Shown: piece after piece, positions 1 through 64,000 of the stretch | How positions within the stretch are numbered: the stretch's first letter is position 1 | How the letters are laid out: the number at the start of each line of letters is the position of its first letter | NCBI GenBank assembly: GCA_028909515.1 | Contig: GCA_028909515.1_4811.1 | Strand: one strand, 5' to 3' | Length of the DNA: 64,000 bases | Source: a phage | Notes under the pieces: model-generated | What the model saw: only the letters and a program-made list of their open reading frames with translations | What the model was told of the DNA's origin: nothing | The model's database searches: none | Made by a program: the position numbers and the translations under genes

Positions 1-124
1 TCAAGTACCCTGTCAATCCTGCAACTTCGATTGTGGCCTTATTCTGCACGGAAAGTGCTGCCTTTTTGATTCGGCATCTGAGCATCAATCCTTCATCAAG
101 CACTTGGCTTGTGCCATCCGGCAT
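1..124 (-). CDS. hypothetical protein, partial (3' end beyond window start)
   Basis: Minus-strand frame open from an ATG near 124 to the window edge, directly downstream of the tape measure gene; no clear SD. Confidence 0.25.
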   Translation of the reverse strand, partial: MPDGTSQVLDEGLMLRCRIKKAALSVQNKATIEVAGLTGYL

Positions 125-161
125 AGATAAGGTGACTTTAAGTATTCTCTTTTTCAAATTA

Positions 162-2342
162 TCACCACTTCAAAGGTGTAGCAGTAAGGTTGTTTATGTC
201 GTTGATATCATCTTGTTCAAGCACTCGTTTCGTTTCGAATGCCGTGCTGCGCGGGTCTTGAGCGCCGTTGACGTTGATGACAACATTTTTCTGACCCATA
301 GTAATATCACGCCCACCAGGTCGACTATTCGCGGAAAGGTCGCCGCCGTATTTCTGGAATGCTTCAAGTTGGAATGCAGCAAGACGAGCGTTTTTCATCG
401 CTTCGGCTTGAATGTTTGGTCTTACACCTGGAGTTGAAGCAAGCTGCATGTTTTTAATATAATCCCTTTGCGTTCCAAGTTTAAGGTAAGTTTGAGCAAA
501 GTCAATATCACCTTTGTTAACTTGCCCCTGCATTAACTGCTCAACAGGCACGTTCAGGTATCCTGCAATGGCTTCTTGCAACTGCCTGTATTGCACAGTT
601 TGGCGCGATTGGCCTTGTACTGGTGCATAGCTGCCCTTTGGCGCTTCCGCTCCGCTACCGCTAAGGACTGGCGTTACTGGTGCACCTTGCGGCGCTGCCG
701 TGGCATACTCACCATTGGATTGTCGGTCGAGAGCGGCCATGACCTTTCCAGGATACGCGCGTGTGTTCTTGCCCCAGCCGCTGCGGTCGTAGCCACCGTG
801 ATACATCGTCAGCGCAAGATTCCAATCGCCGTTGGCAGCGTTTAAATACTCTTTCAAAAGTTGAGCGCCGCCCATAATGTTTTGTCGGGGGTCACTGCCA
901 TCTGTTATTCCAAGACCCTTGAAGTTGGAAGGCATGATTTGCATCAAGCCAGTCGCGCCTGCTCCGCTCACAGCATTTGGATTGAATCCAGATTCAACTT
1001 CAGTCACAGCTTTCATCATCGCTACAGGTATTCCATAGCGTTTTGAAGCTTCCTCATATATCGAGTCATATGCTGTCGGGTTGCCTGATCCAAGATTATT
1101 CCCTACGGTCGCGCCAGTATTCAATGCTGGTGTTCCAGGCATCGCGGATTGACCTGCACTTCGCCCTATCTCACCAGCCCATGCAGCCCACGCTTGTCGC
1201 TCATCAATGACGCCAGCAAAAGTTGAAACAGCACTTGAAAACAGGTTGATGTCGCGAGTGAAAAGCGCCTGTGCAGAACGTTGTTCAGCTGCGTTCTGCT
1301 CTTGATTCCTCTGGCGTTTAATATCGCCATCAGCCATTTGTGTGATCCATCGGTCAACAGCTCTTTCGTGACGTTCATTTACAGCGGCCTGCTTGTCGAA
1401 CGGATGTTTCAAGTCAGAGATGAAGTTGTCGACAAATTCGCTCCATCCGTCAGACATTCTTTGGAACATCATTTGGAATCCTTCGACTGTATCAGCAGTT
1501 TTGCTGACAAGAGTCGAGAATGCAGGCATGACATTTTCACCAATTACCAGCTCAATACGCCGCCAATCTTCTTGAATTTGCCCCATACTATTTCGTATAG
1601 TCTCAAGAGCAGCTTGTTGGCGCTGCAGCTTTGCCGTTTCCTCATCGCTTATGCGCGTGCTTTCTTTTACAGACTGGTTGCGCTCGCGAAGGGCGCGGAC
1701 TTCATCAGCCGTGAATCCTGCCAATGCACCAATAGCACGAGCGGTCTGCTCATTAACGCTTCTCAGCTTTGTTCCAATTTCATCAAGCAGCTGGTTTGTG
1801 TCTTTTATGCCGCCGTTACTGTTGAAAGGACTTGTGCCCATCTTGTTAAGCAATAAGTTGTCCTTGTTCATTACATCAGGGTTGGTGTATGCATTGAACG
1901 CCAAATTAGAAGCTTTACTGATTAAATCACGCGACCCCTGTGCGCCAAGGATTCCACCTGAACTTTCATTCAACTGTCGTTGTAATTGTTCGACACCCAT
2001 TGGAGAGAGTCCGGCTTCAAAGCCAAGCTTTCTTTGCGCTTCGTATTCTTTTCGAACATCAACGATGGATTTGACAACGACGGCCAATCCTGCGACAACA
2101 GGAACGAGCGCGGCAAAGCGATATGTCAGCCGCGCAAGCATTCCGTCAATTGACCCTAGCTCACCAGTAAGGGGCTTTAGCTCGCCAAAAATATCTTTGA
2201 ATGCTCCAGAGAAATCTTTGCCAGCTGATTTTGCCTTTTTGTTTGTCTGATCAACTTTATCTTGCAATTGCTCAAGACGATTGATGGACTCTTTCAAGTC
2301 CACCGTATATTGAAGTACAAATTTTTCTAATGAGTCAGACAC
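162..2342 (-). CDS. tail tape measure protein with C-terminal lytic transglycosylase (SLT-like) domain
   Basis: 726-aa ORF; coiled-coil and hydrophobic N-terminal half; SLT-like motif 'GLMQIMPSNF...ALTMYHGGY'; lies at the distal end of the sheath/tube gene block. Confidence 0.75.
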   Translation of the reverse strand: MSDSLEKFVLQYTVDLKESINRLEQLQDKVDQTNKKAKSAGKDFSGAFKDIFGELKPLTGELGSIDGMLARLTYRFAALVPVVAGLAVVVKSIVDVRKEYEAQRKLGFEAGLSPMGVEQLQRQLNESSGGILGAQGSRDLISKASNLAFNAYTNPDVMNKDNLLLNKMGTSPFNSNGGIKDTNQLLDEIGTKLRSVNEQTARAIGALAGFTADEVRALRERNQSVKESTRISDEETAKLQRQQAALETIRNSMGQIQEDWRRIELVIGENVMPAFSTLVSKTADTVEGFQMMFQRMSDGWSEFVDNFISDLKHPFDKQAAVNERHERAVDRWITQMADGDIKRQRNQEQNAAEQRSAQALFTRDINLFSSAVSTFAGVIDERQAWAAWAGEIGRSAGQSAMPGTPALNTGATVGNNLGSGNPTAYDSIYEEASKRYGIPVAMMKAVTEVESGFNPNAVSGAGATGLMQIMPSNFKGLGITDGSDPRQNIMGGAQLLKEYLNAANGDWNLALTMYHGGYDRSGWGKNTRAYPGKVMAALDRQSNGEYATAAPQGAPVTPVLSGSGAEAPKGSYAPVQGQSRQTVQYRQLQEAIAGYLNVPVEQLMQGQVNKGDIDFAQTYLKLGTQRDYIKNMQLASTPGVRPNIQAEAMKNARLAAFQLEAFQKYGGDLSANSRPGGRDITMGQKNVVINVNGAQDPRSTAFETKRVLEQDDINDINNLTATPLKW

Positions 2343-2345
2343 AGT

Positions 2346-2762
2346 TTACCCCTTATTTGGAGTCTCGCCGCTGAGGAATGGCGCGATTAATCGCATCGAT
2401 TCGCCGATGAATGCTGCAGCCATTTCGCCGCCAGCCTGTTCCCAGTAGCCTTCACGCTCGGCGTGGGTGTCTGGGTTTATACCGTTCTCCATGAGAACTG
2501 CTTCAAATACTTCTTTAAGGTTTTCCCAGTCACCAAGATGGTTGTCAATTAGTGCACCAGTGCTTAATGGGATTTCTTGCCCCACGTCAAGCTCGACTTT
2601 TGCAAAGCTCAACACTTCCATCGTATACTCTGAACGAAAAGCAGGGTCTTTCGACATTGCAAATTCTACGAATCGACGCTGAATATTCCAGCCTTCCATC
2701 GCAGTCATTTTGTTGATTTTAATTTCTACTGTACGACCAGTTTGTTTGTTGGTGATCTTCAT
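2346..2762 (-). CDS. hypothetical tail-module protein
   Basis: 138-aa ORF tiled between tube genes and tape measure; starts 2 nt after upstream stop. Confidence 0.45.
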   Translation of the reverse strand: MKITNKQTGRTVEIKINKMTAMEGWNIQRRFVEFAMSKDPAFRSEYTMEVLSFAKVELDVGQEIPLSTGALIDNHLGDWENLKEVFEAVLMENGINPDTHAEREGYWEQAGGEMAAAFIGESMRLIAPFLSGETPNKG

Positions 2763-2763
2763 T

Positions 2764-3324
2764 CTATATTCCTACTGTTGATTTTATTTTATTATATAAC
2801 GAACTCACAGTTGTAGTCAAACTGACTGGTTCTTTAATAGCAACACCATTTGATGATTCGTCTGCGGATTGTTTAGGGTCGAAGCTTCCTTGAATGCTAA
2901 ATGACGTTTGCTCGAAAGTTATTACTATTGAGACGCCATTCAAGTTTTCTTCTGACTGGGTTATTTCAACGTCAGACATCGACATTTTACTGGCAATGAT
3001 GCTTCGGGAAGTTATTGAAAATGTGACTTCGTCATCATCAAATGCATTTATGATATTTTCAATTGTAGACTGATCATTGCAAATTACGTTTAACGCCATA
3101 TGGGCTGGCATTACAACCTTTGCCGCCTGTAAATTGCTTACTGATGATGTGCTTGACACTTCGACGACCTGCATTGCTGTACCAGCAAGAGGGAATTGAG
3201 TTGTTTCTGCGGGGGATGTTATTTCTGCAGAAACAGGTGAAAGCCTTGTCCAGACAGGAAGACCTGTTGACTCATTCGTTATGGTCAAAGATTGACCAGA
3301 AAGCAGAATCGAAACGAAGTCCAT
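2764..3324 (-). CDS. hypothetical tail-module protein
   Basis: 186-aa ORF in co-directional tail gene array. Confidence 0.45.
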   Translation of the reverse strand: MDFVSILLSGQSLTITNESTGLPVWTRLSPVSAEITSPAETTQFPLAGTAMQVVEVSSTSSVSNLQAAKVVMPAHMALNVICNDQSTIENIINAFDDDEVTFSITSRSIIASKMSMSDVEITQSEENLNGVSIVITFEQTSFSIQGSFDPKQSADESSNGVAIKEPVSLTTTVSSLYNKIKSTVGI

Positions 3325-3857
3325 CAGAACATCCCCTTGATACCATTCATCACCTTTGTAGCAACGCCAGTGACGCTGGCAGAAGTTTCTTTTATGTATG
3401 CAATGCCGCGCTCTATTACTGTTGAGTCGCCTGCCTGCGCTGTTTGAATAGACACATCCTGCTGTGTTAATATCTCATGGAATACCAATTGTATGGGTTG
3501 CGACGTTATATTGTCAGCGTCCTGGCTGAAGTTGTTATTTTGCAGCACCATACGTTCGAATATTAAACCACGGGAATTAATTGTGTATATAGTCGACCTG
3601 TTTTGCAACATCTTAGCTATTGCATCTGATGCGCTTTTTGTTTGTGCTATCACGGTGACAGTCAGTATTCGCGGCATCTTTACTCTGCCATCGACAATAT
3701 AGCTGCCATCTTCCCTTTGGTTTTTGAATATCTTTGCTTGGAGTCTTATTTTGACGTTGACTATTGCCCATCCAAGCGTGGATACTTCTCCAAGGTTGAA
3801 GCTCTTTATCGTGAAGCTTCTGTTTGATAAACTATATGACAATAAATCGATAGCCAT
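3324..3857 (-). CDS. hypothetical tail-module protein
   Basis: 177-aa ORF abutting neighbours (1-nt overlaps). Confidence 0.45.
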   Translation of the reverse strand: MAIDLLSYSLSNRSFTIKSFNLGEVSTLGWAIVNVKIRLQAKIFKNQREDGSYIVDGRVKMPRILTVTVIAQTKSASDAIAKMLQNRSTIYTINSRGLIFERMVLQNNNFSQDADNITSQPIQLVFHEILTQQDVSIQTAQAGDSTVIERGIAYIKETSASVTGVATKVMNGIKGMF

Positions 3858-4354
3858 TAAATGGACCCCAATATGCTCTGCACCACGCCTTTTGCAATTT
3901 GAGACGTGCTCTGTGCGCCGCCGTAGCTGGCAAACACAAATGTGTATCGGTTTGTCTTGCGACGGCCTGATTGCTCTATGGAGTCACCAAGCGGACCGCT
4001 GATTATTGTTCCGTTCGAGAATGCCACCCTTCCACCGTCAGGATATGTGATAAGCATTGATGTCACATCCTGAATTGGCAACCACTTGAATCCACCTTTA
4101 CGGGCAGATAATAAAAGCTTAAGATTTATGTCATCTTCAGTGTTTGGAATGACCGCAATGGATACGCGAACGACGGCGGCTTTGTCGTATATGCAAATGC
4201 CGCCGTCGTAAGTAAGTTGATAGCCTACTGATTCAACTTCCTCAATAATTAGCGAATCCTGGTCATCAGACAAAGAACTGATATTCAGCCCAACAGGGAA
4301 AGATTGAAGAGCGACAATTCTAATGCTTGTGCCAAATCCACTAATATTGACCAT
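3857..4354 (-). CDS. tail tube-like protein (paralog of 5305..5772)
   Basis: N-terminus 'MVNISGFGTSIRIVA' parallels 'MINVSGFGASIRLVA' of 5305..5772; similar length. Confidence 0.55.
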   Translation of the reverse strand: MVNISGFGTSIRIVALQSFPVGLNISSLSDDQDSLIIEEVESVGYQLTYDGGICIYDKAAVVRVSIAVIPNTEDDINLKLLLSARKGGFKWLPIQDVTSMLITYPDGGRVAFSNGTIISGPLGDSIEQSGRRKTNRYTFVFASYGGAQSTSQIAKGVVQSILGSI

Positions 4355-4356
4355 GT

Positions 4357-4623
4357 TTACTCCGCAGATGCAGATTTAACTGCAGCAAGAATTTCATCCT
4401 TATAAGAAAGACCCTTGATGTCGATGCCATTTTCTTTGGCATAAGACTTCAATTCTGAAACACTCATGGAATCAAAATCGAGTTTTTGTTCAGTGGCCTT
4501 TTCTTCGACCTGCTCTTTGATTTCTGCAACAGGCTCGACTTTCTTGTTGAACATCTCTGATGCGTCTTCAAATTTTTCGCCAAATTTCATGACGCCATTT
4601 GCAAAATGAATTACTTGTGCCAT
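4357..4623 (-). CDS. hypothetical protein
   Basis: 88-aa acidic ORF tiled in tail module. Confidence 0.45.
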   Translation of the reverse strand: MAQVIHFANGVMKFGEKFEDASEMFNKKVEPVAEIKEQVEEKATEQKLDFDSMSVSELKSYAKENGIDIKGLSYKDEILAAVKSASAE

Positions 4624-4979
4624 TATTGATTACTCACCTTTATACGTTCGCCATAAATAGTCACCACTTCTGCAGTGAATCCAAGGATACCGTTTTGGAT
4701 GGTGACAGTCAATGAGTCGATTCCGGCAACGTCTGCTTTCTTCAGAATAGCATCTGCAATCGACTTTCGCGCACCGTCTTCGTCAACGGGCGACTTGAAA
4801 ACGGTCCCCAAATAATCGACACCGTTTTCTATATCGTACAAGTCTTCACCAAGTCGCATCTGGTGCGCTGCCTTGATTACTTGCACCATCGCTTTTTCTC
4901 CTGAAAGAATATTTAAGTTTCTTCCATCAGGTAGAAAAAGATCATTATTTTCGTTAACTTCAATTGTTAGAGTTGTCAA
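4623..4979 (-). CDS. hypothetical protein
   Basis: 118-aa ORF tiled in tail module. Confidence 0.45.
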   Translation of the reverse strand: MTTLTIEVNENNDLFLPDGRNLNILSGEKAMVQVIKAAHQMRLGEDLYDIENGVDYLGTVFKSPVDEDGARKSIADAILKKADVAGIDSLTVTIQNGILGFTAEVVTIYGERIKVSNQ

Positions 4980-5305
4980 ATTGCAAACTCCGCTTCAGCA
5001 GTGGCCTGGAATTCAGCCAACTCAGATTCTGACATGTAATATAGATTACAGCCGCCAGAGTTAAAACTTTCATAATCAGGTACGCTGTCGAAAATGAAAT
5101 TACCGTACCCAATCATAAGATACTTATAAGGCACCATTGGGATACCACCAAAACAGCGCACCCCTTGAATCAAAAGTTCACCGTTGCGGTATACGTCGGC
5201 GCACATATGCTCGATAGCGGCAAAAATGTGCAACTGCCAATATGCACCGTCAACGTTAAAGCTGATATTCTGGTTAGGTACGCTGTCAAGTGGTATTTGA
5301 TACAT
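4976..5305 (-). CDS. hypothetical protein
   Basis: 109-aa ORF, 4-nt overlap with downstream gene. Confidence 0.45.
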   Translation of the reverse strand: MYQIPLDSVPNQNISFNVDGAYWQLHIFAAIEHMCADVYRNGELLIQGVRCFGGIPMVPYKYLMIGYGNFIFDSVPDYESFNSGGCNLYYMSESELAEFQATAEAEFAI

Positions 5306-5772
5306 TATAAAATCTCTTGGTTGCTCACGCCAGTTTTGACTACGTTCTCAAACTTGAAGCGATATTGACGTGTTTTCACACGACCTTGAGACTGGATGCC
5401 AGGAATTACTGAACCAGTTGTCAAGGTGCCTTTATTCAGCGTGATAACCATTCCAGAAGGATAAGTCAGCACAAGTGTGATCACGTCTTTTGCGGAGTTC
5501 TTACGCTTGCCTACGCGGTTTGCAGCCGCGAGAACGTCCAAGTTGACATCACTTTCAGAAGTAGGGATGATGTTCACGCCTACTTCAAGCGGGTTTGCAC
5601 GGTTCCATACTACCAAGTCACCGTTAAGGCCCATTGCGGCCTCAGAGATTTGCAGGTCCGGCGCGTCAATCGGATCAGCATCATCTGCAAAATCAGAAAG
5701 AGTCACACCATTCGGAAAAGTGTTTGATGCTACCAAACGAATCGAAGCGCCAAAACCGGAAACGTTAATCAT
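5305..5772 (-). CDS. tail tube protein
   Basis: 155-aa ORF immediately downstream of the sheath gene; paralog of 3857..4354. Confidence 0.6.
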   Translation of the reverse strand: MINVSGFGASIRLVASNTFPNGVTLSDFADDADPIDAPDLQISEAAMGLNGDLVVWNRANPLEVGVNIIPTSESDVNLDVLAAANRVGKRKNSAKDVITLVLTYPSGMVITLNKGTLTTGSVIPGIQSQGRVKTRQYRFKFENVVKTGVSNQEIL

Positions 5773-5819
5773 TACAGATTCCTCTCAGAGAGATGGCCGC
5801 CAGTTACGGCGGCAATTAT

Positions 5820-7358
5820 TTAAATAAGAACGTCACGACCTTCAACGCGACGCACAGCATCATCTTTAGAGTAGATTAGCGTGTATGTTGCATAGTATTC
5901 GGTGCGGTTATCGGAAGTGGTTTCAGTGTCAAAATCGACAGTCAACCAATAGCCGATAGTCTCAACCTGCCGCCAAGCAGTGTTGTCACCGGAAGTTTGC
6001 GTGATGTACTGTTTCTGGATTTCCGTCAGCGCCTTACCGACAGAGATGGTGCCGTTAACCTTCGCGTTGTCAACAGCAACTTGAATCATGGCTTGTACAG
6101 TCGCTTTGCCTTCTTCGTTCGCAGGCACGCGACCAAGATTCAAGAACATGCTGAACAGCTGAGAAGTGATAGCAGATTTAAGCCACATCTCGTTGGCATA
6201 AGTGTTCATGTCAACTGCTGCGGTAGACCCGCCCATCAGAACGCCACGCTGGAAGAAGGCGAGCGTTTGACCAGCTTGCTGAGTAGCGCCGATATAGTTT
6301 GCACGGTTTTGATCAGCAGTATCTGCGCGTGAATCAGTCGATACAGTAACATTTCGAGTGTCAAACTGATAATACATGTAGTTTTGAGTTGCGTTTACAG
6401 TATTATAGTTTGTCGCTGCGAGAATTTCAGCAGGTGCCTGGTCGATGTAATCATTCGCAAGGTTGGTTGCACGGATCATCATGCCAACGCCTGAGTAACC
6501 TTTCAGCGCGGTATAGTATGAGCCGATGTTGGCGAATGCAGTCGAGAACAGATACATGTACATATTGTTCTGCGAGTGAGTCCAAGCTGCAACAGCTGTG
6601 ATTTCTTCCAGCGTTCGGTCTGCTCCAGCGAAAAGGAATGAGCCAAAGTTGTTGGAAATCTCTACAGATGCCGCGATGGCTTCTACCGGACTTGCTACAC
6701 CCTGACCAGCGACCGTAACGGTGCCAGTAGTCGTCCAACCAAGCGCCTGAGATGGGTCTGTCGGTTGACCTGTTACGTTAATCGAAAGGTTTCCAGCGCC
6801 AGCGGTCGACGGGGCGGCTTCCAAAGTGAACTGCTGGGTGTTGGCATTCCAATACACTTCTGCATCAGCAAGTGCAGGCACCGACGTGCCACCTTCTGCT
6901 GCAAACTTGGTGTTGATTGCCGTTTCCAAAAGTTCCGCTACATTGGCAAGGCTTGTTGCCGCTGAAAGGTTGATGGCGTCAGTCAGGTAATCTGTGCCGT
7001 CATAAGTAATACTTAAGATAGCGCCAGTGAATGCCTGAAAAGTAGCAAGTGTTTTAGGCTCAGTATCGCCGATAACCATTGCAGGAATCGCCGTGGATAC
7101 AACGCGAGAAAAGCTGATTGAATCAGGCGAGTTGATTTGCTTGCTGATGAATCCAAAATACAGTGCTGCGCGCTTGTATTCTTCGGAAGAAAAACCGAAA
7201 TATGATCCAACGGCATCAGCAGTTGAAAATTCTGCTACAATGCCTGGCGGCAGAACTGTATTGGAAGTCATGATGCGAAGCGACAGTTTGCGAACTGCAA
7301 CAGCCGCGCCTGCTCCGACCCCTGATACAATTTTAATATAACGAGATTGACTGATCAC
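5820..7358 (-). CDS. tail sheath protein
   Basis: 512-aa ORF preceding the tube gene; sheath-like C-terminus '...YATYTLIYSKDDAVRRVEGRDVLI'. Confidence 0.7.
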   Translation of the reverse strand: MISQSRYIKIVSGVGAGAAVAVRKLSLRIMTSNTVLPPGIVAEFSTADAVGSYFGFSSEEYKRAALYFGFISKQINSPDSISFSRVVSTAIPAMVIGDTEPKTLATFQAFTGAILSITYDGTDYLTDAINLSAATSLANVAELLETAINTKFAAEGGTSVPALADAEVYWNANTQQFTLEAAPSTAGAGNLSINVTGQPTDPSQALGWTTTGTVTVAGQGVASPVEAIAASVEISNNFGSFLFAGADRTLEEITAVAAWTHSQNNMYMYLFSTAFANIGSYYTALKGYSGVGMMIRATNLANDYIDQAPAEILAATNYNTVNATQNYMYYQFDTRNVTVSTDSRADTADQNRANYIGATQQAGQTLAFFQRGVLMGGSTAAVDMNTYANEMWLKSAITSQLFSMFLNLGRVPANEEGKATVQAMIQVAVDNAKVNGTISVGKALTEIQKQYITQTSGDNTAWRQVETIGYWLTVDFDTETTSDNRTEYYATYTLIYSKDDAVRRVEGRDVLI

Positions 7359-7370
7359 GTCGGTGTCCTC

Positions 7371-7856
7371 TTATTTAATGACTTGGCTGCTGACAGATTG
7401 CCACATGAGGCTGGTGTGAATCAAAGGTTTGTCGAATCCTTTCACACGTACAGTATATCTGGCGTTTGGCTGCCACGGTCCGTTTTTAATTGATTCGACA
7501 ATCTTTGCTTCCATCGCAAGCCCAATTTGACCCAATGCCTGTCTAGCGTCTATTTTACCGGAAAAAATTTTTTTAGCAATTTTATTCTCTATTTCACTGC
7601 GCTCACTAACGAATAATTCATAGGCGTATCTCATGAATGGTCTGGGTGGCACTTCTACCCTGACTGGTCCTTGTCCAAAGTTCAAAACGGCTATGTGACC
7701 AAATTCATTAAGCCGCGCAACTTCTGACACCAGAATACCTTCTCCACCAGTTTCTGAAGGGTATCTGGTAGAGTCAAACCATCCTGCCTCAACAGTAAGA
7801 CCCTTCATTGATTGAAGCGCCTTTATCTGTTTTTCTATCATTTTTGATTTTGTCAT
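7371..7856 (-). CDS. hypothetical virion protein (neck/tail completion region)
   Basis: 161-aa ORF between head and sheath genes. Confidence 0.45.
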   Translation of the reverse strand: MTKSKMIEKQIKALQSMKGLTVEAGWFDSTRYPSETGGEGILVSEVARLNEFGHIAVLNFGQGPVRVEVPPRPFMRYAYELFVSERSEIENKIAKKIFSGKIDARQALGQIGLAMEAKIVESIKNGPWQPNARYTVRVKGFDKPLIHTSLMWQSVSSQVIK

Positions 7857-7857
7857 A

Positions 7858-8439
7858 TCACACCGGAATATCGCCTAAATCGTTATTAACAGCTCTTGCA
7901 ACAGCAGGCGTGTCAATTGAAATTGCGTTTCTGTGAAGGATTACCAAATCAAAAGAAGGGAATGATTCAAACTGCGACATGTCGTCATAGAACTTTTCAT
8001 TGTTGTTCATGTCGACTCTATATACTGAAGCCTGATGCTTTTTAAACCAATCCCTTAAATTAGCCTTGTGGGTTATGAATCTTGCCAAATAAGTCAAAAC
8101 GTCATTAGCCGTAGGCTTTTCTGGATTGCCAGGGACTTCTGGGAATAAGCCGCTAATTTGAAAACGTGTTGCGTATATCTGATCTTCAATATCTTTAAAT
8201 TTGCCATTAACGAATTGAGATTCATCATTGACAAATTCATTCTTTCTCATCGACCAACCGAATGGAACTGAGAATAAAAGGTTAAACCAAATCTGATCAC
8301 CAGTCGGAATGCCCTGCTGAGTCGGTTGGTATTTTTTCTGGACCGGAACAGCAGAAAGGTCTGCACGACTATACGCCGCCAGACCTTCTTCAATTCGCGT
8401 TGCCAGCATGTCAATCAGGTCGACATCTGTCATATACAC
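7858..8439 (-). CDS. hypothetical virion protein
   Basis: 193-aa ORF tiled with neighbours. Confidence 0.45.
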   Translation of the reverse strand: MYMTDVDLIDMLATRIEEGLAAYSRADLSAVPVQKKYQPTQQGIPTGDQIWFNLLFSVPFGWSMRKNEFVNDESQFVNGKFKDIEDQIYATRFQISGLFPEVPGNPEKPTANDVLTYLARFITHKANLRDWFKKHQASVYRVDMNNNEKFYDDMSQFESFPSFDLVILHRNAISIDTPAVARAVNNDLGDIPV

Positions 8440-8440
8440 C

Positions 8441-8827
8441 TCAAGTAGACACTGGAAAGCTTTGTTTTACTTCCACGGCAAGGCAAGACGTCCAACCATC
8501 TTGGTCAAACCATGTCGTTTCATCTTCCATCTTGTACGTTTTGCCACCAAACACGAAATAGTCGCCGGAAGCGTCGCGGTCAAGGTCAACAATGTCTTTG
8601 TCCACCCAGATTTTGACATAGTTCTTTTGAAGCTCTAATCCAAGCTCAACGTATTGGTTTCGAAGAACAGCCTGCACCGAAGCAAGTAGGGTGATTGGTT
8701 CTTCATATGTAGTTACATAGTTGCGCATCTTATCAAGGGTGCGCCCCTTGTACATGTAATATTGAATCGGTTGGCGACCGATGACCTTTGTCGCAACTCG
8801 ATATAAGTTTACGCCAGGAATCCTCAC
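8441..8827 (-). CDS. hypothetical virion protein
   Basis: 128-aa ORF tiled with neighbours. Confidence 0.45.
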   Translation of the reverse strand: MRIPGVNLYRVATKVIGRQPIQYYMYKGRTLDKMRNYVTTYEEPITLLASVQAVLRNQYVELGLELQKNYVKIWVDKDIVDLDRDASGDYFVFGGKTYKMEDETTWFDQDGWTSCLAVEVKQSFPVST

Positions 8828-9288
8828 CAGAATACCCCACCAATTTTACGAAATCCTTCGCGCTCTGGAAGCCCACCGAATGACAAGCCGCCAACGGCCA
8901 GTGCTTGAAGAAGCGCCCACAACGCCATGCCATAAGGAGTGCTTGACAGCCAGTATTCCCAGCCATCACTCGCAGGCGGCGCAACTTTGTTCACTGTGAT
9001 GTCACCAATTGTTGCGCCAGTCACGAAGCCGCCTTGTTCAACTCCGTCACCAGAAGACACAGACACTTGCTGGTCTGCGGCTATGCATAAAAGATGAGCC
9101 GTCATATATTCCAATGCCAGCTCCAATTTACTGCCATTTAAAACACGACAAGGACTGTCTTGTGATTCAATAAATTCACATGCCATGTCATAGAATACTT
9201 GAAGTGTTGTGTCAGGAAATTTAACCTGATCGGCAAACTGTGGAAATTTAATTCTGAACTTTTCGTAATCTAATGACATGGCATTCAC
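8824..9288 (-). CDS. hypothetical virion protein (head-tail joining region)
   Basis: 154-aa ORF, 4-nt overlap with downstream gene. Confidence 0.45.
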   Translation of the reverse strand: MNAMSLDYEKFRIKFPQFADQVKFPDTTLQVFYDMACEFIESQDSPCRVLNGSKLELALEYMTAHLLCIAADQQVSVSSGDGVEQGGFVTGATIGDITVNKVAPPASDGWEYWLSSTPYGMALWALLQALAVGGLSFGGLPEREGFRKIGGVFW

Positions 9289-9293
9289 CTTAT

Positions 9294-9758
9294 TTAAACG
9301 CGGAATAAATCATCGTCTTGGTCGCCGCTCAATTTTACCTTGATGCGCTTGTCAGCAGTTTCACGCGTCATAGGCGCAAACGGGTCGTCTGACATGCCGC
9401 GAACTTCTTTAGCGACGGCCTTGTGATTGCCAACAATGTCGTGATTTACGACTTTCACCAAACCTTTTTCAAGATGCTGCTTAAACACGTGATGGTCTTT
9501 AAGATGCTCAAAATCTGCATCGCTTACAACGGTGACGATTCCTTCAGGAGTCCACAAAGGTGCACCATCAGCGCCTTTTGCCATTTCACCAAAGCCGGAA
9601 GTTGCTGAAGTAAGACCAGCGCCGCCTTTGATCAGAATTTGTTTGCGGATATTTGGAAGAGCGCCTGAACCAGCTTTTGCATTCGGGTTTTCTTTCACTT
9701 CCGTATAGAAGGTGTAGTTAACTGACATAGACATAGTTGAAACGATGTATTTTGACAT
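9294..9758 (-). CDS. hypothetical virion protein
   Basis: 154-aa ORF directly downstream of the capsid gene. Confidence 0.45.
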   Translation of the reverse strand: MSKYIVSTMSMSVNYTFYTEVKENPNAKAGSGALPNIRKQILIKGGAGLTSATSGFGEMAKGADGAPLWTPEGIVTVVSDADFEHLKDHHVFKQHLEKGLVKVVNHDIVGNHKAVAKEVRGMSDDPFAPMTRETADKRIKVKLSGDQDDDLFRV

Positions 9759-9873
9759 TTTGTAGTCCTATTTATATAAGCCTCAGATAAGCCCCTACAG
9801 CCCTTGAGGTCTATTGATATGGGGCGAAGCCTTTCGACCACGCCCCATGTGTTTTACTGTGTAATCACAGCAA

Positions 9874-11013
9874 TTAAATACCAGTCATACGGACGACTGC
9901 GAAAGGACGCTTGAGCAGAACGCCTGCTGTTGCGTTTGCGTAGTCTTCAACGTAGCTCTTAGCACGCTTTTCAACGCCCAGAGTCATGAACTTGGTCTGA
10001 ACCAGCTGACTGAATACGGAACCATCATCGCTTGAACCATCGATTGAGGAATCGATGTGATCAGCGTACAGGTATGCCACGTTCAAGAAAGTCGGGTCGC
10101 TGCCAAGTGCGCCGTTGAGTTCCGGTGCAGACTTGATCTTCATCTTCGGATAAGTCTGAGTGATCCAGTCACGTACAGAAATACCGAAGTCAGTGGTGTT
10201 GGACAGCCAATCGATAGAGTTGGTCGGCAGCGCCAGAGTCATGTCAACCTTCTCTGGATCAATCTGGTCCTGAGAGTTCACACGAATTTGACGAACCATC
10301 AAACGGATGTCTGCAGTCACCTGCTGGAAGGTCGCAGTAGCCCAGCCGGAAGTGGTGTTGGAAGTCATCGCCGCTGGCAGGTTTGGATCATTCAGGAAGC
10401 CGAACGTGCGGTTGTTCCCGTTGTACCAACCATAGAAGCCGATTGCGTTACGCATGATTTCCAGAGACACAGCAGCCTGCTGGCGCTTGGTTTCTGCGGA
10501 GTTCAGACGCATCGCAGACGCGCGGCCTTCTTCCAGCATACCAACTGCCATACCCATTTCGCCACGAACGATAGAGCGACGTTCAAAGTTTACGTTCCAG
10601 CTTGCCAGAGGAATAGCGGTGAAATCACCATATTCAACTGCGGTGCCAGCTGGTTCAACGATTCCCTGAACGATTTCTGCATCTTCCCACTGGCCAACGG
10701 TATCAATACCAACCAGCTCGTCGATTTTACGAGCGGCGGTCATGATTTTGACGAAGCCAGGCAACCACTGCTGCAGGAACTGCAACGGGGTCGGGATTGA
10801 CGGAGTGGTCTGCGGCGCAGTAAACGCGGCGTCACCTACGCGGAAAGCGCCTGCACGGTTTAAGTGCTCAATCTGATCACGCACAATCGCGGAATCAAAA
10901 ACAATACCGATACGAGCAAGCTGGGAAACAGCCGCGTCGGTAACGGATTGCATATCAAAAGGGCGCACCTTGCTCGCTGGGAGGCGAGAGTGTGTTTGGC
11001 TAATGCGAGTCAT
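9874..11013 (-). CDS. major capsid protein
   Basis: 379-aa ORF after scaffold and decoration-like genes; strongly host-optimal codon usage (CTG, CGT, GGT, ACC, CCG); followed by a 115-bp stem-loop-rich spacer. Confidence 0.7.
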
Positions 11014-11027
11014 TATTCACCTGCCTA

Positions 11028-11645
11028 TTAACGAGTCAATTGTACAATGGTATAAGTGGAAGACTGGACGCTTGGGCCGGAAAGGGCAATAGCAGTCGGG
11101 TCAATCACGATACCGCCTGGAATGGCAACCATGCCAGTTGGCAGTGAGCCAGTATAGGCGATAATTGCACCGATAGGCAAGTTGTTCGGGTTGTTGCCGC
11201 TGGAAATGCCTTTAGGTACATAAGCGAGCAGGTCGCCGTAGTTCAGCGTCTGCGGACTGGTGCCAGGGTTGAATACTTCAACTACGAGGCCCGTGCACAT
11301 ATCGTAAAACTCGCCTTCGCTATATTGAGGCAGAACCATGCTGGCACCCAAAGGACCAGTAGAGTTGCCATACAGAGCGTAACGCTTGCTGTTGCCAAGG
11401 ATGCCATAATAATTGGTGCCGCCCAGTTCAACTTCAAAGTCCTGCGCGCCCAATGTTTTGGTTTGACCAGTACCCATCAAGGATACGTCAGCCTTAAAAC
11501 CGAACACACGGCTGATGGCGTTTACGTTTGCGCCTTCGTTGGCGTTGGCAATTCGGCCTGGCTTCCCACGCTGTGGGCCGTCGCGAACGATGTCGCCAGG
11601 AAAGCCAGTTGTATATTGACGGCCTACACTAGTTTGGAAAGTCAT
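11028..11645 (-). CDS. putative head decoration or accessory capsid protein
   Basis: Gly/Thr/Ser-rich ORF between scaffold and capsid genes; start placed at internal Met ('MTFQTSVG') abutting the scaffold stop. Confidence 0.4.
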   Translation of the reverse strand: MTFQTSVGRQYTTGFPGDIVRDGPQRGKPGRIANANEGANVNAISRVFGFKADVSLMGTGQTKTLGAQDFEVELGGTNYYGILGNSKRYALYGNSTGPLGASMVLPQYSEGEFYDMCTGLVVEVFNPGTSPQTLNYGDLLAYVPKGISSGNNPNNLPIGAIIAYTGSLPTGMVAIPGGIVIDPTAIALSGPSVQSSTYTIVQLTR

Positions 11646-11647
11646 GT

Positions 11648-13069
11648 TTATTCCCCTTTCAACCAAGCTTCAAATGCTTCGTCAGTTGCTGCAGAATCCG
11701 CAGCGGCCTTTTGTTTTGCGACTACACGCTGTTTTTGACCGTGTTCAACGCCGCGCAGATAGTTATCCACCACGTCAAACTCAGCACCATCAACGCACTT
11801 CAAGCCTAACTTTTTAGCGCCATATTTCGCTACGGACTTGGAATCCATAGTTGCATGATCAAAGGCACCAACAACTTTAGACAGGCGCTGGTAGAGGCTA
11901 TTCTTACGAGCAGAATCAGCGTAGAAAGCAGCAACTGCTGAATCAGATGCCATTGAGTGTTCCCCTTTTGCTGGACCTGGCGACGCTTTCGCCGCTTTTG
12001 TCGGTTTGTCATCTTTTTCGACCGAAGCCCCCTTTACGTTGCTGTTTTGCAGGCCGCTAACCACATCTTCAGCTTTGTCGCAAGGTGATACATCTTCAGC
12101 CTTGACTTCAACTTCTTCTTCGTCTTTGACTTCGGCTTCAACTTCTTCTTCATCACCTACCGCGCCACCTTTCAGTTTTGCAATAAGCGCTTCGATTTGG
12201 CTGATCAATTGCGGAAGTTCGCCGCCAGCGTGAGATTCAGTTTCAACTTCAAACTTCTCTTCACCTTCTGGGGTTTCTTCTGCTTCTGCCTTGACTTCTG
12301 GATCAACCATTACTTCTTCACGATTTTCGGTTGAGTCCTTCTCTTCTGCTTTCACTTCAACTTCATCCTGATGAGCAGCTTCAGTGCTCTCTTCGTTCAG
12401 AAATTGTTCGAGCGCAGGGATCAGTGATTTCAGCTGTTCAACAGCATTATCACGCGCTTTACCTTTTAACGGTTTTGGCATGTCTAAATCCTCGTTGGAT
12501 GGTGTTACAGTCGTCAAACAAAGATGGTCAAAGCAACGACCATCCAGCACCCGTGCACCTGGTACTCGACCAACGTCCACGAGAGCAATGTGGTTGCCGC
12601 GAAGAGTTGTCTGCACCACTTCATACGGCTGCCCGTCAAACTCTCCAGACTGTATGATGAATTCACAGTCATAGCCCAAAGACAAGTCAACCTTTCCAGA
12701 ATCGATGGCCTTCTTCAGACGACGGCTAAACACTTTAAGGTCGCCGCGCATCCATGGCTTGTCATAATAAACATTGCCAGTCAGAACGCCATCAACGCCA
12801 TACTCTTCGGGTGCTGTGTTATCCTCATCACCTTCAAATCCAGAAAGCATTTCGTGATTGTCGATGAAAGGGATATTTTTGAATGAATCTATCGCTTCGG
12901 GGTCTTTCACCGCTGACTCAGGGCGATAGACTTTTACGATGCGATTCGGATCACCATCAAGACCAACTTGACCAGCAGAATAATCAAAAATGCCAAATGA
13001 CGAAATTGGACAACCCATAATCGTCAAGAATCCATTTTTGTCAATTTCGCGTGCCGTTTGCATTCGCAT
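11648..13069 (-). CDS. scaffold protein, possibly fused to an N-terminal prohead-protease-like domain
   Basis: 473 aa; globular N-terminal ~190 aa, then long acidic helical region ('EEVEAEVKDEEEVEVKAED'); positioned before decoration and capsid genes. Confidence 0.55.
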   Translation of the reverse strand: MRMQTAREIDKNGFLTIMGCPISSFGIFDYSAGQVGLDGDPNRIVKVYRPESAVKDPEAIDSFKNIPFIDNHEMLSGFEGDEDNTAPEEYGVDGVLTGNVYYDKPWMRGDLKVFSRRLKKAIDSGKVDLSLGYDCEFIIQSGEFDGQPYEVVQTTLRGNHIALVDVGRVPGARVLDGRCFDHLCLTTVTPSNEDLDMPKPLKGKARDNAVEQLKSLIPALEQFLNEESTEAAHQDEVEVKAEEKDSTENREEVMVDPEVKAEAEETPEGEEKFEVETESHAGGELPQLISQIEALIAKLKGGAVGDEEEVEAEVKDEEEVEVKAEDVSPCDKAEDVVSGLQNSNVKGASVEKDDKPTKAAKASPGPAKGEHSMASDSAVAAFYADSARKNSLYQRLSKVVGAFDHATMDSKSVAKYGAKKLGLKCVDGAEFDVVDNYLRGVEHGQKQRVVAKQKAAADSAATDEAFEAWLKGE

Positions 13070-13159
13070 CCACCCTCAAATAAGTATTGTGTATTATATC
13101 TAATGAAAAAAACTTAGGCAAACAATAATTATGGTTTGAATATGTATAACAACCGATAT

Positions 13160-13455
13160 AGCCGCGCCTTTATTAGTGTGATACGGATGATACGGATAAA
13201 ATGAGGCGTATTTTTATCCGTATCGGTGTATAAGCCGCGCTATCACTGGTGTGCTACGGATGATACGGATGATACGGATACTTTTCATATATAAGAGTTT
13301 ATAAAAAAATAAAATTAAATTAGATATATAATTTTAAATTAATTTATTTGAATTCCTATATAGTACGGCGGCAACGCGTATCATCCGTATCATCCGTAAG
13401 ATTCTTTTGAAAACAACAACTTACTTGATACGGATGATACGTCATTATACGTATA
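13160..13455. repeat. iteron-flanked AT-rich element, copy 1
   Basis: Direct and inverted copies of TACGGATGATACGGAT (13179-13198, 13216-13226, 13255-13280, inverted 13377-13400, 13427-13445) around an ~85-bp AT-rich core; homologous to 29030..29365. Confidence 0.7.
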
Positions 13456-13632
13456 AAACTTGCGGCAATCCTTTGCCGATGAATTCAGTGAATATTAAAT
13501 AGCACTCCTGCCACTAAAACGCCAATCAACATCGAGTCATAAACAGCCCATTTCCAAGAAAGCAAAGAGTTGCAATTAATATTTCGCACTTTAACATAAC
13601 GTGACTGAATAATCTTTTGCATAACTTCCTCT

Positions 13633-14646
13633 TTAGTTCAGCTTAATTGCGGTGATCTGTCCGTAAACGGTAGATGTCAACGCGTCGGTGCACTGATAGT
13701 TTAAATACACATTACCAGGCGCGGCAAGAGTAATTACTTTTGTTGGGATGTTGCCGCCGAAGCGACCTGCAGCCCGAATGCCAGCTGACATGGCAAATGC
13801 ATCATCCGTAATATCTGAATTGCTTGTTGACAATTTGACTGTAATTCCGGTATTCGCTTGAACGCCTGCTGTCGCGACAGTCAACTGACTTGCTGTTACA
13901 AGCCATTTCCCTGCAGGAAGGTTTAAGGTTGCCAGATTGACCAAAGTTGTTGGAGGATTGCTGACGCTATTAGTGGCATTCTGGACGGTACTTGCTGCTG
14001 CATTAAGCACACCAGACCCATCAATTGATAGAGTTGTACCGACCTTTACGCCGCCTAAAGTAGATGCTGAGGCAATCGGCAATGAGTATTGGGTGACGCT
14101 GATTGTTCCATCGCCTGCGACGCTTATTCCGGTGCCTATTTTGACGCCACCAAGAACGGAGGCTGTTGCCGCTGGTAACGTGTATTGGTTGCCGCTGGTT
14201 TTCACAACTTTGACCGCGACAGCGTTTTTCGACCCTCCAGACTCCATGCCTATAATCACTGCTTCGCCAAAAGCAATGGTGATTGTTGATGCAGTCAAGC
14301 CAGTTTGAACGTCTGTGATGTTCATCTTAGGCACAGACAATGTCAGGTTAGGCTTGCTGGTCGAATCGCCATCATTGCCAATCATAAAGAATTGACCTAC
14401 TGAGTTATACCCTGATGCAAGCGGCGGGCTCAGTGGAACAATCAAGTTTTTATCAGAAGTGAATTCTGAGACAATTGCCAAGCCATTAGCATACACTGCA
14501 GGCAAGACTGGAGTTTGTCCAGATAGAGGGAATGTGTTGATTGGTATCGTCATAATGACCTCAGATAATTGGTATTTTCCTGCATTTGCAGTGTATTGCC
14601 CATCCAGGAGGACCGATGTCACCCTTTTTGAACTTAAGTTCTCCAC
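13633..14646 (-). CDS. structural protein with phage tail-fibre-type repeats
   Basis: 337 aa; two internal repeats 'Y(T/S)LP(A/I)A(T/S)AS(V/T)LGGVK(I/V)GT' typical of fibre proteins; sits between head-morphogenesis and scaffold genes. Confidence 0.55.
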   Translation of the reverse strand: MENLSSKRVTSVLLDGQYTANAGKYQLSEVIMTIPINTFPLSGQTPVLPAVYANGLAIVSEFTSDKNLIVPLSPPLASGYNSVGQFFMIGNDGDSTSKPNLTLSVPKMNITDVQTGLTASTITIAFGEAVIIGMESGGSKNAVAVKVVKTSGNQYTLPAATASVLGGVKIGTGISVAGDGTISVTQYSLPIASASTLGGVKVGTTLSIDGSGVLNAAASTVQNATNSVSNPPTTLVNLATLNLPAGKWLVTASQLTVATAGVQANTGITVKLSTSNSDITDDAFAMSAGIRAAGRFGGNIPTKVITLAAPGNVYLNYQCTDALTSTVYGQITAIKLN

Positions 14647-15412
14647 CTACTTCCCATAAGCGTTTGTCATCAAGCTTGAATCTCATGCCGTCGACGTGCT
14701 CATGTGATATTCGCGGCTCTTTGCCTGCTCCTGAATGCGCCCACTCAAATTCCTCAACGCCATTCTGTCGCATCCTTTCATCACTTAATACGCAATAAAG
14801 TTTGCTCGTTTGGTCTTTGGCGATAAGGTCTACGCGTTTTGCAGAGAAGTGTTTTACATTCCTTAGTGCCGCCTGAATGCCTGACGTGCCTTGTTGCGCT
14901 GGGTCTGGCGAAGTCAGCGAAAGCATCACCGCTTCGTACACCCTGTTGTGAATATCTTCGCCAACCTTAGTCACTAAAGTCGTGTTGAACGTCTCGCTTG
15001 TTTTAAGAGTGTTCTCAACGAATTTATTATATGTGGCTTTTGGCGCTTCTATTCCTGCAGATTTAAGACTTGCAAATGTAGCAGAAGTGGCACCCTTTTC
15101 AACTGACTTGATGAAATCTGCGGCAATCTTTGACCCGACACGGGCGAAAGCCTTTGCCCATTTCAGTTGCAGTCGCTTCATCAAGGTCTGAAAAGTTGAA
15201 TCAGCAGAGTCTTGCGCAAAGAACTTTTTAACCTGCTTCTTTTCAAGCCACTCAGCAATTCCTGCTTGATAGTCGTCAATCATCGCATAGCAAAGACCTT
15301 TCATCTCACGACGATAGGCCATCGCAATAGCATTGGATGGGATTATCGGACTGCCGCGCCCGATTCTATCGGGTGAGCGGCGTTCACGTTTTTTCGAAGC
15401 TTTAAAAGCCAT
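14561..15412 (-). CDS. head morphogenesis protein (Mu F / SPP1 gp7-like)
   Basis: C-terminal 'GWAIHCKCR' resembles the Mu F minor head protein motif; start set at 'MAFKASKK' (1 nt after portal stop); the ORF track allows an earlier start at 15475. Confidence 0.5.
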   Translation of the reverse strand: MAFKASKKRERRSPDRIGRGSPIIPSNAIAMAYRREMKGLCYAMIDDYQAGIAEWLEKKQVKKFFAQDSADSTFQTLMKRLQLKWAKAFARVGSKIAADFIKSVEKGATSATFASLKSAGIEAPKATYNKFVENTLKTSETFNTTLVTKVGEDIHNRVYEAVMLSLTSPDPAQQGTSGIQAALRNVKHFSAKRVDLIAKDQTSKLYCVLSDERMRQNGVEEFEWAHSGAGKEPRISHEHVDGMRFKLDDKRLWEVGGELKFKKGDIGPPGWAIHCKCRKIPII

Positions 15413-15413
15413 A

Positions 15414-17789
15414 TCAACCTTGCTTCGGTGAATTAGTAGGATTATTGAGTGCTCCATATGCTTGAGAGCAATCACCCTTCAACCACTCCTTGAATGAGTT
15501 TACATCCAATTCGTGAATTGAGTCGAAGCCGTTCCAACCGTTACCAAATGATGCTTGATAAGCTTCTTTCGCTTCTTCTGCTGAATCAAATCCAAGCATA
15601 CACTTGTGTTCATCAAATTCGCCAGAATAATTATCATTTTGGTTAATGATGAATACTTTAGGCGACTTCATATTTGGCCCAACAAAGCAGTCGACTTCAT
15701 CACCATCAGCACCCTTGGTGCCTTTGATGAATCCGTAGTGGTGCGGCATCTTAACTGCCCATTCACCATCAAGGCTGTTTCCCCTACGAATGCTGTTGCG
15801 AGGATTCTCAATACCAAGAATCATCCCGTGCAACTTCATCTTAGGTAGCGATGCGGCATCCATCTTCCCTACGTTGTGTCGCAAGTTGACGACATTTCCT
15901 TTTACGCTTGGAAGCGTGGACGGTTGCACCGACCTTGCATCTTTTTGAGGGTCAAAATCCACATCCTGACCTTCTTTAAGGTAATAGTCAGCAATACCCT
16001 CCAGACCTTCTTTCAGTTGCGTTAGGACATCAACGTGATGGCTTGATTCATCATCGGTATCATCCATGTTAATCTCAACTGGTGCTCTGTCAGGGTTTTC
16101 TGCCAACTCACCACGCGCGGCACCTTCCGGCATAATACCAGTTTCGCTGTAGAACTGGCCGCCCATCTTGACAACGTCAGCCTTAGCCTGTTCAATATCG
16201 GCCTTGCCTTGCAGAACTTCACCAGCAGACTTGCCAAGCAACGCCATATTCTCTGGAGACATCCCTGGGGTTTCTTCTGCCGCGTCTTCCGGCAAACGGT
16301 TGTAGCCACTGTTTTTGTCGTCCTTGATGCGGTCGCGCTCTTCATCAGGGGAGATGACGCCAGCATCAATGAGAGTCTTGCCAGTGTTCGCTCGTTTGTC
16401 GTTAATCTCTGCAAGCTGAGTAGCAGTAAGTGAACCAACTGGCTCCCATGCCACTTTAACGTCGACTTCAACACCTTCAGATTTCAAAAGGATTTTATAG
16501 TGACGGTCAAGAATCTTCGTCAAATCGTGCTGCTGACAAGTTTCCAATTCTTCGTGATAGCTGACCATTTCGAACTCACCAGTGGCGTTAAAGCCTTTAG
16601 GTGAAGTCCCTAACAGTTTTGTCGACGGAACTTTTGCGATTGCGGCCACCAACTGGTACTGGTTCATGATGATGCTGTCGAAGTCTGACAAGTTGATGTC
16701 AAACTGGTCCATCTCTTCTTTCTGACCAAGCACTTTTACCGCATAGTTGTCGCGGTACTTAATCCACATCATCAAACGTTCGGCAAACGACCGCTCATTG
16801 GCAATCGCCTTGTCAACGTCGGTCCGCAGCGTGGTTGTACGCTTAGACATCGCCAGCAATGGCGCTTCGTTAGCGGTACGTTCAGCGGCATAGATACGTT
16901 CATAAATCTGCTGAGTCAGAGGAATGCCGCCGTATATATAAGTCGGCTTGAGAATATCAGCTGGCTCATCGTTGCGCAAGATGATTAGGTGGCTGCGATG
17001 ATAACGCTGTCCACTGATCACCCAGTATTCTGGATCATAGAAATGCTGTGACGCAGGGTCTGCAGTGTTTTCAGACGTCAAGAATGGCATCATCCAATAA
17101 GGGTCAACCTGAATGATTCCCTTATAAGACCCCTTTGTCACACCATCGATGTTAAAAGGTTTGCTATAATATTCTGGGTCATCGCTGCGCACATCAAATA
17201 TGATGACACGGATGCCAAAAATATTCTTGAATCGTTCGGCTTCAACTAAGTGCTCTTTGATGTTAAATTCTTTATCAATTTGCTTCAGGCGTTCGCTTGC
17301 CTGCACAGACAATTCTGATTCAGAGCTTGATTTTACTTCCCAACCTTTACGTACTGCATCGCGGCCTACCATTGAGCAAGCCTTATTCACCAGCCAGTGC
17401 TGCGCGATAATTGCGCAAGCTTGATAGCCGATGAATGATTGTGACAAGTACCAGTTTTGCAACTGAATAGGGACTGTGTATGGATTCACCTGCCCTTCTG
17501 AACTGATGTTCTTCAAAGCATTATCCATAACTTTTTTGGATACGGTTGCTGAATCTACTGAGCGACCTTTGATGATTGCAACACCGTCTCCGTTGATATC
17601 AGGCTCATATAAAGGGAAGTCATCAACCGTTTTAAAGGTCGGTCGATTGCTTTCAGTCTTTTCCCAGCGTTGACCGCTGCCGCGCCTTTCAAGGCGTTCA
17701 AACGGTGCCAATGGGTCGCCTGGCGGCATCTCCGCTGGTTCGGCTTCTGGTTGCGTCTTCTCCCAGAGTTTTATGCCAAGAATTTTCAT
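15414..17789 (-). CDS. portal protein with C-terminal extension
   Basis: Large ORF immediately downstream of terminase; start set at 'MKILGIK' behind an AGGTGG RBS; last ~150 aa carry pyrophosphatase-like motifs (see findings). Confidence 0.7.
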   Translation of the reverse strand: MKILGIKLWEKTQPEAEPAEMPPGDPLAPFERLERRGSGQRWEKTESNRPTFKTVDDFPLYEPDINGDGVAIIKGRSVDSATVSKKVMDNALKNISSEGQVNPYTVPIQLQNWYLSQSFIGYQACAIIAQHWLVNKACSMVGRDAVRKGWEVKSSSESELSVQASERLKQIDKEFNIKEHLVEAERFKNIFGIRVIIFDVRSDDPEYYSKPFNIDGVTKGSYKGIIQVDPYWMMPFLTSENTADPASQHFYDPEYWVISGQRYHRSHLIILRNDEPADILKPTYIYGGIPLTQQIYERIYAAERTANEAPLLAMSKRTTTLRTDVDKAIANERSFAERLMMWIKYRDNYAVKVLGQKEEMDQFDINLSDFDSIIMNQYQLVAAIAKVPSTKLLGTSPKGFNATGEFEMVSYHEELETCQQHDLTKILDRHYKILLKSEGVEVDVKVAWEPVGSLTATQLAEINDKRANTGKTLIDAGVISPDEERDRIKDDKNSGYNRLPEDAAEETPGMSPENMALLGKSAGEVLQGKADIEQAKADVVKMGGQFYSETGIMPEGAARGELAENPDRAPVEINMDDTDDESSHHVDVLTQLKEGLEGIADYYLKEGQDVDFDPQKDARSVQPSTLPSVKGNVVNLRHNVGKMDAASLPKMKLHGMILGIENPRNSIRRGNSLDGEWAVKMPHHYGFIKGTKGADGDEVDCFVGPNMKSPKVFIINQNDNYSGEFDEHKCMLGFDSAEEAKEAYQASFGNGWNGFDSIHELDVNSFKEWLKGDCSQAYGALNNPTNSPKQG

Positions 17790-17951
17790 TGTTAACGCCA
17801 CCTGACAGTGAAAGGGAATCAATCTATATTATAAATATTCATGTGTTTGTAAGCAAATGATATGTATAGTAATCATAAATAGTTCATAAAATATTTTGCT
17901 TTTGTATCATTTTGAGTTATATTTTAGTTAACCAAACGAAAGGAGATTGAA

Positions 17952-18368
17952 ATGAGCACAACAATTGTATTTGTCGTCCTTCATCAAGGCGAAGTAGTAA
18001 ACGTATGCGAATATGAAGAGCTGGCAAAAGCCACTGCTGCGCGATATGAAGGTGCCACAGTTGACCCTTGGATTTTGGATGCGCGAAACGTGTTGCAGGC
18101 GACCATGGATGAATGGCTTTTAGGTCGCAAGGTGTATCCGGTTGAAAACATCGAATCCATTCAAGGCGAAACGGTATACTTTGAAGATGAATGCGTTCGC
18201 GGCATTGGTAAATTTATGGGATTGTGCCCATCTTCATCCAAAAATAAATTTTATCGTATTCAAGTTGAAGAAAACGATATGTTTGACAAAGTAACGCGCT
18301 CGATTGTTCCTGGCGGCGGCACTCCAATCTTTATGGCAGAATCAGACATCAAGGGGATTATCAAATGA
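17952..18368 (+). CDS. hypothetical protein
   Basis: 138-aa ORF with strong RBS AAAGGAG; opposite strand to the flanking terminase and portal genes. Confidence 0.55.
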   Translation: MSTTIVFVVLHQGEVVNVCEYEELAKATAARYEGATVDPWILDARNVLQATMDEWLLGRKVYPVENIESIQGETVYFEDECVRGIGKFMGLCPSSSKNKFYRIQVEENDMFDKVTRSIVPGGGTPIFMAESDIKGIIK

Positions 18369-18604
18369 GAACGTTAACCGAACTCGATGTTTTGAAAGAC
18401 GTTGCAGCCGCGCTAGGCGTAGAAGTATCCGAAAAGGCGACACTAGGTGCTTTGCGTCGGGATTTACTCGAAGCCGTTGACCGCAACGATTTTGACCGTA
18501 AGTGTATGCAAAAGAAGATTCGTCAGGCGGTAAGAGCGGGTAAGCGATTCCGTGCCAGGTCATTTGCTGCAAGAAAACTCGACCTTCAGCACGGAATGCT
18601 TTGA
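18365..18604 (+). CDS. hypothetical protein
   Basis: 79-aa basic ORF, 4-nt overlap with upstream gene. Confidence 0.5.
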   Translation: MRTLTELDVLKDVAAALGVEVSEKATLGALRRDLLEAVDRNDFDRKCMQKKIRQAVRAGKRFRARSFAARKLDLQHGML

Positions 18605-18607
18605 TTG

Positions 18608-20068
18608 TTAAAGGTTAGAGAAGAAGCCGGATGCTGCAACGATTGGTTTCATCAATGCCATGATTGCTGCGTCCGCTTTGTTAGGTGATTTAACTCCACG
18701 CTTTGCCATGTCCTTTTTGGATTCAACTTTGAACTTGCCAAGAACAGACGTATCTTTGCGCGGCGCTGACATCTCAAAAAGAAACGTCTCAATCTCTTCA
18801 GTAGTCCAAGCTGGAATTCCAAGTTCTGGTATGCCATCTGTGTCAATTGAAATCAACTCATCAGTCGGATATACGGCCTGCCCAGTCGCATACTCGTATG
18901 TCTTTCTGAATCTCTCTGCAATCTCAGTCCACTTTTGCGCTTTTATGTTTGCGAAATGGTCTTTATTGAGTATTTCAACGTGTGGTAGTTCAAGAAAAAC
19001 GTCATCAGGATCATCAACAGACCCTTGCGCGTTGAACGCATTAAATTCGATTCTTGGAAATGATGGATTTTCATGTATCGCATACTCGTTTAGTTCATCA
19101 AATTTTGAACCAGCAAAAGCGCCGACACCGATGGCGTCATAAGTTATAGAAGCGCCAAATGTAAGCGCATCTTTCCAAACTCCGCTTGCCGATTTCAACA
19201 ATTCATCTTCCAGACCTTCCCATGTCTTGATGCCGCGCAATACGTTTCCTGTAACGAATGCAGTGGCGTTAAGGTCGTCGCCATCGTCCGCTACGTCAAA
19301 GCCTATACGGTTAGACCCTGACAAACTCCAACCCAGCGTAGGGTGTTTGTGGAGGTTAAGCGCGGCCTTAACGAATGCGCGGTTGATTACAGATTTATCG
19401 CCGCCAGTCTTCGGCACGCCGCCATAAACGTGCTCTGCCTTTTTCGGGTCACGCTCGTACATGCCTGCAATAACGTCCAGCATTGTTTGCGACAAGAATG
19501 GATTGTCTTGCCAGTTTATCTTTTTGACAATGGCATTCTTCGGCGGTCGCATGACAAAGTTTTGATAGACGAAATCGGCCTCTTCATCAGGGTTAAAGAT
19601 AATCCATATTTCGGACCCTTCTTTACGGATTGTCGGCTCAATAATGTCCCACTGTTCTTCAGTAAGCGCGTGCGCTTCTTCCAGCCAAAGAACATCAACG
19701 CCTTCTGTTGATTTGATTTCATCAACGTTACGTGCGATACCATAAAATAGAAATTCAGATTTAGTTCTTTTGTGTTCGATAGAGTTCTTTAATAAATTGA
19801 ACTCATCTTTAAAATCAGAAATCTCTATTTTGTCTTTTAATAGAGTATATACAGATTCAGAAATCTTGTTCTGGAATTGTCGAACGCAAAGGAATTTTAA
19901 TTTGAAGTTTGCCGCCAAATAAATAGCAAAACCAGCGGCATCGTGCGATTTGGAAGATGCACGACCGCCGTATATTACTTTGTATCGCGCTTTTGTCTTC
20001 CAGACTTCTTTTAAAGCAGGATTCAACTGGTACATGAATTTCCAATTATGTGTTAATATTTTATTCAT
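18608..20068 (-). CDS. terminase large subunit
   Basis: 486 aa; N-terminal ATPase region with Walker A-like 'YGGRASSKSHDAAGF' and Walker B-like 'DVLWLEEAHAL'; C-terminal nuclease-like region; precedes portal. Confidence 0.8.
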   Translation of the reverse strand: MNKILTHNWKFMYQLNPALKEVWKTKARYKVIYGGRASSKSHDAAGFAIYLAANFKLKFLCVRQFQNKISESVYTLLKDKIEISDFKDEFNLLKNSIEHKRTKSEFLFYGIARNVDEIKSTEGVDVLWLEEAHALTEEQWDIIEPTIRKEGSEIWIIFNPDEEADFVYQNFVMRPPKNAIVKKINWQDNPFLSQTMLDVIAGMYERDPKKAEHVYGGVPKTGGDKSVINRAFVKAALNLHKHPTLGWSLSGSNRIGFDVADDGDDLNATAFVTGNVLRGIKTWEGLEDELLKSASGVWKDALTFGASITYDAIGVGAFAGSKFDELNEYAIHENPSFPRIEFNAFNAQGSVDDPDDVFLELPHVEILNKDHFANIKAQKWTEIAERFRKTYEYATGQAVYPTDELISIDTDGIPELGIPAWTTEEIETFLFEMSAPRKDTSVLGKFKVESKKDMAKRGVKSPNKADAAIMALMKPIVAASGFFSNL

Positions 20069-20078
20069 ATTATAGTTT

Positions 20079-20090
20079 GCTTGTACAAGC
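20079..20090. promoter_or_regulatory. perfect 12-bp palindrome GCTTGTACAAGC upstream of terminase start
   Basis: Read directly; 11 bp from the terminase ATG. Confidence 0.4.
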
Positions 20091-20143
20091 TATATCAAGT
20101 AAAATTATGATTCCAGCTTAGTAGTGGATAAAGGGTGATCTTT

Positions 20144-20171
20144 CGGCCAGATTTTTTCTGGCCATTTTTTT
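20144..20171 (+). terminator. rho-independent terminator-like hairpin
   Basis: GGCCAGA-tttttt-TCTGGCC followed by ATTTTTTT. Confidence 0.5.
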
Positions 20172-20190
20172 GATTAAAATTCACAAAAAG

Positions 20191-20218
20191 TTTGCCTTTC
20201 TGAAACTCTGCGTTATAA
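20191..20218 (+). promoter_or_regulatory. sigma70-like promoter
   Basis: TTGCCT-N16-TATAAT, about 28 bp upstream of 20246. Confidence 0.55.
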
Positions 20219-20245
20219 TCATATTAACTCAAAACCGGAGGTAAT

Positions 20246-20461
20246 ATGAAACTCATCGACCGTGCCATCAAAGCCATAGATAACCATTCCACAGCTATTG
20301 CATTCGTAATGGGATTCTGTTTTACTGCTGCGTTTGGCGACGTTCACACATTCAAGTCTGTCATCTTGTGCTGGTCTATCTGGTCCCTCATTTCTCTGGT
20401 TTTGATTCTTCCGATGACGTGGCTTGTCCTTACTTGTCTGGAATCTCAAGGTGAAGACTGA
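20246..20461 (+). CDS. small membrane protein
   Basis: 71 aa with two hydrophobic segments; sigma70-like promoter and RBS upstream. Confidence 0.5.
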   Translation: MKLIDRAIKAIDNHSTAIAFVMGFCFTAAFGDVHTFKSVILCWSIWSLISLVLILPMTWLVLTCLESQGED

Positions 20462-20682
20462 TGAGACTATCAATCAAAGAGCGGGCAAAACGGCCCAAAA
20501 GGAGTGAGTCAAAAGCTAAATACACGTGCATAGGCGGTCCATTCGACGGGCAGCCTATATGGCTTTCAAAATCTAATCCATCGACGGTTGAATTCAGCCT
20601 TCATGGAATGCGCGGCAGATACCTGCTAAACAGAGAAACAAGCGTCAGTACATTTGTGGAGTGGAAAGAAAATGGCAAGTGA
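20461..20682 (+). CDS. hypothetical protein
   Basis: 73-aa ORF, start overlaps upstream stop. Confidence 0.45.
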   Translation: MRLSIKERAKRPKRSESKAKYTCIGGPFDGQPIWLSKSNPSTVEFSLHGMRGRYLLNRETSVSTFVEWKENGK

Positions 20683-20905
20683 ATTAACTTTAAAAGTACC
20701 AAAAGAAGTGCTAGATAAGGCATATGCAGATTCTGTAAAAGAATTGGCCGTGGTGCTTGGGATTGAAAATGAATTTAACGTTCAATTGCAATTCCTTAAG
20801 GACACGCTTCAAATTAAAGAGAATAGAGAAGTTGGAAGCGGTGCGCCTTTAGCTCTGGCAATCCTCTATGCGGGTCTGATTTTGCAATCTGGAGATGAAC
20901 TGTGA
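20672..20905 (+). CDS. hypothetical protein
   Basis: Start set at 'MASELTLK' behind a GGAG-type RBS. Confidence 0.4.
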   Translation: MASELTLKVPKEVLDKAYADSVKELAVVLGIENEFNVQLQFLKDTLQIKENREVGSGAPLALAILYAGLILQSGDEL

Positions 20906-21100
20906 ATCGTTGGTGTAGTTGGAAGCTGAAACGACTCGCCTGGGCCAATGCCGCCAATTCTGCTGGGGTTATCACCGCTGGCGTTGGTTCGGTATGGGAT
21001 GGCGAAGGCCGTTGGGATTCGCTGTGTGGCACGCGCCTATTCTTTCGCGTAAAATAATTATCACCCTTCCCGATATGGGAAGGGAATTAAAGAGGTTATC

Positions 21101-21442
21101 ATGAACAACACTTTATCACAACTGTTAATCTGGACTATCGCCGCTATCATCGGCACCGTTATTATGATGTCAAGTGCAAAGGCTGAAACGGATATTTGCG
21201 GCAGACTGATTTCTGAAAACGGCGAAATTTATTATGGCAACTCAAAAGGTGATTACATATCACCTGAAGTTTGCGCTCAGAAGAAAGCAGAGCTGCAAAA
21301 GCAGTATCATGAAGATCAATCTATATCTCAAGCCACGCTGATTGAATTAAGTATATCAGCCATCATCTTTCTAATCGTTTTTATGCTCATTATTAAACCA
21401 AATAATGGCAGCCATCGTCATATTCCTCTCAAAAGAAATTAA
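21101..21442 (+). CDS. membrane protein with N- and C-terminal hydrophobic segments
   Basis: 113 aa; N-terminal signal/TM 'LLIWTIAAIIGTVIMM' and C-terminal TM 'AIIFLIVFMLII'. Confidence 0.5.
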   Translation: MNNTLSQLLIWTIAAIIGTVIMMSSAKAETDICGRLISENGEIYYGNSKGDYISPEVCAQKKAELQKQYHEDQSISQATLIELSISAIIFLIVFMLIIKPNNGSHRHIPLKRN

Positions 21443-21480
21443 GGTTATAATACGGTTGTCGACAAAACGAGGACCGTAAA

Positions 21481-23868
21481 ATGCCAAGGCTAATATTCAA
21501 AAACAACTTTGAGGTCGCGCTTGCCCAGCCAACGACGACTTCAGACACCACCATCACAATTCGCTCAGGGTCGGGCTTTCCGACCTTGGGCGCAAACGAG
21601 CGTGTAGTGGCGACAATAGTCGACGCTGCGACAGGCCTCCAATTCGAAATCATCACAGTAACCGCCGTCGTCGGTGATGTCCTGACCGTTCAGCGTGCAC
21701 AGGAAGGGACTGCAGCGCGTGCATGGGCTGCTGGTGATTTGCTTTCCATTCGAACTACTGCTGCATCTTTGACCAACACCGTCCGAAATTACGGCGCAAT
21801 GCCATCAGGCATCAACTTGAATGCTCTTACAGGAAGTTGGTTTGGACAGTATTATCAGCCAGTAAGCTCAAATGCGCCAACAAACTTGAACTACCCAATA
21901 GCAGAGGCTGGCGTTTTACAAGTACTTCAAACTTCTGCAAATGGTTCAGAAAGCTGCATCCAAATATATACCACTTTTCAAAATAACATCACATTCCAAA
22001 GGACTTTTGTTGAATTATCAAGTTCATGGTCTAACTGGTCGAGAATAAGAAGGTTTACCGACATAGTAGGCATAGAGGCTGGCGGAACAGGTCAAACAAC
22101 CATTCAGGGGATGAAGTCTGCTTTTGGATTCGGAACAGTCGCTGATCAAGACATCGTTCCAACTTCCATGGGCGGCACAGGGTCAGCCGACAACGCGCAA
22201 GCATGGTTGAATATTCGCCCTCAAGGTTCAACGCCGCTTGCTGGCGACCCAGTGAATGATTATGATGCCGCGACCAAGCGTTGGGTAGAGAACTTGGTGA
22301 ACACAGGCACCGTTGGCCCAAGCATGAACGGTGTAATGAACTATGGCGTCGGCGACTTCCACTTGCGTGACAGTCGTGCATACATTCAACCATACGAAGT
22401 TGTTGCCGATGGGCAGTTGTTAAACCGCGCTGACTGGCCTGAGCTTTGGGCTTATGCGCAAATGCTTACGCCTATTGCTGATGCCGACTGGCTTGCTGAC
22501 CCACTTAAGCGCGGCAAGTATTCTTCAGGCAACGGCACAACAACATTCCGTGTACCAGACCGTAACGGTGTTCAGACAGGCAGCGTCAGAGCGCTATTTG
22601 CGCGCGGTGATGGCGGCAACTCGTCGAACGACGGAATGATCATGGAATCCTTCCTGCCAAACATCACTGGCAGCATCAACTTCCACGGGTCCGGCCCTGC
22701 AAGTGAACCAGGATCGGGAACGGTTGTCGCAAGTGCTGGCGGCGCATTCGTCAATGGAGAAGGATTCACCATTCCGCGATATGTTAGAGGCGTTTCGCTT
22801 TTAAGTTCTGGTGCGAACTCTTTGGGAAGCGTTGCGCTAAGAGCTTCTAACTCAAGCCCAGCTTACGGTCGTAACAACCTTGCAACAGATGAAGTATTGC
22901 CGCGCAACTTTTCAGGCGTTTGGGTTATTCGTGCATCTGGTGGATTTGTTGCTGCTAAAACTTCTTGGGAGGTTGTGAACGGTGACTCAGTTCTTCCAGG
23001 CCCAGGTACCACTGTTGACGGCGGCGAAGTAAAATCAAAATATAATGTTGGAACGACTCTGCAAGCCCAATTTAGTATGCGCGCACGCGCAGACGTTGGC
23101 GGGAACTATTATGGGCGTTTGAGCGTTTATAATGCTGCAAAAAGCGTCACCACTGTATATGATTTTGACGATACTGGTGCTATCACGCTTCCTCAAAACG
23201 CGTCAATAAGATCAGGGTCGATGAAATTCGACTTTGCCCAATCCACAGGCGAAGTGTATTGCGCCACCTCAAGATTGCGCGTCGCCCCGTTATCAGGCGG
23301 CCAAACGATGGGTATTACATCGCTCGGCGGCGGAGGCTTGCCTGCTGAAAGTGCCTGGTTCGAGCACTGGGGCAATAGCACAAGCGGAGGTTCAGACAGA
23401 ACGCGAGCGACAGTGGTTGAGTGCAAGGTTGGTGCTGATTACATGTGGTACTCGCAAAAGTTGACCACAGGAGCAAAAGAGTTGCGCGTCAACGGCGCTT
23501 GCATCGCAACGGCATTCACACAATCATCTGACAGAGACTTGAAAGAAAACATCCAAGTCATTCCAGATGCAACGGCAGCTTTGAGAAAGATGAGCGGCTA
23601 TACATACACCTTAAAAGAGGATGGCATGCCGCATGCTGGTGTCATAGCGCAAGAAGCAATGGAAGCGATTCCAGAGGCTGTCGGCTCTCAATATAAATAT
23701 CCAGAAGGTGATGAAGAAGGACTAATCCCTGAAAGATATTACACCGTTGACTATTCTGCAGTCACAGGCCTTCTGGTTCAAGTTTGTCGTGAAGCTGATG
23801 AAAGAATAACGGCGCTTGAAGAGAGGATTGCGAATCTGGAAGCGTTAATAAAAAGTATGGCGAAATAA
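21481..23868 (+). CDS. tail fibre protein with C-terminal intramolecular chaperone (peptidase S74-like) domain
   Basis: 795 aa; C-terminal 'SSDRDLKENIQVIP...GVIAQE...LIPERYYTVDY' matches the auto-cleaving chaperone domain of phage fibres and endosialidases; terminator follows. Confidence 0.8.
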   Translation: MPRLIFKNNFEVALAQPTTTSDTTITIRSGSGFPTLGANERVVATIVDAATGLQFEIITVTAVVGDVLTVQRAQEGTAARAWAAGDLLSIRTTAASLTNTVRNYGAMPSGINLNALTGSWFGQYYQPVSSNAPTNLNYPIAEAGVLQVLQTSANGSESCIQIYTTFQNNITFQRTFVELSSSWSNWSRIRRFTDIVGIEAGGTGQTTIQGMKSAFGFGTVADQDIVPTSMGGTGSADNAQAWLNIRPQGSTPLAGDPVNDYDAATKRWVENLVNTGTVGPSMNGVMNYGVGDFHLRDSRAYIQPYEVVADGQLLNRADWPELWAYAQMLTPIADADWLADPLKRGKYSSGNGTTTFRVPDRNGVQTGSVRALFARGDGGNSSNDGMIMESFLPNITGSINFHGSGPASEPGSGTVVASAGGAFVNGEGFTIPRYVRGVSLLSSGANSLGSVALRASNSSPAYGRNNLATDEVLPRNFSGVWVIRASGGFVAAKTSWEVVNGDSVLPGPGTTVDGGEVKSKYNVGTTLQAQFSMRARADVGGNYYGRLSVYNAAKSVTTVYDFDDTGAITLPQNASIRSGSMKFDFAQSTGEVYCATSRLRVAPLSGGQTMGITSLGGGGLPAESAWFEHWGNSTSGGSDRTRATVVECKVGADYMWYSQKLTTGAKELRVNGACIATAFTQSSDRDLKENIQVIPDATAALRKMSGYTYTLKEDGMPHAGVIAQEAMEAIPEAVGSQYKYPEGDEEGLIPERYYTVDYSAVTGLLVQVCREADERITALEERIANLEALIKSMAK

Positions 23869-23875
23869 TTCACTC

Positions 23876-23903
23876 AAGGCGCTGAAAAGCGCCTTTACTT
23901 TAT
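23876..23903 (+). terminator. rho-independent terminator after tail fibre gene
   Basis: AAGGCGCT-gaaa-AGCGCCTT then TACTTTAT. Confidence 0.6.
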
Positions 23904-23949
23904 GCGCTATTAAGTTATACTCATTATACGTTAACAAGTGAGGTGTTTT

Positions 23950-24156
23950 ATGGAAATTAAAGTGTTGCCCGATTTTGTAAAAAGTATCGAAGCCAAAGGC
24001 ATGACCATCAAGGCCAAAGGCAGTCTCGTTTGCATTGATAAAAAGCAAAGCGATCAAAGTATATCACTTGATGATATCAAGACTATGCAAAAACTCAACA
24101 AGAAAGGTGCTTTGCACGAGTTCTTAACGGATATTGGAGCAGTGGACAATGGATAA
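23950..24156 (+). CDS. hypothetical protein
   Basis: Start set at 'MEIKVLPDF' behind GTGAGGTG RBS. Confidence 0.45.
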   Translation: MEIKVLPDFVKSIEAKGMTIKAKGSLVCIDKKQSDQSISLDDIKTMQKLNKKGALHEFLTDIGAVDNG

Positions 24157-24250
24157 AGAGGCACGACGTTTTGCATTTTGGGGCACGGTTTGTGTTGTCG
24201 CCCTGTTTGGAATTGTTTACGCAATCATCCACGCTGCTGCAGCATGAATT

Positions 24251-24646
24251 ATGATCATTGATATTGAAAAGGCGCTTAAGCGCGAACTGACACCAGGTGC
24301 AACTCCTGGTGAAGAGGCTTATTACCGACCCAAGCCGCAACGCACCAATGATATTCCGGTCGCCAAGCGTACAGTGAATAAGAACGGCCAGCGGTCGCGA
24401 CCACGCTCTATCCGGTCCGGTGAGAAGCTGAAAACGATTCGCCAATGTCTACAACGCCTCGAAATCATGGGTTGTCGCGCTTATATCGACCCTGATGGAA
24501 AGGTTTTGGTGAGAATTGGCAATAGTACACATCTGCAAGACGGATTGCCCTGCGGCGAATCCAGACCCATAGCGAAGACCGACCGTGTGGCTACTGGCCG
24601 CGAAATTGAGGAAAGCTGGTTGGGTGCTTTCTTATTAAAATATTGA
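24251..24646 (+). CDS. hypothetical protein
   Basis: 131-aa ORF. Confidence 0.45.
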   Translation: MIIDIEKALKRELTPGATPGEEAYYRPKPQRTNDIPVAKRTVNKNGQRSRPRSIRSGEKLKTIRQCLQRLEIMGCRAYIDPDGKVLVRIGNSTHLQDGLPCGESRPIAKTDRVATGREIEESWLGAFLLKY

Positions 24647-24653
24647 GGTTGAC

Positions 24654-24902
24654 ATGAATCAAAATGAATCAGTAGCATTCTTACAATGGCTGGAAGGTGT
24701 GGTGGAGTATTACGCTCCAAAAGACCGCTTCATCTTTCAAGGAAAAAGTTACAAGCGCAAAGGGCAGGCCCAGAAAGCTGCGCGCAAGTACTGGAAAGAA
24801 GTTTATTCAGAATTTTTCTCTCAGATGGGAATCATCGGCGCAACGGTGTCCGGCGACCCTGCACAATTGGTATCGATTGATGAATCCAATCGTCACAATT
24901 AA
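24654..24902 (+). CDS. hypothetical protein
   Basis: 82-aa ORF. Confidence 0.45.
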   Translation: MNQNESVAFLQWLEGVVEYYAPKDRFIFQGKSYKRKGQAQKAARKYWKEVYSEFFSQMGIIGATVSGDPAQLVSIDESNRHN

Positions 24903-24917
24903 TAAATCGATTTGAAT

Positions 24918-24940
24918 GCCGCGCTATGCGGCTTTATTAT
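24918..24940 (+). terminator. rho-independent terminator-like hairpin
   Basis: GCCGC-gctat-GCGGC then TTTATTAT. Confidence 0.45.
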
Positions 24941-24977
24941 AGTTATTGTTAATCACCCAAATATTAAAGGTAATGAT

Positions 24978-25358
24978 ATGTCAAATAAAAATGATTCTAT
25001 GAGCCACACATATACTAAAGGCAGCGGCACCGCTTTTGGTTCAAGTATGAAAATTGACGCTCCATCTTGCTATTCTGATGGATTGGAAGTTGGCAACCGT
25101 GACTTGACATGGGTTTTACGTCGCCAATCCGATTTAGAAGAGAAGTTGGAAAATATTGAGCGTTCTCTTGAAAGTCTGCGCGACCAGCTTTTTGGTTGTT
25201 CTGGAGATGAGTCAAAACCTGTATCATATGCAGCCAATCGCGGTTTGATTGATAATATGCTTGCTATTACCGCTCGATCAATTGGTAAAACTGTGTCCAT
25301 TGAATCATTGATCAGCCAGATTGCGGATGGCTTTGGTGATGCCCATAAGAGTGAGTAG
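24978..25358 (+). CDS. hypothetical protein
   Basis: Start set at 'MSNKND' behind AAAGGTAATGAT; a hairpin terminator lies in the longer ORF-track N-terminus. Confidence 0.45.
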   Translation: MSNKNDSMSHTYTKGSGTAFGSSMKIDAPSCYSDGLEVGNRDLTWVLRRQSDLEEKLENIERSLESLRDQLFGCSGDESKPVSYAANRGLIDNMLAITARSIGKTVSIESLISQIADGFGDAHKSE

Positions 25359-26070
25359 TGGGTGTTGGTTATTTAACCGTGAATCGTGGGTCGTGAATCT
25401 TGGGTCGCTTAGTGCGGCCCTTTCTTTTGCCTGCCGTGCAGGAGTGTACTGCAAATTTACTGTGGGTACAAAATAGTACGGTACTGTCTAGGATTTTTTC
25501 TTTGAAAAGTTAGTGGACCAAATGTGTCGTATTTTGATTAGTGTACTACAAATTTCATCAAGTACCAAAACGCACCAAAAGACCCATGCCATAAAAACCA
25601 CACGAACGCAATAATCAATCGCCGTTACAGTTTCCAGCGTTACAATTCGAAAGCGAATGATTCGAAGCATAATAATATGAAGCATAATGATTCGAAAGCG
25701 AATGATTGCGTGTAGGATAATATCGGTGGGGATTATTCTAGATGCATGTAATTTCGCATGCGTACTATTTTCGGACGAAGGGTCGGCATATTCCTCGTTT
25801 TAGTTCGGAACGAAGGGAAAGTTTTGCGCCTTTATAAAACAACGACTTACGCGACCCTCCCTAACGGTCCGATATAGGTGTCTATATAAAACAACGACTT
25901 ACGCGATGTTCTCCATTTAACGTAATACCCGTTATGCGAACTAAGGCGCATCTCGGCGAAGATTATGCGACGACGAAGGGAAGGATAAAGGAGTTTTCGC
26001 GGAGAAGCGCATCGGGATAGGGACGAAGAAAAGCCGCGACTAAGCGCGGCCTATTAGTAACGGAAGGGTA
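25359..26070. repeat. repeat-dense non-coding region between convergent genes
   Basis: Two copies of ATAAAACAACGACTTACGCGA; GTGAATC(G/T)TGGGTCG twice; GTGTACT(G/A)CAAATTT twice; permuted repeats of CGAAAGCGAATGATT and GAAGCATAAT; about five ACGAAGGG-type copies. Confidence 0.6.
26015..26040 (-). terminator. rho-independent terminator of 26071..26361
   Basis: Minus-strand hairpin GCCGCG...CGCGGC followed by TTTTCTTC. Confidence 0.55.
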
Positions 26071-26361
26071 TTATAAGGAGACGATTTTAAAATAAGTTAC
26101 TTCGCCGCCAAGTTGCGGGACCGCGATATATTCGCCGCCGATTTCGGTAATCGTATAGACGAAGCCGTTGATGGTTACGCGGTAGGATACTACGTCCTCG
26201 TCGCGATACTTGTAAAGGTCGAGGAAGTTGATCGGCTCATAAATAGACTCGATAGTCGCGTCTACGTTAGAGAGATAAACGCTCTCTAAGGTTTCGCCAA
26301 ATACGTTAGAGTTTTCGGAAGTCTCGACGCGAGCGGAACGGATAGCGGATAAAGTAATCAT
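26071..26361 (-). CDS. small acidic protein, paralog family (copy A)
   Basis: 96 aa, Glu/Asp-rich; own promoter, AGGAG RBS and terminator; similar to 26995..27279 ('SIR.A.VE...NVD.TIE...NG..Y...EIG'). Confidence 0.6.
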   Translation of the reverse strand: MITLSAIRSARVETSENSNVFGETLESVYLSNVDATIESIYEPINFLDLYKYRDEDVVSYRVTINGFVYTITEIGGEYIAVPQLGGEVTYFKIVSL

Positions 26362-26427
26362 AATATTCTCCTAGTTAGTCGGGAGGGTAGCGACCTATTC
26401 GCTACCTCATCCCCTCTCGATATAAAC

Positions 26428-26456
26428 ATTATAGTCTTAGTGTACGAATAAGTAAA
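26428..26456 (-). promoter_or_regulatory. sigma70-like promoter for acidic paralog A
   Basis: Minus-strand TTTACT-N17-TATAAT with internal TACACT. Confidence 0.55.
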
Positions 26457-26466
26457 GCACTTTTCG

Positions 26467-26769
26467 TTATTCTGCGATAAAATATTTATAAGCTTTATCG
26501 CCTTCTATATCGAGATACTCGACGATAATTAACGCTTCGCCGCGCGGCGTAACGGTTTCGATGAGGGTTACGGTTTCGTCGTCGGCCCGAATGAAGCGGA
26601 TGGCGCTACGTTCGGCGTACTTAATCTCGTCGAAGGAAAGGCCGACGAAGGCGACCGCGCGGACTTTAATTCCGCTCCACTCTAGTTCCGCGTTAACGGC
26701 TTTAAGAAGAGAAGCGACGGTTAAGCGGTCTTCGTCGTAAGTAAGAAGAGAAGAAATTAAAGTAGCCAT
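26467..26769 (-). CDS. small acidic protein, paralog family (copy B)
   Basis: Start at 'MATLISS' behind GGGAG RBS; acidic; same promoter architecture as copies A and C. Confidence 0.55.
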   Translation of the reverse strand: MATLISSLLTYDEDRLTVASLLKAVNAELEWSGIKVRAVAFVGLSFDEIKYAERSAIRFIRADDETVTLIETVTPRGEALIIVEYLDIEGDKAYKYFIAE

Positions 26770-26825
26770 AATAAAACTCCCGATGCTAGTAGAAGGAAGG
26801 GCCATCACCCGTCTCGATATAAACA

Positions 26826-26854
26826 AGTATACGCGAGTGTACGAAGAAGTAAAG
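26826..26854 (-). promoter_or_regulatory. sigma70-like promoter for acidic paralog B
   Basis: Minus-strand TTTACT-N16-TATACT with internal TACACT. Confidence 0.55.
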
Positions 26855-26898
26855 AAAAAAAGATAAAATAATTTATCTCATTTTTATCGAAAAAGTGC

Positions 26899-26926
26899 TT
26901 TACTTTTTTCTACACTATATTATAAT
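26899..26926 (+). promoter_or_regulatory. sigma70-like promoter for acidic paralog C (divergent from B)
   Basis: GTGCTTTACTT-N-TACACT-N-TATAAT; -35 TTTACT, 16-bp spacer. Confidence 0.55.
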
Positions 26927-26994
26927 GTACTCATATCGGGACGGGATGAGTTAACGAATAGGTCGTTAACGCCTCTCCCAACTAGGAGTTTAAA

Positions 26995-27279
26995 ATGGCT
27001 ATTCTTAACGTTTCTTCTATTCGCAACGCTATCGTCGAGAACTACGGCGTAAAACAAATTTTATCCGAAGTCTACGCCGCGAACGTAGACCAAACTATCG
27101 AGGCGGGTGGGGTAACGGTCGCCGAGGCTTTTAAACTTTACGCGGCGCTACCGGAATCGGACCGCGAAGCCTTCGAAGTAAACGTTAACGGATACTTCTT
27201 CGAAGCGGTCGAAATCGGTAACATCTTACTCGTTATGGGCGAAGAAGAATTTGAGACCTTCTCCCTCGTCGAAGCGTAA
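26995..27279 (+). CDS. small acidic protein, paralog family (copy C)
   Basis: 94 aa, about 14 Glu versus 4 basic residues; AGGAG RBS; promoter TTTACT-N16-TATAAT upstream. Confidence 0.6.
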   Translation: MAILNVSSIRNAIVENYGVKQILSEVYAANVDQTIEAGGVTVAEAFKLYAALPESDREAFEVNVNGYFFEAVEIGNILLVMGEEEFETFSLVEA

Positions 27280-27359
27280 GAGAGGATTTTTAGAGCGTCG
27301 TGCGCGGCGCTTTAATAAAATTCTTTCGCGCCTAGCGCCCTAACAAATAGGAGTTTATT

Positions 27360-27986
27360 ATGGTTAGCTTAAATCGTTTCTCGACTAGCGGCGACGTTAT
27401 CGCAACTAAGACCGCCGACCTCGTTGCATTTTATAATGCAAATTCCGGTTCGAAGCCGATTAAGAAATTTGCGGACCGCCGGACCGCCGAGACTCGCGTA
27501 ATCGCGTTAATCGAGTCCTTAAACGCGCTCGATGAGCCGTCCAACGAATCGCCCATTCCCGACGCGAAGCCGCGCGAGGAAGTGTCCAGCGATGTAAAAA
27601 CGCATAAGGCGCGCGCGGTCGTTAAAAAGGCCGAGCCGACCCAGGAAGAACTCGACGCGATGAGCGATGAAGAGTATGAAGCCTTCGTTAAGAGCGGCTT
27701 AAACGATAGTGCGAATTGCGTAGTGCAAAATGGAACTCCTTCCCATCGCCGTTCGAATAGCGAAGGTATTGCAAAAAGTTGGGATAATAAGGAAGTGGCG
27801 CAAAAGCGTCTTACTCGTAACGGTGTTATGGTCGAGGGTGTAGGCGAGTTCAAATCGGTCCGCGTAGCGTTCGCCGCGCTGGGCTTACCGGATAGCAAGC
27901 ATATTCGCTTCCGCATGAAGCTTAAAGAAGCTGGACGCTTAAACTTCGAGTTCGGCAACAAGTCCTACACCTTCCAGATTATCTAA
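27360..27986 (+). CDS. hypothetical protein
   Basis: 208 aa; AGGAG RBS; CpG-rich, CTG-poor codon usage like the adjacent paralogs; hairpin terminator follows. Confidence 0.55.
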   Translation: MVSLNRFSTSGDVIATKTADLVAFYNANSGSKPIKKFADRRTAETRVIALIESLNALDEPSNESPIPDAKPREEVSSDVKTHKARAVVKKAEPTQEELDAMSDEEYEAFVKSGLNDSANCVVQNGTPSHRRSNSEGIAKSWDNKEVAQKRLTRNGVMVEGVGEFKSVRVAFAALGLPDSKHIRFRMKLKEAGRLNFEFGNKSYTFQII

Positions 27987-27992
27987 TCGAAT

Positions 27993-28014
27993 GGCGGCCC
28001 TTCGGGGTCGCTTT
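27993..28014 (+). terminator. rho-independent terminator after 27360..27986
   Basis: GCGGCCC-ttcg-GGGTCGC (one G-U pair) followed by TTTT. Confidence 0.5.
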
Positions 28015-28036
28015 TCATAGTGCAAATTGGTGGATT

Positions 28037-28300
28037 ATGAATACTCTTATTCTCATCGCTACGTTGTCCATCGGAAGTGGTCGCACCTTATCCCTTTATG
28101 ACCATAGTGCAAATTGCGCTTACCCTACGCGCGTTGCGGCGATAGTTAATAGTGCAAATAAGATGCTATTCGAGACTTGCTGGCGGGTCGATAACGAGAA
28201 AGGTCGGGTAGTCTTAGGTTATAGTGCAAATCTGCTGGTGGAGTCGTTCGATTGGACGGCTGAAGGTCGTAAATTGTTACGTAAAGTGACTAAAAGATGA
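28037..28300 (+). CDS. hypothetical protein with in-frame 'SAN' repeats (doubtful)
   Basis: 87-aa ORF carrying three in-frame copies of ATAGTGCAAAT, with further copies flanking it; may be a DNA-level repeat array, not a gene. Confidence 0.3.
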   Translation: MNTLILIATLSIGSGRTLSLYDHSANCAYPTRVAAIVNSANKMLFETCWRVDNEKGRVVLGYSANLLVESFDWTAEGRKLLRKVTKR

Positions 28301-28345
28301 CTTATAATAATACACTTTCTAACGCGTTTATGGTTGCAACCTTCC

Positions 28346-28402
28346 CCGTCGTATTACCGACGGCCCTAGAAGTGGAGAAAATGTGTTCTAGGGCCGTTTT
28401 AT
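28346..28402 (+). terminator. tandem-hairpin terminator
   Basis: CCGTCG-tattac-CGACGG, then CGGCCCTAGAA-N14-TTCTAGGGCCG followed by TTTTAT. Confidence 0.45.
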
Positions 28403-28414
28403 AGTGCAAATTGG

Positions 28415-28888
28415 CTAGTGGCGGGAGAATTGCTCGCCTTCTTTGGCCGCCTCTCCAAAATCCTTGTAGAAATCGTCCATAGAACGGCCCATTTTACTAT
28501 TGCCGTTTTCATCAATCATCGTGATGCCGTAGATGATATTCAGTTCACGAATAGCATTAAGCTTGGCTGACGCCGCGACTTCTGGATCACGCACAAGCTT
28601 GACCAAATTGTGAATTGCACCTTTTACGCTCCACAAATCCTTGAGTGGCATCTCTTCCATACGCTTTTTGAAGCGCATTTTGTAGTATGGGTTGCGTTGC
28701 GCGCAAAGGATTCGCTGGCCAGTGTAGTTATCCGTTGCAACTTCCATTCCAAATACTAGTGCAAAAGCTGCGCGCATGTCATGGCCCTGAATAACAAGGT
28801 CAATGAACTCATCGAATAAAGCCTGATTGTGCTCTGCAAATCGCGGGTCTTCAAAGTCTTCAGGCATCGCTACATAATCTTGACTCAT
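28415..28888 (-). CDS. hypothetical protein
   Basis: Start set at 'MSQDYVAM'; three ATAGTGCAAAT-type copies lie at or just upstream of the start. Confidence 0.5.
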   Translation of the reverse strand: MSQDYVAMPEDFEDPRFAEHNQALFDEFIDLVIQGHDMRAAFALVFGMEVATDNYTGQRILCAQRNPYYKMRFKKRMEEMPLKDLWSVKGAIHNLVKLVRDPEVAASAKLNAIRELNIIYGITMIDENGNSKMGRSMDDFYKDFGEAAKEGEQFSRH

Positions 28889-29029
28889 AGTGCAAAATCC
28901 CATAGTGCAAATTAATAGTGTGAATTATACAATGGATGGACATTATATTCAAGTGCAGATTGATGTTCATTATGGCTATAAACGTACACAAATCATAGTG
29001 CTGATAGAGTTGCGGACCGTGGTGCGTGG

Positions 29030-29365
29030 TGTACTGTTTGATACGTATAAAAGAAATCCATCCCTTTCGCCGCTTGCTATGCAAATCAATGACTTAGCCG
29101 CTGCTGGCTGGTTGAAGCGTATCATGACGTATCATCCGTATTGCCGCAAGTCTTTGTTTTTACTTATATCTTACGGATGATACGTATAAATATAAGTTTA
29201 GTATAAGTATGAGGATGTAGAAAAAAATTAATTTAAATTAATTCAAAATGGAGTTAATTAATTTTCTGGAATTCTATATATATTATGTTTGCACCCGTAT
29301 CATCCGTATCAGCGTATTTTTCCTTATAAATCAATAGCCCAATGATACGTCATGATACGTATGAA
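29030..29365. repeat. iteron-flanked AT-rich element, copy 2
   Basis: TACGGATGATACG-type iterons at about 29117-29140 (inverted), 29171-29187, 29294-29314 (inverted), 29342-29362 around an AT-rich core sharing 'AAAAAAATTAATTTAAATTAATT' and 'GAATTCTATATA' with copy 1. Confidence 0.7.
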
Positions 29366-29855
29366 TGACTGCCTTCGCGGCAAAACAATCCCAGTGTATA
29401 CCAACAATCCCAGGCGCGGCGCACCACAGGGCCACGGTACAATATCCTGTGAAGAGGTGACTCTCATTTCCTTATACGTATCATCATGGACTACGATTAC
29501 TAAAACTAAAAACATTATTAAAATTCTGAGCACCAACACCACAAGCACCAAGACCCACGGCTAACGCACCGTTAGCCAATACTCCACGATAAAATATCCT
29601 ATAAATTACAAACAATCCGCGTATATAATAGCACCATAATTATTTATTTTTGATTCAATATTTACACTAAAATAAGCCATTGTATTTTCCTCACTGTTCT
29701 ATCCGTATTATTTAGTGGATTAAACTGTCATAAATACTTATAAACGTTGATTGCCACAATATGCAATAATCTTGATAAATTATTATAATATTTTCGCTCT
29801 CTTAAATTACAGCCTTGAATCGTAAATAACCACAAAAAGCCTCACATTACACAGG

Positions 29856-29880
29856 CAAACAAAAAGGGCCAATCGGCCCT
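29856..29880 (-). terminator. rho-independent terminator ending the minus-strand early array
   Basis: Minus-strand GGGCC-gatt-GGCCC followed by TTTTTG. Confidence 0.6.
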
Positions 29881-29897
29881 CTTAACATTAATCATAA

Positions 29898-30350
29898 TTA
29901 AAATATAAAATTCTTCACTCCAAGCCTTTTGAATTCTTTCCTTAACATTATATTAAACTTCTTCAATTTAGTTTTATTCATCCTTAGCGGATTGTAGGTG
30001 AACACCTTTTCTATTACTTCCTTACGCATCTTTGAGCGCATATTAGTTAAGTAATAATTCTTGAACATATTAATAAGGTGATTGGCTTCCAGCTTAAGCT
30101 CAATTACTTCTTCCGATTCATCAAGCTCAAGCAGTCCTTTTTGCGTAAGAATATCTCTTAATATATCCTGACATTTCTTGCAATCACCTTTGCCTAAAAG
30201 CGAGTCGATGTAATCGCCGCTGACGCGCTCATCACCGAAATAAGTTGCGCGACCACAAAGGCTTTGCACTTCTCCTTCATCAAAGTAGTGCGCACGATGA
30301 GCCCACTTCGGTATGGCCCAACCAGCGGCGATAAGCTTTTTACCCATCAC
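29898..30350 (-). CDS. hypothetical protein
   Basis: 150-aa basic ORF, last gene of the minus-strand early array; terminator downstream. Confidence 0.5.
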   Translation of the reverse strand: MMGKKLIAAGWAIPKWAHRAHYFDEGEVQSLCGRATYFGDERVSGDYIDSLLGKGDCKKCQDILRDILTQKGLLELDESEEVIELKLEANHLINMFKNYYLTNMRSKMRKEVIEKVFTYNPLRMNKTKLKKFNIMLRKEFKRLGVKNFIF

Positions 30351-30772
30351 CCCTCCTTAACAACCCGATAAGCAATAATGTCGCTGCCTTTGAGTGCTCC
30401 TATATGACCCCAGTGAAGATGGTCAGAAAGTCTCGACAGTACTTTATCACCTCCATTGCGCAGCTTGTATTCAACAATCTCGCCAGGCACCGGATTCTCG
30501 CCACCAAACCACACGGTCCACGCTTCCTCCTTCGGCGCATCATCATCCACGCCTATAGTGGCAACAACGTCGTGCAACTGCTTAACGAGCGCCCACGCAT
30601 CACGGACCTGCGAGCGTAATGCAACCAACTCGCGTTGCGCTTCACCATATTTCGCTTCCAGCGCGGCATAGTCCTCATATTCAACGTAGCCGCCTTCATC
30701 ATCCTTTACAACTTCGCAGGTGCAAGCGTGCTGCGTGCAATAATCAACATCGTAACGTTGTATCATGATCAA
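30347..30772 (-). CDS. hypothetical protein with conserved C-terminal 'GG.NPVPG...DIIAYRVV' domain
   Basis: 141 aa; C-terminal domain shared with 32172..32672. Confidence 0.5.
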   Translation of the reverse strand: MIMIQRYDVDYCTQHACTCEVVKDDEGGYVEYEDYAALEAKYGEAQRELVALRSQVRDAWALVKQLHDVVATIGVDDDAPKEEAWTVWFGGENPVPGEIVEYKLRNGGDKVLSRLSDHLHWGHIGALKGSDIIAYRVVKEG

Positions 30773-31029
30773 TACTCCTTGTTTACTTCTTCAATTATTT
30801 TTTCGGCCAATTTGATTGCCTGTTCTTTGTTTAACACCAAACATGATGTTTCACTGTATATCGACAGCTCAACAAGATTGCAACCTCCTTCACCATCGTT
30901 GTAAAACTGAATGCTGCACACATCGCCGTCATTATCTTCAAACTCAAAGGTTGGGCATTCAGGGGTCCGAAGATTGCTCCTGTCCTTGAACATTTCTTTT
31001 AAGCAATCATTAATCATTTTAAGCTCCAA
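30769..31029 (-). CDS. hypothetical protein
   Basis: 86-aa acidic ORF, 4-nt overlap. Confidence 0.45.
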   Translation of the reverse strand: MELKMINDCLKEMFKDRSNLRTPECPTFEFEDNDGDVCSIQFYNDGEGGCNLVELSIYSETSCLVLNKEQAIKLAEKIIEEVNKEY

Positions 31030-31505
31030 GTATTTAACAGGGTGTTTCGTAAGTTCTGCACTTCTATCTTGAGAAGGTCAATTTGCAAGTCACGATGGGC
31101 CAGTTCAGCGGCGATGTCCGACTTGCTGTAAAGTCCTTCATGAGTCATGGCATAGATGTGGCGCGTATAATAGCCGCCCTCGTCGAGTTGCTCGATGTCA
31201 CGCTGCCCGACTGCGTATTGTTTATCGGTCGATGGCGCTGGGTCCTGGATTTTGATTGATTCGACTTCCTTCAATGAATCGCGTGATGCTGGCCTGTTCT
31301 CTTCGAACATCTTTCCATCACCAATTTGCTTGCACCAAAGCGAATCGCCAATTGCGTATCCCCACTGGCCGCGCCAATCGTTCCATGCAGGCTTCCCCTC
31401 ATACGCCCAGATGGTTCCGTTAGAGTCACGCGCAACGAATCGCGCACGAGCGTCTATTTCGTATTCTTTACCTTCAAAATTGATGCGCTGCGTTTTGTTA
31501 GTCAT
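31014..31505 (-). CDS. hypothetical protein
   Basis: 163-aa ORF in early array. Confidence 0.45.
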   Translation of the reverse strand: MTNKTQRINFEGKEYEIDARARFVARDSNGTIWAYEGKPAWNDWRGQWGYAIGDSLWCKQIGDGKMFEENRPASRDSLKEVESIKIQDPAPSTDKQYAVGQRDIEQLDEGGYYTRHIYAMTHEGLYSKSDIAAELAHRDLQIDLLKIEVQNLRNTLLNTWSLK

Positions 31506-31834
31506 GATGCATCCTTAGTTGGATAGAATTTAGGGTTGTTCTTATAGAACGCCTTGAGCCATGCCTTTGCTTCAGCAATGCTGCTGAACTCTTCCTTGGA
31601 GAGTCCGGTGCGGTCCTCGCCTGCGACCTTGAAATGGATGCGCACCTTGAGACGAAGGTTGGTTGCTCTCGCGTAGTGGCCTTCATAGCCGTCATGGTTA
31701 AGGCTTACTATCGCGGCGAGCATCTCGCAGTCTTCTTTATCGGGATTGCCGCTGTAACAAATCGGCCAGCCACGACGTTGGAATGACCTGTATGAGCCTG
31801 TCGGCTCAGGGTCCACGTACCATTTCAATTTCAT
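31502..31834 (-). CDS. hypothetical protein
   Basis: 110-aa ORF, 4-nt overlap. Confidence 0.45.
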   Translation of the reverse strand: MKLKWYVDPEPTGSYRSFQRRGWPICYSGNPDKEDCEMLAAIVSLNHDGYEGHYARATNLRLKVRIHFKVAGEDRTGLSKEEFSSIAEAKAWLKAFYKNNPKFYPTKDAS

Positions 31835-32172
31835 TTAACCTTCTCCAATTGGAATCTCGTTTCAGGAAAGCCCGCAACAAACATGTCACGGCCCTCTACA
31901 TCACGCTTCACAAACCATCTCATGCCGTTAACAACCGTGAAGACAATTTGCTTTCCATCAATAATAAGTCCTTTTGCCTCATAAAGCAAATAAGACTGAC
32001 CGACCTTGAAGATTGACAGTTCTTTGCCTGTGCTGGTGCACTTGAGCCGCCACTTGGTGAGATTGGATTCACTCGCCTCGATGTCAACAATCTTACCGCG
32101 CAGCGGCGATGTGCGCTGAAGCTCGGCCATCTGTTCATCGAACGTTAGCTCACGGCCTTCTTGCTCTTCCAT
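31831..32172 (-). CDS. hypothetical protein
   Basis: 113-aa ORF, 4-nt overlap. Confidence 0.45.
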   Translation of the reverse strand: MEEQEGRELTFDEQMAELQRTSPLRGKIVDIEASESNLTKWRLKCTSTGKELSIFKVGQSYLLYEAKGLIIDGKQIVFTVVNGMRWFVKRDVEGRDMFVAGFPETRFQLEKVK

Positions 32173-32672
32173 TATTCCTCCACGACGCGATAAGCGATGA
32201 TGTCATACCCCGATTCTTTATGACTCCAACGCCATTTTTCGGATTTTGAAGGAAAAATCGTCTTTGTGCCTTGCCTTACCGCCACGCGGACTAACTTGCC
32301 AGGCACCGGATTGTCGCCGCCATCCCAATCAATCCAACCGTCAGCAGTCTTTTGTTTATCCTTCAAATGCTCATGCTTCTCACCGATGTGGGCGACAGGT
32401 TGACGGCTTCCGTAATAGAATGCTAATGCAACGTCGTAGGATGGATGAGTATTCGAAAGACAGATGTCATCGCACCAAAGCTCCATGGTGCGCGACTTAA
32501 GCGTCATCATGTTAGTATACCACTCGATGGTGTAGTGGTCGTTAAGGTTGCCGACGATATAGAAGTTGCGACAAAAGTGCGCAGCGTCATCCGACTTCTC
32601 GCGGCTATAGCTTCTGATTGCGCCTGCCTTTACAGCCATTTCCAATACTGCTTCGAGTTGTTCGATTTTCAT
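32172..32672 (-). CDS. hypothetical protein with conserved C-terminal 'GG.NPVPG...DIIAYRVV' domain
   Basis: 166 aa; C-terminus 'WDGGDNPVPGKLV...YDIIAYRVVEE' paralogous to 30347..30772. Confidence 0.5.
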   Translation of the reverse strand: MKIEQLEAVLEMAVKAGAIRSYSREKSDDAAHFCRNFYIVGNLNDHYTIEWYTNMMTLKSRTMELWCDDICLSNTHPSYDVALAFYYGSRQPVAHIGEKHEHLKDKQKTADGWIDWDGGDNPVPGKLVRVAVRQGTKTIFPSKSEKWRWSHKESGYDIIAYRVVEE

Positions 32673-32905
32673 TTCTTTGCTCCTAGTTCAATTTGATAGC
32701 CGATTGACAATTCATTTTCGCCGATGTTGAATGCATCAACGGGCTGCGACATCACCGCTTTTAAATATACCTTCTTGCGCCGCTTCGCCTTGTACAGACA
32801 ACGGTCGCCGCTGCGGTTGTAGATGTTAAGCCAGGTGCGCTTGCTAATCTTATACGGCACATGCGGCTTGATGAACAGTAAACGGGCTTTAAGGTTGGAT
32901 GTCAT
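32669..32905 (-). CDS. hypothetical protein
   Basis: 78-aa basic ORF. Confidence 0.4.
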   Translation of the reverse strand: MTSNLKARLLFIKPHVPYKISKRTWLNIYNRSGDRCLYKAKRRKKVYLKAVMSQPVDAFNIGENELSIGYQIELGAKK

Positions 32906-33200
32906 AATAGTATTTTCCTCCTCTCATGTTCTCTTTAATTCCTTGTAATGCCTCGCGACCCTTCTTTGTCATCACCACGGATGAATAGCGCGTCGGGTCT
33001 TTCTCTCCTGGCACCGCCCAATCAACAAGGCCCAACCGGAATAAGACAGGGATTGATGGCGCATTGATGTCGTGAAACAGTGATGGCCGCTTTTCATAAG
33101 CCTTCTTGCAATCGCCGCGCAGCATGTATGGCGTTCCGTCTTCCATGCGATATAATGTCTGAATCTGAGCTAGGCTTAATCTCATTGCTGTCTTCTCCAA
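32889..33200 (-). CDS. hypothetical protein
   Basis: 103-aa ORF. Confidence 0.4.
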   Translation of the reverse strand: MEKTAMRLSLAQIQTLYRMEDGTPYMLRGDCKKAYEKRPSLFHDINAPSIPVLFRLGLVDWAVPGEKDPTRYSSVVMTKKGREALQGIKENMRGGKYYYDIQP

Positions 33201-33367
33201 ACTGCGTGTAATGTTTTCTGGTCAAACTTGGACAGCGTTTCACGCTCCGAAGCCTTAAGGAATCGCGTGCCAAAGAACAGCATGCCTTGCGGCGTTTTAA
33301 CGAGTGACACGCCTTTGTTGCGGTAGAAGCTTACCAGTGCTGATGCGTTATGGACTTCGGTACTCAT
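33182..33367 (-). CDS. hypothetical protein
   Basis: 61-aa ORF. Confidence 0.35.
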   Translation of the reverse strand: MSTEVHNASALVSFYRNKGVSLVKTPQGMLFFGTRFLKASERETLSKFDQKTLHAVWRRQQ

Positions 33368-33669
33368 AAAACGCCTCCAAAAGTCGCAACACGAATGCCG
33401 CGACGCTCAAACGTTAACATAGGATTAATACCCGTCGCGCAGGTGATGTAAGCGTCATCGGCGACAAGGTCATAACCGCCTGCGCAAAGAATGAAGGTCG
33501 TGTCGCTGTTCTTCAAGAGCATAACAGCAGCTGCCGCACCTTTCTTGTTCTTAAAGAAGAATACTGGTTCACCGCCTTCTTGCGTCTCTTTGAACTCCTG
33601 AATAGCGCCGCACTCTACTGCGGCCTGCATCACCTTCAACAACTTGCTCTTCATCGCTTCGGTGCTCAT
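33364..33669 (-). CDS. hypothetical protein
   Basis: Start set at 'MSTEAMK' behind strong RBS AGGAGAGG; promoter/terminator composite upstream. Confidence 0.5.
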   Translation of the reverse strand: MSTEAMKSKLLKVMQAAVECGAIQEFKETQEGGEPVFFFKNKKGAAAAVMLLKNSDTTFILCAGGYDLVADDAYITCATGINPMLTFERRGIRVATFGGVL

Positions 33670-33697
33670 AATAACCTCTCCTTTGCTTGATGAAGTA

Positions 33698-33745
33698 AGT
33701 ATAATACAGACAAATAAAAAGGCAAGCAATTAGCTCACCTTTTTG
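33698..33745 (-). promoter_or_regulatory. terminator-promoter composite element (copy 1)
   Basis: Minus strand: AAAAAGGTGAGC-taatt-GCTTGCCTTTTT hairpin whose 3' arm supplies -35 TTGCCT, 16-bp spacer, -10 TATACT, then TACTTCATCAAG. Confidence 0.5.
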
Positions 33746-33747
33746 AA

Positions 33748-34008
33748 TTAAATCTGATCGGCTTCTTCGTGTAGACCAACTGACCTTAACTTACGCCGCA
33801 AGTAAGCTTTCTTTTCACACTCGCGTCCGGCTGGCGTGACGCGGTACTTTAATGTGTTCTCTCTATTCTTGCGTCGGTTGTTCTCGTCGAGTAGCTCTAC
33901 CAGCGCCTTTGCGTCGTCGAGTGTTAACACCACGGGCCGCGACCCATTAACGGCCTGTCGAAGCTTCCGCGCGGCAAGGGCCAGTGGCGTCATCGGTCCC
34001 TTATTCAA
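33748..34008 (-). CDS. hypothetical protein
   Basis: 86-aa basic ORF. Confidence 0.45.
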   Translation of the reverse strand: MNKGPMTPLALAARKLRQAVNGSRPVVLTLDDAKALVELLDENNRRKNRENTLKYRVTPAGRECEKKAYLRRKLRSVGLHEEADQI

Positions 34009-34397
34009 GCCAACTCCTTATTCATCGGCGTGATGGACAAGACCTTTACTTCAGTGATGTCGCGGTTGTATTCGCGCTTGATTTGAAGAATCTGGGATTG
34101 GATGCGCGCGATGAAGTGCGGCGTGACTCCTTCCTTAACGTTAATCCAGGCCGCAAGCTGCATTGAGTCGATGTCGCTTCTCATCACCGTTGGGCAGTTG
34201 ATGGTACTTGGTGCACCGTTCGCGCCGTAGGCCAGTTGGGAATCATAAGCCGAATACCTGAACGCAACCAGGAACATTCGCTCTTCAAGCTGGCTTTCGC
34301 TTCTTGGATTCTTATCGCAACCAGACATGTGCTGCACAAACTCTTCATGCGGAAGGTGCATGACGTCGTGGCAATAAGGGCAACGTTTCATTCTCAT
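34005..34397 (-). CDS. hypothetical protein, possible zinc-binding (CxxC/H cluster)
   Basis: 130 aa; N-terminal 'CPYCHDVMHLPHEEFVQHMSGC'. Confidence 0.45.
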   Translation of the reverse strand: MRMKRCPYCHDVMHLPHEEFVQHMSGCDKNPRSESQLEERMFLVAFRYSAYDSQLAYGANGAPSTINCPTVMRSDIDSMQLAAWINVKEGVTPHFIARIQSQILQIKREYNRDITEVKVLSITPMNKELA

Positions 34398-34630
34398 TTT
34401 GCATACTCCATAGCATATCGCTGCAACTTGAATGCAGCCTTGTTTAGTTGCTTGTGTCTTGCGTACAAGCGCTCACGTTCTTCTTCAGGGCAATCGGCAC
34501 GAAGAATAGACATGGCAATACTTGACATGGCATTAAGGGTGCGCTGAAAGGCAGACACCATGCGCAACTCATTGCGCTTATTAAAAGACAACTTACCCAG
34601 CGCGGCATTCATAATTGCACCTCGACACAC
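34394..34630 (-). CDS. hypothetical protein
   Basis: 78-aa ORF, 4-nt overlap. Confidence 0.45.
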   Translation of the reverse strand: MCRGAIMNAALGKLSFNKRNELRMVSAFQRTLNAMSSIAMSILRADCPEEERERLYARHKQLNKAAFKLQRYAMEYAK

Positions 34631-34926
34631 GATTCACTGGCCTTGAAGCTCCAGCCTTCCAGACCGACTTCGCCGCAACAGCGCACCTTTGCCCAGCCAG
34701 TCATGAGCCATTGGTGATACTTTTCGAAGTATGTCGGCTTTTCTGAGTAACAATGAACAAGGCCGTTATCGTCAATGGCCACGTAACGCGTCCAAGGTGC
34801 AACGGGTACAACTACGTCGGGGTGGCCTTCTGGCCAAGGCTTGGTGTGTACAGCTGTGTTCAAGTCTATGTTTAACACGCTTCCTAACCGCTCGTCTTGT
34901 TCCTTGTCGATGCCTAAGTAAATCAT
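34609..34926 (-). CDS. hypothetical protein
   Basis: 105-aa ORF; RBS GAGGTG; promoter/terminator composite upstream. Confidence 0.5.
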   Translation of the reverse strand: MIYLGIDKEQDERLGSVLNIDLNTAVHTKPWPEGHPDVVVPVAPWTRYVAIDDNGLVHCYSEKPTYFEKYHQWLMTGWAKVRCCGEVGLEGWSFKASESCVEVQL

Positions 34927-34958
34927 AATTCACCTCACTTGTTCGCCTTGATGAAAAG

Positions 34959-35006
34959 AGTATAAATATTGATAAAAGAAAAGGCAAGCATTTAGCTCAC
35001 CTTTTG
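34959..35006 (-). promoter_or_regulatory. terminator-promoter composite element (copy 2)
   Basis: Minus strand: AAAAGGTGAGC-taaat-GCTTGCCTTTT hairpin, -35 TTGCCT, 17-bp spacer, -10 TATACT, then CTTTTCATCAAG. Confidence 0.5.
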
Positions 35007-35010
35007 ATAT

Positions 35011-35205
35011 TCATTTCTGCTTTATGTATTCATCAACTATGTCGATTATGTATCGATGCTCAACAAGCCACTCAAGCATACTTTCCGGTCTTACGTCGCC
35101 GTTTGGAACGCTTCCATAAAGCGTGCAACTGGCATAACAATCCATGAAGTTCTTTATTGCAGCGGCCTTATCAAGAGTTTTCTGTATGTCTAGTTTAACA
35201 CTCAT
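35011..35205 (-). CDS. hypothetical protein
   Basis: 64-aa ORF, RBS AAAGGTGA. Confidence 0.4.
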   Translation of the reverse strand: MSVKLDIQKTLDKAAAIKNFMDCYASCTLYGSVPNGDVRPESMLEWLVEHRYIIDIVDEYIKQK

Positions 35206-35223
35206 AAATCACCTTTTTGATAT

Positions 35224-35556
35224 TCATTTTACATAGTGGAGTAGATCAATCTCTATCTGATCACGCGTCCTTGTTATCTTTGTATCACCCGTCCGGTGAG
35301 AGAATCGATAGATGGTCAACTCTCCGTCACCTCCCCTATCGAACTTCATGTTGGCTAGTCGACAAGCATATATTGCATTAAGCTTATTACCATAAGACAA
35401 GATGTTAAATGTCAAAACGGTATTGCCCATCCTCACATTCTCTTTTATGCACCTCTTTAAGAAGTAATAGGACTCGGCAAAAGCGTTTTGTCTTTTCCAG
35501 ATTTCTTTAACCTTCTCACGCTCATGCGCGGCGAGTATCTGATCACGGGTCATCAC
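35224..35556 (-). CDS. hypothetical protein
   Basis: 110-aa ORF. Confidence 0.45.
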   Translation of the reverse strand: MMTRDQILAAHEREKVKEIWKRQNAFAESYYFLKRCIKENVRMGNTVLTFNILSYGNKLNAIYACRLANMKFDRGGDGELTIYRFSHRTGDTKITRTRDQIEIDLLHYVK

Positions 35557-35789
35557 TGCACCTCTGTTATTCCGGTAATTCGAACGATGACGGTGTCATC
35601 CAAATTGAACTGCTGCCGCGCGACGCGTTTGATGTCGTCCTTAAGGTCGGCAATCAACTCCCTTGTTAACACTGTACGCTCTGAAACGTCATATTGAACG
35701 TCAAAGGTATACTCGCCATAGAATACCGCGCCATTGGGAAGCTGCACGACATAGAATGCCATATACATGGCGTTGATATAATCTTCCAT
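35553..35789 (-). CDS. hypothetical protein
   Basis: Start trimmed to 'MEDYINAMYMAF' so the gene abuts the upstream stop (TAATG overlap). Confidence 0.45.
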   Translation of the reverse strand: MEDYINAMYMAFYVVQLPNGAVFYGEYTFDVQYDVSERTVLTRELIADLKDDIKRVARQQFNLDDTVIVRITGITEVQ

Positions 35790-36136
35790 TATACATTCTC
35801 CACGGGTCGACGGATGAGTTTGCGTAATCCTTCGGGCCATACCTTCTTGATGACGGCCTTCGCTGGGCTTGATGAAAGCTTCTTCAGCTTCAATAGGACA
35901 CATCCTTCATCATCGTTCGGTTGCACCTGGATAACGACTCGCGCTTGTCGGTCGATGACCATGACATCACCAATGCGAATGTCCTTCACCAACACGCCCA
36001 TCTCCTTCGTGCCGGATACACCAATCACATGGTCACATCGAACGCGCGGCGGGAGTAGCGTTCCACCGTCAGCCATCTCACGCACGCGCTTCTTAATCTC
36101 TGCACCGTATAACACTTCGTCTTTAACATGAGCCAT
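35789..36136 (-). CDS. hypothetical protein
   Basis: 115-aa ORF. Confidence 0.45.
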   Translation of the reverse strand: MAHVKDEVLYGAEIKKRVREMADGGTLLPPRVRCDHVIGVSGTKEMGVLVKDIRIGDVMVIDRQARVVIQVQPNDDEGCVLLKLKKLSSSPAKAVIKKVWPEGLRKLIRRPVENV

Positions 36137-36617
36137 GGTCGAGTACCTTATAAAGAGTGCAAGAAGGGCTGCTGAATTCCCTTAATGCATAAGCCACGTT
36201 CAAGCTGCCAGGTTCTTTCTTTGCGTTTGTCACTTCCATGTATTGGCAGCCGTTTATGCTGTATCGTCTTACTACAACAGCATTGAAAATCTGACTGCCG
36301 TAATAGACGCAGACGATAACATCACCGACTTCTATTTTATCAGCCGGAACAGGCTTAAGGCGCGGCTTTTTATCAACATAAGTTTGAATAGGAACTCTTA
36401 CGCAACGTGATTGATGGTGAATAGGTCTTGTTGCACCTTTGACGTTGCGCTTCAGTAATTCATCAATGGCATAGTCAACATCACCACTTTCGAACTGCTT
36501 CATGATGAAGTCTCTTACCTTTACGCGAAGGTTAACATCTGCTTCTGCACGTCTCAATGCGTGTAAAATTTCTTCACACTCTTCTTTGTTTAACATTAAA
36601 GGGCGATGGATGATCAT
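36123..36617 (-). CDS. hypothetical protein
   Basis: 164-aa ORF; RBS AGAGG. Confidence 0.45.
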   Translation of the reverse strand: MIIHRPLMLNKEECEEILHALRRAEADVNLRVKVRDFIMKQFESGDVDYAIDELLKRNVKGATRPIHHQSRCVRVPIQTYVDKKPRLKPVPADKIEVGDVIVCVYYGSQIFNAVVVRRYSINGCQYMEVTNAKKEPGSLNVAYALREFSSPSCTLYKVLDHGSC

Positions 36618-36619
36618 AA

Positions 36620-36775
36620 TTAACCTCTTATTTGTGACACAAAACGTTTATAATGTTCTTTGGCTAGGACGCGTGCGCGCTCTTTCGTATGGCCGCTGGC
36701 TTCAAGTACGCGGCGAAGCTGCTTGATTGCGTCTGCCTTACTGATTTTATTATCGCTAAATTGATGTTTATTCAT
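36620..36775 (-). CDS. small hypothetical protein (not in ORF track)
   Basis: 51-aa ORF 'MNKHQFSDNKISKADAIKQLRRVLEASGHTKERARVLAKEHYKRFVSQIRG'; ATGA overlap with upstream stop, fills an otherwise empty 150-bp gap. Confidence 0.5.
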   Translation of the reverse strand: MNKHQFSDNKISKADAIKQLRRVLEASGHTKERARVLAKEHYKRFVSQIRG

Positions 36776-36993
36776 GCTTCACAAGCAGCCTTGATTTGAC
36801 GTGGAGTTACAATGACGACTTCACCAACCAGTGACTTGTCATCTTCTTTTACTGTATCGATTCTTACACGGTAATGATTGCGACCGCGTGAATCGGTAAG
36901 GTATTCATCCAGCTCAAGGATGGTGCCTGCACGCATATTCTGTCCTGACATCCAACGGATACGGTCGCCAGCCTTAAGGGTTTTCTTGCTCAT
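36772..36993 (-). CDS. hypothetical protein
   Basis: Start trimmed to 'MSKKTLKAGDRIRW' to remove overlap with 37001..37279. Confidence 0.45.
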   Translation of the reverse strand: MSKKTLKAGDRIRWMSGQNMRAGTILELDEYLTDSRGRNHYRVRIDTVKEDDKSLVGEVVIVTPRQIKAACEA

Positions 36994-37000
36994 CTTCAAC

Positions 37001-37279
37001 TCACTTATAATATTTAAACATAGCCGCGCAAAAGTCTTGCATGGCATTCTTGATTTGCTTCTTGAACAACGGGTCATGCATCGTTTCAACATTCGTCTTA
37101 ATCCGAACGTGACCGATAACATCAAACGCAGTCGCTGGCATCGGCTCATAGATTTCATGATCGTTCAAGATTATATCTAGCTTTGACTCAGAAATCACGG
37201 GATAATTCTTGCCAGCAGTAAATTGGTCATCAATAGATGATGTGCACTTGACAAAGAATACTTTGTATGTAGTAATCAT
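37001..37279 (-). CDS. hypothetical protein
   Basis: 92-aa ORF. Confidence 0.45.
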   Translation of the reverse strand: MITTYKVFFVKCTSSIDDQFTAGKNYPVISESKLDIILNDHEIYEPMPATAFDVIGHVRIKTNVETMHDPLFKKQIKNAMQDFCAAMFKYYK

Positions 37280-37485
37280 AGAGAATCCTTCGGGCCGCAG
37301 TAGCGCCCGTCCAGGTAGCGGTCATATTGGATTAAAGCGAATGTTTTTAGCGAAAGGTTACGGCGCTTAAACAGATGACCAGTTGCTGGATTCTGCTCGT
37401 GCGCCGTTGGATAAAGGCGTGACAGGTAGTGGATGAGGACTTGTAAAGCCCTACGTTGATTTGTGATTCTTCCCTGTGTATTCAT
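37276..37485 (-). CDS. hypothetical protein
   Basis: 69-aa ORF. Confidence 0.4.
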   Translation of the reverse strand: MNTQGRITNQRRALQVLIHYLSRLYPTAHEQNPATGHLFKRRNLSLKTFALIQYDRYLDGRYCGPKDSL

Positions 37486-37675
37486 GGCTGAATCTACCCT
37501 CTGTCAATATCCGGTCATGGATGACTATACCAGTACAGCGCAGGCGGTTGGCATTGCTTCGCGCCTTTGCTGCTTGATGAGGATTGAACAAGCCAAACAA
37601 ACTAGCCTTAAAAGCAAACTGGTAATATTTGATTAAGGTACTAAGTGCTAACTCAATCCTGTCTAAATTAATCAT
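37451..37675 (-). CDS. hypothetical protein
   Basis: 74-aa ORF; 35-nt overlap with downstream ORF, start uncertain. Confidence 0.35.
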   Translation of the reverse strand: MINLDRIELALSTLIKYYQFAFKASLFGLFNPHQAAKARSNANRLRCTGIVIHDRILTEGRFSHEYTGKNHKST

Positions 37676-37714
37676 AATATCACCTCGTCAGAAAAGCAAA
37701 TATTTTGATGATAA

Positions 37715-38362
37715 TTATCCTGTGGCCTGCATATTGCGTACATACTTCTGCTCTAATGAATAGATGAAGTCGGCGACAGTTAATCCCTTCGTGTGCCATT
37801 CATACATGGTGAAGCCTGTATTCAGGAAATAGCCGCGCACCTTGTCCATCGCTTCAGCTTCCTCCATTGAAGCCATCAGCGCGGCGACGTTGTCATAAGA
37901 AGGCACAAATCCCTTCTTGCGTAGCGCATTGCGCAAATCTTTAGTTCTGAATCCAATCTTGCAAGGGTCATCACGGCCCGTGGATGATGCAACCTTCGGT
38001 AGCGCAAGGAACTCTTTAAGGAACATTGCAATGTTCAAGTCTCCTGCGTCATCAAGCTTCTGGATTCGGTTGCGACCGCGACCCTTGAATTCACTTGCAC
38101 GAGGGTGAGCGCCAAAACAGTGCGCCCCTTCCAGTTTAGGGTCGATGATCATTACATCTTTACCAATGCGCAGCTCTACGTAGTAAAGATAAGACTCATC
38201 GACAAGCTTTGTGCGCTTGCAAGTGATTGAGTCCTTATCATAACCAAAGCCACGCAACACGGTTGAAATCATCCGGTTCATTTCTTCGCCGTGAACGTCA
38301 CTCTCTTTGTTCAGTTCACCAAGATTTTGAAAGAATTTAGCGATGTTGATTGCTTTATTCAT
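37715..38362 (-). CDS. hypothetical protein
   Basis: 215-aa ORF immediately downstream of the helicase-like gene. Confidence 0.5.
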   Translation of the reverse strand: MNKAINIAKFFQNLGELNKESDVHGEEMNRMISTVLRGFGYDKDSITCKRTKLVDESYLYYVELRIGKDVMIIDPKLEGAHCFGAHPRASEFKGRGRNRIQKLDDAGDLNIAMFLKEFLALPKVASSTGRDDPCKIGFRTKDLRNALRKKGFVPSYDNVAALMASMEEAEAMDKVRGYFLNTGFTMYEWHTKGLTVADFIYSLEQKYVRNMQATG

Positions 38363-40032
38363 CAGAATTCATCCTTATCTCTTCCCAAAGAACGTTTACG
38401 CTCAATAACCTTCTTCAAGAATTCAATATCTTCAGGGTCAGACTCATCGCGGATGAGATACGCTAAGATGGTCATCAAATCAGAAATGTATTCCCCTGAT
38501 TCATTCTTAATCAGCGGCGTAAAGTAACCGCGCTGGTTGCGATAGGTTGCAGGCTCAAAACCAAGCTTCGACATGTGCGGCGCAAGGGTACGAGAGAAAG
38601 GCGACTTGCCGCACTTCGCTCTGAATCCCATAGCAATAGCACCACTGGTGATGTGCCAGCGTCCGCTGTGATGTCGGTCATAAGGCGCGGTGATGACGAC
38701 TTCAACAAGGTCGTTGTCAACCATCTCATCACGGATAACGCCGCGCGCACGTTCCATTTCGTTCTTGCTGAACTCAGTAAGCATGCGAGATGTTTCACCA
38801 ACAAACGCATTGTAACCTGCTTCGCCGTGCTTCTCCATCCACGCAGCACACTCAGCCATCAACTGCCAAACGTCTTCTTTCAAAGTGGAAAGGTCAGCTT
38901 GGAAATCTTTCGACCAGTTCGGTTGCCCGTCCTTGTCAGCGAGTTGGCCAACAAAGATAGGATACACACGACGGTTGCCCGTGTCATCGCGCTGCATACC
39001 TGCGTATTCATTGCCGTCCATGATAGCAATCCACTGGCGTGGTTTAACCTGCGTATCTTCAAATTTGAAGTCCAGGTCATCTTCTGTCTTAGTCAGGAAT
39101 GCTTTCATGTTTTCGATGTCGGCCTTTTTAAAGCCTGTCATCTCGCCGACGTTCGCGATAATCGAGCGACCCGTAATAGCTCGCAAGAACGGGTTGAAGT
39201 TTTGCGCGGCTAAGTTTAACGGAATCGGTGTTGCGTGGCGGTCGTTCATAATAGCTTCGCAAAGCAGCTTGCTAAAATAACTCTTCCCTGCGTTCTGGCC
39301 GCCGATGAGCGCGATGGAGATTGGCGCTTGACAGCCAGGGTTGGTCAGGCGGTTATAGAGCGATAGCCAAAAATACACACCGATTTGTCGGTTTAACTCT
39401 GTATCGAATGGTCGGAATAGCTCGATAAGGTATTTCTCGATGCGCGCAGTACCGTCCCATTCAGGCAGCTTCTTGTAGAAGAAGTCCATCAGGTCGTCGC
39501 GCTGATAACGCATGGCCCATTCCTTATAGGATTGAGCGACCTGACGTGAGTTTGGGTTGGACAATCCTGCTGCGTCGACAGCGGCAACTATCTCTGTGAC
39601 TTCCAAAGTACGGTCGGTGAATGTTTCGCCGCGATGGTCGACTAAGCGCCCACGAAAAGTATCTTTGTGAGGGAATGGAACAACGCCACTTCCCTTATCA
39701 AACAACGCGTCGAAAACCGCATAACGGTTCATGTCACTCGTCCTGTCTGCCTGTAGAACGAAGTCATCTTTGGTAGGCTTGTAGTGAGGGAACTTGATTA
39801 CCTGAAGTGAGGCGAGCAAGCGTGCTCTTTCAACCAAGTCTTCTTCACCGTAGCATTCCATGCGCTCTGAATCTTTTTCAACGGCTTTATGTTGAAGGCT
39901 GATTTTAGCTCTGGTGCCTTGCTGCTCTGCCGCCTGCATTTCTTCCGAAACGCCTGCATCTTGAATTTCGTCAAAGATTGCACCAAATTCATCACCTGTA
40001 TCCTCTGGAAGATTGTCATTATTAATTGACAT
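38362..40032 (-). CDS. primase-associated SF3-type helicase (D5/VirE-like P-loop NTPase)
   Basis: 556 aa; Walker A 'GGQNAGKS' and downstream Walker B-like acidic patch. Confidence 0.65.
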   Translation of the reverse strand: MSINNDNLPEDTGDEFGAIFDEIQDAGVSEEMQAAEQQGTRAKISLQHKAVEKDSERMECYGEEDLVERARLLASLQVIKFPHYKPTKDDFVLQADRTSDMNRYAVFDALFDKGSGVVPFPHKDTFRGRLVDHRGETFTDRTLEVTEIVAAVDAAGLSNPNSRQVAQSYKEWAMRYQRDDLMDFFYKKLPEWDGTARIEKYLIELFRPFDTELNRQIGVYFWLSLYNRLTNPGCQAPISIALIGGQNAGKSYFSKLLCEAIMNDRHATPIPLNLAAQNFNPFLRAITGRSIIANVGEMTGFKKADIENMKAFLTKTEDDLDFKFEDTQVKPRQWIAIMDGNEYAGMQRDDTGNRRVYPIFVGQLADKDGQPNWSKDFQADLSTLKEDVWQLMAECAAWMEKHGEAGYNAFVGETSRMLTEFSKNEMERARGVIRDEMVDNDLVEVVITAPYDRHHSGRWHITSGAIAMGFRAKCGKSPFSRTLAPHMSKLGFEPATYRNQRGYFTPLIKNESGEYISDLMTILAYLIRDESDPEDIEFLKKVIERKRSLGRDKDEF

Positions 40033-40168
40033 TTAATCCTCCTGATACGGCTTTGTTATATTGTTGCATGGATATATCCTTTCAGGGTGCGGTAAATAAA
40101 CGCCAGAAATCTGGCGTTGTATATTAATATAGTAAAACTCAATTTAAAGCAATATAACTGGTGAACTA

Positions 40169-40459
40169 TCAGCAAGGAAATTGGTTGGCGTATGCCTTTC
40201 TCAATTTGTTTACTGATTGAACAGCATGAAGGTATTGGCAATCGGTGAAGATGCGGCGCAAATGATCCATAGAAGACAGGTCATCGTTAGTAACCACCAG
40301 AATCTCTTCCGAAGGGCAGCCAGCTTCTTTGACAATCTCATTGAGATTTGCGCCACTAATTTCTTCAACACGTTTCACCTCATCGATACCGTAAACATCA
40401 ACGGCAACTTCGATGTCGTCATCGCTGATATTTTCACCATAAAGAATTACAATATTCAT
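40169..40459 (-). CDS. hypothetical protein
   Basis: 96-aa acidic ORF. Confidence 0.45.
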   Translation of the reverse strand: MNIVILYGENISDDDIEVAVDVYGIDEVKRVEEISGANLNEIVKEAGCPSEEILVVTNDDLSSMDHLRRIFTDCQYLHAVQSVNKLRKAYANQFPC

Positions 40460-40560
40460 CCGCTCACCCCTGCCAAATAATATGCCATATCCAATACATA
40501 TAATAGCCCCAGGATGATGACAAGGGAAATGATTAATGTGTATTTCTTTACGGCTTTCAT
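40456..40560 (-). CDS. small hydrophobic peptide (not in ORF track)
   Basis: 34 aa 'MKAVKKYTLIISLVIILGLLYVLDMAYYLAGVSG'; stop overlaps next gene start (ATGA); hand-counted coordinates. Confidence 0.3.
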   Translation of the reverse strand: MKAVKKYTLIISLVIILGLLYVLDMAYYLAGVSG

Positions 40561-40578
40561 AAGTATCTATACCTAAAT

Positions 40579-40842
40579 TTACTGTTGAGGATCACCAATG
40601 GAGTCTGTCGCATCCCATTCAACGCGTGCTGTGCGCTCTGCTGGTGGGCAACCTTCGCCAGCGTAAAGCTCCACAACGCCTTCATGAGAGCAGCACTGGC
40701 ACTCTACAAGGTCGCCATCTTCCCAGGCACCTTCCTCCGCGTTGCGATGCTGCCGCACCTTGATAACATCGCTCGCACAGTTAGGACAAGTCGAGAGATT
40801 GCTGGCAACGTTCCAGATGAACTCGTTACGGAAAGCACCCAT
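40579..40842 (-). CDS. hypothetical protein with Cys cluster (zinc-ribbon-like)
   Basis: Start set at 'MGAFRNEF'; 'CPNC...CQCC'. Confidence 0.45.
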   Translation of the reverse strand: MGAFRNEFIWNVASNLSTCPNCASDVIKVRQHRNAEEGAWEDGDLVECQCCSHEGVVELYAGEGCPPAERTARVEWDATDSIGDPQQ

Positions 40843-40843
40843 G

Positions 40844-41134
40844 CTACACCTCTTGATCTCTTTGCTGTTGAATCGCGGCTGAAGCTTCGTCAAAATTGAC
40901 TGGCTCAACGGTGAACGTTGCACTGACTGTAAGGTCTTTAATAGTCAGCAGTGTGTTGAATCGCTCGGCCTGAAGATTCATAGCTACATGCGTGGATACG
41001 TTAAGGATTGCACCAACAACTTCCTCCACTGCGTAGCCTGCAAACAAGGGGAGAATCTGGTTGACAAGCTTAAGCTCGTTTTCAACACGAAGCTTTTGTG
41101 CTTCTTCAACGGTCATCATTTTTGGTTCGTTCAT
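40844..41134 (-). CDS. hypothetical protein
   Basis: 96-aa ORF. Confidence 0.45.
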   Translation of the reverse strand: MNEPKMMTVEEAQKLRVENELKLVNQILPLFAGYAVEEVVGAILNVSTHVAMNLQAERFNTLLTIKDLTVSATFTVEPVNFDEASAAIQQQRDQEV

Positions 41135-41136
41135 TT

Positions 41137-41283
41137 TTATTCCTTAACAAATTCAGAGTAGTGTTTGGCCGCAGCCGCTTGATGGTGAGCCATGACTCCT
41201 TGAAGGGTCGGAAGCTCTGCTGGTTTAGGTTCTAACGACTTTAACAGACATTCAACCTCGATGTTCAATTCTTCGCTTTGCAT
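41137..41283 (-). CDS. small hypothetical protein (not in ORF track)
   Basis: 48-aa ORF 'MQSEELNIEVECLLKSLEPKPAELPTLQGVMAHHQAAAAKHYSEFVKE' behind RBS AGAGGTGA; stop 2 nt before next gene. Confidence 0.45.
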   Translation of the reverse strand: MQSEELNIEVECLLKSLEPKPAELPTLQGVMAHHQAAAAKHYSEFVKE

Positions 41284-41341
41284 AAATCACCTCTGCTTCA
41301 GTTCATAAAATGATTATAGTTACTATGAAAGTAAAAGCAAA

Positions 41342-42424
41342 CTATTTTATGCCACCTGCACGACGATTTATCATGTCAAGTTGATTCTCAATATAAGGCA
41401 TGACGATTGCTTCAACAAAAGCGGTCCAACCTTTCTTGCCTTCCCCTTTACGGTGACAGTCGTGGGCGCAACCGAACACAAATTCATGTTCTGCACCAGG
41501 GATAGGGCCGCGAAAGTAAGCGCCATACGGGTCGCCGTTGGTGTGTTCTTCACCCCAAGGACAGATTATGCGGCACTTGCCTGACATGTTCTCGATGACG
41601 TCACCATCAGACCCTTCACCCATCTTGCTGCGCGCTAGAATCTGCTGGGCTATTTTATACCAAACAGCATCATACTTGTATTCATCGACGTCAATTTGAA
41701 TCTCACGCTTTTGCGGCATGACGACGTGAAAGCCAAATGCCTGACAAATGTCTTCGATGGTGTAGCGCAATGAGTAGTCTGCATGGACAAGTCGGCAGCG
41801 GAACGGGTCGCCGTTCTCATCGACATATTTATAGGGGCCGTCATGAGTCACACGCTTGTTGTTGATGCACCCAGGAACACGGCCCACGCGCGTTACGTCT
41901 TTAATCGTGTTGTCGCCGCCCTTCTTGAGTACCATGTTAACGAAAGACCCAAGGAACGCTTTGAACTGAATAAGATGGTCAATCGGTTCTTTAAAGAAGT
42001 ACCAAAGCTGGTGGTTGTTCGGTGAAGTCTCGACGATGACAGTCGGCTTCAGTCGCTCAAAAAAGAATTCCAAATCTAAATCGCCTTTGGACCCTTTACC
42101 GTGACCGATGTCGTCGACCATCATCGCCATGCCGTGACCAAAGGCCGACTCTGTACGCCAGTATCGCATCTCACCCGTCTTTGGGTTGGGAGACTTACGC
42201 ATTGAACTGATGCAAGCATAGCCGTTTTGGTGCTGCATGAGCGGCTTTCCCAACTTCCAAGGCTTAGGCCAGAAGCTGCTGTTAATCTTCTTGCCGCGCT
42301 CGTCAGTCTGCACCGTTGCTTCAGGCGCAAACACCGTCATGACGCGCTCATCTTCTGGAATGCCTCTTTGGAGTTCTGTTAAAAACTCTTCGATTATTTT
42401 TGCTTCTTCTCTTAAACTAGCCAT
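41342..42424 (-). CDS. primase-polymerase-like replication protein (AEP-type, tentative)
   Basis: 360 aa; acidic 'VDDIGHG' and 'NNHQLWYFF' resemble AEP primase motifs I and II; C-terminal Cys/His cluster; first gene after a strong TTGACT-N16-TATACT promoter. Confidence 0.4.
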   Translation of the reverse strand: MASLREEAKIIEEFLTELQRGIPEDERVMTVFAPEATVQTDERGKKINSSFWPKPWKLGKPLMQHQNGYACISSMRKSPNPKTGEMRYWRTESAFGHGMAMMVDDIGHGKGSKGDLDLEFFFERLKPTVIVETSPNNHQLWYFFKEPIDHLIQFKAFLGSFVNMVLKKGGDNTIKDVTRVGRVPGCINNKRVTHDGPYKYVDENGDPFRCRLVHADYSLRYTIEDICQAFGFHVVMPQKREIQIDVDEYKYDAVWYKIAQQILARSKMGEGSDGDVIENMSGKCRIICPWGEEHTNGDPYGAYFRGPIPGAEHEFVFGCAHDCHRKGEGKKGWTAFVEAIVMPYIENQLDMINRRAGGIK

Positions 42425-42453
42425 CTTTCTTTCCTTTGGTGATCAATACCTGC

Positions 42454-42481
42454 AGTATAATATTGAGTGATACAAAGTCAA
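42454..42481 (-). promoter_or_regulatory. sigma70-like promoter for the minus-strand early array
   Basis: Minus-strand TTGACT-N16-TATACT upstream of the primase-like gene, RBS AAAGGAAAG. Confidence 0.55.
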
Positions 42482-42584
42482 CAATATTTACCATTTAGTT
42501 CACAATTTCGATTTACTTTGCTTTATACTATATCTGCAATTATACTATCAGAAAATATTTCCGCACTAACAAAGGTCGCCTGAA

Positions 42585-42911
42585 ATGAACGAAAAAGAGA
42601 CGAAGCAACGCGAACGTGCAACACACGTCGGAATCGTTGAGTCCTTCCTTAATACAAGATTGAATTCAAGCCTAACAATCATGCGATTCCTGGGTCAACC
42701 AGACAGAATCAAATTTATTTTTGCCGCAAATCCGGTATCGCTGTACATCCCTGTTGAATCCATGGCGTACTTAGTGCGCGACGAGAAAGGATGGAAGATA
42801 CCAAACACAACTGTTTTCTTCAGCCATGTTGATGGTGAGATGTTTGAACGAAAAGAAGATTGCCATTTTATTCCAGTATATCTGGACCTTGAAAGCGTAG
42901 TGGAGTTATAA
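42585..42911 (+). CDS. hypothetical protein
   Basis: 108-aa ORF; stop overlaps helicase start. Confidence 0.45.
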   Translation: MNEKETKQRERATHVGIVESFLNTRLNSSLTIMRFLGQPDRIKFIFAANPVSLYIPVESMAYLVRDEKGWKIPNTTVFFSHVDGEMFERKEDCHFIPVYLDLESVVEL

Positions 42912-44095
42912 TGAACATTCCAGAATTTAATGATGAGCCAGTTATTCAGTTTAACGCGCAACAAATCGATGCCATCGAGAAGGCCGTTGCATGGTACAAG
43001 CGATTGCAGGACGGTAAAACGACGAAGCGCGTGTTTTTCATTGCTGGCTATGCAGGGACTGGTAAAACCTCTATTGCTCGCGAGATTGTGCGCCGATGTG
43101 TCGGTGAGTACGGCGCTATCTATATTGCGCCGACCGGAAAGGCTGCAAGCCGATTAAAGCAAAAAGGCTGTCGTGGAGCTAAGACCCTCCACCAGTTCAT
43201 CTATAACGTGCGCGGCGTAAATGACGATAATGAGCCAATCTTTTCGAGAAAGTCAAAGCTGGATGAAAGGCCGCACCTTGTTGTACTCGATGAAGCGTCG
43301 ATGGTTGGCGAGTGGGACACAGAGCGCCTTCTTGATCACCGCATCCCTGTCCTGGCATTAGGCGACATTGGACAAGTACCTCCGGTAAAATCCGCCGCCT
43401 ACTTTACTGAAGATGCCGTTGACGTACTGTTAACAGAAATCATGCGGCAAGGGAAAGAGTCCAATATAATCCGCGCCTCCTTCTTCGTGCGCCAAGGCAA
43501 CCGCCTTCCTCCGCGTGAATACGATGACGTCAAAGTATTGGCAGAATCGCCGCGCGTTACTGCATTGAAGAAATTCATGGGCGAAGATGATCAAATTATT
43601 TGCTCCTATAATAGCACCAAAGATAAATGGAATTCATTATTACGGCAAGTGAGCGGACGTATAACGCCAATGCCAGGAATCGGCGAGAAAGTTATTTGCA
43701 CCTTCAACCAGCACGGGCCAGGATTCTGTAATGGCGAGCAAGGGATTGTTATTAGCTATGAGCCAGTGCCGGACTTTGAAAGGGACGAGGACGAGTCCAA
43801 TGAAATAATGTATGTCAATTTGCGCTCGCTTACCGATGGCAAAGATATAAAGGTTAAGATTAATCCTCTTTCCTTCTCTACTGATCAGGAAGTGCGCAAA
43901 GAGGCCCAACGCGCTGTTGGAGGCATGGACTATGGCTATGTCATCACGGTGCACAAATCACAAGGCAGCGAGTGGGACAATGTGTGCGTGCTGGAAGAAA
44001 TCTTACGCGGCGTTCCGTACTCCAAGATGATGTACACCGCTGTCACCCGTGCTAAGAAGAATCTGACCGTGTACCGTGATTTGAAAGCGCGTTAA
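42911..44095 (+). CDS. ATP-dependent DNA helicase (Dda/RecD-like, SF1)
   Basis: Walker A 'GYAGTGKTS', Walker B 'VLDEASMV', C-terminal 'VHKSQGSEWD'. Confidence 0.8.
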   Translation: MNIPEFNDEPVIQFNAQQIDAIEKAVAWYKRLQDGKTTKRVFFIAGYAGTGKTSIAREIVRRCVGEYGAIYIAPTGKAASRLKQKGCRGAKTLHQFIYNVRGVNDDNEPIFSRKSKLDERPHLVVLDEASMVGEWDTERLLDHRIPVLALGDIGQVPPVKSAAYFTEDAVDVLLTEIMRQGKESNIIRASFFVRQGNRLPPREYDDVKVLAESPRVTALKKFMGEDDQIICSYNSTKDKWNSLLRQVSGRITPMPGIGEKVICTFNQHGPGFCNGEQGIVISYEPVPDFERDEDESNEIMYVNLRSLTDGKDIKVKINPLSFSTDQEVRKEAQRAVGGMDYGYVITVHKSQGSEWDNVCVLEEILRGVPYSKMMYTAVTRAKKNLTVYRDLKAR

Positions 44096-44169
44096 TGTTG
44101 ACGTAAATTTACGAAAAATAAAACTGAAAATCAGTTTAATTAAAGTGGCATTGCCGCCATAGTTTTTAG

Positions 44170-44198
44170 TTGCTACTGGCGGCGACTGAAGGCATAAT
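44170..44198 (+). promoter_or_regulatory. sigma70-like promoter of the K/E/A-rich protein gene
   Basis: TTGCTA-N17-CATAAT. Confidence 0.5.
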
Positions 44199-44254
44199 TA
44201 AGTTATCCCAAACGGGGAATATAAAATAAACTAATTTATTTAAGGACTGTGAAT

Positions 44255-45094
44255 ATGGCCGAAGCAATCAAAGTATTATCTAAAGAAGAAAAACAAGCAG
44301 CCGCAGCAGAACGTCGTCGCGTGGCTGAAGAAAAACGCCTGGCTAAAAAGAAAGAAGCCGAAGAAAAACGCCAGAAGCGTGAGCAGGAAAAACAAGCCAA
44401 GCGTGAAGAAGCTGCGCTGAAACGCAAGCAGGCTGCTGATGAGAAGGCTCAGAAGCGTGCTGAAGAAGCAGCTAAGAAAGCTAAAGAGCGTGCAGAAAAG
44501 GCTGCTGCTAAGAAAGCAGAGCGTGAAGCCGCTAAAGCAGCAAAAGAAATCGAAAAGGCAAAGGCTAAAGAAGAAGCCAAGCGCCTGAAAGCTGAGCAGG
44601 CTGCGGCCAAGAAAGCAGAGCGTGATCAAGCCCGTGCTGCAGCGAAGGCCGAAAAAGAGAAGGCCAAAGAAGAAGCTAAAGCGAAACGCAAGGCAGAGCG
44701 TGAAGCTGCTAAGATTGCGGCGAAAGAAGCTGCAGAACAGCAGAAAGAACAGCGTAAGAAAGAAGCTGAAGAACGTCGCAAAGCCATCGCAGAACGTAAG
44801 GCTGCTAAAAAGGCAAACGGTCAGCGTCGTGCAAAAGCCACTCACTTCATCTACACTGGCAATGGCCTGAGCCAGCCGCAAGAGCATTCCACCCGTGGAC
44901 GCGTTCTGGCGGCGATCAAAGAAGGCGAAGTTGGCGTGGCGCAGTCTATCGATGAGCTGGGCGAAAAAGTTAAAGATCAACTGTTTGGCGCTTCCGTTCG
45001 CTCCTACCTGAGCAAGCTGGAAGAGATGGGCCACATCGAGTTTGTCGATGTTGAATCCAACGGCGATGCCGAAGACGGTGATCAAGCGGAATAA
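44255..45094 (+). CDS. Lys/Glu/Ala-rich charged helical protein (histone H1-like low complexity)
   Basis: About 190 aa of K/E/A/R repeats then a ~85-aa globular C-terminus; own promoter and terminator; host-optimal codons; ATG at 44255 preferred over GTG at 44249 for RBS spacing. Confidence 0.6.
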   Translation: MAEAIKVLSKEEKQAAAAERRRVAEEKRLAKKKEAEEKRQKREQEKQAKREEAALKRKQAADEKAQKRAEEAAKKAKERAEKAAAKKAEREAAKAAKEIEKAKAKEEAKRLKAEQAAAKKAERDQARAAAKAEKEKAKEEAKAKRKAEREAAKIAAKEAAEQQKEQRKKEAEERRKAIAERKAAKKANGQRRAKATHFIYTGNGLSQPQEHSTRGRVLAAIKEGEVGVAQSIDELGEKVKDQLFGASVRSYLSKLEEMGHIEFVDVESNGDAEDGDQAE

Positions 45095-45120
45095 CCTGTA
45101 GGACGGTTATAGCGGTAATT

Positions 45121-45147
45121 GACCCACACTTGTTGTGGGTCTTTTTT
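45121..45147 (+). terminator. rho-independent terminator
   Basis: GACCCACA-cttgt-TGTGGGTC followed by TTTTTT. Confidence 0.65.
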
Positions 45148-45226
45148 CGTCTGTACTAAATAGAAATGACTTGTTGCTGTAAAATAATTTAGCTATTATA
45201 CTTCTCATATCACCCACAAAGGACAA

Positions 45227-46222
45227 ATGAACATGAAACAACCTGTAATGATTATCGGCGGCGGACTGGCAGGACTTATCACCGCGTGTCACTTCCCGAA
45301 CTCTATTGTGTACGAAGCAGGGGAACGAGCGCAACAGCACAAGGCACTGCTACGCTTTCGCGGCGAAGAAGTAAGCCGTATTACCGGAATCCCTTTTAAG
45401 GCCGTGACAGTTGACAAGGCTGTGTATTTTCGCGGTAACTACTACCACGACCATTGCCCAATCAACCTTGCCAATATGTATTCCATGAAGGTCACCAATC
45501 AGTTTGGCAGTCGTTCAATCATGAAGCTTAAAACTGCAACGCGTTATATTGCGCCTGATGACTTTTATGATCAGCTTGTCGACAAACTGGGTGACCGCAT
45601 ATTCTTTAATACTCCGGTTGATACTCTTTGCGGCTATAGCGAGACGCCAATCATCAACACGTCGCCGCTGCCAGTAATGATGAAGCTTGCTGGGATTGAT
45701 CAAAAGCTTGATTTCTCATTTGATAAAGCAAACATTCGCGTTTACCGCTTTAAGATTAAACGTAAGTGTGATTTGTATCAGACAATTTACTTCCCTGACT
45801 ACTCCGTCAGAACTTACCGCGCATCAATTACTGGTGACACGCTTATCATTGAAACAATTCCTTTGGTCAGCGTGAGTGAAGCTGCAGTTGAAGCCGCTGG
45901 CGGCATCACCCGTTATCGCGACATGAAGCTGCGCGCGGAAGTGGACGAAGTTCTGACCGCTTTTGGTCTTTCATGGAATGACATCTCTTTGGAAGAAGTT
46001 GAAAAGGTTGACCAGAAGTATGGCAAGATTGTAGACATTCCGAAAGACTTGCGACACGCCTTACTGCTCCAGCTGACTATGGATTTGAACGTATTCAGTG
46101 TTGGCCGATTCGCTACATGGCGCAACATCTTGCTTGATGACGTAGCTCATGACCTTGTTGAAGTTGAAAAACTCATCAAAGCAAATAACTATCAAAAATT
46201 TGCTTATATTGCTAATAAATAA
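45227..46222 (+). CDS. FAD/NAD(P)-binding oxidoreductase
   Basis: N-terminal Rossmann dinucleotide-binding motif 'VMIIGGGLAGLITA' with downstream acidic residue ('VYEAGE'). Confidence 0.6.
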   Translation: MNMKQPVMIIGGGLAGLITACHFPNSIVYEAGERAQQHKALLRFRGEEVSRITGIPFKAVTVDKAVYFRGNYYHDHCPINLANMYSMKVTNQFGSRSIMKLKTATRYIAPDDFYDQLVDKLGDRIFFNTPVDTLCGYSETPIINTSPLPVMMKLAGIDQKLDFSFDKANIRVYRFKIKRKCDLYQTIYFPDYSVRTYRASITGDTLIIETIPLVSVSEAAVEAAGGITRYRDMKLRAEVDEVLTAFGLSWNDISLEEVEKVDQKYGKIVDIPKDLRHALLLQLTMDLNVFSVGRFATWRNILLDDVAHDLVEVEKLIKANNYQKFAYIANK

Positions 46223-46287
46223 TTTGCTTTCTTCTTCAATGTGCGTATACTTTAATCATTGAAGCAGAACTCATAGAGGAAACGAAA

Positions 46288-46734
46288 ATGAAACGAATCA
46301 CTGGAATCGCGCTTGCCGCGACTGCTATTCTCGGCACCATGTATATGGAAGCGACTGAAGCCGCCGTCCGTACTTCCGATTCAATCGCTGTTTACGATTG
46401 TGAAGCGATGGACGGTAAGACCGCAGCAACGACTGGTGCGAAGATTACCACTTACATCGGTGTGAATGAGCAAGAAGGTCTGAATATTCAGATTCAGGGA
46501 TTCACGGGAAAAGGCGCCAACCGGACTCCGTGGATGCAGCGTTTCACTTTCGTTCAACCTCGTTCAACTGGCGCCTTTATCAACCTGATTGGTGAAAACC
46601 GTTCTGGTGCAGAAATCTTTACATCAATGAGTTCCAATAATGAACCAAAGAAAAGTTTTCAGTTGCTTTATAACGCACAATTCGTTTATCATTGCACCTT
46701 CTCTGGTGATCAGCAACTAGTTAACTACCGTTAA
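46288..46734 (+). CDS. hypothetical protein with N-terminal hydrophobic/signal-like segment
   Basis: 148 aa; 'ITGIALAATAILGTMYM' at N-terminus. Confidence 0.45.
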   Translation: MKRITGIALAATAILGTMYMEATEAAVRTSDSIAVYDCEAMDGKTAATTGAKITTYIGVNEQEGLNIQIQGFTGKGANRTPWMQRFTFVQPRSTGAFINLIGENRSGAEIFTSMSSNNEPKKSFQLLYNAQFVYHCTFSGDQQLVNYR

Positions 46735-46747
46735 TAGGATAATTAAA

Positions 46748-47551
46748 ATGAAAGTTGAATTAATTCGATACACCCAAGATGCACTTGACCTTTTGCTGGA
46801 AACAAAGAACACGCGCATGACTGGTAAGCCAGTCTCTGAGATGACAGAATCAGAGAAGCAAGAGCACTGGCGATACATGCTTGACACAATCAAGTCGCCT
46901 TTTGATTTTGTGGACTATATCTTTGACATCACTGATGTATCAAAGAATATGACTCATCAGATGGTGCGCACGCGCACAGGTGCATATCAAGAACGTACAA
47001 GCCGCGCTCAGGAATCTTCTGCTTTTGATGCGATTCGTCCTGCCAAATTTACTTACCCAGAGGATGATCCAAAGGGATGGACTCGTCATGACGAGAAGGC
47101 TGCTGAACTGGCAGAGAAATGGGATGATGCGATGGCCACGATTGACGCCCTCTACCAAGAGCTTCGCGCGGCTGGCGCAGAGATTCAAGATGCACGTGCC
47201 GTGTTGCCTTCTAATATGCAAACGCATATCATGGCAAAGTTCAACTTGCGAACGCTGCAACAGATGGCGTCAAACCGCTTGTGCACGCGCACCCAAGGCG
47301 AGTATCAGGAAGTTTTCCGTGCGATGGTAGCTGAAGTCCTCAAGGTGCATCCGTGGGCTAATCCTTTACTACAGCCGCAATGCATCGGCATGGGCAAGTG
47401 CGCATTCCCTCGCCATGGCAAGGCCCATTGCCCTTGGTATCGTGATTGGATGGATACCACTGCACAGCAAGAAGAATTACGCATCCAGTTTTGGAATGCA
47501 ATGCCAATCACCAATAATCCGGTTGCCAAAGATGGAGTATCAAAAGGATGA
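46748..47551 (+). CDS. ThyX-fold protein (flavin-dependent thymidylate synthase family), divergent signature
   Basis: Collinear with recalled ThyX sequences: 'FDITDVSKNMTHQMVRTRTGAYQERTSRA' versus canonical '...HE.VRHR.AS.SQ.S.RY', and 'FNLRTLQQMASNRLCTRTQGEY' versus 'NLR...HF..LR....AQ.EIR'; RHR is replaced by RTR and the Tyr after S-x-R by Ala. Confidence 0.65.
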   Translation: MKVELIRYTQDALDLLLETKNTRMTGKPVSEMTESEKQEHWRYMLDTIKSPFDFVDYIFDITDVSKNMTHQMVRTRTGAYQERTSRAQESSAFDAIRPAKFTYPEDDPKGWTRHDEKAAELAEKWDDAMATIDALYQELRAAGAEIQDARAVLPSNMQTHIMAKFNLRTLQQMASNRLCTRTQGEYQEVFRAMVAEVLKVHPWANPLLQPQCIGMGKCAFPRHGKAHCPWYRDWMDTTAQQEELRIQFWNAMPITNNPVAKDGVSKG

Positions 47552-48420
47552 GCATTAAAAACAGCGAAATCTTAAACGTATTCGACCTTGACGGAACGCT
47601 GTTTGATGACCGTTGGCGCTTAGACCGCATCAAGGTGGCAGGTCCGTTGTCAGACTATGATGACTATCACAGCGGTATTGGTTATGATCAGTTCTATCCT
47701 CACATTGCATCAGCAGTAGAGTCGGCATCTCTTCGCGGTGAGGCGGTTGAATATTGGACTGCAAGGCCAGAAAAATACAGACAAGTGACTTTTGAACGTC
47801 TGGACAATGTTTTCCCTTTTGATGAATTTACAATCAAGATGAGAGACTATGGCGACAAACGTCCATCAACTATCATGAAATCTGCATGGCTATCGCACGC
47901 ATTGCGGCACGGTGATTATCGAATCATCAATGTATTCGACGACCGACAAGACGTACTCGCGCGGATGCAAGATGAAGCATTGTATTATAATTCCGTTGCT
48001 CAAAATAAAATCGCTTTTACATTTAATCTTTGCAAGGCAGGTGAAGTGGTGCAACAATTAGCAATTGATCCAAGCGCAACAGGGCAAGAAGAGACTAAGG
48101 CTGTGGAAGTTGAACAATCTCCGGCAACTGCCGCCGATATTCTTGATGCAATGGCAGCAACCTTCCGTGAGCGCAACGCTGTCTATGGCGATAACGCTGT
48201 GATGGTAGGTCAGGTTATGCAGGTGCTTTTCCCTAATGGCGTAACGTTGAAAACGCCGGAAGACTACCACATGTGGCATCTGTTCGAGCTTAAGATTGTC
48301 AAGCTTACACGCTTTGCAATCAGCGGCCTGAAGCACGAAGACTCTATACACGATGATGGTGTTTACAGCGCCATGTGTGAACGTCTTGTAAACACCCATA
48401 ATATTAATTTCAATAAATAG
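47548..48420 (+). CDS. HAD-family phosphatase fused to an alpha-helical C-terminal domain
   Basis: HAD motif I 'VFDLDGTLFDD'; 4-nt overlap with the ThyX-like gene. Confidence 0.55.
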   Translation: MSIKNSEILNVFDLDGTLFDDRWRLDRIKVAGPLSDYDDYHSGIGYDQFYPHIASAVESASLRGEAVEYWTARPEKYRQVTFERLDNVFPFDEFTIKMRDYGDKRPSTIMKSAWLSHALRHGDYRIINVFDDRQDVLARMQDEALYYNSVAQNKIAFTFNLCKAGEVVQQLAIDPSATGQEETKAVEVEQSPATAADILDAMAATFRERNAVYGDNAVMVGQVMQVLFPNGVTLKTPEDYHMWHLFELKIVKLTRFAISGLKHEDSIHDDGVYSAMCERLVNTHNINFNK

Positions 48421-48449
48421 TTTACTTGTGCGTTTCGATGAGTTATATT
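48421..48449 (+). promoter_or_regulatory. sigma70-like promoter with conserved downstream box
   Basis: TTTACT-N17-TATATT followed by TACCTCATCGAAACGAA. Confidence 0.5.
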
Positions 48450-48485
48450 TACCTCATCGAAACGAAGTCCAAAAAGGATAAATAA

Positions 48486-49169
48486 ATGAAAAAAGTAATT
48501 GTTGTAACAGGTTCCAATTCCGGTCTTGGTAAATCTATTTTTGACACCCTTGGCGCTTACGGTCATAACGTGCTTGGCATCGATTCAGCATACGGATATG
48601 ACGTCCGCGATGCTAAACAGATGAAAGAAATTTTAAGCCCATATGATGTTGAAGGCTTGATCAACTGTGCTGGTGTCAACTCTAACAACTGGTTCGAAGA
48701 TGTTAACTACGAAGAGTTCAATCGCGTTATGCACACCAACGCCTTCTCTTTCGTCAACACGACTCAGGCCGCGCTGAAAAGTCTTATCGACAACAAAGGC
48801 TTTGTGATCAACATCGTTTCCAACGCTGCGCATATTCCTATGACGTCCAGCTTGTGTTATAATGCATCCAAGGCTGCTGCGCTTATGATCAGCAAGCAGA
48901 TGGCTCACGAACTTACGCCTAAGTACGGCATCACGGTATTCTCTATTAGTCCTAACAAGTTGCGCGGCACTGGCATGTCTAAACAGATTGAAGATGCCGT
49001 TTGTGCGACTCGCGGCTGGACTCCTGAATACGCTGCTGAATACCAGAAAAAGGCATTGATGAATGGATTGGAGACTGAGCCGCAAGTAATTGCCGACTTC
49101 ATTCGCCATATCTTAATTACGGGCGCATGGCGCTTTATGTCTGGCACTGATATTCCATTTGGTAAATAA
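48486..49169 (+). CDS. short-chain dehydrogenase/reductase (SDR)
   Basis: 'VIVVTGSNSGLGKSI' cofactor motif and 'YNASK' catalytic Y-x-x-x-K; promoter upstream. Confidence 0.65.
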   Translation: MKKVIVVTGSNSGLGKSIFDTLGAYGHNVLGIDSAYGYDVRDAKQMKEILSPYDVEGLINCAGVNSNNWFEDVNYEEFNRVMHTNAFSFVNTTQAALKSLIDNKGFVINIVSNAAHIPMTSSLCYNASKAAALMISKQMAHELTPKYGITVFSISPNKLRGTGMSKQIEDAVCATRGWTPEYAAEYQKKALMNGLETEPQVIADFIRHILITGAWRFMSGTDIPFGK

Positions 49170-49265
49170 ATCACGAACATTTTAAGTTGTCACACCCGCT
49201 CCTGAAAAGAAACAGGACGAAGACAACACAGTAATTAATCAATAATATTTAATTAAGGAAACAAA

Positions 49266-49817
49266 ATGCCACATTTTAAAATTGAACAAATCGCCCTGTC
49301 AATTCCAGATGCTCAGCGCGCACAGGATTTCTTGGCTAAAATCGGCCTGACGGAATGGTTCCATGATCATGTTGTTGCTACTGGTCGCGTATTTGAAGCT
49401 GATGACTTTAAAGGTCGTCGCGACGATTGCACCAATGAAGCTGACTTGCGCTTCAACTATCAGGCTGGCAACGGTACTGATGGCGGCGCTGGTAAGCCTC
49501 TTGAGCTTGAAATACTTGACTACACAATGGGCTGCAACTGGATTAACGAAAACATCGAATATATCGATGCGCATGACAATCAGGTCAGCCACCTTGGCAT
49601 GCATGTGACTGCCGCTGAACTTGCTGAATGGCGTAAGTTCTTTAGCGAAGAAGGCATTCAGGTTGCACAGGAAGTTGTAACTGACTCTCATACCAACCCG
49701 AACATTGCTGGTCAACGTCGTTACAACTATGTGATCTTTGATACGCGTGAAATCATCGGTGTTGATTTGAAGTTTATCGTGCGCTTGAATCAAGACGGTA
49801 CTCCGTACACTGTATAA
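49266..49817 (+). CDS. VOC/glyoxalase-fold protein (tentative)
   Basis: 'PHFKIEQIALSIPDAQRAQDFLAKIGL' and 'SHLGMHVTAAELAEWRKFFSEEGIQV' resemble paired glyoxalase-type modules. Confidence 0.4.
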   Translation: MPHFKIEQIALSIPDAQRAQDFLAKIGLTEWFHDHVVATGRVFEADDFKGRRDDCTNEADLRFNYQAGNGTDGGAGKPLELEILDYTMGCNWINENIEYIDAHDNQVSHLGMHVTAAELAEWRKFFSEEGIQVAQEVVTDSHTNPNIAGQRRYNYVIFDTREIIGVDLKFIVRLNQDGTPYTV

Positions 49818-49871
49818 CGAATCGTGAATCTGTGGCCGTCCTAATGGGCGGCCTTTTTGTAGGAGGCTAAT

Positions 49872-50414
49872 GTGTTATTTCTCCCTTATGACTTCGAAAC
49901 AACCGGATTGACCGTGCACCCGAAAGCGCCGCTTGGGATGCAGCCGCGCCCTATTGAATTTGCAGGTCTGTTGACAGACGGCAAAGAGATTCTTGAAACG
50001 TTTGAATTCATAATTAATCCTGAAATCGTGATTGAAGAAATTATCACAAAGATTACCGGATTAACAAATGAAGACCTTGAGTGCAATCCACCATTCATCA
50101 ATTTCGTCCCGCAGCTAAAAGAAATCTTCAAGAAGACTGATGCAACTATCGCGCACAACCATGCGTTCGATAAAAACATTCTTGATTATGCACTACAGCG
50201 CGAAGGACTTACGCTTGATGATGTTAATTTTCCAGAAATAAACATATGTACAGTTGAGCAAACCTTGCCTATTTTTGGCCGAAGAGTTAAGCTTCAAGAG
50301 CTGTATGAATTATATTTCGGAAAATATGAACAGAAGCACCGTGCATTAGACGACGTAATATTACTGCACAAAGTCTGCCAACAAATTGGCGTATATGACA
50401 TCTGGAGTAAATAA
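49872..50414 (+). CDS. DnaQ-like 3'-5' exonuclease (DEDDh)
   Basis: Exo motifs 'DFETTGL', 'HNHAFD', 'HRALDD'; stop overlaps polymerase start. Confidence 0.75.
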   Translation: MLFLPYDFETTGLTVHPKAPLGMQPRPIEFAGLLTDGKEILETFEFIINPEIVIEEIITKITGLTNEDLECNPPFINFVPQLKEIFKKTDATIAHNHAFDKNILDYALQREGLTLDDVNFPEINICTVEQTLPIFGRRVKLQELYELYFGKYEQKHRALDDVILLHKVCQQIGVYDIWSK

Positions 50415-53311
50415 TGTTTCCACAATTGAGAGTTCGCAGCGGTTACACGTTCAAAGAAGTTTATGGACGGCATCCTGAAATTATAGCACGGCTCAAAGAG
50501 TTGGGCTGCGAAGTCGCGGCATTAGTTGATAACAACACATGGGGTCACGTCCGCTGGGAAAAGGAATGCCAGAAAAATGATATTAAGCCTATGTTTGGGA
50601 TGGAGATTCCAATCATCGACCCTGATGCGGACCCTAAAAAGGGATTCAAACCGAAGGCTTGGATATTGGCCCTTGACTTAAAATCTTTTTACAACGCTAC
50701 GACACTTGCAACGCAGCGTGGTGGCCTTACCCGTGCAGAGTTCGGTGCGCTTGATGGCGTCGTTAAATTCTGTGGCGGTGCCGTTGAGCTGCTGCGGCCA
50801 GAGGACTACGATTATATAGACGTCAACCCATCATCGTTCCTTTTGGCTAAGCGCCAGGTGTTGGCTCACCGCAGCAACGGAAGGCCGCTGGTTTTAACCG
50901 GATACAACCACATGCCTTCACCTAAGCACGTTGACTTTGCTTATGCTTGGGAAGTGCGCGACACGGTCAAGCCGCACTGCATCGTTGACGCGGAAGACTT
51001 GCGCAAACAGCTTAAAGGCATCTTGACTGAAGATGAGCTCAATCAGGCAACGGCCAATGCTGTTGACATAGCAAACGGCATAGTCGGACTTGACCTGAAA
51101 TTGCGTAAGGCACCGATTATTCACCTTGCTGGTGACATGGTAAAGCTTGCTCGCGAGGGGATGGAGTATCGTCTCAAAGCAGGTCACATCAAAGAGTGGA
51201 CTCAGGAATATGAGGACCGCTTCAACGAAGAAATTCACCAGATTCAGCTGAAAGATTTCGACTCATACTTTCTGGTAGTAGCGGACCTTGTACGATTCGC
51301 AAAAACAAAAATGCTCGTCGGGCCTGCTCGCGGCTCATCGGCTGGTTCACTTGTTTGCTATTGCCTCGGCATCACGGAAGTGGACCCAATCCCGTATAAG
51401 CTGCTGTTTGCCCGATTCATCGACGTAAGCCGCGCCGACCTTCCTGACATCGACATCGACTTTGAAGATACCAAACGCTACATGGTGTTTGATTATCTTA
51501 AAGAGAAATATGGCGAAATGAACGTTGCAAAGCTTGGCAACATCAACACGCTTAAGGCCAACTCAGTAATGGCGCAGGTTGGTAAGAAGTTCAACATTGG
51601 ATACCACGAAACGGCCAACATTAAAAACGCACTGCTTGAATACTCATCCGGTGACGCCCGTTATGGTCACGGCCTGGAGGATACCTTTGCAACAACGACC
51701 ACGGGCCAAGAGTTTGTGGCGAAATATCCTGACGCCGCGCGTTGCATGGGTGACCTTGAGATTCACCCGTCTCACACAGGTGTTCACGCAGCGGGAATCA
51801 TTGTGTGTAATGACCCAATCTCTGATTACTGTACTGTAACTGCAGAAGGGATTGCGCAAATCGATAAGCCTGACAGCGAATACCTAAACCTTTTGAAGCT
51901 TGATGCGCTGGGCCTTCGTACTCTCGGAATCATTTCTGATACTGGCGTGATAGATGCTGAAACGCTGTACGGAATCAAGCTTGATGACCAAAGCGTCCTT
52001 GACATCCTTAACGAAAACAAGATGTCAGGCATCTTCCAGTTTGAAGGCGACGCTGTACGCTCAGTAACCAACTTTGTGCACGTTGATAACTTTAACAAAA
52101 TCGATAACCTGACAGCACTTGGCCGACCTGGCCCGTTGTCGTCCGGTATGGCCCAGAAATACATTGAACGCGCGGCAGGACGTGCGCCGATTGAGTACGA
52201 CGTGCCGCAGCTTGAGCCGTACTTAAAAGAGACTTACGGCGTGTTTCTTTACCAAGAGCAAATCATGGCCGTGGTTAAAGAGATTGGTTCATTTGACTGG
52301 GCGAAAACATCCGCTGTACGTAAGGCGATGTCAGGTCGTAAGGGTGAGGAATACTTTAACAAGCTTGGCGAAGACTTCGTTGCAGGAGCAATAAATAACG
52401 GCGTACCGGAAGCGGATGCAAGAAAGCTTTGGCAAGCGATGGCGACGTTCGGGTCATGGGGCTTTAACAAGTCACACTCCGTATCATACGCGGTCGTGAC
52501 CTACTGGACCTTGTGGCTTAAGCGACACTACCCGTTGGAATTTGCCGCTGCTTGCTTACGCGCTGCTAAGGACGAAGACCAGACGATTGCGATATTACGT
52601 GAACTTGCGAAGGAAGGCGTGGATTATGTGCCAATCGACCCTGATCACTCTTCAATGAACTGGACCATCGCTAACGGAAAGCTAATCGGCGGCATCATGA
52701 ACGCAAAAGGATATGGCATGGTGAAGGCAATGAAGTATATCGAAGCACGTGAAGCCGGAACCTTAACGCAAAAGCAAAAGGATGCATTGGCCAATGCTGA
52801 AGTCAAATACGGCGACCTTACAGAGATGCACACAAAGTTCGGATGGGCATATAATGACCCCTATCTGATTGGCGTTACTTCCGGTGCTTCAATACGCCAG
52901 ATGAAGGAAGTCGGCGATGACGAGCGTGCAATAGTGATCGGCAAGTTGACCAAGAAAGTGCTGGCTGACGAGAACGAAGCGACACGCATCCGTAAACGTC
53001 TTGAGCGCGGCATTTATACAAAGCACGGCAAACTTAAAAAGGGTCTTCAAGCTGATGGCCGCTACGCAGAGTTTGACCAGTATGGAAACAAGCTTGAGAC
53101 TCAGTTCATTGACCTTATGTGCAAGGACGATTCGACCGACTCGCCAATGCGCTTCAGGATTCGTCCAGAGAAGTTCCAGAAATACGGGAAATACATTGCA
53201 GAGAACGTCGGGAACGGCGCATTCTTCCTGATGAAAGGCCGCAAACTTGAAGGCATTGACATGTTCATCGTCGACGTTATCAAACAGGTGTATCCAGATG
53301 GCAACAAATAA
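50414..53311 (+). CDS. DNA polymerase III alpha-type (DnaE-like) replicase
   Basis: 965 aa; N-terminal PHP-like region; 'GPARGSSAGSLVCYCLGITEVDP' matches the conserved Pol III alpha motif. Confidence 0.8.
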   Translation: MFPQLRVRSGYTFKEVYGRHPEIIARLKELGCEVAALVDNNTWGHVRWEKECQKNDIKPMFGMEIPIIDPDADPKKGFKPKAWILALDLKSFYNATTLATQRGGLTRAEFGALDGVVKFCGGAVELLRPEDYDYIDVNPSSFLLAKRQVLAHRSNGRPLVLTGYNHMPSPKHVDFAYAWEVRDTVKPHCIVDAEDLRKQLKGILTEDELNQATANAVDIANGIVGLDLKLRKAPIIHLAGDMVKLAREGMEYRLKAGHIKEWTQEYEDRFNEEIHQIQLKDFDSYFLVVADLVRFAKTKMLVGPARGSSAGSLVCYCLGITEVDPIPYKLLFARFIDVSRADLPDIDIDFEDTKRYMVFDYLKEKYGEMNVAKLGNINTLKANSVMAQVGKKFNIGYHETANIKNALLEYSSGDARYGHGLEDTFATTTTGQEFVAKYPDAARCMGDLEIHPSHTGVHAAGIIVCNDPISDYCTVTAEGIAQIDKPDSEYLNLLKLDALGLRTLGIISDTGVIDAETLYGIKLDDQSVLDILNENKMSGIFQFEGDAVRSVTNFVHVDNFNKIDNLTALGRPGPLSSGMAQKYIERAAGRAPIEYDVPQLEPYLKETYGVFLYQEQIMAVVKEIGSFDWAKTSAVRKAMSGRKGEEYFNKLGEDFVAGAINNGVPEADARKLWQAMATFGSWGFNKSHSVSYAVVTYWTLWLKRHYPLEFAAACLRAAKDEDQTIAILRELAKEGVDYVPIDPDHSSMNWTIANGKLIGGIMNAKGYGMVKAMKYIEAREAGTLTQKQKDALANAEVKYGDLTEMHTKFGWAYNDPYLIGVTSGASIRQMKEVGDDERAIVIGKLTKKVLADENEATRIRKRLERGIYTKHGKLKKGLQADGRYAEFDQYGNKLETQFIDLMCKDDSTDSPMRFRIRPEKFQKYGKYIAENVGNGAFFLMKGRKLEGIDMFIVDVIKQVYPDGNK

Positions 53312-53720
53312 CCGTGAACAGAAATACATATTCGTGCCTTTGAAGAAGCATTCAGAATCAATCTTGAAGCTTCAAAGAATCGAATCAATGACGGGTGATG
53401 GTGTGCCGGACGTAATCGGCACCAACCGGAAAGGGCGCGGCTTTTGGCTTGAAATGAAGTTCTTTGAATCGTGGCCTGCAAGGGCCACCACTCTTCCTTT
53501 CAAGAGCGCATTTGAGAAAGGTCAACAAAGCTTTTTGACTTCTTGGAGTGATTGGAAATTCTCGTCATTCGTGTTGCTGAAGGTGGACTCTGAAAAGGCT
53601 TATTATTTAGTTCACCCTTCATTGCGATTAAAAGAATATACTAAGCATGAGATTCTGGCTATGGTCGCCGCGAGCGGGTCCATCCATCACATCATCAAGT
53701 ATTTAGAGGAATTGTCATGA
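53298..53720 (+). CDS. PD-(D/E)xK nuclease (VRR-NUC-like)
   Basis: Start set at 'MATNNREQ'; 'GVPDVIG...FWLEMKF' gives a PD...ExK arrangement; 14-nt overlap with polymerase end. Confidence 0.5.
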   Translation: MATNNREQKYIFVPLKKHSESILKLQRIESMTGDGVPDVIGTNRKGRGFWLEMKFFESWPARATTLPFKSAFEKGQQSFLTSWSDWKFSSFVLLKVDSEKAYYLVHPSLRLKEYTKHEILAMVAASGSIHHIIKYLEELS

Positions 53721-55240
53721 AAACACAAGGGATGCGCCACCAGCTTCTGGCGCTTGATAAAGCAGGCCGCAGAAAATACTTTGCCTATTTCATGGAACAG
53801 GGTCTTGGTAAAACTTGGACCGCTTTGGCAGAGTTTGAAAAGCACTTCACTGCTGGCGCGTTCGATGCCATGGTCGTCATCGCTCCAAACGGTGTCCACT
53901 CCAACTGGATTCGTCGTGAAGCACCAGAACACCTTTCCATCAAGTGGATTGGGCACTACTGGCGCGGCAACGACAAGATGAAGACTAAAAAGGGCAAGGT
54001 GCTTTGGGAGAAGATGTTTGCTGATCACTACCCTGAAGGCGAAGTGCCTGCGCGCATCTTCTCATTCAACATCGATACCGTCAACACACCAGTAGGTTAT
54101 CAACACATCGAGTCGGTCTTGAAGAAATACCGCTGCCTGATGATCATTGATGAATCGACTCGCATCAAAAATAACACAGCAAAACGCTCCATCAAGGTCG
54201 TGGAATTGGGTCGGCTGGCAAAGGCCCGTCGAATCCTTTCTGGCACGCCGCTGCCGCGCTCGCCTGCGGATATTTACATGCAATATCACTTCCTTGAAGC
54301 AGGCTTGCTCGGCACCAAATCTTTCCGCGCCTTCAACTCTGAATTCACTGTGCTACTTGAAGCGCACGACCCAGAAATGCAAGCCATCCTCAAGAAAATC
54401 GGCGGCAATGGCTATGGGATTCCGCAAGTGCCGCGCAAAGACCAGTTTGGCCGACCGATGTACAAAAACCTTGACAAGCTTATCCGGCTGATGGAACCGC
54501 ACTATTTTCGTGCGACAAAAGCGGAATACTTGCCTGACCTTCCAGAGAAGGTGTATAAGTTTATCGACTTCGAGCTGTCGCCTAAACAACGCGATGTCTA
54601 CGATGAACTCAAGAATGAGTACAACTATTTGATGGAATACAAGGGCGAAGAAGAAAACGTTAAGTTTGAGATGATCGCATCTCGCACTAAGATGAAGCAG
54701 GTTACATCAGGCTTTGTTAAGGTGTATGATGAGATGGTCTACATGGAAGACAACCCACGATTCACGGCCTTTAAGGACTATGTGGAAGGGGTGCTGGAAG
54801 ACGACCCAGAGCGCAAATTCATTGTTTGGGCCATCTTTAAGGAAGAGATGAACCAGATTAAGGATTGGCTTGAGTCTGAAGGAGTGGTCACTGGTGTATA
54901 TAACGGTGAGACGTCAAAAGAGCAGCGTGAGTTCTTGATTGATGACTTCCAGAAGAACACAGTCGAGAACGGTGGGACGCAAGTGCTTGTTTGTCACGCT
55001 GCAGCGGCAGGAATCGGTATCACGCTTACCGCCGCCGACTTGGCAATCTATTATTCTTGCAACTATGACAACGAGTTGCGCAAGCAATCTGAAGACCGAA
55101 ATCACCGAATCGGCACAAAATCAAGCGTGTTGTATGTTGATTTTATTGGTGTTGATACCATCGACGAAGAAATTCAGCGTTCATTAAGTATGAAGTCTAT
55201 GCTTGCTGATCACATCCTCGACGGCAAAAAGATGAATTAA
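53717..55240 (+). CDS. SNF2-family helicase/ATPase
   Basis: 'MEQGLGKTW' (Walker A), 'MIIDESTRIKN' (DExx box), C-terminal helicase lobe 'LVCHAAAAGIGITLTAA'. Confidence 0.75.
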   Translation: MKTQGMRHQLLALDKAGRRKYFAYFMEQGLGKTWTALAEFEKHFTAGAFDAMVVIAPNGVHSNWIRREAPEHLSIKWIGHYWRGNDKMKTKKGKVLWEKMFADHYPEGEVPARIFSFNIDTVNTPVGYQHIESVLKKYRCLMIIDESTRIKNNTAKRSIKVVELGRLAKARRILSGTPLPRSPADIYMQYHFLEAGLLGTKSFRAFNSEFTVLLEAHDPEMQAILKKIGGNGYGIPQVPRKDQFGRPMYKNLDKLIRLMEPHYFRATKAEYLPDLPEKVYKFIDFELSPKQRDVYDELKNEYNYLMEYKGEEENVKFEMIASRTKMKQVTSGFVKVYDEMVYMEDNPRFTAFKDYVEGVLEDDPERKFIVWAIFKEEMNQIKDWLESEGVVTGVYNGETSKEQREFLIDDFQKNTVENGGTQVLVCHAAAAGIGITLTAADLAIYYSCNYDNELRKQSEDRNHRIGTKSSVLYVDFIGVDTIDEEIQRSLSMKSMLADHILDGKKMN

Positions 55241-55253
55241 TATCAAAAATAAT

Positions 55254-55282
55254 TTGACTTGTCACGGAAGATGAGTCATAAT
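55254..55282 (+). promoter_or_regulatory. sigma70-like promoter with conserved downstream box
   Basis: TTGACT-N17-CATAAT followed by TACTTCATCGAAACGAA. Confidence 0.5.
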
Positions 55283-55314
55283 TACTTCATCGAAACGAAA
55301 CAGAGGAATACAAA

Positions 55315-55578
55315 ATGGTACGCATCCTTGAACGTTACAAAAATGAAGCTACTGGTGCAATCGCTTTCAAACGTCTTTTGGTCAAAGAAATTGACGGGAT
55401 GTTCCGCGTTGTTAAAGAGTTTGATTATGGCAACGGTGCTGGGGTGAATACCGTTATTATGCCTGGCATCAAGGCATATAAAACATTGAAAGGCGCTGAG
55501 AAGGCTTTGGCGGCTTGGAAACCTGAACGTTATCAAATGACCCGTGTTGAAGGGCTAATGCAAGAAGGTAAAATATGA
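55315..55578 (+). CDS. hypothetical protein
   Basis: 87-aa ORF behind promoter TTGACT-N17-CATAAT. Confidence 0.5.
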   Translation: MVRILERYKNEATGAIAFKRLLVKEIDGMFRVVKEFDYGNGAGVNTVIMPGIKAYKTLKGAEKALAAWKPERYQMTRVEGLMQEGKI

Positions 55579-56132
55579 GCAATATTAATTGGGAAGATGA
55601 TTTGCCGCAGGTCGCTCCTGAGAGCATTCAAGAGCGCCTTGCGCGCTTAGTATCTGAACTGGCAGAACGCCAAGAAGCTTTGACAGAGCTTGAAGATGAA
55701 GCTGATATGCAAAAGCAGCGAATCAGTGAAATCAAAACTGTTCTGCTTCCTGGCGTTATGGATGAGCTTGGCGTGTCCGAAATCAAGCTTGAGGACAAGA
55801 CCAAAATCAAGGTCGAGTCCAAGGTGAACGCTTCAATCAAGAAAGAAAACGAATTAAAAGTTTTCGATTGGCTTGTCAACAACGGTTACGGCGGCTTGAT
55901 CAAGTCCAGCGTCACGGCTGAGTTCGGTCGCGAAGAAATCGAACAGGCGCAAGAGATTGTTGCCGCGCTGCGTGAAGATGGTGTTGAAGCCACGTTGAAA
56001 CAAGGCGTTCATTCTGCTACACTGAAGTCGTTTGTAAAAGAACAGCTGGAAGCGGGCAATCCAGTTAGTGAAGATATTAGCGTTTTTGAATACAAAGAAG
56101 CTAAAATAACCTTGCCTAAAAGCAAAAAGTAA
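55575..56132 (+). CDS. coiled-coil protein, possibly Gam/Gp157-like DNA-end-binding (tentative)
   Basis: 185 aa; acidic N-terminal coiled coil then mixed alpha/beta region; immediately precedes SSB-like gene. Confidence 0.3.
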   Translation: MSNINWEDDLPQVAPESIQERLARLVSELAERQEALTELEDEADMQKQRISEIKTVLLPGVMDELGVSEIKLEDKTKIKVESKVNASIKKENELKVFDWLVNNGYGGLIKSSVTAEFGREEIEQAQEIVAALREDGVEATLKQGVHSATLKSFVKEQLEAGNPVSEDISVFEYKEAKITLPKSKK

Positions 56133-56191
56133 TTTAACCTTTATCTTGAAATCAGGTTGCCACGAAACTTGATACTATAGGAAAATATCAA

Positions 56192-57052
56192 ATGTCTAAG
56201 AAAGAAACCACCGAAGTTGCAGTGAAAAACACCCAGATGTCCGCTATGGCTGATTTTGTCGACATGACCGATTTTGGCGCTGGTTTTGAAGGTGCCGATG
56301 CCGATGCGTATGCCATTCCTTTTATCGTCGTACTGCAGAAGATGTCTCCTATGGTCGACGAAGATGATCCGAAACACGTTCCTGGCGCAAAAGCTGGCAT
56401 GCTTTACAACACCGTTACTGGTGAGTTGTATGACGGCAAGAAAGGCGTGCAGATCATCCCTTGCGCATTCAAACGCACCTTCATTCTTTGGGGCGGTCGC
56501 GAGTCCGACGATAAAGGCTTTAAAGGTGAATTCACCAAAGAGCACGTTGATGCAGAAGTCGCGGCAGGCCGCGCTGTTGAGATCAACGGTAAGGTATTCG
56601 TGCCGGACGAAAACGGCAAGGTGCACGAGAAGAAATCTCCTTACTACGCAGATACACGCAACCACTTCGTAATTCTGTTGAACGAAGAAACTGGTGAATT
56701 TGGTAGCGCAATGCTGTCTCTGACTTCTTCCATGATCAAGCCGTCTCGCATGCTGATGACCGCCCTGCAGCAGAAGAAAGTTCAGACTCCGCAGGGTCTG
56801 AAAACGCCGCCGACCTTTATGAACATTGTTCGCATGGGTACTGCATCCCAGTCCAAAGACGGCAATACATGGTCTGTTCTGAAGTTTGAGCTGGAAGGTC
56901 TGGTGCAGGACAAAGGTCTGTACGAAGTCGCCAAGGCATTCCACAACGACGTAGTTGGCGGTAACGTTAACATCGACCGCAGCAAGCAGGAAGAAGCAAG
57001 CGGTGCCGCTGGTCCTGTCAATGAAACTCCGACCGACGCAGAAGAGTTTTAA
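56192..57052 (+). CDS. single-stranded DNA-binding protein-like (gp2.5-type acidic tail)
   Basis: 286 aa; acidic C-terminus ending '...ETPTDAEEF'; host-optimal codons; own terminator. Confidence 0.5.
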   Translation: MSKKETTEVAVKNTQMSAMADFVDMTDFGAGFEGADADAYAIPFIVVLQKMSPMVDEDDPKHVPGAKAGMLYNTVTGELYDGKKGVQIIPCAFKRTFILWGGRESDDKGFKGEFTKEHVDAEVAAGRAVEINGKVFVPDENGKVHEKKSPYYADTRNHFVILLNEETGEFGSAMLSLTSSMIKPSRMLMTALQQKKVQTPQGLKTPPTFMNIVRMGTASQSKDGNTWSVLKFELEGLVQDKGLYEVAKAFHNDVVGGNVNIDRSKQEEASGAAGPVNETPTDAEEF

Positions 57053-57070
57053 TCGACAATCAAATCAACA

Positions 57071-57098
57071 AGGCTGCCGTTTGGCGGCCTTTTATTTA
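57071..57098 (+). terminator. rho-independent terminator after SSB-like gene
   Basis: AGGCTGCC-gttt-GGCGGCCT followed by TTTATTTAT. Confidence 0.55.
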
Positions 57099-57109
57099 TC
57101 TGGTGCATC

Positions 57110-57625
57110 ATGATAGAAAGAATTGTACCGCTCCTGAAGATTCTGGCCCTTGTTGGCGCGTTTGCCGCTGGATCATACGTTGAAGACCTGCAGCAAACCA
57201 ACGCATCACTGGCCAAGGATAATCAATATCTGACATCGCTTAATGAGCGTAAGGACAAGATAAATGCACTCGAAGAGCAAATTGCAACTTTACAGGTTGA
57301 ATCGGCATCGGCATATGAGAAGGGTCGCCAGGAAGCGCAACTGGTTGCTGATGACACTATTGCTCGTTACAAGTCTGGGAATGTCAAGTTGCGCGAGCAA
57401 CTCAGCTGCTCCCGTGAGTTACTCAGGAGTGTGCCCGACTCTGCGACCACTGGACGCCTCTCTATCCCAGAAGGAAACTGTGGACTATCAGAAGAGGATG
57501 TCAGATTTCTTGTTCAGTTCGCCGCAGAAACAAATCGATTAAAAGAGAAAGTTAATAGCTTGATTGATACTTATAATCAGGCTAAAATAAAAATCGATCA
57601 ATTCAATGCATCAAAGGAAAAATAA
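57110..57625 (+). CDS. i-spanin-like (Rz-type) protein
   Basis: N-terminal TM 'IVPLLKILALVGAFAAGSYV' then long coiled-coil region; contains an embedded +1-frame lipoprotein-like ORF. Confidence 0.45.
   Translation: MIERIVPLLKILALVGAFAAGSYVEDLQQTNASLAKDNQYLTSLNERKDKINALEEQIATLQVESASAYEKGRQEAQLVADDTIARYKSGNVKLREQLSCSRELLRSVPDSATTGRLSIPEGNCGLSEEDVRFLVQFAAETNRLKEKVNSLIDTYNQAKIKIDQFNASKEK
57315..57542 (+). CDS. embedded o-spanin-like lipoprotein (Rz1-type, tentative)
   Basis: +1 frame inside 57110..57625: basic n-region 'MRRVARKR', hydrophobic core, lipobox-like 'LGMSSC', Pro-rich mature part with a second Cys. Confidence 0.35.
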   Translation: MRRVARKRNWLLMTLLLVTSLGMSSCASNSAAPVSYSGVCPTLRPLDASLSQKETVDYQKRMSDFLFSSPQKQID

Positions 57626-58249
57626 ATGAAACAGATTTATGCAAACATTCGCCAGTGGGCTTCTGACCGTAACATCATCCAAGGTTGCGACCTTAAGGAC
57701 CAATACCCGAAGCTTATCAGCGAGTTTGGGGAGTTAACCGACCACGTTGATCAACTCCATGACCTTGTGTTCTTCGACCCTGAAATTGGATATACAGAGC
57801 AGGCCATCTGTGACTTGCAAGCTGCAATCAAGGACGACATTGGCGATTGTCTTGTTGTGTTGACCATCCTGGCGGCGCAAAACGGTACTGAAATCGAAAA
57901 CATTAATGGCGGCGGTTGTGCTGATAAAGGCGCTCACCCTCATTCATTCATCCTTCGCCTGGCAAAGACCCTTGGACGGCTTGGTGATGCTATTGCTAAG
58001 AATCAGACCATGGATATTGACGTCACCATCATGGCCGCAGTCGATTACCTTTCCGGCGTAGCTCATGATTATGGCCTTCGCTTATCCGACTGTGCGCAAG
58101 CGGCCTACGAAGACATCAAGGACCGCAAAGGTGTCATGTACAACGGAACGTTCATCAAATCTACTGATCCAGCTTATGAGCACTCCTGCAAAATGGTAAA
58201 GAAGCTGGAACTTGAAGACCGTGTGATCAGAGAAGTTACAGGACAATAA
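57626..58249 (+). CDS. MazG-like nucleoside triphosphate pyrophosphohydrolase
   Basis: 'LISEFGELTDHV' and 'DDIGDCLVVLTILA' fit the MazG E-x-x-E / D-x-x-G-D metal-binding pattern. Confidence 0.55.
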   Translation: MKQIYANIRQWASDRNIIQGCDLKDQYPKLISEFGELTDHVDQLHDLVFFDPEIGYTEQAICDLQAAIKDDIGDCLVVLTILAAQNGTEIENINGGGCADKGAHPHSFILRLAKTLGRLGDAIAKNQTMDIDVTIMAAVDYLSGVAHDYGLRLSDCAQAAYEDIKDRKGVMYNGTFIKSTDPAYEHSCKMVKKLELEDRVIREVTGQ

Positions 58250-58251
58250 TT

Positions 58252-59214
58252 ATGACAGCATTAAAACCAATGAAGGGTTGCCAACGTAAGCAGATTATCG
58301 AGCGCGGCGAGGACGTGCCGCTGCCTTGCGGACTGTCATTCAAGGTCGATGGCATACGTGCAATGGCGTATGACAACTTGCCAATGGGCACTTCCGGCAT
58401 GCCGTTGCGCAACGTTCAAATCAAAAAAGAGTTCCTCTTTTTGGGTGAACTAATTCACGGACTTGATGGAGAGCTAATCGACGGAAATCCAAATGATAAG
58501 AACGTCATGCAACAGGCCTATACTGCATGCATGAATACTGATGCAATCACTAACTTTACATGGTGGGTGTTTGATGACTTCAGCGACCCTGATCTGCCTT
58601 TTGAAAAGCGTTATGCAAACTATCGAGCTAGAGTTGCTGAAGTTAATCAGCATCTCATCAACCATGGTCGACGCCCATTCCTTCGCGCTCTCGAATATCG
58701 AAACATCGAAAATATGGAACAGTACGCGGCGATGCAAATCGAAGCAGACCAGCTTGGATATGAAGGCTTGTATGGCAAGTCTTGGACGGGCAAATATAAG
58801 CATGGCCGCGCGACGCCGAAGTCACGTGATGTGTGGAAGGACAAGCCGTGGACCGATGAAGAAGGGTTGATCATAGACTTCGTTGAGATGATGGAGAACA
58901 ACAACGAAGCATTCATTGACGAATTGGGTCGCACCAAGCGTTCAAAAGAGGCTGAAGGTTTAGTTGCGAAAGGATACCTTGGCTCATTCGTAGTCGTCAA
59001 TCCAAAATATGTGGATGAGAAAGGTGAAATGATTCCTTTCCGCGTCTCCGCTGGTTCAATGCCTATGGCAGAGCGTAAAATGCTTTGGGAGAATCGCGAG
59101 AACTATCGCGATAAATACCTAACGTATAAATTCTTTAACTTTGGCATCGTCGACGTGCCGCGCTCTGCTTTGTATAAATGCTTCCGTGATATTACCGATA
59201 TGGAGTATTTTTAA
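58252..59214 (+). CDS. ATP-dependent DNA ligase
   Basis: Nucleotidyltransferase motif I 'FKVDGIRAM' (K-x-D-G-x-R); size comparable to small phage ligases. Confidence 0.7.
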   Translation: MTALKPMKGCQRKQIIERGEDVPLPCGLSFKVDGIRAMAYDNLPMGTSGMPLRNVQIKKEFLFLGELIHGLDGELIDGNPNDKNVMQQAYTACMNTDAITNFTWWVFDDFSDPDLPFEKRYANYRARVAEVNQHLINHGRRPFLRALEYRNIENMEQYAAMQIEADQLGYEGLYGKSWTGKYKHGRATPKSRDVWKDKPWTDEEGLIIDFVEMMENNNEAFIDELGRTKRSKEAEGLVAKGYLGSFVVVNPKYVDEKGEMIPFRVSAGSMPMAERKMLWENRENYRDKYLTYKFFNFGIVDVPRSALYKCFRDITDMEYF

Positions 59215-59288
59215 GACACTAGATAAATAATTGATGCGGATAATCTATCGCGTCGTTTTATAGAATTTAATATACAGTGTATACATAA

Positions 59289-59315
59289 AGCCGGAAATCT
59301 CCGGCTTTTCTTTTA
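59289..59315 (+). terminator. rho-independent terminator after ligase gene
   Basis: AGCCGGA-aatc-TCCGGCT followed by TTTCTTTTATTT. Confidence 0.6.
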
Positions 59316-59390
59316 TTTACCTTTCGCCTTATTTACTTTCAAAACCTTCGGCCTATACTATTAATATTCGTAATCAAAAGGTGGATTATA

Positions 59391-59933
59391 ATGAAATCGA
59401 AAAATTTAAAGATTGTTTTGATCATCATCATGGCTATGCTGACAGTTTTGTTCTTCACCAAAAGTGCTTCGGCTGAAAGTATGTTTACGCCGCCAAACAG
59501 TAATGCAAAAGTGTTAACTCGATATTTTAACAACGGCCAATCGTTCGAATTTTGCTGGAACAAATACGATGTGATAAAGGAAAGGTTTGACAAGGAAAAG
59601 ATGTGCGTAATGAATGATCGCGGTCGCCAAGTCGTGTCGTTTGTGTTCGGAATGTCAATTGCAAAAGTTGATGCCCCTGAAATCGTTGTCAGGTATAATA
59701 CATTGGACAGCGGCCTTGTCGACAAGACATACCCTGTTGCAGTAGACAGCAGGACAGGCGGCGCACTCATACTTACTCCAGAAGATAAATCGGATGTCGT
59801 TAACATGCTCATCAACAGCAAAGACGTAATCGTGTTTTATCATGTTGAAGGCGTATCAGACTACCAAATGGCCTACTATCCACTGCCCTTAAGAGATGCT
59901 TCAGGTAATGTTAAGACACAGGATGTGCGTTGA
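59391..59933 (+). CDS. secreted/periplasmic protein
   Basis: Signal peptide 'MKSKNLKIVLIIIMAMLTVLFFTKSASA'; promoter TTTACT-N16-TATACT upstream. Confidence 0.5.
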   Translation: MKSKNLKIVLIIIMAMLTVLFFTKSASAESMFTPPNSNAKVLTRYFNNGQSFEFCWNKYDVIKERFDKEKMCVMNDRGRQVVSFVFGMSIAKVDAPEIVVRYNTLDSGLVDKTYPVAVDSRTGGALILTPEDKSDVVNMLINSKDVIVFYHVEGVSDYQMAYYPLPLRDASGNVKTQDVR

Positions 59934-60160
59934 CATGGGTGGTAGTTATGCAGAAAGATTTGGAAGAAAACAAAAGGCTGAAAAAGGCTTTGACGTCTCA
60001 AATCTTGTCCCTGTTGGTAAAGCTTATTGGGGAGTCAATCAGCAACAAGGTGGCACGGGCCGCGATTGTTGGCGTGATTGGCATGGCGGGGTATTACTTC
60101 GACTTGCCAGACATTGATACAAGTTCCGCGCCGCCCGTCCAGGTTGAAGCCGTAAAATAA
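59930..60160 (+). CDS. small membrane protein (holin-like candidate)
   Basis: 76 aa with one hydrophobic segment 'AAIVGVIGMAGYYF'; convergent with endolysin across a bidirectional terminator. Confidence 0.4.
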   Translation: MTWVVVMQKDLEENKRLKKALTSQILSLLVKLIGESISNKVARAAIVGVIGMAGYYFDLPDIDTSSAPPVQVEAVK

Positions 60161-60162
60161 AC

Positions 60163-60185
60163 AAAGGCCCATATGGGCCTTTTTC
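60163..60185. terminator. bidirectional rho-independent terminator between convergent genes
   Basis: Perfect palindrome GGCCCATATGGGCC flanked by an A-run upstream and T-run downstream. Confidence 0.65.
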
Positions 60186-60830
60186 TTACATAACTGCTAG
60201 TGCATCCTTGTAACGCTTCCTTCGCAAATCCCCATGGTTAGCCGTATTCGGCGCGGCCCCGTTAATCCGCTTAACGGTTGAATCAAAATTTCCTGCATCA
60301 GCAAGAGGAATACAGCCGCTATTCTTAAAGAACCATGCCGCGCTGTCAGCGATGTATTTTGGTTCAGTCAGAATATCAGGATTGTTCAATGCGTCATAGC
60401 CTGATTGACGTGTATATTCCGCATAGTTCGCTTTGCCAGTCAGCTGAATGGCACCACGGCCACGGTACTTCCAACCGTCGCCCGATGCTACCGAACCGTT
60501 GCCCATGCGGTTTGCATATGTATTATTGGCGATTTCCATTGGTTTACGGGCAATCGACAATGCCAAGGAGTTGGGTGCACCGCCGAAACGACCGCTGGCG
60601 CTGTAACGGCTAGGCCATGTATTAGCAAGACCTTGAGCGGAATAATTCAAGTTTTCCACAAATGTCTTCAGGCTGCCTGTTTCCACTCCTACGTTTGCAA
60701 GCAACGCCGCGATGGCATTCTTGCTTTTGATTCCGTAGTGCTCACAAGCCTGCTTGAAAGGGTCCACCCATTTCTCTGCAACATCCATGCTGCATCCGGT
60801 CCCTTTAGATATTACGTTTGCATTAATCAT
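60186..60830 (-). CDS. endolysin, glycoside hydrolase family 19-like
   Basis: 'ANVGVETGSLKTFVENLNYS' and 'GDGWKYRGRGAIQLTGKANY' match GH19 catalytic-region patterns. Confidence 0.7.
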   Translation of the reverse strand: MINANVISKGTGCSMDVAEKWVDPFKQACEHYGIKSKNAIAALLANVGVETGSLKTFVENLNYSAQGLANTWPSRYSASGRFGGAPNSLALSIARKPMEIANNTYANRMGNGSVASGDGWKYRGRGAIQLTGKANYAEYTRQSGYDALNNPDILTEPKYIADSAAWFFKNSGCIPLADAGNFDSTVKRINGAAPNTANHGDLRRKRYKDALAVM

Positions 60831-60838
60831 AAATCACC

Positions 60839-62626
60839 TTATGCGCTTCTGTACCAGCCGTTCAAGACGACATATCGCGGCAGAGTTGAAACAGCCGTTG
60901 GGACGGACTGTCCTGCATCGCCAGTATTTCCGACCACATCGTGAGTGTGAGCGGGAAGGGTATAGCTATGGCTGTGATTGCCAGCGTAATTTATATTCAA
61001 CCCATGGGTGTGTGACCCAGAAGATTGGATATTGTGGACGTGGTTGCCGTTAGTCGAGGTGTTGTATTTGTAGTTATCCCAGTCGCCGCCCTTTCGACTG
61101 CCGAAGTTGTTGTGCGTATTGTCATACACGCCATACCGCGCATCATTCGTATTCGATTCACCCCAGCTACTGTCATGGTGGTGGTTGCCTGCTGAATCCA
61201 TTCCGTGCACGTGAGCACCGTTTTGACTGGTATCGCCTGTGTGGTTATGGTTGCCTGCGCCTCCAGTGGTGTTGGACCACGGACCACTCTGTCGCGTAGT
61301 TATGTTCACGCTGTGATTGTGGAGAGGAAGCATGGCGGCGGTAAGGGTGACAGAGTCCGCGCCGCCAGTGGCAAGACCGTTTCGTGCCGTGCCGGATGTT
61401 CTGATGACCATGTTATCAGGCAATCTGGTCCACACCTGTCCATAAGCGCCAAGCTTGGTGTTTGGGTTGGTGCCATTGGTCAGGAATCGAGTCTCGCCGA
61501 CTTCGAATACATCACCCATGGTAATCAACTTTTCAGCAAGCGCATCAAGCTGTCTTTTGGTGACAAACTGCTGCGGCTCAGTAGCATCCACGCCGATTTG
61601 CGCCGCGCCGAATGCTTGAAGAAGACGCCAAACGTTGCCGTCATAAATAATAGTAAAAGGAAGAAGCCCGACGATGGACCCTGCTGGCAGCTCGCCGCCG
61701 TCGAATCCAAGGACTGCAACTTTGTTTGCACCAATGGTCACGGTAACAGGTCCGGTAGTTGTGACATCATTGACAATTGTCAGGCGACTACCTGCTGACG
61801 GCGGCCATGCATAACCTGCCGGAACGGTAAGGATTATATCTTGTGCACCTTTACCTGATGCAAGATTCGGCGTGCCGATTTGCACGTCTTGAACAGTTGC
61901 ATTTTGAATCCAGGCACTCCAAGCACCAGAAGTGTAAGAGCGGGTGAAAACATATCGGTTCATTGACGTGTATTGTTGCAGGGCGAAAGTCTGCGCATCA
62001 ACCTGCCAAGCGCAAACCTGGAGACGACCTGCAACCTTCGTCGCACCAACCGCGTTCGGGATGTTAGAGCAGAGAGCGGCAACGGTGTCAGATTGAATGA
62101 CAATAGTTGTGGAAGTCGTGATATTATCAAAGTCCACAAAGTTTGAAATCAGTCCGCGAACAAAATACGGGTTTTGCGCATCGCCGCCAGCAGGCATAGG
62201 AATATATTTTCTCGCTTCGCTAGGCAGCGTCAATTCCTGCCAAGATTCCGTTTCGCCGTTAGCTGGGACTGCGCTGGTGTTGCCGTCAACCACGCTCTGG
62301 AAAATGCGCCATTCAGGCGCTGAAGGGGTGCCAGAGTTGCTGACAACGATGGCATTTTTCGGGTATCCATCTGGCTTCAAGTCAGACGAGAAATACTGTT
62401 GAGCGCCGTGGTCCTGGATGAACATAAGGTTGTCGGTGATCAGATTCAGCAACCAGTTCATCGACTCACGTTCAACGGCTTTCGCGGCGACGTTTCCGGC
62501 TTCCAGGGCAAGTGCGTAGTCAGGGGTGTAGCCGCGCTGGAAGTTTACATAACCGCTTGGACTTGCATCCGGCACCACGGATACATCACCGCTTTGCGCG
62601 AAAGGTCTATTAATAAGTGTTGGCAT
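60839..62626 (-). CDS. distal tail fibre / receptor-binding protein with His-rich tip
   Basis: Start set at 'MPTLINRPF' behind RBS AGAGGAA; C-terminal HxH-rich segment 'GNHNHTGD...HVHGMDSAGNHHHDS...NGNHVHNIQSSGSHTHG...HSHSYTLPAHTHD'. Confidence 0.7.
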   Translation of the reverse strand: MPTLINRPFAQSGDVSVVPDASPSGYVNFQRGYTPDYALALEAGNVAAKAVERESMNWLLNLITDNLMFIQDHGAQQYFSSDLKPDGYPKNAIVVSNSGTPSAPEWRIFQSVVDGNTSAVPANGETESWQELTLPSEARKYIPMPAGGDAQNPYFVRGLISNFVDFDNITTSTTIVIQSDTVAALCSNIPNAVGATKVAGRLQVCAWQVDAQTFALQQYTSMNRYVFTRSYTSGAWSAWIQNATVQDVQIGTPNLASGKGAQDIILTVPAGYAWPPSAGSRLTIVNDVTTTGPVTVTIGANKVAVLGFDGGELPAGSIVGLLPFTIIYDGNVWRLLQAFGAAQIGVDATEPQQFVTKRQLDALAEKLITMGDVFEVGETRFLTNGTNPNTKLGAYGQVWTRLPDNMVIRTSGTARNGLATGGADSVTLTAAMLPLHNHSVNITTRQSGPWSNTTGGAGNHNHTGDTSQNGAHVHGMDSAGNHHHDSSWGESNTNDARYGVYDNTHNNFGSRKGGDWDNYKYNTSTNGNHVHNIQSSGSHTHGLNINYAGNHSHSYTLPAHTHDVVGNTGDAGQSVPTAVSTLPRYVVLNGWYRSA

Positions 62627-62636
62627 TGCCGTTCCT

Positions 62637-64000
62637 CTACACGATGTATTTAATTTTTGATAAAAGGGTCGATGCCCAATCACCAGTTAAGTCAGTTATG
62701 TTCATGCTTGAAACATAACCACCAGCAGCACTTCTCGGAAAGTTTACTGTTGCTACAACATCACCATTAGAGGCAATCAATTGAACTCCAGTGGCAAGTG
62801 ATCCTGGGTTTTTGATGTATATAGAAGTTGCAGTTTTCTTTGCGAAATCTTCGCTTGTTGAAATTGCAAGCGCATTCATCGTATCGCCAGACACAAGCAT
62901 CAAGCTCAAAATATCAAGTTCAAGAGTTGTGCCAACTTCGGTCGGCAAGTCTTTCCCTGATATCAAGCCGATGCTGATGCCACCTGTTGATCCATCCCAG
63001 TTAGCTCCTGCCACAATCTCAGCGGCAAGGTCAATCTCAATGCGCTGTAAATCACCAACACCGATGTTATAGAATTTAGGGATATAGCCGCCCATTCCAT
63101 CCGGTACAGTTACAAAAAGCTTTTGCCCGTTAACCGTGTTGTTTTTGACTATCGCAATGAATGATAAAGGACCAGTAAGCGTTCCAGTATATTTTGTTGC
63201 GAGAACGGCGCGTGCATAACCGGACGTTGGCACAGTCCCTATTGTAGCGGAAAGCTTGAATGATGGGAACTGGTTGGGCGCTCCGCTTATTGGCGTTGCC
63301 GTCACTGTGTTTGCACCATCCTTGACGATATTACCAAATGAAGTTCCATCATTCGGCTGAGTATAGCGCCAATAGTTTGTTATGGCTGCACGCGGAATTT
63401 CACGACCAAAGTCATCGCGAGAAGCTTTTGAGATTGAATAGTCGTTGACAAGAGCGCCATCGACGACTTGGTTCACACCTTTCAAAGATTCAAGCTGGCG
63501 TATGACACCGTTGAAGTTGTTAAGCGGCCATTCGTTAATGCCGCCAACTCTGATGATGCCATCAGTGTTAATCCACGCAACGCCTTCCGTTTCAAATCCT
63601 ACTCGCGTATCCGTTATGTCGCTGACAGTCAAATCAATATCAGATAAGTCTGCGACTTCTTGGTAAAGCTGCCAACGTATTCCGGCATTTGCTGGCAAGA
63701 ATCCTTCATTCCTGTCGCCAACCAGCGTCTTAAAGTTGTCAGACAGTTTGTTGGCAAAATAAGGTCCGATGACGTATTCCATGTAATAGTCGTCGGTCGG
63801 CGGCGGCGGTACTCCATCCAGCCTGCTAACGTTCCATGAGCGTCTGATTCCATCAGTCTCTGCAATCAGCGTGGCGTTCCCTGGATACGGGTAGCCGCCG
63901 ATTGAGCCAGAGTATGCAAGTGATGAGCCAGGTTGCATGAATGACTCGCCAACTACACCGTTTCTTGTCGTCAGCGGCCCGTTTGCACAGGAGATGTTAT
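62637..64000 (-). CDS. tail fibre protein, partial (5' end beyond window end)
   Basis: Frame stays open upstream of the ORF-track Met at 63938 to the window edge; Gly/Thr/Ser/Asn-rich fibre-like composition. Confidence 0.6.
   Translation of the reverse strand, partial: NISCANGPLTTRNGVVGESFMQPGSSLAYSGSIGGYPYPGNATLIAETDGIRRSWNVSRLDGVPPPPTDDYYMEYVIGPYFANKLSDNFKTLVGDRNEGFLPANAGIRWQLYQEVADLSDIDLTVSDITDTRVGFETEGVAWINTDGIIRVGGINEWPLNNFNGVIRQLESLKGVNQVVDGALVNDYSISKASRDDFGREIPRAAITNYWRYTQPNDGTSFGNIVKDGANTVTATPISGAPNQFPSFKLSATIGTVPTSGYARAVLATKYTGTLTGPLSFIAIVKNNTVNGQKLFVTVPDGMGGYIPKFYNIGVGDLQRIEIDLAAEIVAGANWDGSTGGISIGLISGKDLPTEVGTTLELDILSLMLVSGDTMNALAISTSEDFAKKTATSIYIKNPGSLATGVQLIASNGDVVATVNFPRSAAGGYVSSMNITDLTGDWASTLLSKIKYIV

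What the first reader, a model, noticed from the sequence alone, without database searches (positions are those of the whole stretch)
49872..53311. Phage-encoded bacterial-type replicase: separate DnaQ-like proofreader and DnaE-like polymerase
A 180-aa DEDDh exonuclease is translationally coupled to a 965-aa Pol III alpha-type polymerase. This is rarer in phages than family A or B polymerases. Nearby are a PD-(D/E)xK nuclease, SNF2 helicase, Dda-like helicase, SSB-like protein, ligase, and primase/SF3-helicase genes on the other strand. No clamp or clamp-loader gene is visible in this window.
Basis: partly seen in the sequence, partly recalled or inferred. Interest (0 to 1): 0.4.

Follow-up and report, generated by a model that had tools for sequence, protein, structure and literature searches.

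The report
Phage DnaE-type polymerase with separate proofreader
The two overlapping genes encode a bacterial-type (family C, DnaE-like) DNA polymerase and its separate proofreading exonuclease in an E. coli Wifcevirus phage, a correct but ordinary finding because the same gene pair is already annotated in dozens of near-identical and hundreds of related phage genomes.

Summary

- **Source:** the window is a Wifcevirus, an E. coli myovirus of about 68 kb. It is 98.8% identical at the DNA level to phage ManiWeber_Bas99.
- **Exonuclease, 49872-50414:** a 180-aa DEDDh exonuclease with all five catalytic residues. Its closest solved structure is the E. coli Pol III epsilon catalytic domain.
- **Polymerase, 50414-53311:** a 965-aa DnaE-type polymerase. 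Its three catalytic aspartates are invariant. The predicted order is PHP, palm/thumb/fingers, a helical region (aa 769-819) where DnaE carries its (HhH)2 domain, then an OB fold.
- **Coupling:** the genes overlap by one base (TAATG). The order exonuclease, polymerase, PD-(E)xK-motif protein, SNF2 helicase is conserved in Pbunavirus and Myosmarvirus.
- **Differences from E. coli Pol III:** the PHP His-x-His metal motif is Arg-x-Arg, so PHP is very probably inactive. The polymerase has no tau-binding C-terminal domain and no canonical clamp-binding motif. The exonuclease lacks epsilon's clamp motif, linker and alpha-binding helix.
- **Clamp:** I found no clamp or clamp-loader gene in the window or in the annotation of the whole relative genome. 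How the enzyme achieves processivity is unresolved.

GenBank records already call these genes Pol III alpha and epsilon. Phage family C polymerases were surveyed in 2011, 2016 and 2024.

The parts
49834..49858 (+). Terminator-like hairpin (8 pairs, 7 of them G-C, loop of 4) followed by TTTTT. It lies between the upstream gene (ends 49817) and the exonuclease ribosome-binding site.
   Evidence: (pattern scan only; the number of such sites in the region is no higher than in shuffled sequence) and the sequence.
49861..49866 (+). Shine-Dalgarno AGGAGG, 5 nt upstream of the GTG start of the exonuclease gene.
49872..50414 (+). Gene for a 180-aa DEDDh 3'-5' exonuclease of the epsilon/DnaQ type. Catalytic residues are D7, E9, D100, H156 and D161. 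It ends in a family-conserved tail, G173-V-Y175-x-x-W178.
   Evidence: Pfam RNase_T 9.6e-22. PHROG 192. Catalytic residues invariant in 47 homologues. AF2 model pLDDT 94.7. Best PDB match is E. coli epsilon186, 2gui, TM 0.82.
50404..50407 (+). GGAG ribosome-binding site for the polymerase gene, inside the 3' end of the exonuclease gene. The stop and start codons overlap as TAATG at 50412-50416.
50414..53311 (+). Gene for a 965-aa family C (DnaE-type) DNA polymerase.
   Evidence: Pfam, PHROG 405 at 1e-270, TIGR00594 above its cut-off, PDB sequence hits, AF2 model pLDDT 85.8, Foldseek hit to M. tuberculosis DnaE1 at 6e-51.
50414..51118 (+). PHP domain (about aa 1-235) with a degenerate metal site. 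The His-x-His motif is replaced by R6-V-R8.
   Evidence: Pfam PHP 26.7 bits. Alignments to E. coli alpha. R6 and R8 are present in at least 90% of 44 homologues. Foldseek local hits to the PHP-epsilon chimera 4gx9.
51140..52402 (+). Polymerase core: the Pol-beta-like palm with catalytic D345, D347 and D497, plus thumb and fingers.
   Evidence: PF07733 over aa 243-500 and PF17657 over aa 519-663. Aspartates invariant in the family and aligned to 'PDFDVDF' and 'KFDFLGL' of E. coli alpha.
52601..52870 (+). Region (about aa 730-819) corresponding to the (HhH)2 / beta-binding domain of DnaE; its modelled helices span aa 769-819. No QL[SD]LF-type clamp-binding motif follows it.
   Evidence: Alignment to E. 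coli alpha reaches residue 872. Helices at 769-819 in the model. Motif scan negative. No Pfam HHH_6 hit.
52925..53290 (+). C-terminal OB-fold domain (about aa 838-959) with an insertion at 853-896. The protein ends here, so there is no tau-binding C-terminal domain.
   Evidence: AF2 secondary structure shows beta-beta-beta-alpha-beta-beta. Full-length Foldseek alignment to DnaE1 and local OB-fold hits to RPA and Teb1. Region conserved in 44 homologues. Inferred from a predicted model.
53298..53720 (+). Gene for a 140-aa protein with a PD-(E)xK motif ('PDVIG...WLEMK'). It overlaps the polymerase gene by 14 nt. Databases label it 'DNA helicase'.
   Evidence: Motif. PHROG 2165. No Pfam hit. Same position in Pbunavirus and Myosmarvirus.
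53717..55240 (+). SNF2-family helicase gene, overlapping the previous gene by 4 nt (ATGA). It is the last gene of the tightly packed four-gene string.
   Evidence: Pfam SNF2-rel_dom 8.6e-22 and Helicase_C 5.8e-11. PHROG 62.

Best explanation
The two genes encode the core of the phage's own replicative DNA polymerase.

- **The two subunits.** The 965-aa subunit synthesises DNA with a DnaE-type active site. The 180-aa DEDDh exonuclease removes misincorporated 3' nucleotides.
- **Expression.** The genes overlap (TAATG) and each has its own Shine-Dalgarno site. I infer that the proteins are made together and act as a complex.
- **Why a separate proofreader.** The PHP domain has lost its metal-binding His-x-His motif, so it very probably cannot proofread itself. 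That explains the need for a separate exonuclease.
- **Docking (inferred).** By analogy with E. coli alpha-epsilon, the exonuclease probably docks on the PHP domain. It must do so directly or through its short conserved aromatic tail (GVYxxW/F), because it has no long tether.
- **A stripped-down enzyme.** There is no tau-binding domain, no canonical beta-clamp motif and no phage clamp or clamp loader.
- **Likely partners (inferred).** Synthesis is most likely coupled to the phage's own AEP-type primase, VapE/D5-like helicase, Dda-like helicase and ATP-dependent ligase. The host Pol III holoenzyme scaffold is probably not used.

The source of processivity is not resolved.
For: **Shown**
- Family assignment of both proteins.
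- Polymerase residues D345, D347 and D497 are invariant in 44 homologues. Exonuclease residues D7, E9, D100, H156 and D161 are invariant in 47 homologues.
- One-base stop/start overlap, with ribosome-binding sites.
- The order exonuclease, polymerase, PD-ExK protein, SNF2 helicase, with overlapping genes, is conserved in Pbunavirus (56-58% protein identity) and Myosmarvirus (54-66%).
- It is the only DNA polymerase annotated in the complete 68-kb genome of the 98.8%-identical relative.
- The PHP motif is LRVRSGY against E. coli LRVHSDY, and the arginines are nearly invariant in the family.
- Two actinophage DnaE genes that keep the canonical LHTHS motif have no exonuclease within 4 kb either side. 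The three genera with R-x-R all have one immediately upstream.
- The polymerase ends after the OB fold.
- The exonuclease lacks the equivalent of epsilon residues ~181-230.

**Established knowledge**
Against: - No experiment or complex model shows that the two proteins bind each other. The tools here could not model a heterodimer.
- The exonuclease fails the curated NCBIfam DnaQ models (for example TIGR00573, 37 bits against a cut-off of 71.5). Its role as a proofreader therefore rests on fold, motifs and gene linkage.
- The link between a degenerate PHP domain and an adjacent exonuclease has one exception in my small sample. Rhizobium phage RHph_X66 has a degenerate PHP and no exonuclease within 4 kb.
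- Family C polymerases studied so far need a sliding clamp for processive synthesis, and none is accounted for here.
Confidence: 0.85

Rival explanations
1. Same two-subunit replicase, but it depends on a clamp. It would recruit the host E. coli beta clamp, loaded by the host clamp loader, through a non-canonical motif. Candidates are the exonuclease C-terminal 'QIGVYDIW' and the conserved segment G820-V-T-S-G824-x-x-I827, which sits where bacterial DnaE carries its internal clamp motif.
For: - The phage has no clamp or clamp loader.
- QIGVY (exonuclease aa 171-175) fits a relaxed form of the Q-L-[SD]-L-F pattern. It lies just after the catalytic domain, roughly where epsilon carries QTSMAF.
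- G173 and Y175 are present in at least 90% of the family.
- Established knowledge: E. coli alpha and epsilon both bind the beta clamp.
Against: - The glutamine of QIGVY is not conserved among homologues, which show Q, H, T, K, R or F at that position.
- At that stringency, about four such matches are expected by chance in the roughly 6000 residues scanned, and two were seen (the expectation is my own estimate).
- The tail is modelled as a short helix with pLDDT about 88, not as a free peptide.
- The polymerase has no Q-type motif between the helical region (aa 769-819) and the OB fold.
Confidence: 0.35
2. The exonuclease is not a polymerase subunit. It would be a free-standing DEDDh nuclease, for example one that degrades host nucleic acids, processes ends, or destroys defence signalling nucleotides, and it merely shares an operon with the polymerase.
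For: - DEDDh/RNase_T domains have many functions. Foldseek also finds TREX1/2, ExoX, DinG-N and 3'hExo at similar E-values.
- The exonuclease fails the curated DnaQ models.
- It lacks epsilon's alpha-binding C-terminal segment.
Against: - Strict adjacency and stop/start overlap with the polymerase are conserved across three genera at only 54-66% protein identity.
- The best structural match is epsilon itself.
- PHROG 192 groups it with phage 'DNA polymerase exonuclease subunit' proteins.
- The partner polymerase has a dead PHP site and no other proofreader.
Confidence: 0.07
3. The polymerase is a specialised repair or error-prone enzyme of the DnaE2 type, and host Pol III replicates the phage genome.
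For: - NCBIfam also gives a hit to the error-prone polymerase model PRK05672 (331 bits).
- There is no clamp, no clamp loader and no tau-binding domain.
Against: - The DnaE1 model scores much higher (PRK05673, 496 bits).
- The gene sits with a proofreader, a primase, three helicases and a ligase in a full replication module.
- It is the only polymerase in the genome.
- It is conserved at full length in a whole lineage of lytic myoviruses of 65-72 kb.
Confidence: 0.04

Closest known systems
Pol III alpha/epsilon-like gene pair of Wifcevirus, Myosmarvirus and Pbunavirus (PB1-like) phages, as annotated in GenBank
   Same: - The genes are the same: 95-99% DNA identity in 22 Wifcevirus records and 90-95% in 7 more.
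- Pbunavirus and Myosmarvirus proteins are 54-66% identical, with the same gene order and the same overlaps.
- The genes are already labelled 'DNA polymerase III alpha subunit' and 'epsilon subunit / DEDDH exonuclease / DNA polymerase exonuclease subunit'.
   Different: Nothing of substance differs. The window's polymerase has a somewhat longer insertion in the OB domain than the family consensus. Unlike some homologues, it carries no intein.
E. coli Pol III core (alpha, DnaE1, plus epsilon, DnaQ)
   Same: - The domain order is the same: PHP, palm, thumb, fingers, (HhH)2, OB.
- It has the same three catalytic aspartates.
- Proofreading comes from a separate DEDDh subunit.
- The PHP domain has an incomplete metal site.
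   Different: - Sequence identity is only about 24-27% for alpha and about 19% for epsilon.
- There is no tau-binding C-terminal domain and no QADMF-type internal clamp motif.
- Both PHP histidines are lost; E. coli keeps one.
- The exonuclease is only the catalytic domain plus about 10 residues. It lacks QTSMAF, the Q-linker and the alpha-binding helix.
- No theta, clamp or clamp loader is encoded.
DnaE-like polymerases of actinobacteriophages (for example Gordonia phage Sukkupi gp60, Mycobacterium phage KandZ gp65)
   Same: They are family C polymerases encoded by phages of similar genome size. The core is 32-37% identical.
   Different: They are longer (1083-1100 aa) and keep the canonical PHP His-x-His motif (LHTHS). 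No DEDDh exonuclease gene lies within 4 kb either side. This suggests proofreading by PHP, as reported for M. tuberculosis DnaE1 (own knowledge).
PolC of Firmicutes
   Same: It belongs to family C and has a DEDDh proofreader. The exonuclease's best sequence hit in the PDB is a PolC exonuclease domain (2p1j, 4e-06).
   Different: In PolC the exonuclease is inserted within the PHP domain of one polypeptide and the OB fold is N-terminal. Here the exonuclease is a separate protein and the OB fold is C-terminal, which is the DnaE arrangement. PolC models score only 42-45 bits.

Membership tests
Family C DNA polymerase, DnaE type (Pol III alpha) | Pol-beta-like nucleotidyltransferase palm with three catalytic aspartates | tested here: met
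   D345, D347 and D497 align to 'PDFDVDF' and 'KFDFLGL' of E. coli alpha. They are invariant in 44 homologues. PF07733 scores 3e-63.
Family C DNA polymerase, DnaE type (Pol III alpha) | Score above a curated family threshold | tested here: met
   The TIGR00594 superfamily model scores 475.2 bits against a cut-off of 434.35. All bacterial equivalog models (DnaE1, DnaE2, DnaE3, PolC) fall below their cut-offs, so it is not an ortholog of any bacterial subgroup.
Family C DNA polymerase, DnaE type (Pol III alpha) | N-terminal PHP domain | tested here: met
   Pfam PHP scores 26.7 bits against a cut-off of 26.4. The model aligns with PHP domains and with the alpha-epsilon chimera 4gx9. The metal-binding His-x-His motif is lost (R6, R8).
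Family C DNA polymerase, DnaE type (Pol III alpha) | Fingers domain followed by the (HhH)2 domain | tested here: met
   PF17657 scores 1e-37. Alignment to E. coli alpha continues to residue 872. Helices lie at 769-819 in the model. There is no separate Pfam HHH_6 hit.
Family C DNA polymerase, DnaE type (Pol III alpha) | OB fold C-terminal to the (HhH)2 domain (DnaE arrangement, not PolC) | tested here: met
   The AF2 model shows an OB topology at 838-959. Foldseek gives a full-length alignment to DnaE1 and local OB-fold hits. This rests on a predicted structure only, with no sequence-profile hit.
Family C DNA polymerase, DnaE type (Pol III alpha) | Internal beta-clamp-binding motif (QADMF / QL[SD]LF type) after the (HhH)2 domain | tested here: not met
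   No such motif occurs in the polymerase. The equivalent segment, 820-837, is conserved in the family but does not resemble a clamp-binding motif.
Family C DNA polymerase, DnaE type (Pol III alpha) | C-terminal tau-binding domain (DnaE1) | tested here: not met
   The protein ends 6 residues after the OB fold. E. coli residues ~1080-1160 have no counterpart.
DnaQ / Pol III epsilon proofreading exonuclease (DEDDh) | Exo I (DxE), Exo II (NxxxD) and Exo III-epsilon (HxxxxD) motifs | tested here: met
   D7/E9, N96/D100 and H156/D161 are invariant in 47 homologues. Pfam RNase_T scores 78.7 bits against a cut-off of 24.
DnaQ / Pol III epsilon proofreading exonuclease (DEDDh) | Score above curated DnaQ family thresholds | tested here: not met
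   TIGR00573 scores 37 bits against 71.5, and TIGR01406 scores 43.8 against 222.7. All others are also below their cut-offs.
DnaQ / Pol III epsilon proofreading exonuclease (DEDDh) | Fold of the epsilon catalytic domain | tested here: met
   The AF2 model has pLDDT 94.7. The top PDB match is E. coli epsilon186 (2gui): E 9e-11, TM 0.82/0.84, rmsd 2.5 A.
DnaQ / Pol III epsilon proofreading exonuclease (DEDDh) | C-terminal segment that tethers epsilon to the PHP domain of alpha, and the clamp motif QTSMAF | tested here: not met
   The protein ends about 19 residues after the last catalytic Asp. Epsilon residues ~181-230 have no counterpart. Only a short conserved tail, GVYxx[W/F], remains.
DnaQ / Pol III epsilon proofreading exonuclease (DEDDh) | Physical association with, and proofreading for, the polymerase | not testable with these tools
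   This is only inferred, from conserved adjacency, gene overlap and the inactive PHP domain.

The most novel reading that the evidence does not exclude
The pair is a naturally minimal, clamp-independent family C replicase.

- The proofreader would dock rigidly on a dead PHP domain through a short aromatic C-terminal tail, without epsilon's flexible tether.
- Processivity would come from the polymerase's own (HhH)2 and OB domains, the OB fold carrying a lineage-specific insertion, or from direct coupling to the phage SF3/Dda helicases. No sliding clamp would be used.

Such an enzyme could contribute to the 3-5 minute infection cycle reported for Wifcevirus (PMC11990801).
Probability: 0.3. Interest if true: 0.5.

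Novelty: already known. Interest (0 to 1): 0.15.

Why it matters
As an annotation it adds nothing. The pair is already labelled in public records, and phage family C polymerases have been catalogued (PMC3201878, PMC4889955, PMC11348598).

The residual value is biochemical. No phage DnaE-type replicase appears to have been characterised in the literature I could search. This one is compact: two subunits, with no tau-binding domain, no recognisable clamp motif and no phage clamp.

It also comes from a genus reported to complete infection in 3-5 minutes, with unexplored mechanisms (PMC11990801). If it proves processive on its own, it would be a useful model for how family C polymerases can work outside the holoenzyme. 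It could also be a fast polymerase for applications.

Tried and rejected
- **Clamp-motif alignment in the polymerase.** A pairwise alignment placed phage 'IGKLTKKVLADENE' against the E. coli clamp-motif region 'IGQADMFGVLAEEPE'. I rejected it because the AF2 model puts residues 838-852 in the first strands of the OB fold.
- **Regex scan for clamp-binding motifs.** I scanned 22 proteins of the replication module. The only hit in the exonuclease-polymerase pair was QIGVY in the exonuclease tail. Its glutamine is not conserved and the number of hits is no higher than expected by chance.
- **Search for a hidden clamp or clamp loader.** Pfam and PHROG scans of 40 ORFs found nothing.
  - The largest unknown proteins in the module are not clamp-like. 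The 331-aa protein has a Rossmann GxGxxG motif. The 281-aa protein is a Lys/Ala/Glu-rich low-complexity protein. The 148-aa protein has a signal peptide.
  - The 286-aa and 185-aa unknown proteins gave no PDB hit by sequence or by a small profile.
- **The 4.3 kb of the genome missing from the window.** In Bas99 this corresponds to about 20350-24704, where only baseplate genes and hypothetical proteins are annotated.
- **RNA elements.** Rfam and tRNA scans of the region found none.
- **Heterodimer model.** I could not model the exonuclease-polymerase complex. The structure tool takes single chains from the window only.


Full report
**1. What is there**

- The exonuclease gene runs 49872-50414 on the + strand. 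It encodes 180 aa from a GTG start.
- The polymerase gene runs 50414-53311 on the + strand. It encodes 965 aa from an ATG start.
- The exonuclease stop codon TAA (50412-50414) shares its last base with the polymerase ATG, giving TAATG.
- AGGAGG lies 5 nt upstream of the GTG start. GGAG lies 6 nt upstream of the polymerase ATG.
- A G+C-rich hairpin followed by TTTTT (49834-49858) lies just upstream of the exonuclease ribosome-binding site. This is a pattern match only.
- Downstream, a 140-aa ORF (53298-53720) overlaps the polymerase gene by 14 nt.
- An SNF2 helicase gene (53717-55240) overlaps that ORF by 4 nt. The four genes therefore form one tightly packed string.

**2. Origin of the window**

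- The 3.4-kb stretch is 98.8% identical to Escherichia phage ManiWeber_Bas99.
- It is 90-99% identical to 28 other records, which by organism name are 27 Escherichia phages, one Shigella phage and one labelled Wifcevirus (WFC, WFH, FEC19, vB_Eco4M-7 and others).
- The polymerase protein is 99.9% identical to that of FEC19.
- Those records already annotate the pair, for example as 'DNA polymerase III alpha subunit' with 'DNA polymerase III epsilon', 'DEDDH exonuclease' or 'DNA polymerase exonuclease subunit'.
- The window is the reverse complement of Bas99 and covers all of it except about 20350-24704. Only baseplate genes and hypothetical proteins are annotated in that missing piece.

**3. The polymerase**

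Sequence evidence:
- Pfam finds DNA_pol3_alpha (3e-63, aa 243-500), the finger domain (1e-37, aa 519-663) and a marginal PHP domain (26.7 bits, aa 5-91).
- PHROG 405 matches end to end at 1e-270.
- The curated NCBIfam superfamily model TIGR00594 is passed (475 bits against 434).
- No bacterial equivalog model is passed. The DnaE1 model scores best (496 bits), ahead of DnaE3-type models (328-345), DnaE2 (331) and PolC (42-45).
- Solved relatives by sequence are Pol III alpha of T. aquaticus, E. coli and M. tuberculosis, at 1e-79 to 1e-85 with one sequence and 1e-97 to 1e-110 with a family profile.

Active site:
- The catalytic aspartates D345, D347 and D497 align with 'PDFDVDF' and 'KFDFLGL' of E. 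coli alpha.
- They are invariant in 44 homologues.

Predicted structure:
- I built an AlphaFold2 model on an alignment of 44 homologues of 57-87% identity. It has mean pLDDT 85.8 and pTM 0.79.
- Foldseek aligns it over its whole length with M. tuberculosis DnaE1 (7pu7, E 6e-51, TM 0.74), T. aquaticus alpha and E. coli alpha.
- The last 120 residues (838-959) have the strand-strand-strand-helix-strand-strand pattern of an OB fold, with an insertion at 853-896.
- That region also gives local Foldseek hits to RPA and Teb1 OB folds.
- The architecture is therefore PHP, palm/thumb/fingers, a helical region (aa 769-819) where DnaE has its (HhH)2 domain, then OB. This is the DnaE order.
- An earlier survey could not assign the region after the fingers in phage family C polymerases (PMC3201878). 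On the evidence of a predicted structure only, this model suggests that in this lineage it is the usual OB fold.

Three features of E. coli alpha are absent:
- **PHP metal site.** The PHP His-x-His metal ligands are R6-V-R8 (LRVRSGY). E. coli has LRVHSDY and actinophage DnaEs have LHTHS. Both arginines are present in at least 90% of the family.
- **Clamp motif.** No QL[SD]LF- or QxxLxF-type clamp-binding motif occurs anywhere in the polymerase.
  - The segment that occupies the position of the internal clamp motif (aa 820-837) is conserved in the family but does not resemble one.
- **Tau-binding domain.** The protein stops six residues after the OB fold, so there is no tau-binding C-terminal domain.

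**4. The exonuclease**

- Pfam RNase_T scores 9.6e-22. PHROG 192 'DNA polymerase exonuclease subunit' scores 2e-37.
- The DEDDh residues D7, E9, D100, H156 and D161 are invariant in 47 homologues of 50-89% identity.
- The AlphaFold2 model is confident (pLDDT 94.7).
- Its best solved match is the catalytic domain of E. coli epsilon (2gui: E 9e-11, TM 0.82, rmsd 2.5 A). It is followed by DinG-N, the PolC exonuclease, a DnaQ domain from Streptococcus thermophilus, and TREX1/2.
- All curated NCBIfam DnaQ models are missed.
- Compared with the 243-aa epsilon, the phage protein is the catalytic domain only. It lacks the clamp motif QTSMAF, the glutamine-rich linker and the helix that binds alpha.
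- It ends in a short tail conserved across the family, G173-V-Y175-x-x-[W/F]178. The model shows this tail as a short helix.
- The GTG start is correct, because homologues share the N-terminal DxETTG motif.
- The Bas99 record starts its CDS at Met23 and so cuts off the Exo I motif.

**5. Linkage and comparison**

- In Pseudomonas phage willy (Pbunavirus) and Erwinia phage TropicalSun (Myosmarvirus), the same four genes occur in the same order with overlapping stops and starts.
  - The exonuclease proteins are 54-56% identical to the window's, and the polymerases 58-66%.
- Full-length relatives of the polymerase occur in many phage-sized contigs of 65-72 kb.
- In the phage collection, 1414 of 50,697 records hold a homologue. 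Only 376 records cover at least 80% of the protein, and every such record in the evenly spaced sample of 40 came from this myovirus lineage.
- Two actinophage DnaE genes (Sukkupi, KandZ) keep the canonical PHP motif and have no DEDDh gene within 4 kb either side.
- A Rhizobium phage has a degenerate PHP and also no nearby exonuclease.
- The sample is small. It fits the pattern known from bacteria, where separate epsilon-type proofreaders accompany DnaE proteins with inactive PHP sites (PMC3919608 and my own knowledge of M. tuberculosis DnaE1).

**6. Surroundings**

- Confirmed neighbours:
  - Dda-like SF1 helicase (42911-44095).
  - ThyX (46748-47551).
  - A HAD/PNKP-like protein (47548-48420).
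  - A short-chain dehydrogenase (48486-49169).
  - SNF2 helicase (53717-55240).
  - MazG-like protein (57626-58249).
  - ATP-dependent ligase (58252-59214).
- On the other strand lie a RepB/AEP-type primase (41342-42424) and a VapE/D5-like helicase (38362-40032).
- The replisome is therefore a mixture: a bacterial-type polymerase with an archaeo-eukaryotic-type primase, helicase and ligase. That mixture is described as common in phages (PMC4889955).
- The 140-aa ORF after the polymerase carries a PD...ExK motif but has no Pfam hit.
- I found no clamp, clamp loader or SSB family. None is annotated in the complete Bas99 genome.

**7. Mechanism**

- **Best supported (confidence about 0.85).** The pair is the phage's own replicase core, a DnaE-type polymerase with a separate DEDDh proofreader made from overlapping genes.
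- **Shown.** Family membership, intact active sites, a dead PHP motif, conserved linkage, and the absence of tau and clamp modules.
- **Inferred.** The two proteins form a complex. The exonuclease docks on the PHP domain, by analogy with E. coli (PMC3664792). The complex works with the phage helicases and primase.
- **Unresolved.** The source of processivity. One option is independence from any clamp. The other is use of the host beta clamp through a non-canonical motif, which I rate at about 0.35.
- **Unlikely.** A free-standing role for the exonuclease (0.07) and a repair-only role for the polymerase (0.04).

**8. Novelty and score**

- The finding is correct but already known.
- The genes are annotated as such in public records.
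- Phage family C polymerases have been surveyed: 28 of 808 dsDNA virus genomes in 2011 (PMC3201878) and 947 of 18,382 Caudoviricetes genomes in 2024 (PMC11348598).
- What I add is small: the OB-fold assignment of the C-terminal region, the R-x-R PHP motif, the tether-less exonuclease, and a corrected start codon.
- My literature searches turned up no biochemical study of a phage DnaE-type replicase. Wifcevirus is reported to have an unusually fast infection cycle with unexplored mechanisms (PMC11990801). A biochemical follow-up would therefore have some value.
- Interest: 0.15.

Noticed in passing
window 49872-49937 (Bas99 PQ850618.1 38291-38767): The GenBank record of the closest relative annotates the exonuclease as 158 aa starting at Met23. 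That start removes the catalytic Exo I motif (D7, E9). The GTG start at 49872, with AGGAGG 5 nt upstream, and the conserved N-termini of 47 homologues show that the 180-aa form is right.
   Followed up: yes
window 56192-57052: This conserved 286-aa protein of unknown function (Pfam Pam3_Gp34, PHROG 2402) lies in the replication module. It ends in an acidic tail with a terminal Phe (...TDAEEF; relatives end ...KADEF or ...KADSF). From memory, that resembles the C-terminal tails of E. coli SSB and T7 gp2.5 that contact polymerases. It is a candidate SSB or annealing protein. It gave no PDB or functional family hit.
   Followed up: partly
window 45227-49817: A run of enzyme-like genes lies between the Dda-like helicase and the exonuclease.
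- A 331-aa Rossmann GxGxxG protein (PHROG 4828).
- A 148-aa protein with a signal peptide.
- ThyX.
- A HAD/PNKP-like protein.
- A short-chain dehydrogenase.
- A weak glyoxalase/VOC-like 183-aa protein.

Wifcevirus phages are reported to resist most restriction systems without any known genome protection mechanism (PMC11990801). This cluster might therefore encode a nucleotide or DNA modification pathway.
   Followed up: no
window 44249-45094: This 281-aa protein has a first ~190 residues that are a Lys/Ala/Glu-rich low-complexity or coiled-coil stretch. A small globular C-terminal part and an acidic tail follow (PHROG 4765, unknown function). It accounts for the AT-skew peak at 44-46 kb.
   Followed up: no
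window 53298-53720: This 140-aa protein is labelled 'DNA helicase' in PHROG 2165 and in GenBank records. It carries a PD-(E)xK nuclease motif (PDVIG...WLEMK) and always sits between the polymerase and the SNF2 helicase. It is probably a nuclease partner of the helicase, not a helicase itself.
   Followed up: partly
window 49834-49858: A strong terminator-like hairpin (7 G-C pairs) with a T5 run sits immediately upstream of the exonuclease ribosome-binding site. It suggests a transcript boundary or an attenuator in front of the exonuclease-polymerase-nuclease-SNF2 string.
   Followed up: partly
homologues P0098 (1215 aa) and P0115 (1232 aa): Two homologues of the polymerase are about 250 aa longer. 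P0115 carries an intein domain (PF14890). Separately, Pbunavirus homologues (for example phage willy, 1036 aa) are about 70 aa longer than the window's protein. The window's polymerase has no such insertion.
   Followed up: no
L007 (Gordonia phage Sukkupi), L009 (Mycobacterium phage KandZ), L008 (Rhizobium phage RHph_X66): Actinophage DnaE-like polymerases keep the canonical PHP His-x-His motif (LHTHS) and have no DEDDh exonuclease within 4 kb. The Rhizobium phage polymerase has a degenerate motif and also no nearby exonuclease. A genome-wide survey of PHP status against exonuclease presence in phages would be straightforward.
   Followed up: partly
window 38362-40032 (-), aa 216-220 of the VapE-like helicase: The pentapeptide QIGVY found at the exonuclease C-terminus also occurs once in the VapE/D5-like helicase. 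This is probably coincidence.
   Followed up: no

What the first reader, a model, noticed from the sequence alone, without database searches (positions are those of the whole stretch)
57110..57625. Spanin-like pair with embedded +1-frame lipoprotein ORF, located among replication genes
57110..57625 has an N-terminal TM and a long periplasmic coiled-coil (Rz-like). A +1-frame ORF nested inside it (start about 57315) encodes a basic n-region, hydrophobic core, lipobox-like LGMSSC and a Pro-rich mature peptide with a second Cys (Rz1-like). The embedded architecture is typical of spanins, but the location, about 2.5 kb from the endolysin and on the opposite strand, is atypical and the lipobox is non-canonical.
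Basis: partly seen in the sequence, partly recalled or inferred. Interest (0 to 1): 0.4.

Follow-up and report, generated by a model that had tools for sequence, protein, structure and literature searches.

The report
Embedded Rz/Rz1 spanin pair, already annotated
This is an ordinary lambda-style pair of phage lysis genes, one nested inside the other, that breaks the host outer membrane; it is already catalogued for this phage genus, so it is real but not new.

Summary
ORF 57110..57625 (171 aa) has an N-terminal membrane helix followed by long helices. A +1-frame ORF lies wholly inside it (57264..57542, 92 aa; an internal ATG at 57315 gives 75 aa). That ORF encodes a lipoprotein signal (LGMSS|C) and a 50-aa mature peptide with one further Cys.

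The window is a Wifcevirus myophage, 99.4% identical to Escherichia phage vB_EcoM_WFC. The pair is already known. SpaninDB (Kongari 2018) lists the ECML-117 orthologues as embedded i-/o-spanin. GenBank records of phage Mansfield and BASEL phages Bas98-101 annotate both genes.

Independent support:
- The nested frame is open, with both ATGs and both Cys, in 18 distinct genus sequences.
- Rz-synonymous variation is three-fold depleted in the overlap (p=0.003).
- Distant homologues in PY54, Mica and LIET2 carry a homologous embedded lipoprotein (41-45% identity). In PY54 and Mica it sits in a holin-endolysin-Rz/Rz1 cassette.
- The o-spanin profile matches lambda Rz1 (hhalign 93.5%).

The "non-canonical" lipobox MSSC is a one-base variant of the canonical ISSC found in most of the genus. 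A spanin placed away from the endolysin has a precedent in T4. The mature peptide is Ser-rich rather than Pro-rich. Function was not tested experimentally.

The parts
57070..57101 (+). Intrinsic-terminator-like hairpin (AAGGCTGCCGTTTGGCGGCCTT) plus T-run, lying between the Pam3-gp34-like gene and the i-spanin start
   Evidence: Consensus scan: 9-pair stem with 6 GC pairs. The equivalent site is annotated as a terminator in phage Mansfield. No sigma-70-like site lies between it and the ATG at 57110.
57110..57625 (+). i-spanin (Rz-like), 171 aa: N-terminal transmembrane domain, helix 1, Cys-containing linker (C100, C124), helix 2
   Evidence: ORF. PHROG phrog_1327 'Rz-like spanin', E=1.9e-26 over residues 6-160. 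tblastn hits to the PY54, Mica, LIET2 and P744 i-spanins, E=6e-13 to 9e-7. Orthologues annotated as i-spanin or Rz-like spanin. AlphaFold2 secondary structure.
57122..57178 (+). Transmembrane segment of the i-spanin (residues 5-23)
   Evidence: Kyte-Doolittle maximum of 1.8 over a 19-mer; the only hydrophobic segment in the protein. SpaninDB assigns the first 24 residues of the ECML-117 orthologue to the N-terminus plus transmembrane domain.
57251..57255 (+). Shine-Dalgarno AAGGA, 8 nt upstream of the nested ATG at 57264
   Evidence: Duplex with the anti-SD is -5.8 kcal/mol; only 9.3% of all + strand ATGs in the window reach -5.0 or lower. The ATG at 57315 scores -2.2. A ribosome-binding site is annotated at the equivalent place in Mansfield.
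57264..57542 (+). o-spanin (Rz1-like) ORF, +1 frame, wholly embedded. It gives 92 aa from ATG 57264 or 75 aa from ATG 57315. The mature lipoprotein is 50 aa and starts at Cys43.
   Evidence: ORF. Open, with both ATGs and both Cys, in 18 distinct genus sequences. 41-45% identical to the embedded o-spanins of LIET2, PY54 and Mica. The family profile matches lambda Rz1 at 93.5% probability, E=2.3e-7. Annotated as o-spanin in Mansfield and Bas98-101. The SpaninDB embedded o-spanin (EOS) entry for ECML-117 matches it.
57375..57392 (+). Lipobox region L-G-M-S-S-C. Cys at 57390..57392 is the predicted acylation and LspA cleavage site; the +2 residue is Ala.
   Evidence: Read directly from the sequence. 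Fits a relaxed lipobox pattern of my own, [ILMFTV][^REKD][GAS]C, but not the strict [LVI][ASTVI][GAS]C. The ECML-117 orthologue is listed with lipobox GISS|C.
60186..60830 (-). Soluble GH19-type endolysin, the partner that must act before the spanin. It is the last gene of the converging tail-fibre operon.
   Evidence: Pfam Glyco_hydro_19, 31.3 bits against a cut-off of 25.5. PHROG phrog_181 endolysin, 5.3e-69. No hydrophobic stretch is evident in the N-terminal region of the translation, read by eye.

Best explanation
The locus is a two-component spanin of the embedded (lambda Rz/Rz1) architecture, belonging to a Wifcevirus coliphage.

Shown by sequence and homology:
- The 171-aa product is a type II inner-membrane protein: an N-terminal transmembrane domain and a helix-linker-helix periplasmic domain with two Cys.
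- The +1-frame product is a small lipoprotein precursor.

Inferred from established spanin and lipoprotein biology:
1. The precursor is exported by Sec, acylated at Cys43 and cleaved by signal peptidase II.
2. Because residue +2 is Ala and not Asp, Lol sorts it to the outer membrane.
3. Its 50-aa periplasmic tail binds the C-terminal helix of the i-spanin, and each subunit forms disulfide-linked homodimers. The complex therefore spans the periplasm, threaded through the peptidoglycan.
4. A still unidentified holin releases the soluble GH19 endolysin. Once the peptidoglycan is degraded, the complexes are free to collapse and fuse the inner and outer membranes, which completes lysis.

Also inferred: the pair is transcribed with the replication-gene block (Pam3 gp33/gp34-like genes, MazG, ligase) by read-through of the terminator at 57070-57101, not with the endolysin.
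For: Identity of the window: 99.4% identical to vB_EcoM_WFC, and 29 Wifcevirus records cover the region.

Prior annotation of orthologues:
- Mansfield i-spanin and o-spanin.
- Bas98-101 Rz-like spanin and o-spanin.
- SpaninDB embedded i-spanin (EIS, 172 aa) and embedded o-spanin (EOS, 75 aa) entries for ECML-117.

Family matches:
- phrog_1327 Rz-like spanin, 1.9e-26.
- Three of the four aligned i-spanin homologues hit Pfam PF03245 Phage_lysis, best E=6.1e-17.
- The PY54 and Mica homologues sit directly after a holin and an endolysin.

Nested frame:
- Homologous embedded lipoproteins with ISGC or MSGC lipoboxes and the shared motif CP..P.D..L....ET.D[YF]Q..MS.FLF occur in LIET2, PY54 and Mica.
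- hhalign of the o-spanin profile against lambda Rz1 gives 93.5% probability, E=2.3e-7.
- The frame is open, with both ATGs and both Cys invariant, in 18 distinct sequences.
- Rz third-codon positions vary at 8 of 93 sites inside the overlap and 20 of 77 outside (Fisher p=0.003).
- A chance lipoprotein-signal ORF arose in 0.4% of recodings.

Other features: topology and helices; Shine-Dalgarno sequence before 57264; soluble endolysin.
Against: - There is no experimental evidence for translation, lipidation or lysis function in any Wifcevirus. The papers on Mansfield and vB_Eco4M-7 do not mention lysis genes.
- The window i-spanin itself gets no Pfam hit at E<=1, and its profile matches lambda Rz only weakly (hhalign 25.8%).
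- The o-spanin's direct PHROG hits are marginal (E=0.004-0.03).
- Lipobox position -3 is Met in this phage, outside the classical consensus.
- The gene is not next to the endolysin, and no holin was identified in the window.
- An alternative-frame ORF of this length alone is not rare (6.7%).
Confidence: 0.9

Rival explanations
1. The nested +1 ORF is a by-product of the Rz coding sequence and is not translated. The 171-aa membrane protein acts alone or with an unlinked partner.
For: Synonymous recoding shows that the Rz amino-acid sequence tolerates long alternative-frame ORFs fairly often: at least 75 aa in 15% of recodings and at least 92 aa in 6.7%. Direct family hits of the nested peptide are weak. 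The ATG at 57315 has a poor Shine-Dalgarno sequence.
Against: A lipoprotein signal arises in only 0.4% of recodings. Four lineages whose i-spanins are only 25-30% identical keep a homologous embedded lipoprotein at 41-45% identity, with the Cys, lipobox and C-terminal motif conserved. Rz-synonymous variation is depleted in the overlap. The profile matches lambda Rz1. A strong Shine-Dalgarno sequence precedes 57264.
Confidence: 0.03
2. The pair is a spanin by descent, but in this phage and its closest relatives the I>M change at lipobox position -3 impairs lipidation. Outer-membrane disruption would then be weak or depend on other factors.
For: MSSC fails the strict [LVI][ASTVI][GAS]C pattern. 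Only three of the 19 loci read (window, WFC, Bas99) carry M there. Spanin defects are masked in shaken cultures, so laboratory propagation would not select against the change (Kongari 2018 background).
Against: The M variant is present in several independently isolated phages. Six records have an identical i-spanin protein and so carry V92; since Rz1 is Met whenever Rz codon 92 begins with G, all six must encode Met at that position. Bas99 carries it too. The rest of the signal and the mature peptide show no decay. The Mica o-spanin has M at -3. Kongari 2018 verified experimentally a far more deviant lipobox, AWAC.
Confidence: 0.06
3. Given its neighbours, the 171-aa protein is a membrane-anchored replication or superinfection-exclusion factor and not a lysis protein.
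For: It lies between Pam3 gp34-like, MazG and ligase genes on the replication strand, downstream of a terminator, with no holin or endolysin adjacent.
Against: Its homologues lie in canonical lysis cassettes. It matches Rz PHROGs, and its homologues match Pfam Phage_lysis. It keeps an embedded Rz1-like gene. T4 shows that spanin genes can sit apart from the holin and endolysin genes.
Confidence: 0.01

Closest known systems
Escherichia phage ECML-117 embedded spanin (SpaninDB entries ECML-117_EIS and ECML-117_EOS; Kongari et al. 2018, PMC6139136), and the i-spanin/o-spanin of phage Mansfield (CPT_Mansfield_057 and _058)
   Same: These are orthologues. The i-spanin is 98.8% identical. Gene order, embedding, frame, both Cys and the mature peptide are the same.
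   Different: Three small differences:
- The window has lipobox MSSC instead of ISSC, from one A>G change at 57383.
- Its Rz ends ...SKEK instead of ...SKENK.
- SpaninDB starts the o-spanin at the second ATG (75 aa), while GenBank annotators start it at the first (92 aa).
Lambda Rz/Rz1 (embedded two-component spanin prototype)
   Same: - The o-spanin is wholly embedded in the +1 frame.
- The i-spanin has a transmembrane domain followed by helix, linker and helix, with Cys at about residue 100.
- The o-spanin is a short lipoprotein with one extra Cys and a shared ...MQP.P.DWQ-like motif.
- The embedded gene occupies about 0.3/0.4 to 0.84 of the i-spanin length.
   Different: - The i-spanin similarity to lambda Rz is weak (14% identity; hhalign 25.8%).
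- The mature o-spanin is Ser-rich with 4 Pro, not 10.
- The second i-spanin Cys lies in the linker (C124), not at the C-terminus.
- The pair is not in a holin-endolysin cassette.
Yersinia phage PY54 ORF63, Burkholderia phage Mica gp68/gp69, and Pantoea phage LIET2 gp065 (Rz-like spanins with embedded o-spanins)
   Same: - The i-spanins are homologous (25-30% identity; tblastn E=6e-13 to 9e-7).
- The embedded +1 o-spanins are homologous (41-45% identity).
- The conserved GN.RLRE.F.C and D.DV.FLV motifs of Rz lie over the lipobox and the MS.FLF motifs of Rz1.
   Different: In PY54 and Mica the pair directly follows the holin and endolysin. Those three i-spanins score on Pfam PF03245, but the window protein does not. 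SpaninDB lists ECML-117 and PY54 as separate 'singleton' families.
T4 pseT.3/pseT.2 spanins
   Same: The spanin genes are located away from the holin and endolysin genes (Kongari 2018, Fig. 8 legend).
   Different: The T4 pair has the separated architecture, not the embedded one, and no sequence similarity to the window pair was found or tested.

Membership tests
Two-component spanin, embedded architecture (functional class of Summer 2007 and Kongari 2018) | The i-spanin is a type II inner-membrane protein with a single N-terminal transmembrane domain and a largely helical periplasmic domain | tested here: met
   One hydrophobic segment at residues 5-23. AlphaFold2 helices 5-88, 94-114 and 128-170. 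SpaninDB records one coiled-coil prediction for the ECML-117 orthologue.
Two-component spanin, embedded architecture | The o-spanin is a small protein with a signal peptidase II signal: basic n-region, hydrophobic core, lipobox, Cys | tested here: met
   The signal reads MRRVARKRN-WLLMTLLLVTSLG-MSS-C. It passes my relaxed lipobox pattern but not the strict consensus. 16 of the 19 genus loci read have the canonical ISSC. No dedicated predictor such as LipoP or SignalP was available.
Two-component spanin, embedded architecture | The o-spanin gene lies entirely within the i-spanin gene in another frame | tested here: met
   57264..57542 lies inside 57110..57625, in the +1 frame. Its relative position is 0.30 or 0.40 to 0.84 of the i-spanin length.
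Two-component spanin, embedded architecture | The o-spanin carries an outer-membrane sorting signal (no Asp at +2) | tested here: met
   The mature N-terminus is C-A-S. The +2 rule itself comes from established Lol-pathway knowledge.
Two-component spanin, embedded architecture | At least one periplasmic Cys for intermolecular disulfides (507 of 528 systems have one) | tested here: met
   The i-spanin has C100 and C124 and the o-spanin has C57, all invariant in the genus. The rule is taken from Kongari 2018.
Two-component spanin, embedded architecture | Required for outer-membrane disruption; complements lambda Rzam Rz1am | not testable with these tools
   No experiment on any Wifcevirus spanin was found.
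Two-component spanin, embedded architecture | Adjacent to holin and endolysin genes (usual, but not defining) | tested here: not met
   The endolysin is 2,560 nt away on the opposite strand, and the neighbours are replication genes. T4 is a precedent.
Pfam PF03245 Phage_lysis (Rz) | Scores above the gathering threshold on the family HMM | tested here: not met
   The window protein gets no hit at E<=1. Three of the four aligned homologues do hit, with best E=6.1e-17, and the window protein matches PY54 at 6e-13. Membership is therefore only transitive.
PHROG phrog_1327 (Rz-like spanin) | Significant, near full-length match to the profile | tested here: met
   E=1.9e-26; residues 6-160 match profile positions 9-156 of 158.
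Lambda Rz1-like o-spanins | Detectable sequence homology to lambda Rz1 | tested here: inconclusive
   The protein gets no Pfam or NCBIfam hit. A four-sequence family profile against lambda Rz1 gives hhalign probability 93.5% and E=2.3e-7 over 54 columns, but part of that alignment is signal peptide.

The most novel reading that the evidence does not exclude
The most novel reading still open concerns where the pair sits. The spanin pair may be expressed with the middle (replication) genes by read-through of the terminator at 57070-57101. The envelope would then be loaded with spanin complexes long before the endolysin is made.

On this reading, the slot between the Pam3 gp34-like gene and MazG is a conserved envelope or lysis slot in the PB1-like lineage. 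Wifcevirus fills it with Rz/Rz1. Pbunavirus fills it with an unrelated 201-aa membrane protein that has a Gly-rich N-terminal region, a coiled coil and two C-terminal transmembrane domains (phrog_1544; only a sub-threshold GTA_holin_3TM similarity).

Early spanin expression might relate to the very short latent period reported for Wifcevirus phages, as cited in the BASEL paper.
Probability: 0.25. Interest if true: 0.3.

Novelty: already known. Interest (0 to 1): 0.08.

Why it matters
It matters little beyond annotation quality. Many Wifcevirus records still call one or both genes 'hypothetical protein': WFC (GenBank), vB_Eco4M-7, FEC19, AV128, EC150 and the RCIP phages. These phages are candidates for biocontrol of E. 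coli O157, so a complete lysis-gene inventory has some use. The holin is still missing from that inventory.

Two small points add to what is published:
- ECML-117 and PY54 are listed as separate 'singleton' families in SpaninDB, but they are in fact homologous in both reading frames.
- The two curated sources disagree on the o-spanin start codon.

Tried and rejected
- Pfam and NCBIfam scans of both window proteins gave nothing meaningful.
- hhalign of the i-spanin profile against lambda Rz was weak (25.8% probability).
- An IMG/VR scan returned only four near-identical loci.
- I looked for a second lipoprotein or u-spanin candidate anywhere in the window, using lipobox patterns, a C-terminal transmembrane domain and the AWAC motif. 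All other hits were in alternative or antisense frames of long genes or lacked a real hydrophobic core, and there was no AWAC.
- I considered 59391..59933 plus 59948..60160, next to the endolysin, as a separated spanin pair. I rejected this. The first has a cleavable Sec signal (ASA|E) and no lipobox. The second has no signal peptide or Cys.
- I checked whether the Pbunavirus syntenic gene is the PB1-type u-spanin. It is not: it has no Cys and is 201 aa, against about 132 aa for the u-spanin.
- phmmer of that Pbunavirus protein against all window ORFs found no homologue.
- Papers on Mansfield and vB_Eco4M-7 say nothing about lysis genes.
- I did not use the large protein-database searches (search for homologous proteins, the search of protein representatives), because the answer was already settled.

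Full report
**What the window is.** The 3.5 kb around the finding is 99.4% identical to Escherichia phage vB_EcoM_WFC. All 29 Wifcevirus records in the phage collection cover it at 93-99% identity. Wifcevirus is a genus of ~66-72 kb PB1-like myophages of E. coli and Shigella, distantly related to Pbunavirus (BASEL paper PMC11990801; Mansfield announcement PMC6753283).

**The observation.**
- The large protein has one hydrophobic segment, at residues 5-23.
- A single-sequence AlphaFold2 model puts helices at 5-88, 94-114 and 128-170, with a loop at 115-127. This is the Rz layout of a transmembrane domain, helix 1, a linker and helix 2.
- The nested peptide has a strongly basic n-region, the core WLLMTLLLVTSLG, the lipobox M-S-S-C (Cys43) and a 50-aa mature part with one more Cys (C57).
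- 'Pro-rich' is overstated. The mature part has 4 Pro and 9 Ser in 50 residues; lambda Rz1 has 10 Pro in 41.
- The GH19 endolysin is at 60186..60830 on the other strand, 2.56 kb away. No hydrophobic stretch is evident at its N-terminus, so it appears to be a soluble endolysin.

**Is it more than chance?**
- Length alone is not persuasive. In 20,000 synonymous recodings of this Rz sequence, an alternative-frame ATG-ORF of at least 92 aa appeared in 6.7%. One with a lipoprotein signal appeared in only 0.4%.
- Among 19 Wifcevirus loci (18 distinct DNA sequences, 50 variable sites) the nested frame is always open. Both ATGs, the lipobox Cys and the second Cys are invariant.
- Every Rz third-codon position is a second-codon position in the nested frame. 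These positions vary at 8 of 93 sites inside the overlap and 20 of 77 outside (Fisher p=0.003). This is the expected signature of selection on both frames.

**Distant relatives.** tblastn with the i-spanin finds the following:

| Phage | E-value | Identity |
|---|---|---|
| Yersinia phage PY54 | 6e-13 | 28% |
| Yersinia phage P744 | 1e-8 | 26.5% |
| Burkholderia phage Mica | 9e-7 | 33% |
| Pantoea phages LIET2 and Nafs113 | 6e-12 and 1e-11 | 46.5% over the C-terminal 42% of the query |

- In PY54 and Mica the gene directly follows a holin and an endolysin.
- PY54, Mica and LIET2 each contain an embedded +1-frame lipoprotein with an ISGC or MSGC lipobox. These are 41-45% identical to the window's nested peptide. 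They share C..(S)..CP..P.D..L....ET.D[YF]Q..MS.FLF.
- The i-spanins themselves are only 25-30% identical.
- Three of the four i-spanins hit Pfam PF03245 (Rz lysis protein), best E=6.1e-17. The window protein does not, but it matches PHROG phrog_1327 'Rz-like spanin' at 1.9e-26.
- The four-sequence o-spanin profile aligns to lambda Rz1 at 93.5% probability (E=2.3e-7).
- The i-spanin profile matches lambda Rz only weakly.

**Already known.**
- Kongari et al. 2018 (PMC6139136) list ECML-117 under embedded spanins, as a singleton family.
- Their supplement gives the 172-aa embedded i-spanin (EIS) entry and a 75-aa embedded o-spanin (EOS) entry, MRRVARKRNWLLMTLLLVTSLGISS|CAS... It records 2 and 1 periplasmic Cys.
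- Phage Mansfield (Center for Phage Technology) annotates i-spanin and o-spanin at the same position. So do BASEL phages Bas98-101. RefSeq names the large gene 'Rz-like spanin'.

**The two 'atypical' points.**
- Lipobox. 16 of the 19 genus loci have the canonical ISSC. The window, WFC and Bas99 have MSSC. One A>G change at 57383 makes Rz I92V and Rz1 I>M simultaneously. The other records with an identical i-spanin protein must also carry Met. Mica's o-spanin also has Met at -3. Kongari et al. verified a far more deviant lipobox, AWAC.
- Location. The order polymerase, helicases, Pam3 gp33-like, Pam3 gp34-like, terminator, Rz/Rz1, MazG, ligase, terminator is conserved in the genus. The T4 spanins are likewise not near t and e.
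- No sigma-70-like promoter lies between the terminator (57070-57101) and the ATG at 57110. Transcription is therefore probably by read-through from the replication block. This is an inference.

**Start codon.**
GenBank annotators use 57264.
- The ATG at 57264 has UAAGGA 8 nt upstream (-5.8 kcal/mol). The ATG at 57315 scores -2.2.
- None of the 17 Rz third-codon positions between the two ATGs varies.
- On the other hand, the n-regions of PY54, Mica and LIET2 align with the short form.
- Either start gives the same mature lipoprotein after signal peptidase II cleavage.

**Mechanism.** By analogy with lambda Rz/Rz1, and not tested here:
1. The i-spanin sits in the inner membrane and the lipidated o-spanin in the outer membrane (residue +2 is Ala).
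2. The two bind C-terminus to C-terminus and form disulfide-linked dimers.
3. Holin action and endolysin digestion of the peptidoglycan free the complexes.
4. The complexes then fuse the two membranes.

**Verdict.** Interest is low.

Noticed in passing
L022 5792-6397 (Pseudomonas phage vB_PaeM_C1-14_Ab28 gp66), syntenic with window 57110-57625: In the sister genus Pbunavirus, the slot between the Pam3 gp34-like gene and MazG holds an unrelated 201-aa protein. It has a Gly-rich hydrophobic N-terminal region, a coiled coil and two C-terminal transmembrane domains, and no Cys. It belongs to phrog_1544 (unknown function) and has only a sub-threshold Pfam GTA_holin_3TM hit (E=0.018). It may be a membrane or lysis protein occupying the same slot as the spanin.
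   Followed up: partly
window 59948-60160 (+): A 70-aa ORF lies just before the converging endolysin. It is homologous to Pbunavirus gp63 (phrog_5165, E=1.9e-8), which lies next to the endolysin there too. It has a moderately hydrophobic AAIVGVIGMAGYYF stretch. Its function is unknown, and its conserved linkage to the endolysin is unexplained.
   Followed up: partly
window 59391-59933 (+): A 180-aa ORF with a strong Shine-Dalgarno sequence (-7.2 kcal/mol) and what looks like a cleavable Sec signal peptide (…FFTKSASA|ESMF). It has no Pfam or PHROG match. It is probably a secreted or periplasmic phage protein of unknown role.
   Followed up: partly
window 21101-21442 (+): A 113-aa ORF with an N-terminal signal-like hydrophobic segment and a very hydrophobic C-terminal transmembrane domain (Kyte-Doolittle 2.9). 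It has no family match, and its orthologue Bas99_0110 is annotated as hypothetical. It is a possible candidate for the holin, which is not identified in any Wifcevirus annotation seen here.
   Followed up: partly
window 55575-56132 (+); L022 4130-4750: The Pam3 gp33-like protein (Pfam DUF7307, 2.6e-37) has no evident signal peptide, hydrophobic segment or lipobox-like Cys. Going by gene order and length (621 nt), its Pbunavirus homologue appears to be the gene called 'U-spanin' in phage JJ01 (PMC9583000), via PHASTER and phage E215. That label looks like an annotation error. The PB1-type u-spanin of SpaninDB is about 132 aa.
   Followed up: partly
window 57383; 57611-57628: Two small differences from most of the genus. 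First, an A>G change at 57383 alters both overlapping proteins. Second, there appears to be an extra A in the A-run at the Rz 3' end. As a result Rz ends SKEK-TAA and abuts the MazG ATG, instead of ending SKENK with a 4-nt ATGA overlap.
   Followed up: yes
SpaninDB (PMC6139136) against window 57110-57625 and L009 2971-3492: ECML-117 and PY54 are listed as separate singleton families for both subunits. They are nevertheless homologous: the i-spanins match at tblastn E=6e-13 and the o-spanins are 43% identical. Together with Mica and LIET2 they form one embedded-spanin family.
   Followed up: yes

What the first reader, a model, noticed from the sequence alone, without database searches (positions are those of the whole stretch)
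60839..62626. Distal tail fibre with a dense histidine-box tip
The C-terminal ~90 residues contain many H-x-H and H-H-H motifs spaced by short Gly/Ser/Asn linkers. Established knowledge: the T4 long-tail-fibre tip (gp37) uses His boxes to coordinate metal ions in a needle-like receptor-binding domain. Unusually, this fibre gene is followed directly by the GH19 endolysin, not an adhesin or chaperone gene.
Basis: partly seen in the sequence, partly recalled or inferred. Interest (0 to 1): 0.4.

Follow-up and report, generated by a model that had tools for sequence, protein, structure and literature searches.

The report
Conserved Wifcevirus tail fibre, gp37-like tip
This gene encodes the conserved baseplate-anchored tail fibre of a Wifcevirus coliphage; its histidine-rich tip is a real relative of the metal-stapled T4 gp37 needle, but it has already been described for this genus and the kind is common in phages, so the finding is ordinary.

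Summary
The CDS at 60839..62626 (-) encodes 595 aa with eight HxH motifs, four before and four after a 44-aa central segment. They span aa 436-562, about 127 residues rather than the last ~90.

The window is a Wifcevirus, 95% identical in DNA to phage Bas101. A profile built from the C-terminal domain and its homologues hits the T4 gp37 tip crystal structure (2XGF, E 3e-8) and the gp10 collar-type domain. All 16 motif histidines are invariant in seven orthologues, while the two non-motif histidines vary. The gp37-like reading is therefore supported by sequence homology. The fold and the bound metal are not shown here.

- **"Distal":** aa 2-372 are homologous to the baseplate-docking part of Pbunavirus Pa193 gp47, so this is a whole fibre.
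- **"Unusual" neighbour:** fibre followed by endolysin is simply the end of the late operon. It is conserved across the genus and is seen in an unrelated phage.

Humolli et al. 2025 already reported this fibre (ManiWeber "Gp32") as having a gp37-like tip with HxH motifs.

One small addition: the ~40-codon head cassette is a recombining hotspot with two main alleles.

Interest is low.

The parts
60839..62626 (-). Complete CDS of the conserved Wifcevirus tail fibre (595 aa plus stop codon). It is the orthologue of Bas101_0031, Bas99_0031 and Mansfield_051.
   Evidence: ORF and translation. (29 Wifcevirus records cover at least 80% of the region at 80-99% nt identity; annotated as tail protein or tail fiber). 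(PHROG 5717 tail protein, E 3.6e-173).
61592..62626 (-). aa 1-345: N-terminal baseplate-binding region and 'bead' shaft domains. The boundary is approximate.
   Evidence: aa 2-372 align to Pa193 gp47 tail fibre (PDB 9b45), E 8.2e-31. PMC11456595: gp47 residues 1-340 form three beads, and bead I docks on baseplate wedge gp46.
61514..61591 (-). aa 346-371: linker segment (…QFVTKRQLDALAEKLITMG) between the shaft and the tip. Its role is inferred.
   Evidence: Sequence. It lies at the end of the gp47-homologous region and before the collar-type homology begins.
61322..61513 (-). aa 372-435: first part of the collar-type (Gp10_C-like) domain, ending in GGADSVTLTAAMLPLH.
   Evidence: aligned with homologues; P18, W29, G52 and P64 of the 225-aa query are invariant. 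(profile hits the T4 gp10 C-terminal domain 2fkk at E 2.2e-5). (all listed homologues carry PF21939 Gp10_C).
61175..61321 (-). aa 436-484: descending arm of the needle, with four HxH motifs at 436, 460, 472 and 482.
   Evidence: motif positions. (register with gp37 HTH and HSH). (match to 2xgf). (all motif histidines invariant in 7 orthologues).
61043..61174 (-). aa 485-528: small head (apex) domain, the presumed receptor-contacting tip. It is the most variable part of the protein and has a local resemblance to the T4 gp12 head around its Zn site.
   Evidence: 15 of 44 columns variable against 30 of 551 elsewhere, Fisher p 7e-8. (tip cassette at 64-72% nt identity between alleles, discordant with the N-terminal grouping). 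(gp12 similarity: database E 0.48, pairwise E 9e-5).
60941..61042 (-). aa 529-562: ascending arm of the needle, with four HxH motifs at 529, 539, 551 and 560.
60842..60940 (-). aa 563-595: return to the collar-type domain, with the C-terminal strand …LPRYVVLNGWYRSA.
   Evidence: W221, R223 and A225 of the 225-aa query are invariant or nearly so; the homologues' C-terminal consensus is …GWYRSA in A1/A2 and …MWRRTA in A3. (second matched stretch to the gp10 C-terminus, YITVYRWIRIA).
60186..60830 (-). GH19-type endolysin, the last gene of the same minus-strand late operon. It is a neighbour, not part of the fibre.
   Evidence: PF00182, 31.3 bits against a cut-off of 25.5. (PHROG 181 endolysin, E 1.6e-68). 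(8-nt gap containing GGTGA before the ATG).
60163..60182 (-). Intrinsic-terminator-like hairpin (AAAGGCCCATATGGGCCTTT followed by a T-run) that ends the late operon after the endolysin.
   Evidence: Terminators are annotated at the equivalent position in phages Mansfield and WFC.
62637..64000 (-). C-terminal 433+ aa of the upstream 912-aa protein; the ORF runs off the window. Its N-terminus in the Bas101 orthologue is the baseplate wedge-2/triplex subunit on which the fibre is expected to dock.
   Evidence: ORF. (Bas101_0030, 2739 nt). (aa 4-186 of the Bas101 orthologue match Pa193 gp46 at E 1.4e-41 and E217 gp45 triplex at E 5e-41).

Best explanation
The gene encodes the genus-conserved, baseplate-anchored tail fibre of a Wifcevirus myophage, presumably a homotrimer.

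Proposed anatomy:
- The first ~370 residues are the Pbunavirus-type attachment and bead domains. They dock on the wedge-2 (triplex) subunit encoded immediately upstream.
- The last ~225 residues are a T4 gp37-type receptor-binding tip. This comprises a collar-type (Gp10_C-like) domain; a needle in which the chain runs down, forms a 44-residue head and runs back up; and eight HxH motifs (4 down, 4 up).
- In the trimer, each HxH motif would place six imidazoles around one axial metal ion, as Fe2+ in gp37 and Zn2+ in gp12. That gives up to eight metal 'staples' that rigidify the needle.

Proposed function. The small head at the apex contacts the cell surface. The fibre is nearly invariant across phages isolated on different E. 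coli and Shigella hosts, whereas the second, T-shaped fibre is variable. The most likely role is therefore binding of a conserved secondary receptor (LPS core or a similar envelope structure) and/or transmitting the trigger to the baseplate, analogous to a T4 short tail fibre.

Shown here: the gene, the motifs, their invariance, homology to gp37/gp10 and to Pa193 gp47, synteny, and mosaicism of the head cassette.

Inferred: trimer, needle fold, metal binding, receptor.
For: Identity and conservation:
- The region 60000-64000 matches 29 Wifcevirus genomes at 80-99% nt identity.
- The C-terminal domain is 89-98.5% identical in protein across all but one unverified Wifcevirus record (78%).
- The full-length protein is 95-98% identical in 7 orthologues.
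- dN/dS is 0.02-0.09.

N-terminus and synteny:
- aa 2-372 match Pa193 gp47 (9b45) at E 8e-31.
- The upstream protein matches Pa193 gp46 at E 1.4e-41.
- The gp47-gp46 docking interface was resolved by cryo-EM (PMC11456595).

Tip:
- Eight HxH motifs in a 4+4 layout, against 3+4 in gp37.
- BLASTP against the gp37 tip gives E 1e-4 with motifs in register.
- The family profile hits 2xgf at E 3e-8, gp10 C-terminal domain 2fkk at 2e-5, and the A-1(L) long fibre 8kec at 6e-5.
- At least 2,628 homologues were found. All 120 listed carry PF21939, and they hold 3-15 HxH motifs each.
- All 16 motif histidines are invariant, while non-motif H483 and H505 vary.

Head:
- Variation is concentrated there (15/44 columns against 30/551, p 7e-8).
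- The cassette recombines between lineages.

Literature:
- Bas63 (Felixounavirus) fibres are described from cryo-EM maps and fitted models as having the same collar-needle-head tip with 6-7 HxH motifs (PMC12609058).
Against: - The query itself matches no Pfam family: none at E <= 0.1 for the full protein. For the C-terminal domain at E <= 10 there is only a faint PF14928 hit (E 1.9), with neither Collar nor Gp10_C.
- My AlphaFold2 monomer model of aa 371-595 was poor (mean pLDDT 59.8, pTM 0.29). Its Foldseek search of the PDB gave nothing significant; the best match was T4 gp10 at E 0.9. The needle fold is therefore not independently confirmed here.
- No experiment shows metal in this protein.
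- The receptor is unknown. All four BASEL Wifcevirus isolates depend wholly on O16 O-antigen (PMC11990801), so a separate role for this fibre has not been demonstrated genetically.
- The gp12-like similarity of the head is only suggestive: database E 0.48, profile search with no hit, hhalign probability 3%.
Confidence: 0.78

Rival explanations
1. This fibre is the primary, host-range-determining O-antigen receptor-binding protein. Its head cassette alleles specify which O-antigen or LPS type is recognised.
For: - The head is the most variable part of the protein and is exchanged by recombination.
- In T4 gp37 the head domain contacts the receptor (PMC12609058).
- The BASEL Wifcevirus isolates depend wholly on O16 O-antigen.
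Against: - The protein is 95-98% identical across phages isolated on O157:H7, K-12(O16), ESBL E. coli and Shigella flexneri.
- Both main tip alleles occur in phages that need the same O16 antigen on the same K-12 host: Bas101 has the window-type allele and Bas99 the other.
- The genome carries a second, highly variable T-shaped fibre with dual receptor-binding domains (window 21481..23868). The literature assigns O-antigen recognition to that fibre (PMC11990801).
Confidence: 0.12
2. The His-rich stretch is a compositionally biased, non-metal-binding beta-structured spacer. The similarity to gp37 would then reflect low-complexity G/S/N/H composition and not a shared metal-site architecture.
For: - The region is rich in N, G, H, S and T, and hmmsearch reports high bias for the 2xgf match.
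- There is no Pfam hit.
- The monomer structure model is poor.
Against: - Composition-preserving shuffles reach 8 HxH motifs in only 10 of 100,000 trials.
- All 16 motif histidines are invariant while the two non-motif histidines vary.
- H-x-H spacing is kept across at least 120 diverse homologues with 3-15 motifs.
- Invariant columns in the 122-sequence alignment include six motif histidines: H66, H68, H102, H104, H183 and H190 of the query domain.
- The non-biased collar parts also match gp10.
Confidence: 0.05
3. The fibre has a purely mechanical or structural role, such as a baseplate stabiliser or contraction trigger, with no specific receptor. This is the suggestion in the BASEL paper.
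For: - Conservation across the genus is high.
Against: - The apex head is a localised hotspot of amino-acid change and recombination within an otherwise strongly constrained gene. This is the pattern expected of a surface that meets a host ligand.
- Homologous tips in T4 gp37 and gp12 bind receptors (established knowledge; PMC12609058).
Confidence: 0.2

Closest known systems
T4 gp37 long-tail-fibre tip (PDB 2XGF; collar-needle-head with seven Fe-binding HxH motifs)
   Same: - HxH motifs lie on a descending and an ascending arm around a small head. The tip is framed by a collar-type domain whose last strand is the protein's C-terminus.
- Sequence homology is detectable: profile E 3e-8 and pairwise E 1e-4.
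   Different: - Eight motifs (4+4) rather than seven (3+4).
- The collar part resembles the Gp10_C type; T4 gp37 carries the PF07484 Collar domain.
- The tip sits on a 595-aa single-protein fibre anchored directly to a simple Pbunavirus-like baseplate, not on the distal half of a four-protein long fibre.
- No gp38-like chaperone gene is adjacent.
- Metal content is untested.
ManiWeber (Bas99) 'Gp32' and the other Wifcevirus conserved tail fibres (Humolli et al. 2025, PMC11990801)
   Same: This is the same protein family. The window protein is 95-98% identical to the orthologues examined here, including Bas99_0031 and Bas101_0031. The published AF3 trimer prediction shows a gp37-like elongated tip with conserved HxH motifs.
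   Different: - The window is a different isolate, closest to Bas101 at 95% nt identity.
- The paper's gene number (Gp32) is offset from the GenBank locus tag (_0031), so the equivalence is inferred from position and content.
- The paper describes the fibre as invariable. I find a recombining two-allele head cassette.
Felixounavirus tail fibres (Bas63 gp26 short and gp27 long fibres; Felix O1 p44-like)
   Same: [quoted passage not shown]
- The C-terminal domain is 30-33% identical to the window protein.
- The Mansfield annotators noted similarity to Felix O1 p44.
   Different: The N-terminal and shaft domains differ, as does the baseplate. The number of HxH motifs is different.
Pseudomonas phage Pa193 gp47 tail fibre (PDB 9b45) and E217 fibre (Pbunavirus)
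   Same: - The N-terminal ~370 residues are homologous (E 8e-31).
- The gene order wedge-1, wedge-2/triplex, fibre is the same.
- Attachment to wedge-2 was resolved by cryo-EM.
   Different: Pa193 gp47 is 962 aa, and no similarity to the window protein was detected beyond residue ~370. The C-terminal receptor-binding module has been replaced.
T4 gp12 short tail fibre receptor-binding domain (PDB 1OCY/1H6W; single Zn bound by His445 and His447)
   Same: - Local similarity of aa 482-524 (HHHDSSWGE…FGSRKGGDWDNYKYNT) to gp12 HKHAGGFGE…VGTRKGLDWDNRSYFT, 41% over 44 aa. An HxH motif aligns to the Zn-binding HxH of gp12.
- The proposed role as a conserved secondary binder is analogous.
   Different: - The similarity is not significant at database level (E 0.48; PF14928 E 1.9; hhalign probability 3%).
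- The gp12 head is much larger and has one metal site rather than eight.

Membership tests
T4 gp37-type receptor-binding tip (collar-needle-head, PDB 2XGF) | Multiple HxH motifs on both a descending and an ascending arm flanking a central head segment | tested here: met
   Four motifs at aa 436-484 and four at aa 529-562 around a 44-aa segment. T4 gp37 has 3+4.
T4 gp37-type receptor-binding tip (collar-needle-head, PDB 2XGF) | Detectable sequence homology to the gp37 tip | tested here: met
   The profile of the query plus 7 homologues hits 2xgf_A at full-sequence E 3e-8 and domain E 2.4e-5. Pairwise BLASTP gives E 1e-4, 28% identity over 122 aa with motifs in register. Caveat: the composition is biased.
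T4 gp37-type receptor-binding tip (collar-needle-head, PDB 2XGF) | Trimeric six-stranded needle fold with the histidines facing the threefold axis | tested here: inconclusive
   Only a monomer could be modelled: pLDDT 59.8, pTM 0.29. Foldseek against the PDB gave no hit with E < 0.9. A published AF3 trimer of the orthologue is reported as gp37-like (PMC11990801).
T4 gp37-type receptor-binding tip (collar-needle-head, PDB 2XGF) | Metal ions (Fe2+ in gp37) bound octahedrally by the HxH histidines | not testable with these tools
   Indirect evidence only: all 16 motif histidines are invariant in 7 orthologues while non-motif histidines vary.
T4 gp37-type receptor-binding tip (collar-needle-head, PDB 2XGF) | Dedicated assembly chaperone encoded next to the fibre gene (gp38 in T4). 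This is a feature of T4 and is not required of the fold. | tested here: not met
   The endolysin follows after 8 nt. No product in the whole Bas101 record is annotated as a chaperone or assembly protein. Small hypothetical ORFs were not individually searched.
Pfam PF21939 Gp10_C / PF07484 Collar domain | Score above the Pfam gathering threshold | tested here: not met
   The query has no hit to either family even at E <= 10. However, all 120 listed homologues carry PF21939, and the family profile hits the gp10 C-terminal domain 2fkk at E 2.2e-5.
Pbunavirus-type baseplate-anchored tail fibre (Pa193 gp47) | Homologous N-terminal baseplate-binding and bead domains | tested here: met
   aa 2-372 align to 9b45 gp47 residues 4-368, E 8.2e-31. 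PHROG 4900 matches at E 8.5e-45.
Pbunavirus-type baseplate-anchored tail fibre (Pa193 gp47) | Encoded directly downstream of the wedge-2/triplex subunit it docks on | tested here: met
   The N-terminus of the upstream 912-aa protein matches Pa193 gp46 at E 1.4e-41 and E217 gp45 at E 5e-41. Gene order is shown.
T4 gp12 short-tail-fibre receptor-binding domain (PF14928, PDB 1OCY) | Significant sequence match to the gp12 head domain, including the Zn-binding HxH | tested here: inconclusive
   1ocy E 0.48. PF14928 E 1.9, 9.3 bits against a cut-off of 23.8. The tip profile found no gp12 hit in the PDB. Pairwise BLASTP gives E 9e-5, 41% over 44 aa. hhalign probability is 3%.

The most novel reading that the evidence does not exclude
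The tip would be a chimera: a gp12-like, LPS-core-binding apex grafted onto a gp37-like needle with eight metal sites. On this reading, this 'conserved' fibre is the phage's irreversible-binding and trigger fibre. Its ~40-codon apex cassette, present as two anciently diverged alleles that recombine freely within the genus, would tune recognition of different conserved envelope structures such as LPS core types. That would give a minimal two-fibre system, with a variable O-antigen fibre and a cassette-switching core fibre, on a simple Pbunavirus-type baseplate.
Probability: 0.2. Interest if true: 0.35.

Novelty: already known. Interest (0 to 1): 0.15.

Why it matters
It matters little beyond correct annotation. 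The gene should be labelled as the conserved, baseplate-anchored Wifcevirus tail fibre with a gp37-type HxH needle tip. GenBank records currently call it 'tail protein', 'tail fiber' or 'hypothetical protein'.

Tips of this kind are widespread. At least 2,628 homologues were found, with 3-15 HxH motifs each. They have been seen in cryo-EM work on Felixounavirus fibres and predicted for this very genus.

The only added value here is practical. The receptor-contacting head is a short recombining cassette with two main alleles. This gives a defined target for tip-swap experiments to find the still-unknown receptor of this fibre in a phage genus of interest for its reported very fast replication. 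The eight-site needle could also serve as a compact model for metal-stapled fibre folding without an adjacent chaperone gene.

Tried and rejected
- Pfam scan of the full protein and of the C-terminal domain gave no usable hit.
- An AlphaFold2 monomer model of aa 371-595 with a 122-sequence alignment had low confidence (pLDDT 59.8). Foldseek against the PDB found nothing significant, with T4 gp10 the best match at E 0.9. This is expected for an intertwined trimer. No multimer tool was available, so I did not spend the second job.
- A profile of the head region alone against the PDB returned only a chance hit at E 0.94 and no gp12. hhalign of that profile against the gp12 C-terminus gave 3% probability. 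The gp12 link therefore remains a lead, not a result.
- I considered that both fibres might share an N-terminal anchor. BLASTP of the HxH fibre against the T-shaped fibre (21481..23865) shows no convincing similarity, best E 0.015 over 53 aa.
- I considered positive selection as the cause of head variability and rejected it in favour of recombination. dS in the cassette is saturated, and its allele grouping is discordant with the N-terminal grouping.
- I looked for a chaperone in the annotation of the closest complete genome and found none annotated. This does not exclude a small unannotated one.
- The first homologue search with the single sequence returned only 7 distant proteins and none of the Wifcevirus orthologues themselves. 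The alignment-based search was needed to see the family.
Full report
**What the window is.** The region 60000-64000 matches 29 phage genomes, all Wifcevirus-type E. coli or Shigella myoviruses of about 68 kb. The best match is Escherichia phage VerenaGrendelmeier_Bas101 at 95.1% nt identity. In those records the gene under study is annotated 'tail protein', 'tail fiber' or 'hypothetical protein'. It always lies between a 912-aa hypothetical protein and the endolysin.

**Checking the observation.** The ORF at 60839..62626 (-) encodes 595 aa. A longer GTG-initiated reading (614 aa) overlaps the upstream gene. The ATG at 62626 has a GAGGA ribosome-binding site and is the start used in every annotated orthologue.

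There are eight HxH motifs, at aa 436, 460, 472, 482 (HHH), 529, 539, 551 and 560. Eighteen of the 19 histidines lie within aa 436-562. Shuffling aa 430-575 with composition preserved gives 2.1 ± 1.3 HxH motifs, and 10 of 100,000 shuffles reach 8.

The motifs occupy about 127 residues, not the last ~90. There is one HHH, which is HYH in some orthologues. The downstream gene (60186..60830, -) is a GH19-type endolysin and starts 8 nt after the fibre stop.

**Anatomy of the N-terminus.** Residues 2-372 align to the tail fibre gp47 of Pseudomonas phage Pa193 (PDB 9b45) at E 8.2e-31. In the cryo-EM study, gp47 residues 1-340 form three 'beads', and bead I docks on the baseplate triplex subunit gp46 (PMC11456595).

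The N-terminus of the 912-aa protein encoded just upstream of the Bas101 orthologue matches Pa193 gp46 'baseplate wedge 2' at E 1.4e-41 and E217 gp45 'triplex' at E 5e-41. The window holds only the C-terminal part of that upstream protein. The gene order wedge-1, wedge-2, fibre is thus syntenic with Pbunavirus.

This is a complete fibre anchored directly to the baseplate, not a 'distal' half-fibre. No similarity to gp47 was detected beyond residue ~370, so the receptor-binding module differs.

**Anatomy of the C-terminus.** A single-sequence search of the large protein database returned seven distant proteins at 28-36% identity, all carrying PF21939 (Gp10_C). A profile search returned at least 2,628 proteins, and all 120 listed carry PF21939. 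They hold 3-15 HxH motifs each, most often 7, 5 or 9.

In the 122-sequence alignment the invariant columns include six motif histidines, and the homologues' consensus ends …MWRRTA where the query has …GWYRSA.

The profile of the query plus seven homologues hits three solved structures:
- the T4 gp37 tip (2xgf) at E 3e-8;
- the T4 gp10 C-terminal domain (2fkk) at E 2.2e-5;
- the long fibre of cyanophage A-1(L) (8kec, identified) at E 6.4e-5.

T4 gp37 residues 781-1026 contain seven HxH motifs, three before and four after the head. Pairwise BLASTP against the query domain gives E 1e-4 with the motifs in register.

By established knowledge (Bartual et al. 2010, as summarised in PMC12609058), the gp37 chain leaves the collar, runs down the needle, forms the head and returns. 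Each HxH of the three chains coordinates one axial Fe ion.

By homology the window protein has this layout:
- collar part 1: aa 372-435;
- descending arm: aa 436-484, 4 HxH;
- head: aa 485-528;
- ascending arm: aa 529-562, 4 HxH;
- collar part 2: aa 563-595.

The boundaries are approximate and inferred.

**Limits of the structural evidence.** The query itself reaches no Pfam threshold. My AlphaFold2 monomer model was poor (pLDDT 59.8), and its Foldseek search gave nothing significant. That is unsurprising for an intertwined trimer, but it means the fold is not independently confirmed here. Metal binding cannot be tested computationally.

**Conservation.** Seven orthologues are 95-98% identical in protein, and dN/dS is 0.02-0.09. 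All 16 motif histidines are invariant, while the only other histidines in the tip, H483 and H505, vary. This selective invariance supports a functional role for the HxH pairs.

Variation is concentrated in the head: 15 of 44 columns vary, against 30 of 551 elsewhere (Fisher p 7e-8).

At nucleotide level the gene is a mosaic:
- The first 345 codons group {window, Bas101, Bas99, WFC} against {Mansfield, ECML-117, EC150}.
- The cassette at aa ~476-521 groups {window, Bas101, Mansfield} against {Bas99, WFC, ECML-117}, at only 64-72% nt identity between the groups. EC150 is intermediate, at 70-80% to the others.

For the 44-codon head (aa 485-528), synonymous sites are saturated against Bas99 and WFC. 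The head cassette has therefore been exchanged by recombination. Both main alleles occur in phages that require the same O16 antigen on the same K-12 host (Bas101 and Bas99), so the alleles do not simply determine O-type.

**A gp12-like apex?** Residues 482-524 resemble the T4 gp12 segment that starts at its Zn-binding His445-x-His447. Identity is 41% over 44 aa and includes G(S/T)RKG-DWDN (pairwise E 9e-5).

At database level this is not significant: 1ocy E 0.48, PF14928 E 1.9, no hit with a tip profile and hhalign probability 3%. Two Xenorhabdus prophage fibres share this head with the Wifcevirus protein. I treat the gp12 link as a lead only.

**The 'unusual' neighbour.**
- The fibre and endolysin are the last two genes of the minus-strand late operon. 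A terminator-like hairpin lies at 60182..60163, and terminators are annotated at the same position in Mansfield and WFC.
- The arrangement is the same in the seven Wifcevirus records whose annotation I inspected.
- In an unrelated metagenomic myophage, the HxH fibre homologue P0002 is followed by a 139-aa ORF, a holin and an amidase.
- In T4, gene 37 is followed by gene 38 and the holin.
- No product is annotated as a chaperone or assembly protein in the whole Bas101 genome, although many small ORFs are uncharacterised.
- Phage Sf14, which has a gp37-like tip, is reported to have single-protein fibres and no Mu-type chaperone homologues (PMC11821841).

The gene order is therefore ordinary. The absence of an adjacent chaperone is worth noting but is not exceptional.

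**What is already published.** Humolli et al. [quoted passage not shown] This was an AF3 prediction. They add that the fibre is highly conserved across the genus and may have 'a more mechanical role'. A second, T-shaped fibre with dual variable receptor-binding domains is proposed to target O-antigen.

The paper's gene numbers are offset from the GenBank locus tags: their Gp114 is Bas99_0109. Equating Gp32 with Bas99_0031 is therefore an inference from position and content.

The T-shaped fibre is present in the window at 21481..23868 (+). Cryo-EM work on Felixounavirus Bas63 describes the same collar-needle-head tips with 6-7 HxH motifs (PMC12609058). Felixounavirus fibres are the nearest non-Wifcevirus relatives of the window's tip, at 30-33% identity.

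**Verdict.** The gp37-like, probably metal-binding interpretation is supported by homology and selective conservation, but not by a structure or by chemistry. The 'distal' label and the 'unusual neighbour' claim are not supported.

The feature belongs to a large, known class and has already been described for this genus. The most likely function is a conserved secondary-receptor or trigger fibre, analogous to a short tail fibre. I put that at about 0.5 and the structural reading at about 0.8. The one modest new detail is the recombining two-allele head cassette.

Noticed in passing
window 61064-61201 (aa 476-521 of the fibre): Within an otherwise strongly conserved gene (dN/dS 0.02-0.09), a ~40-codon head cassette exists as two anciently diverged main alleles at 64-72% nt identity, with synonymous sites saturated. 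Their distribution among Wifcevirus genomes is discordant with that of the N-terminal 345 codons, which indicates recombinational exchange of the tip apex. The published description calls this fibre invariable.
   Followed up: yes
window 21481-23868 (+): This is the phage's second tail fibre, a 795-aa protein (PHROG 6921, E 1e-178). It corresponds to the variable 'T-shaped' dual-RBD fibre of the BASEL paper and is encoded far from the tail module. It shows no convincing N-terminal similarity to the HxH fibre, so how both attach to the baseplate is unclear.
   Followed up: partly
window 62637-64000 (-), running off the window; L001 14638-17376: The upstream 912-aa protein has an N-terminal ~186 aa homologous to the Pbunavirus wedge-2/triplex subunit (504 aa in Pa193). 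It also has a ~400-aa C-terminal extension with no annotated function (PHROG 4797, unknown function). It may be an extra baseplate-peripheral or fibre-network domain.
   Followed up: partly
P0001 and P0018 (Xenorhabdus prophage tail fibres); L010 5001-5933: Two Xenorhabdus tail fibres share the Wifcevirus head motif (HDSGWGE…ARYGVYDNT…DNYKY[NK]TST), but on a needle with only four HxH motifs. This suggests that head modules and needle length vary independently. In L010 the fibre gene sits alone, next to non-phage genes and a transposase.
   Followed up: no
PMC11990801 compared with GenBank PQ850618.1: Gene numbers in the BASEL paper (Gp32, Gp114) do not match the deposited locus tags. The conserved tail protein is Bas99_0031, Bas99_0032 is the endolysin, and the T-shaped fibre is Bas99_0109. 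Anyone mapping the paper to the records should beware of this.
   Followed up: yes
window 57110-57625 and 57264-57542 (+); 57626-58249; 58252-59214: An embedded i-spanin/o-spanin pair, a MazG-like pyrophosphatase and an ATP-dependent DNA ligase lie on the opposite strand, converging on the fibre-endolysin operon. The lysis genes are therefore split: the spanins are about 3 kb from the endolysin and on the other strand. No holin is annotated nearby in the related records.
   Followed up: no
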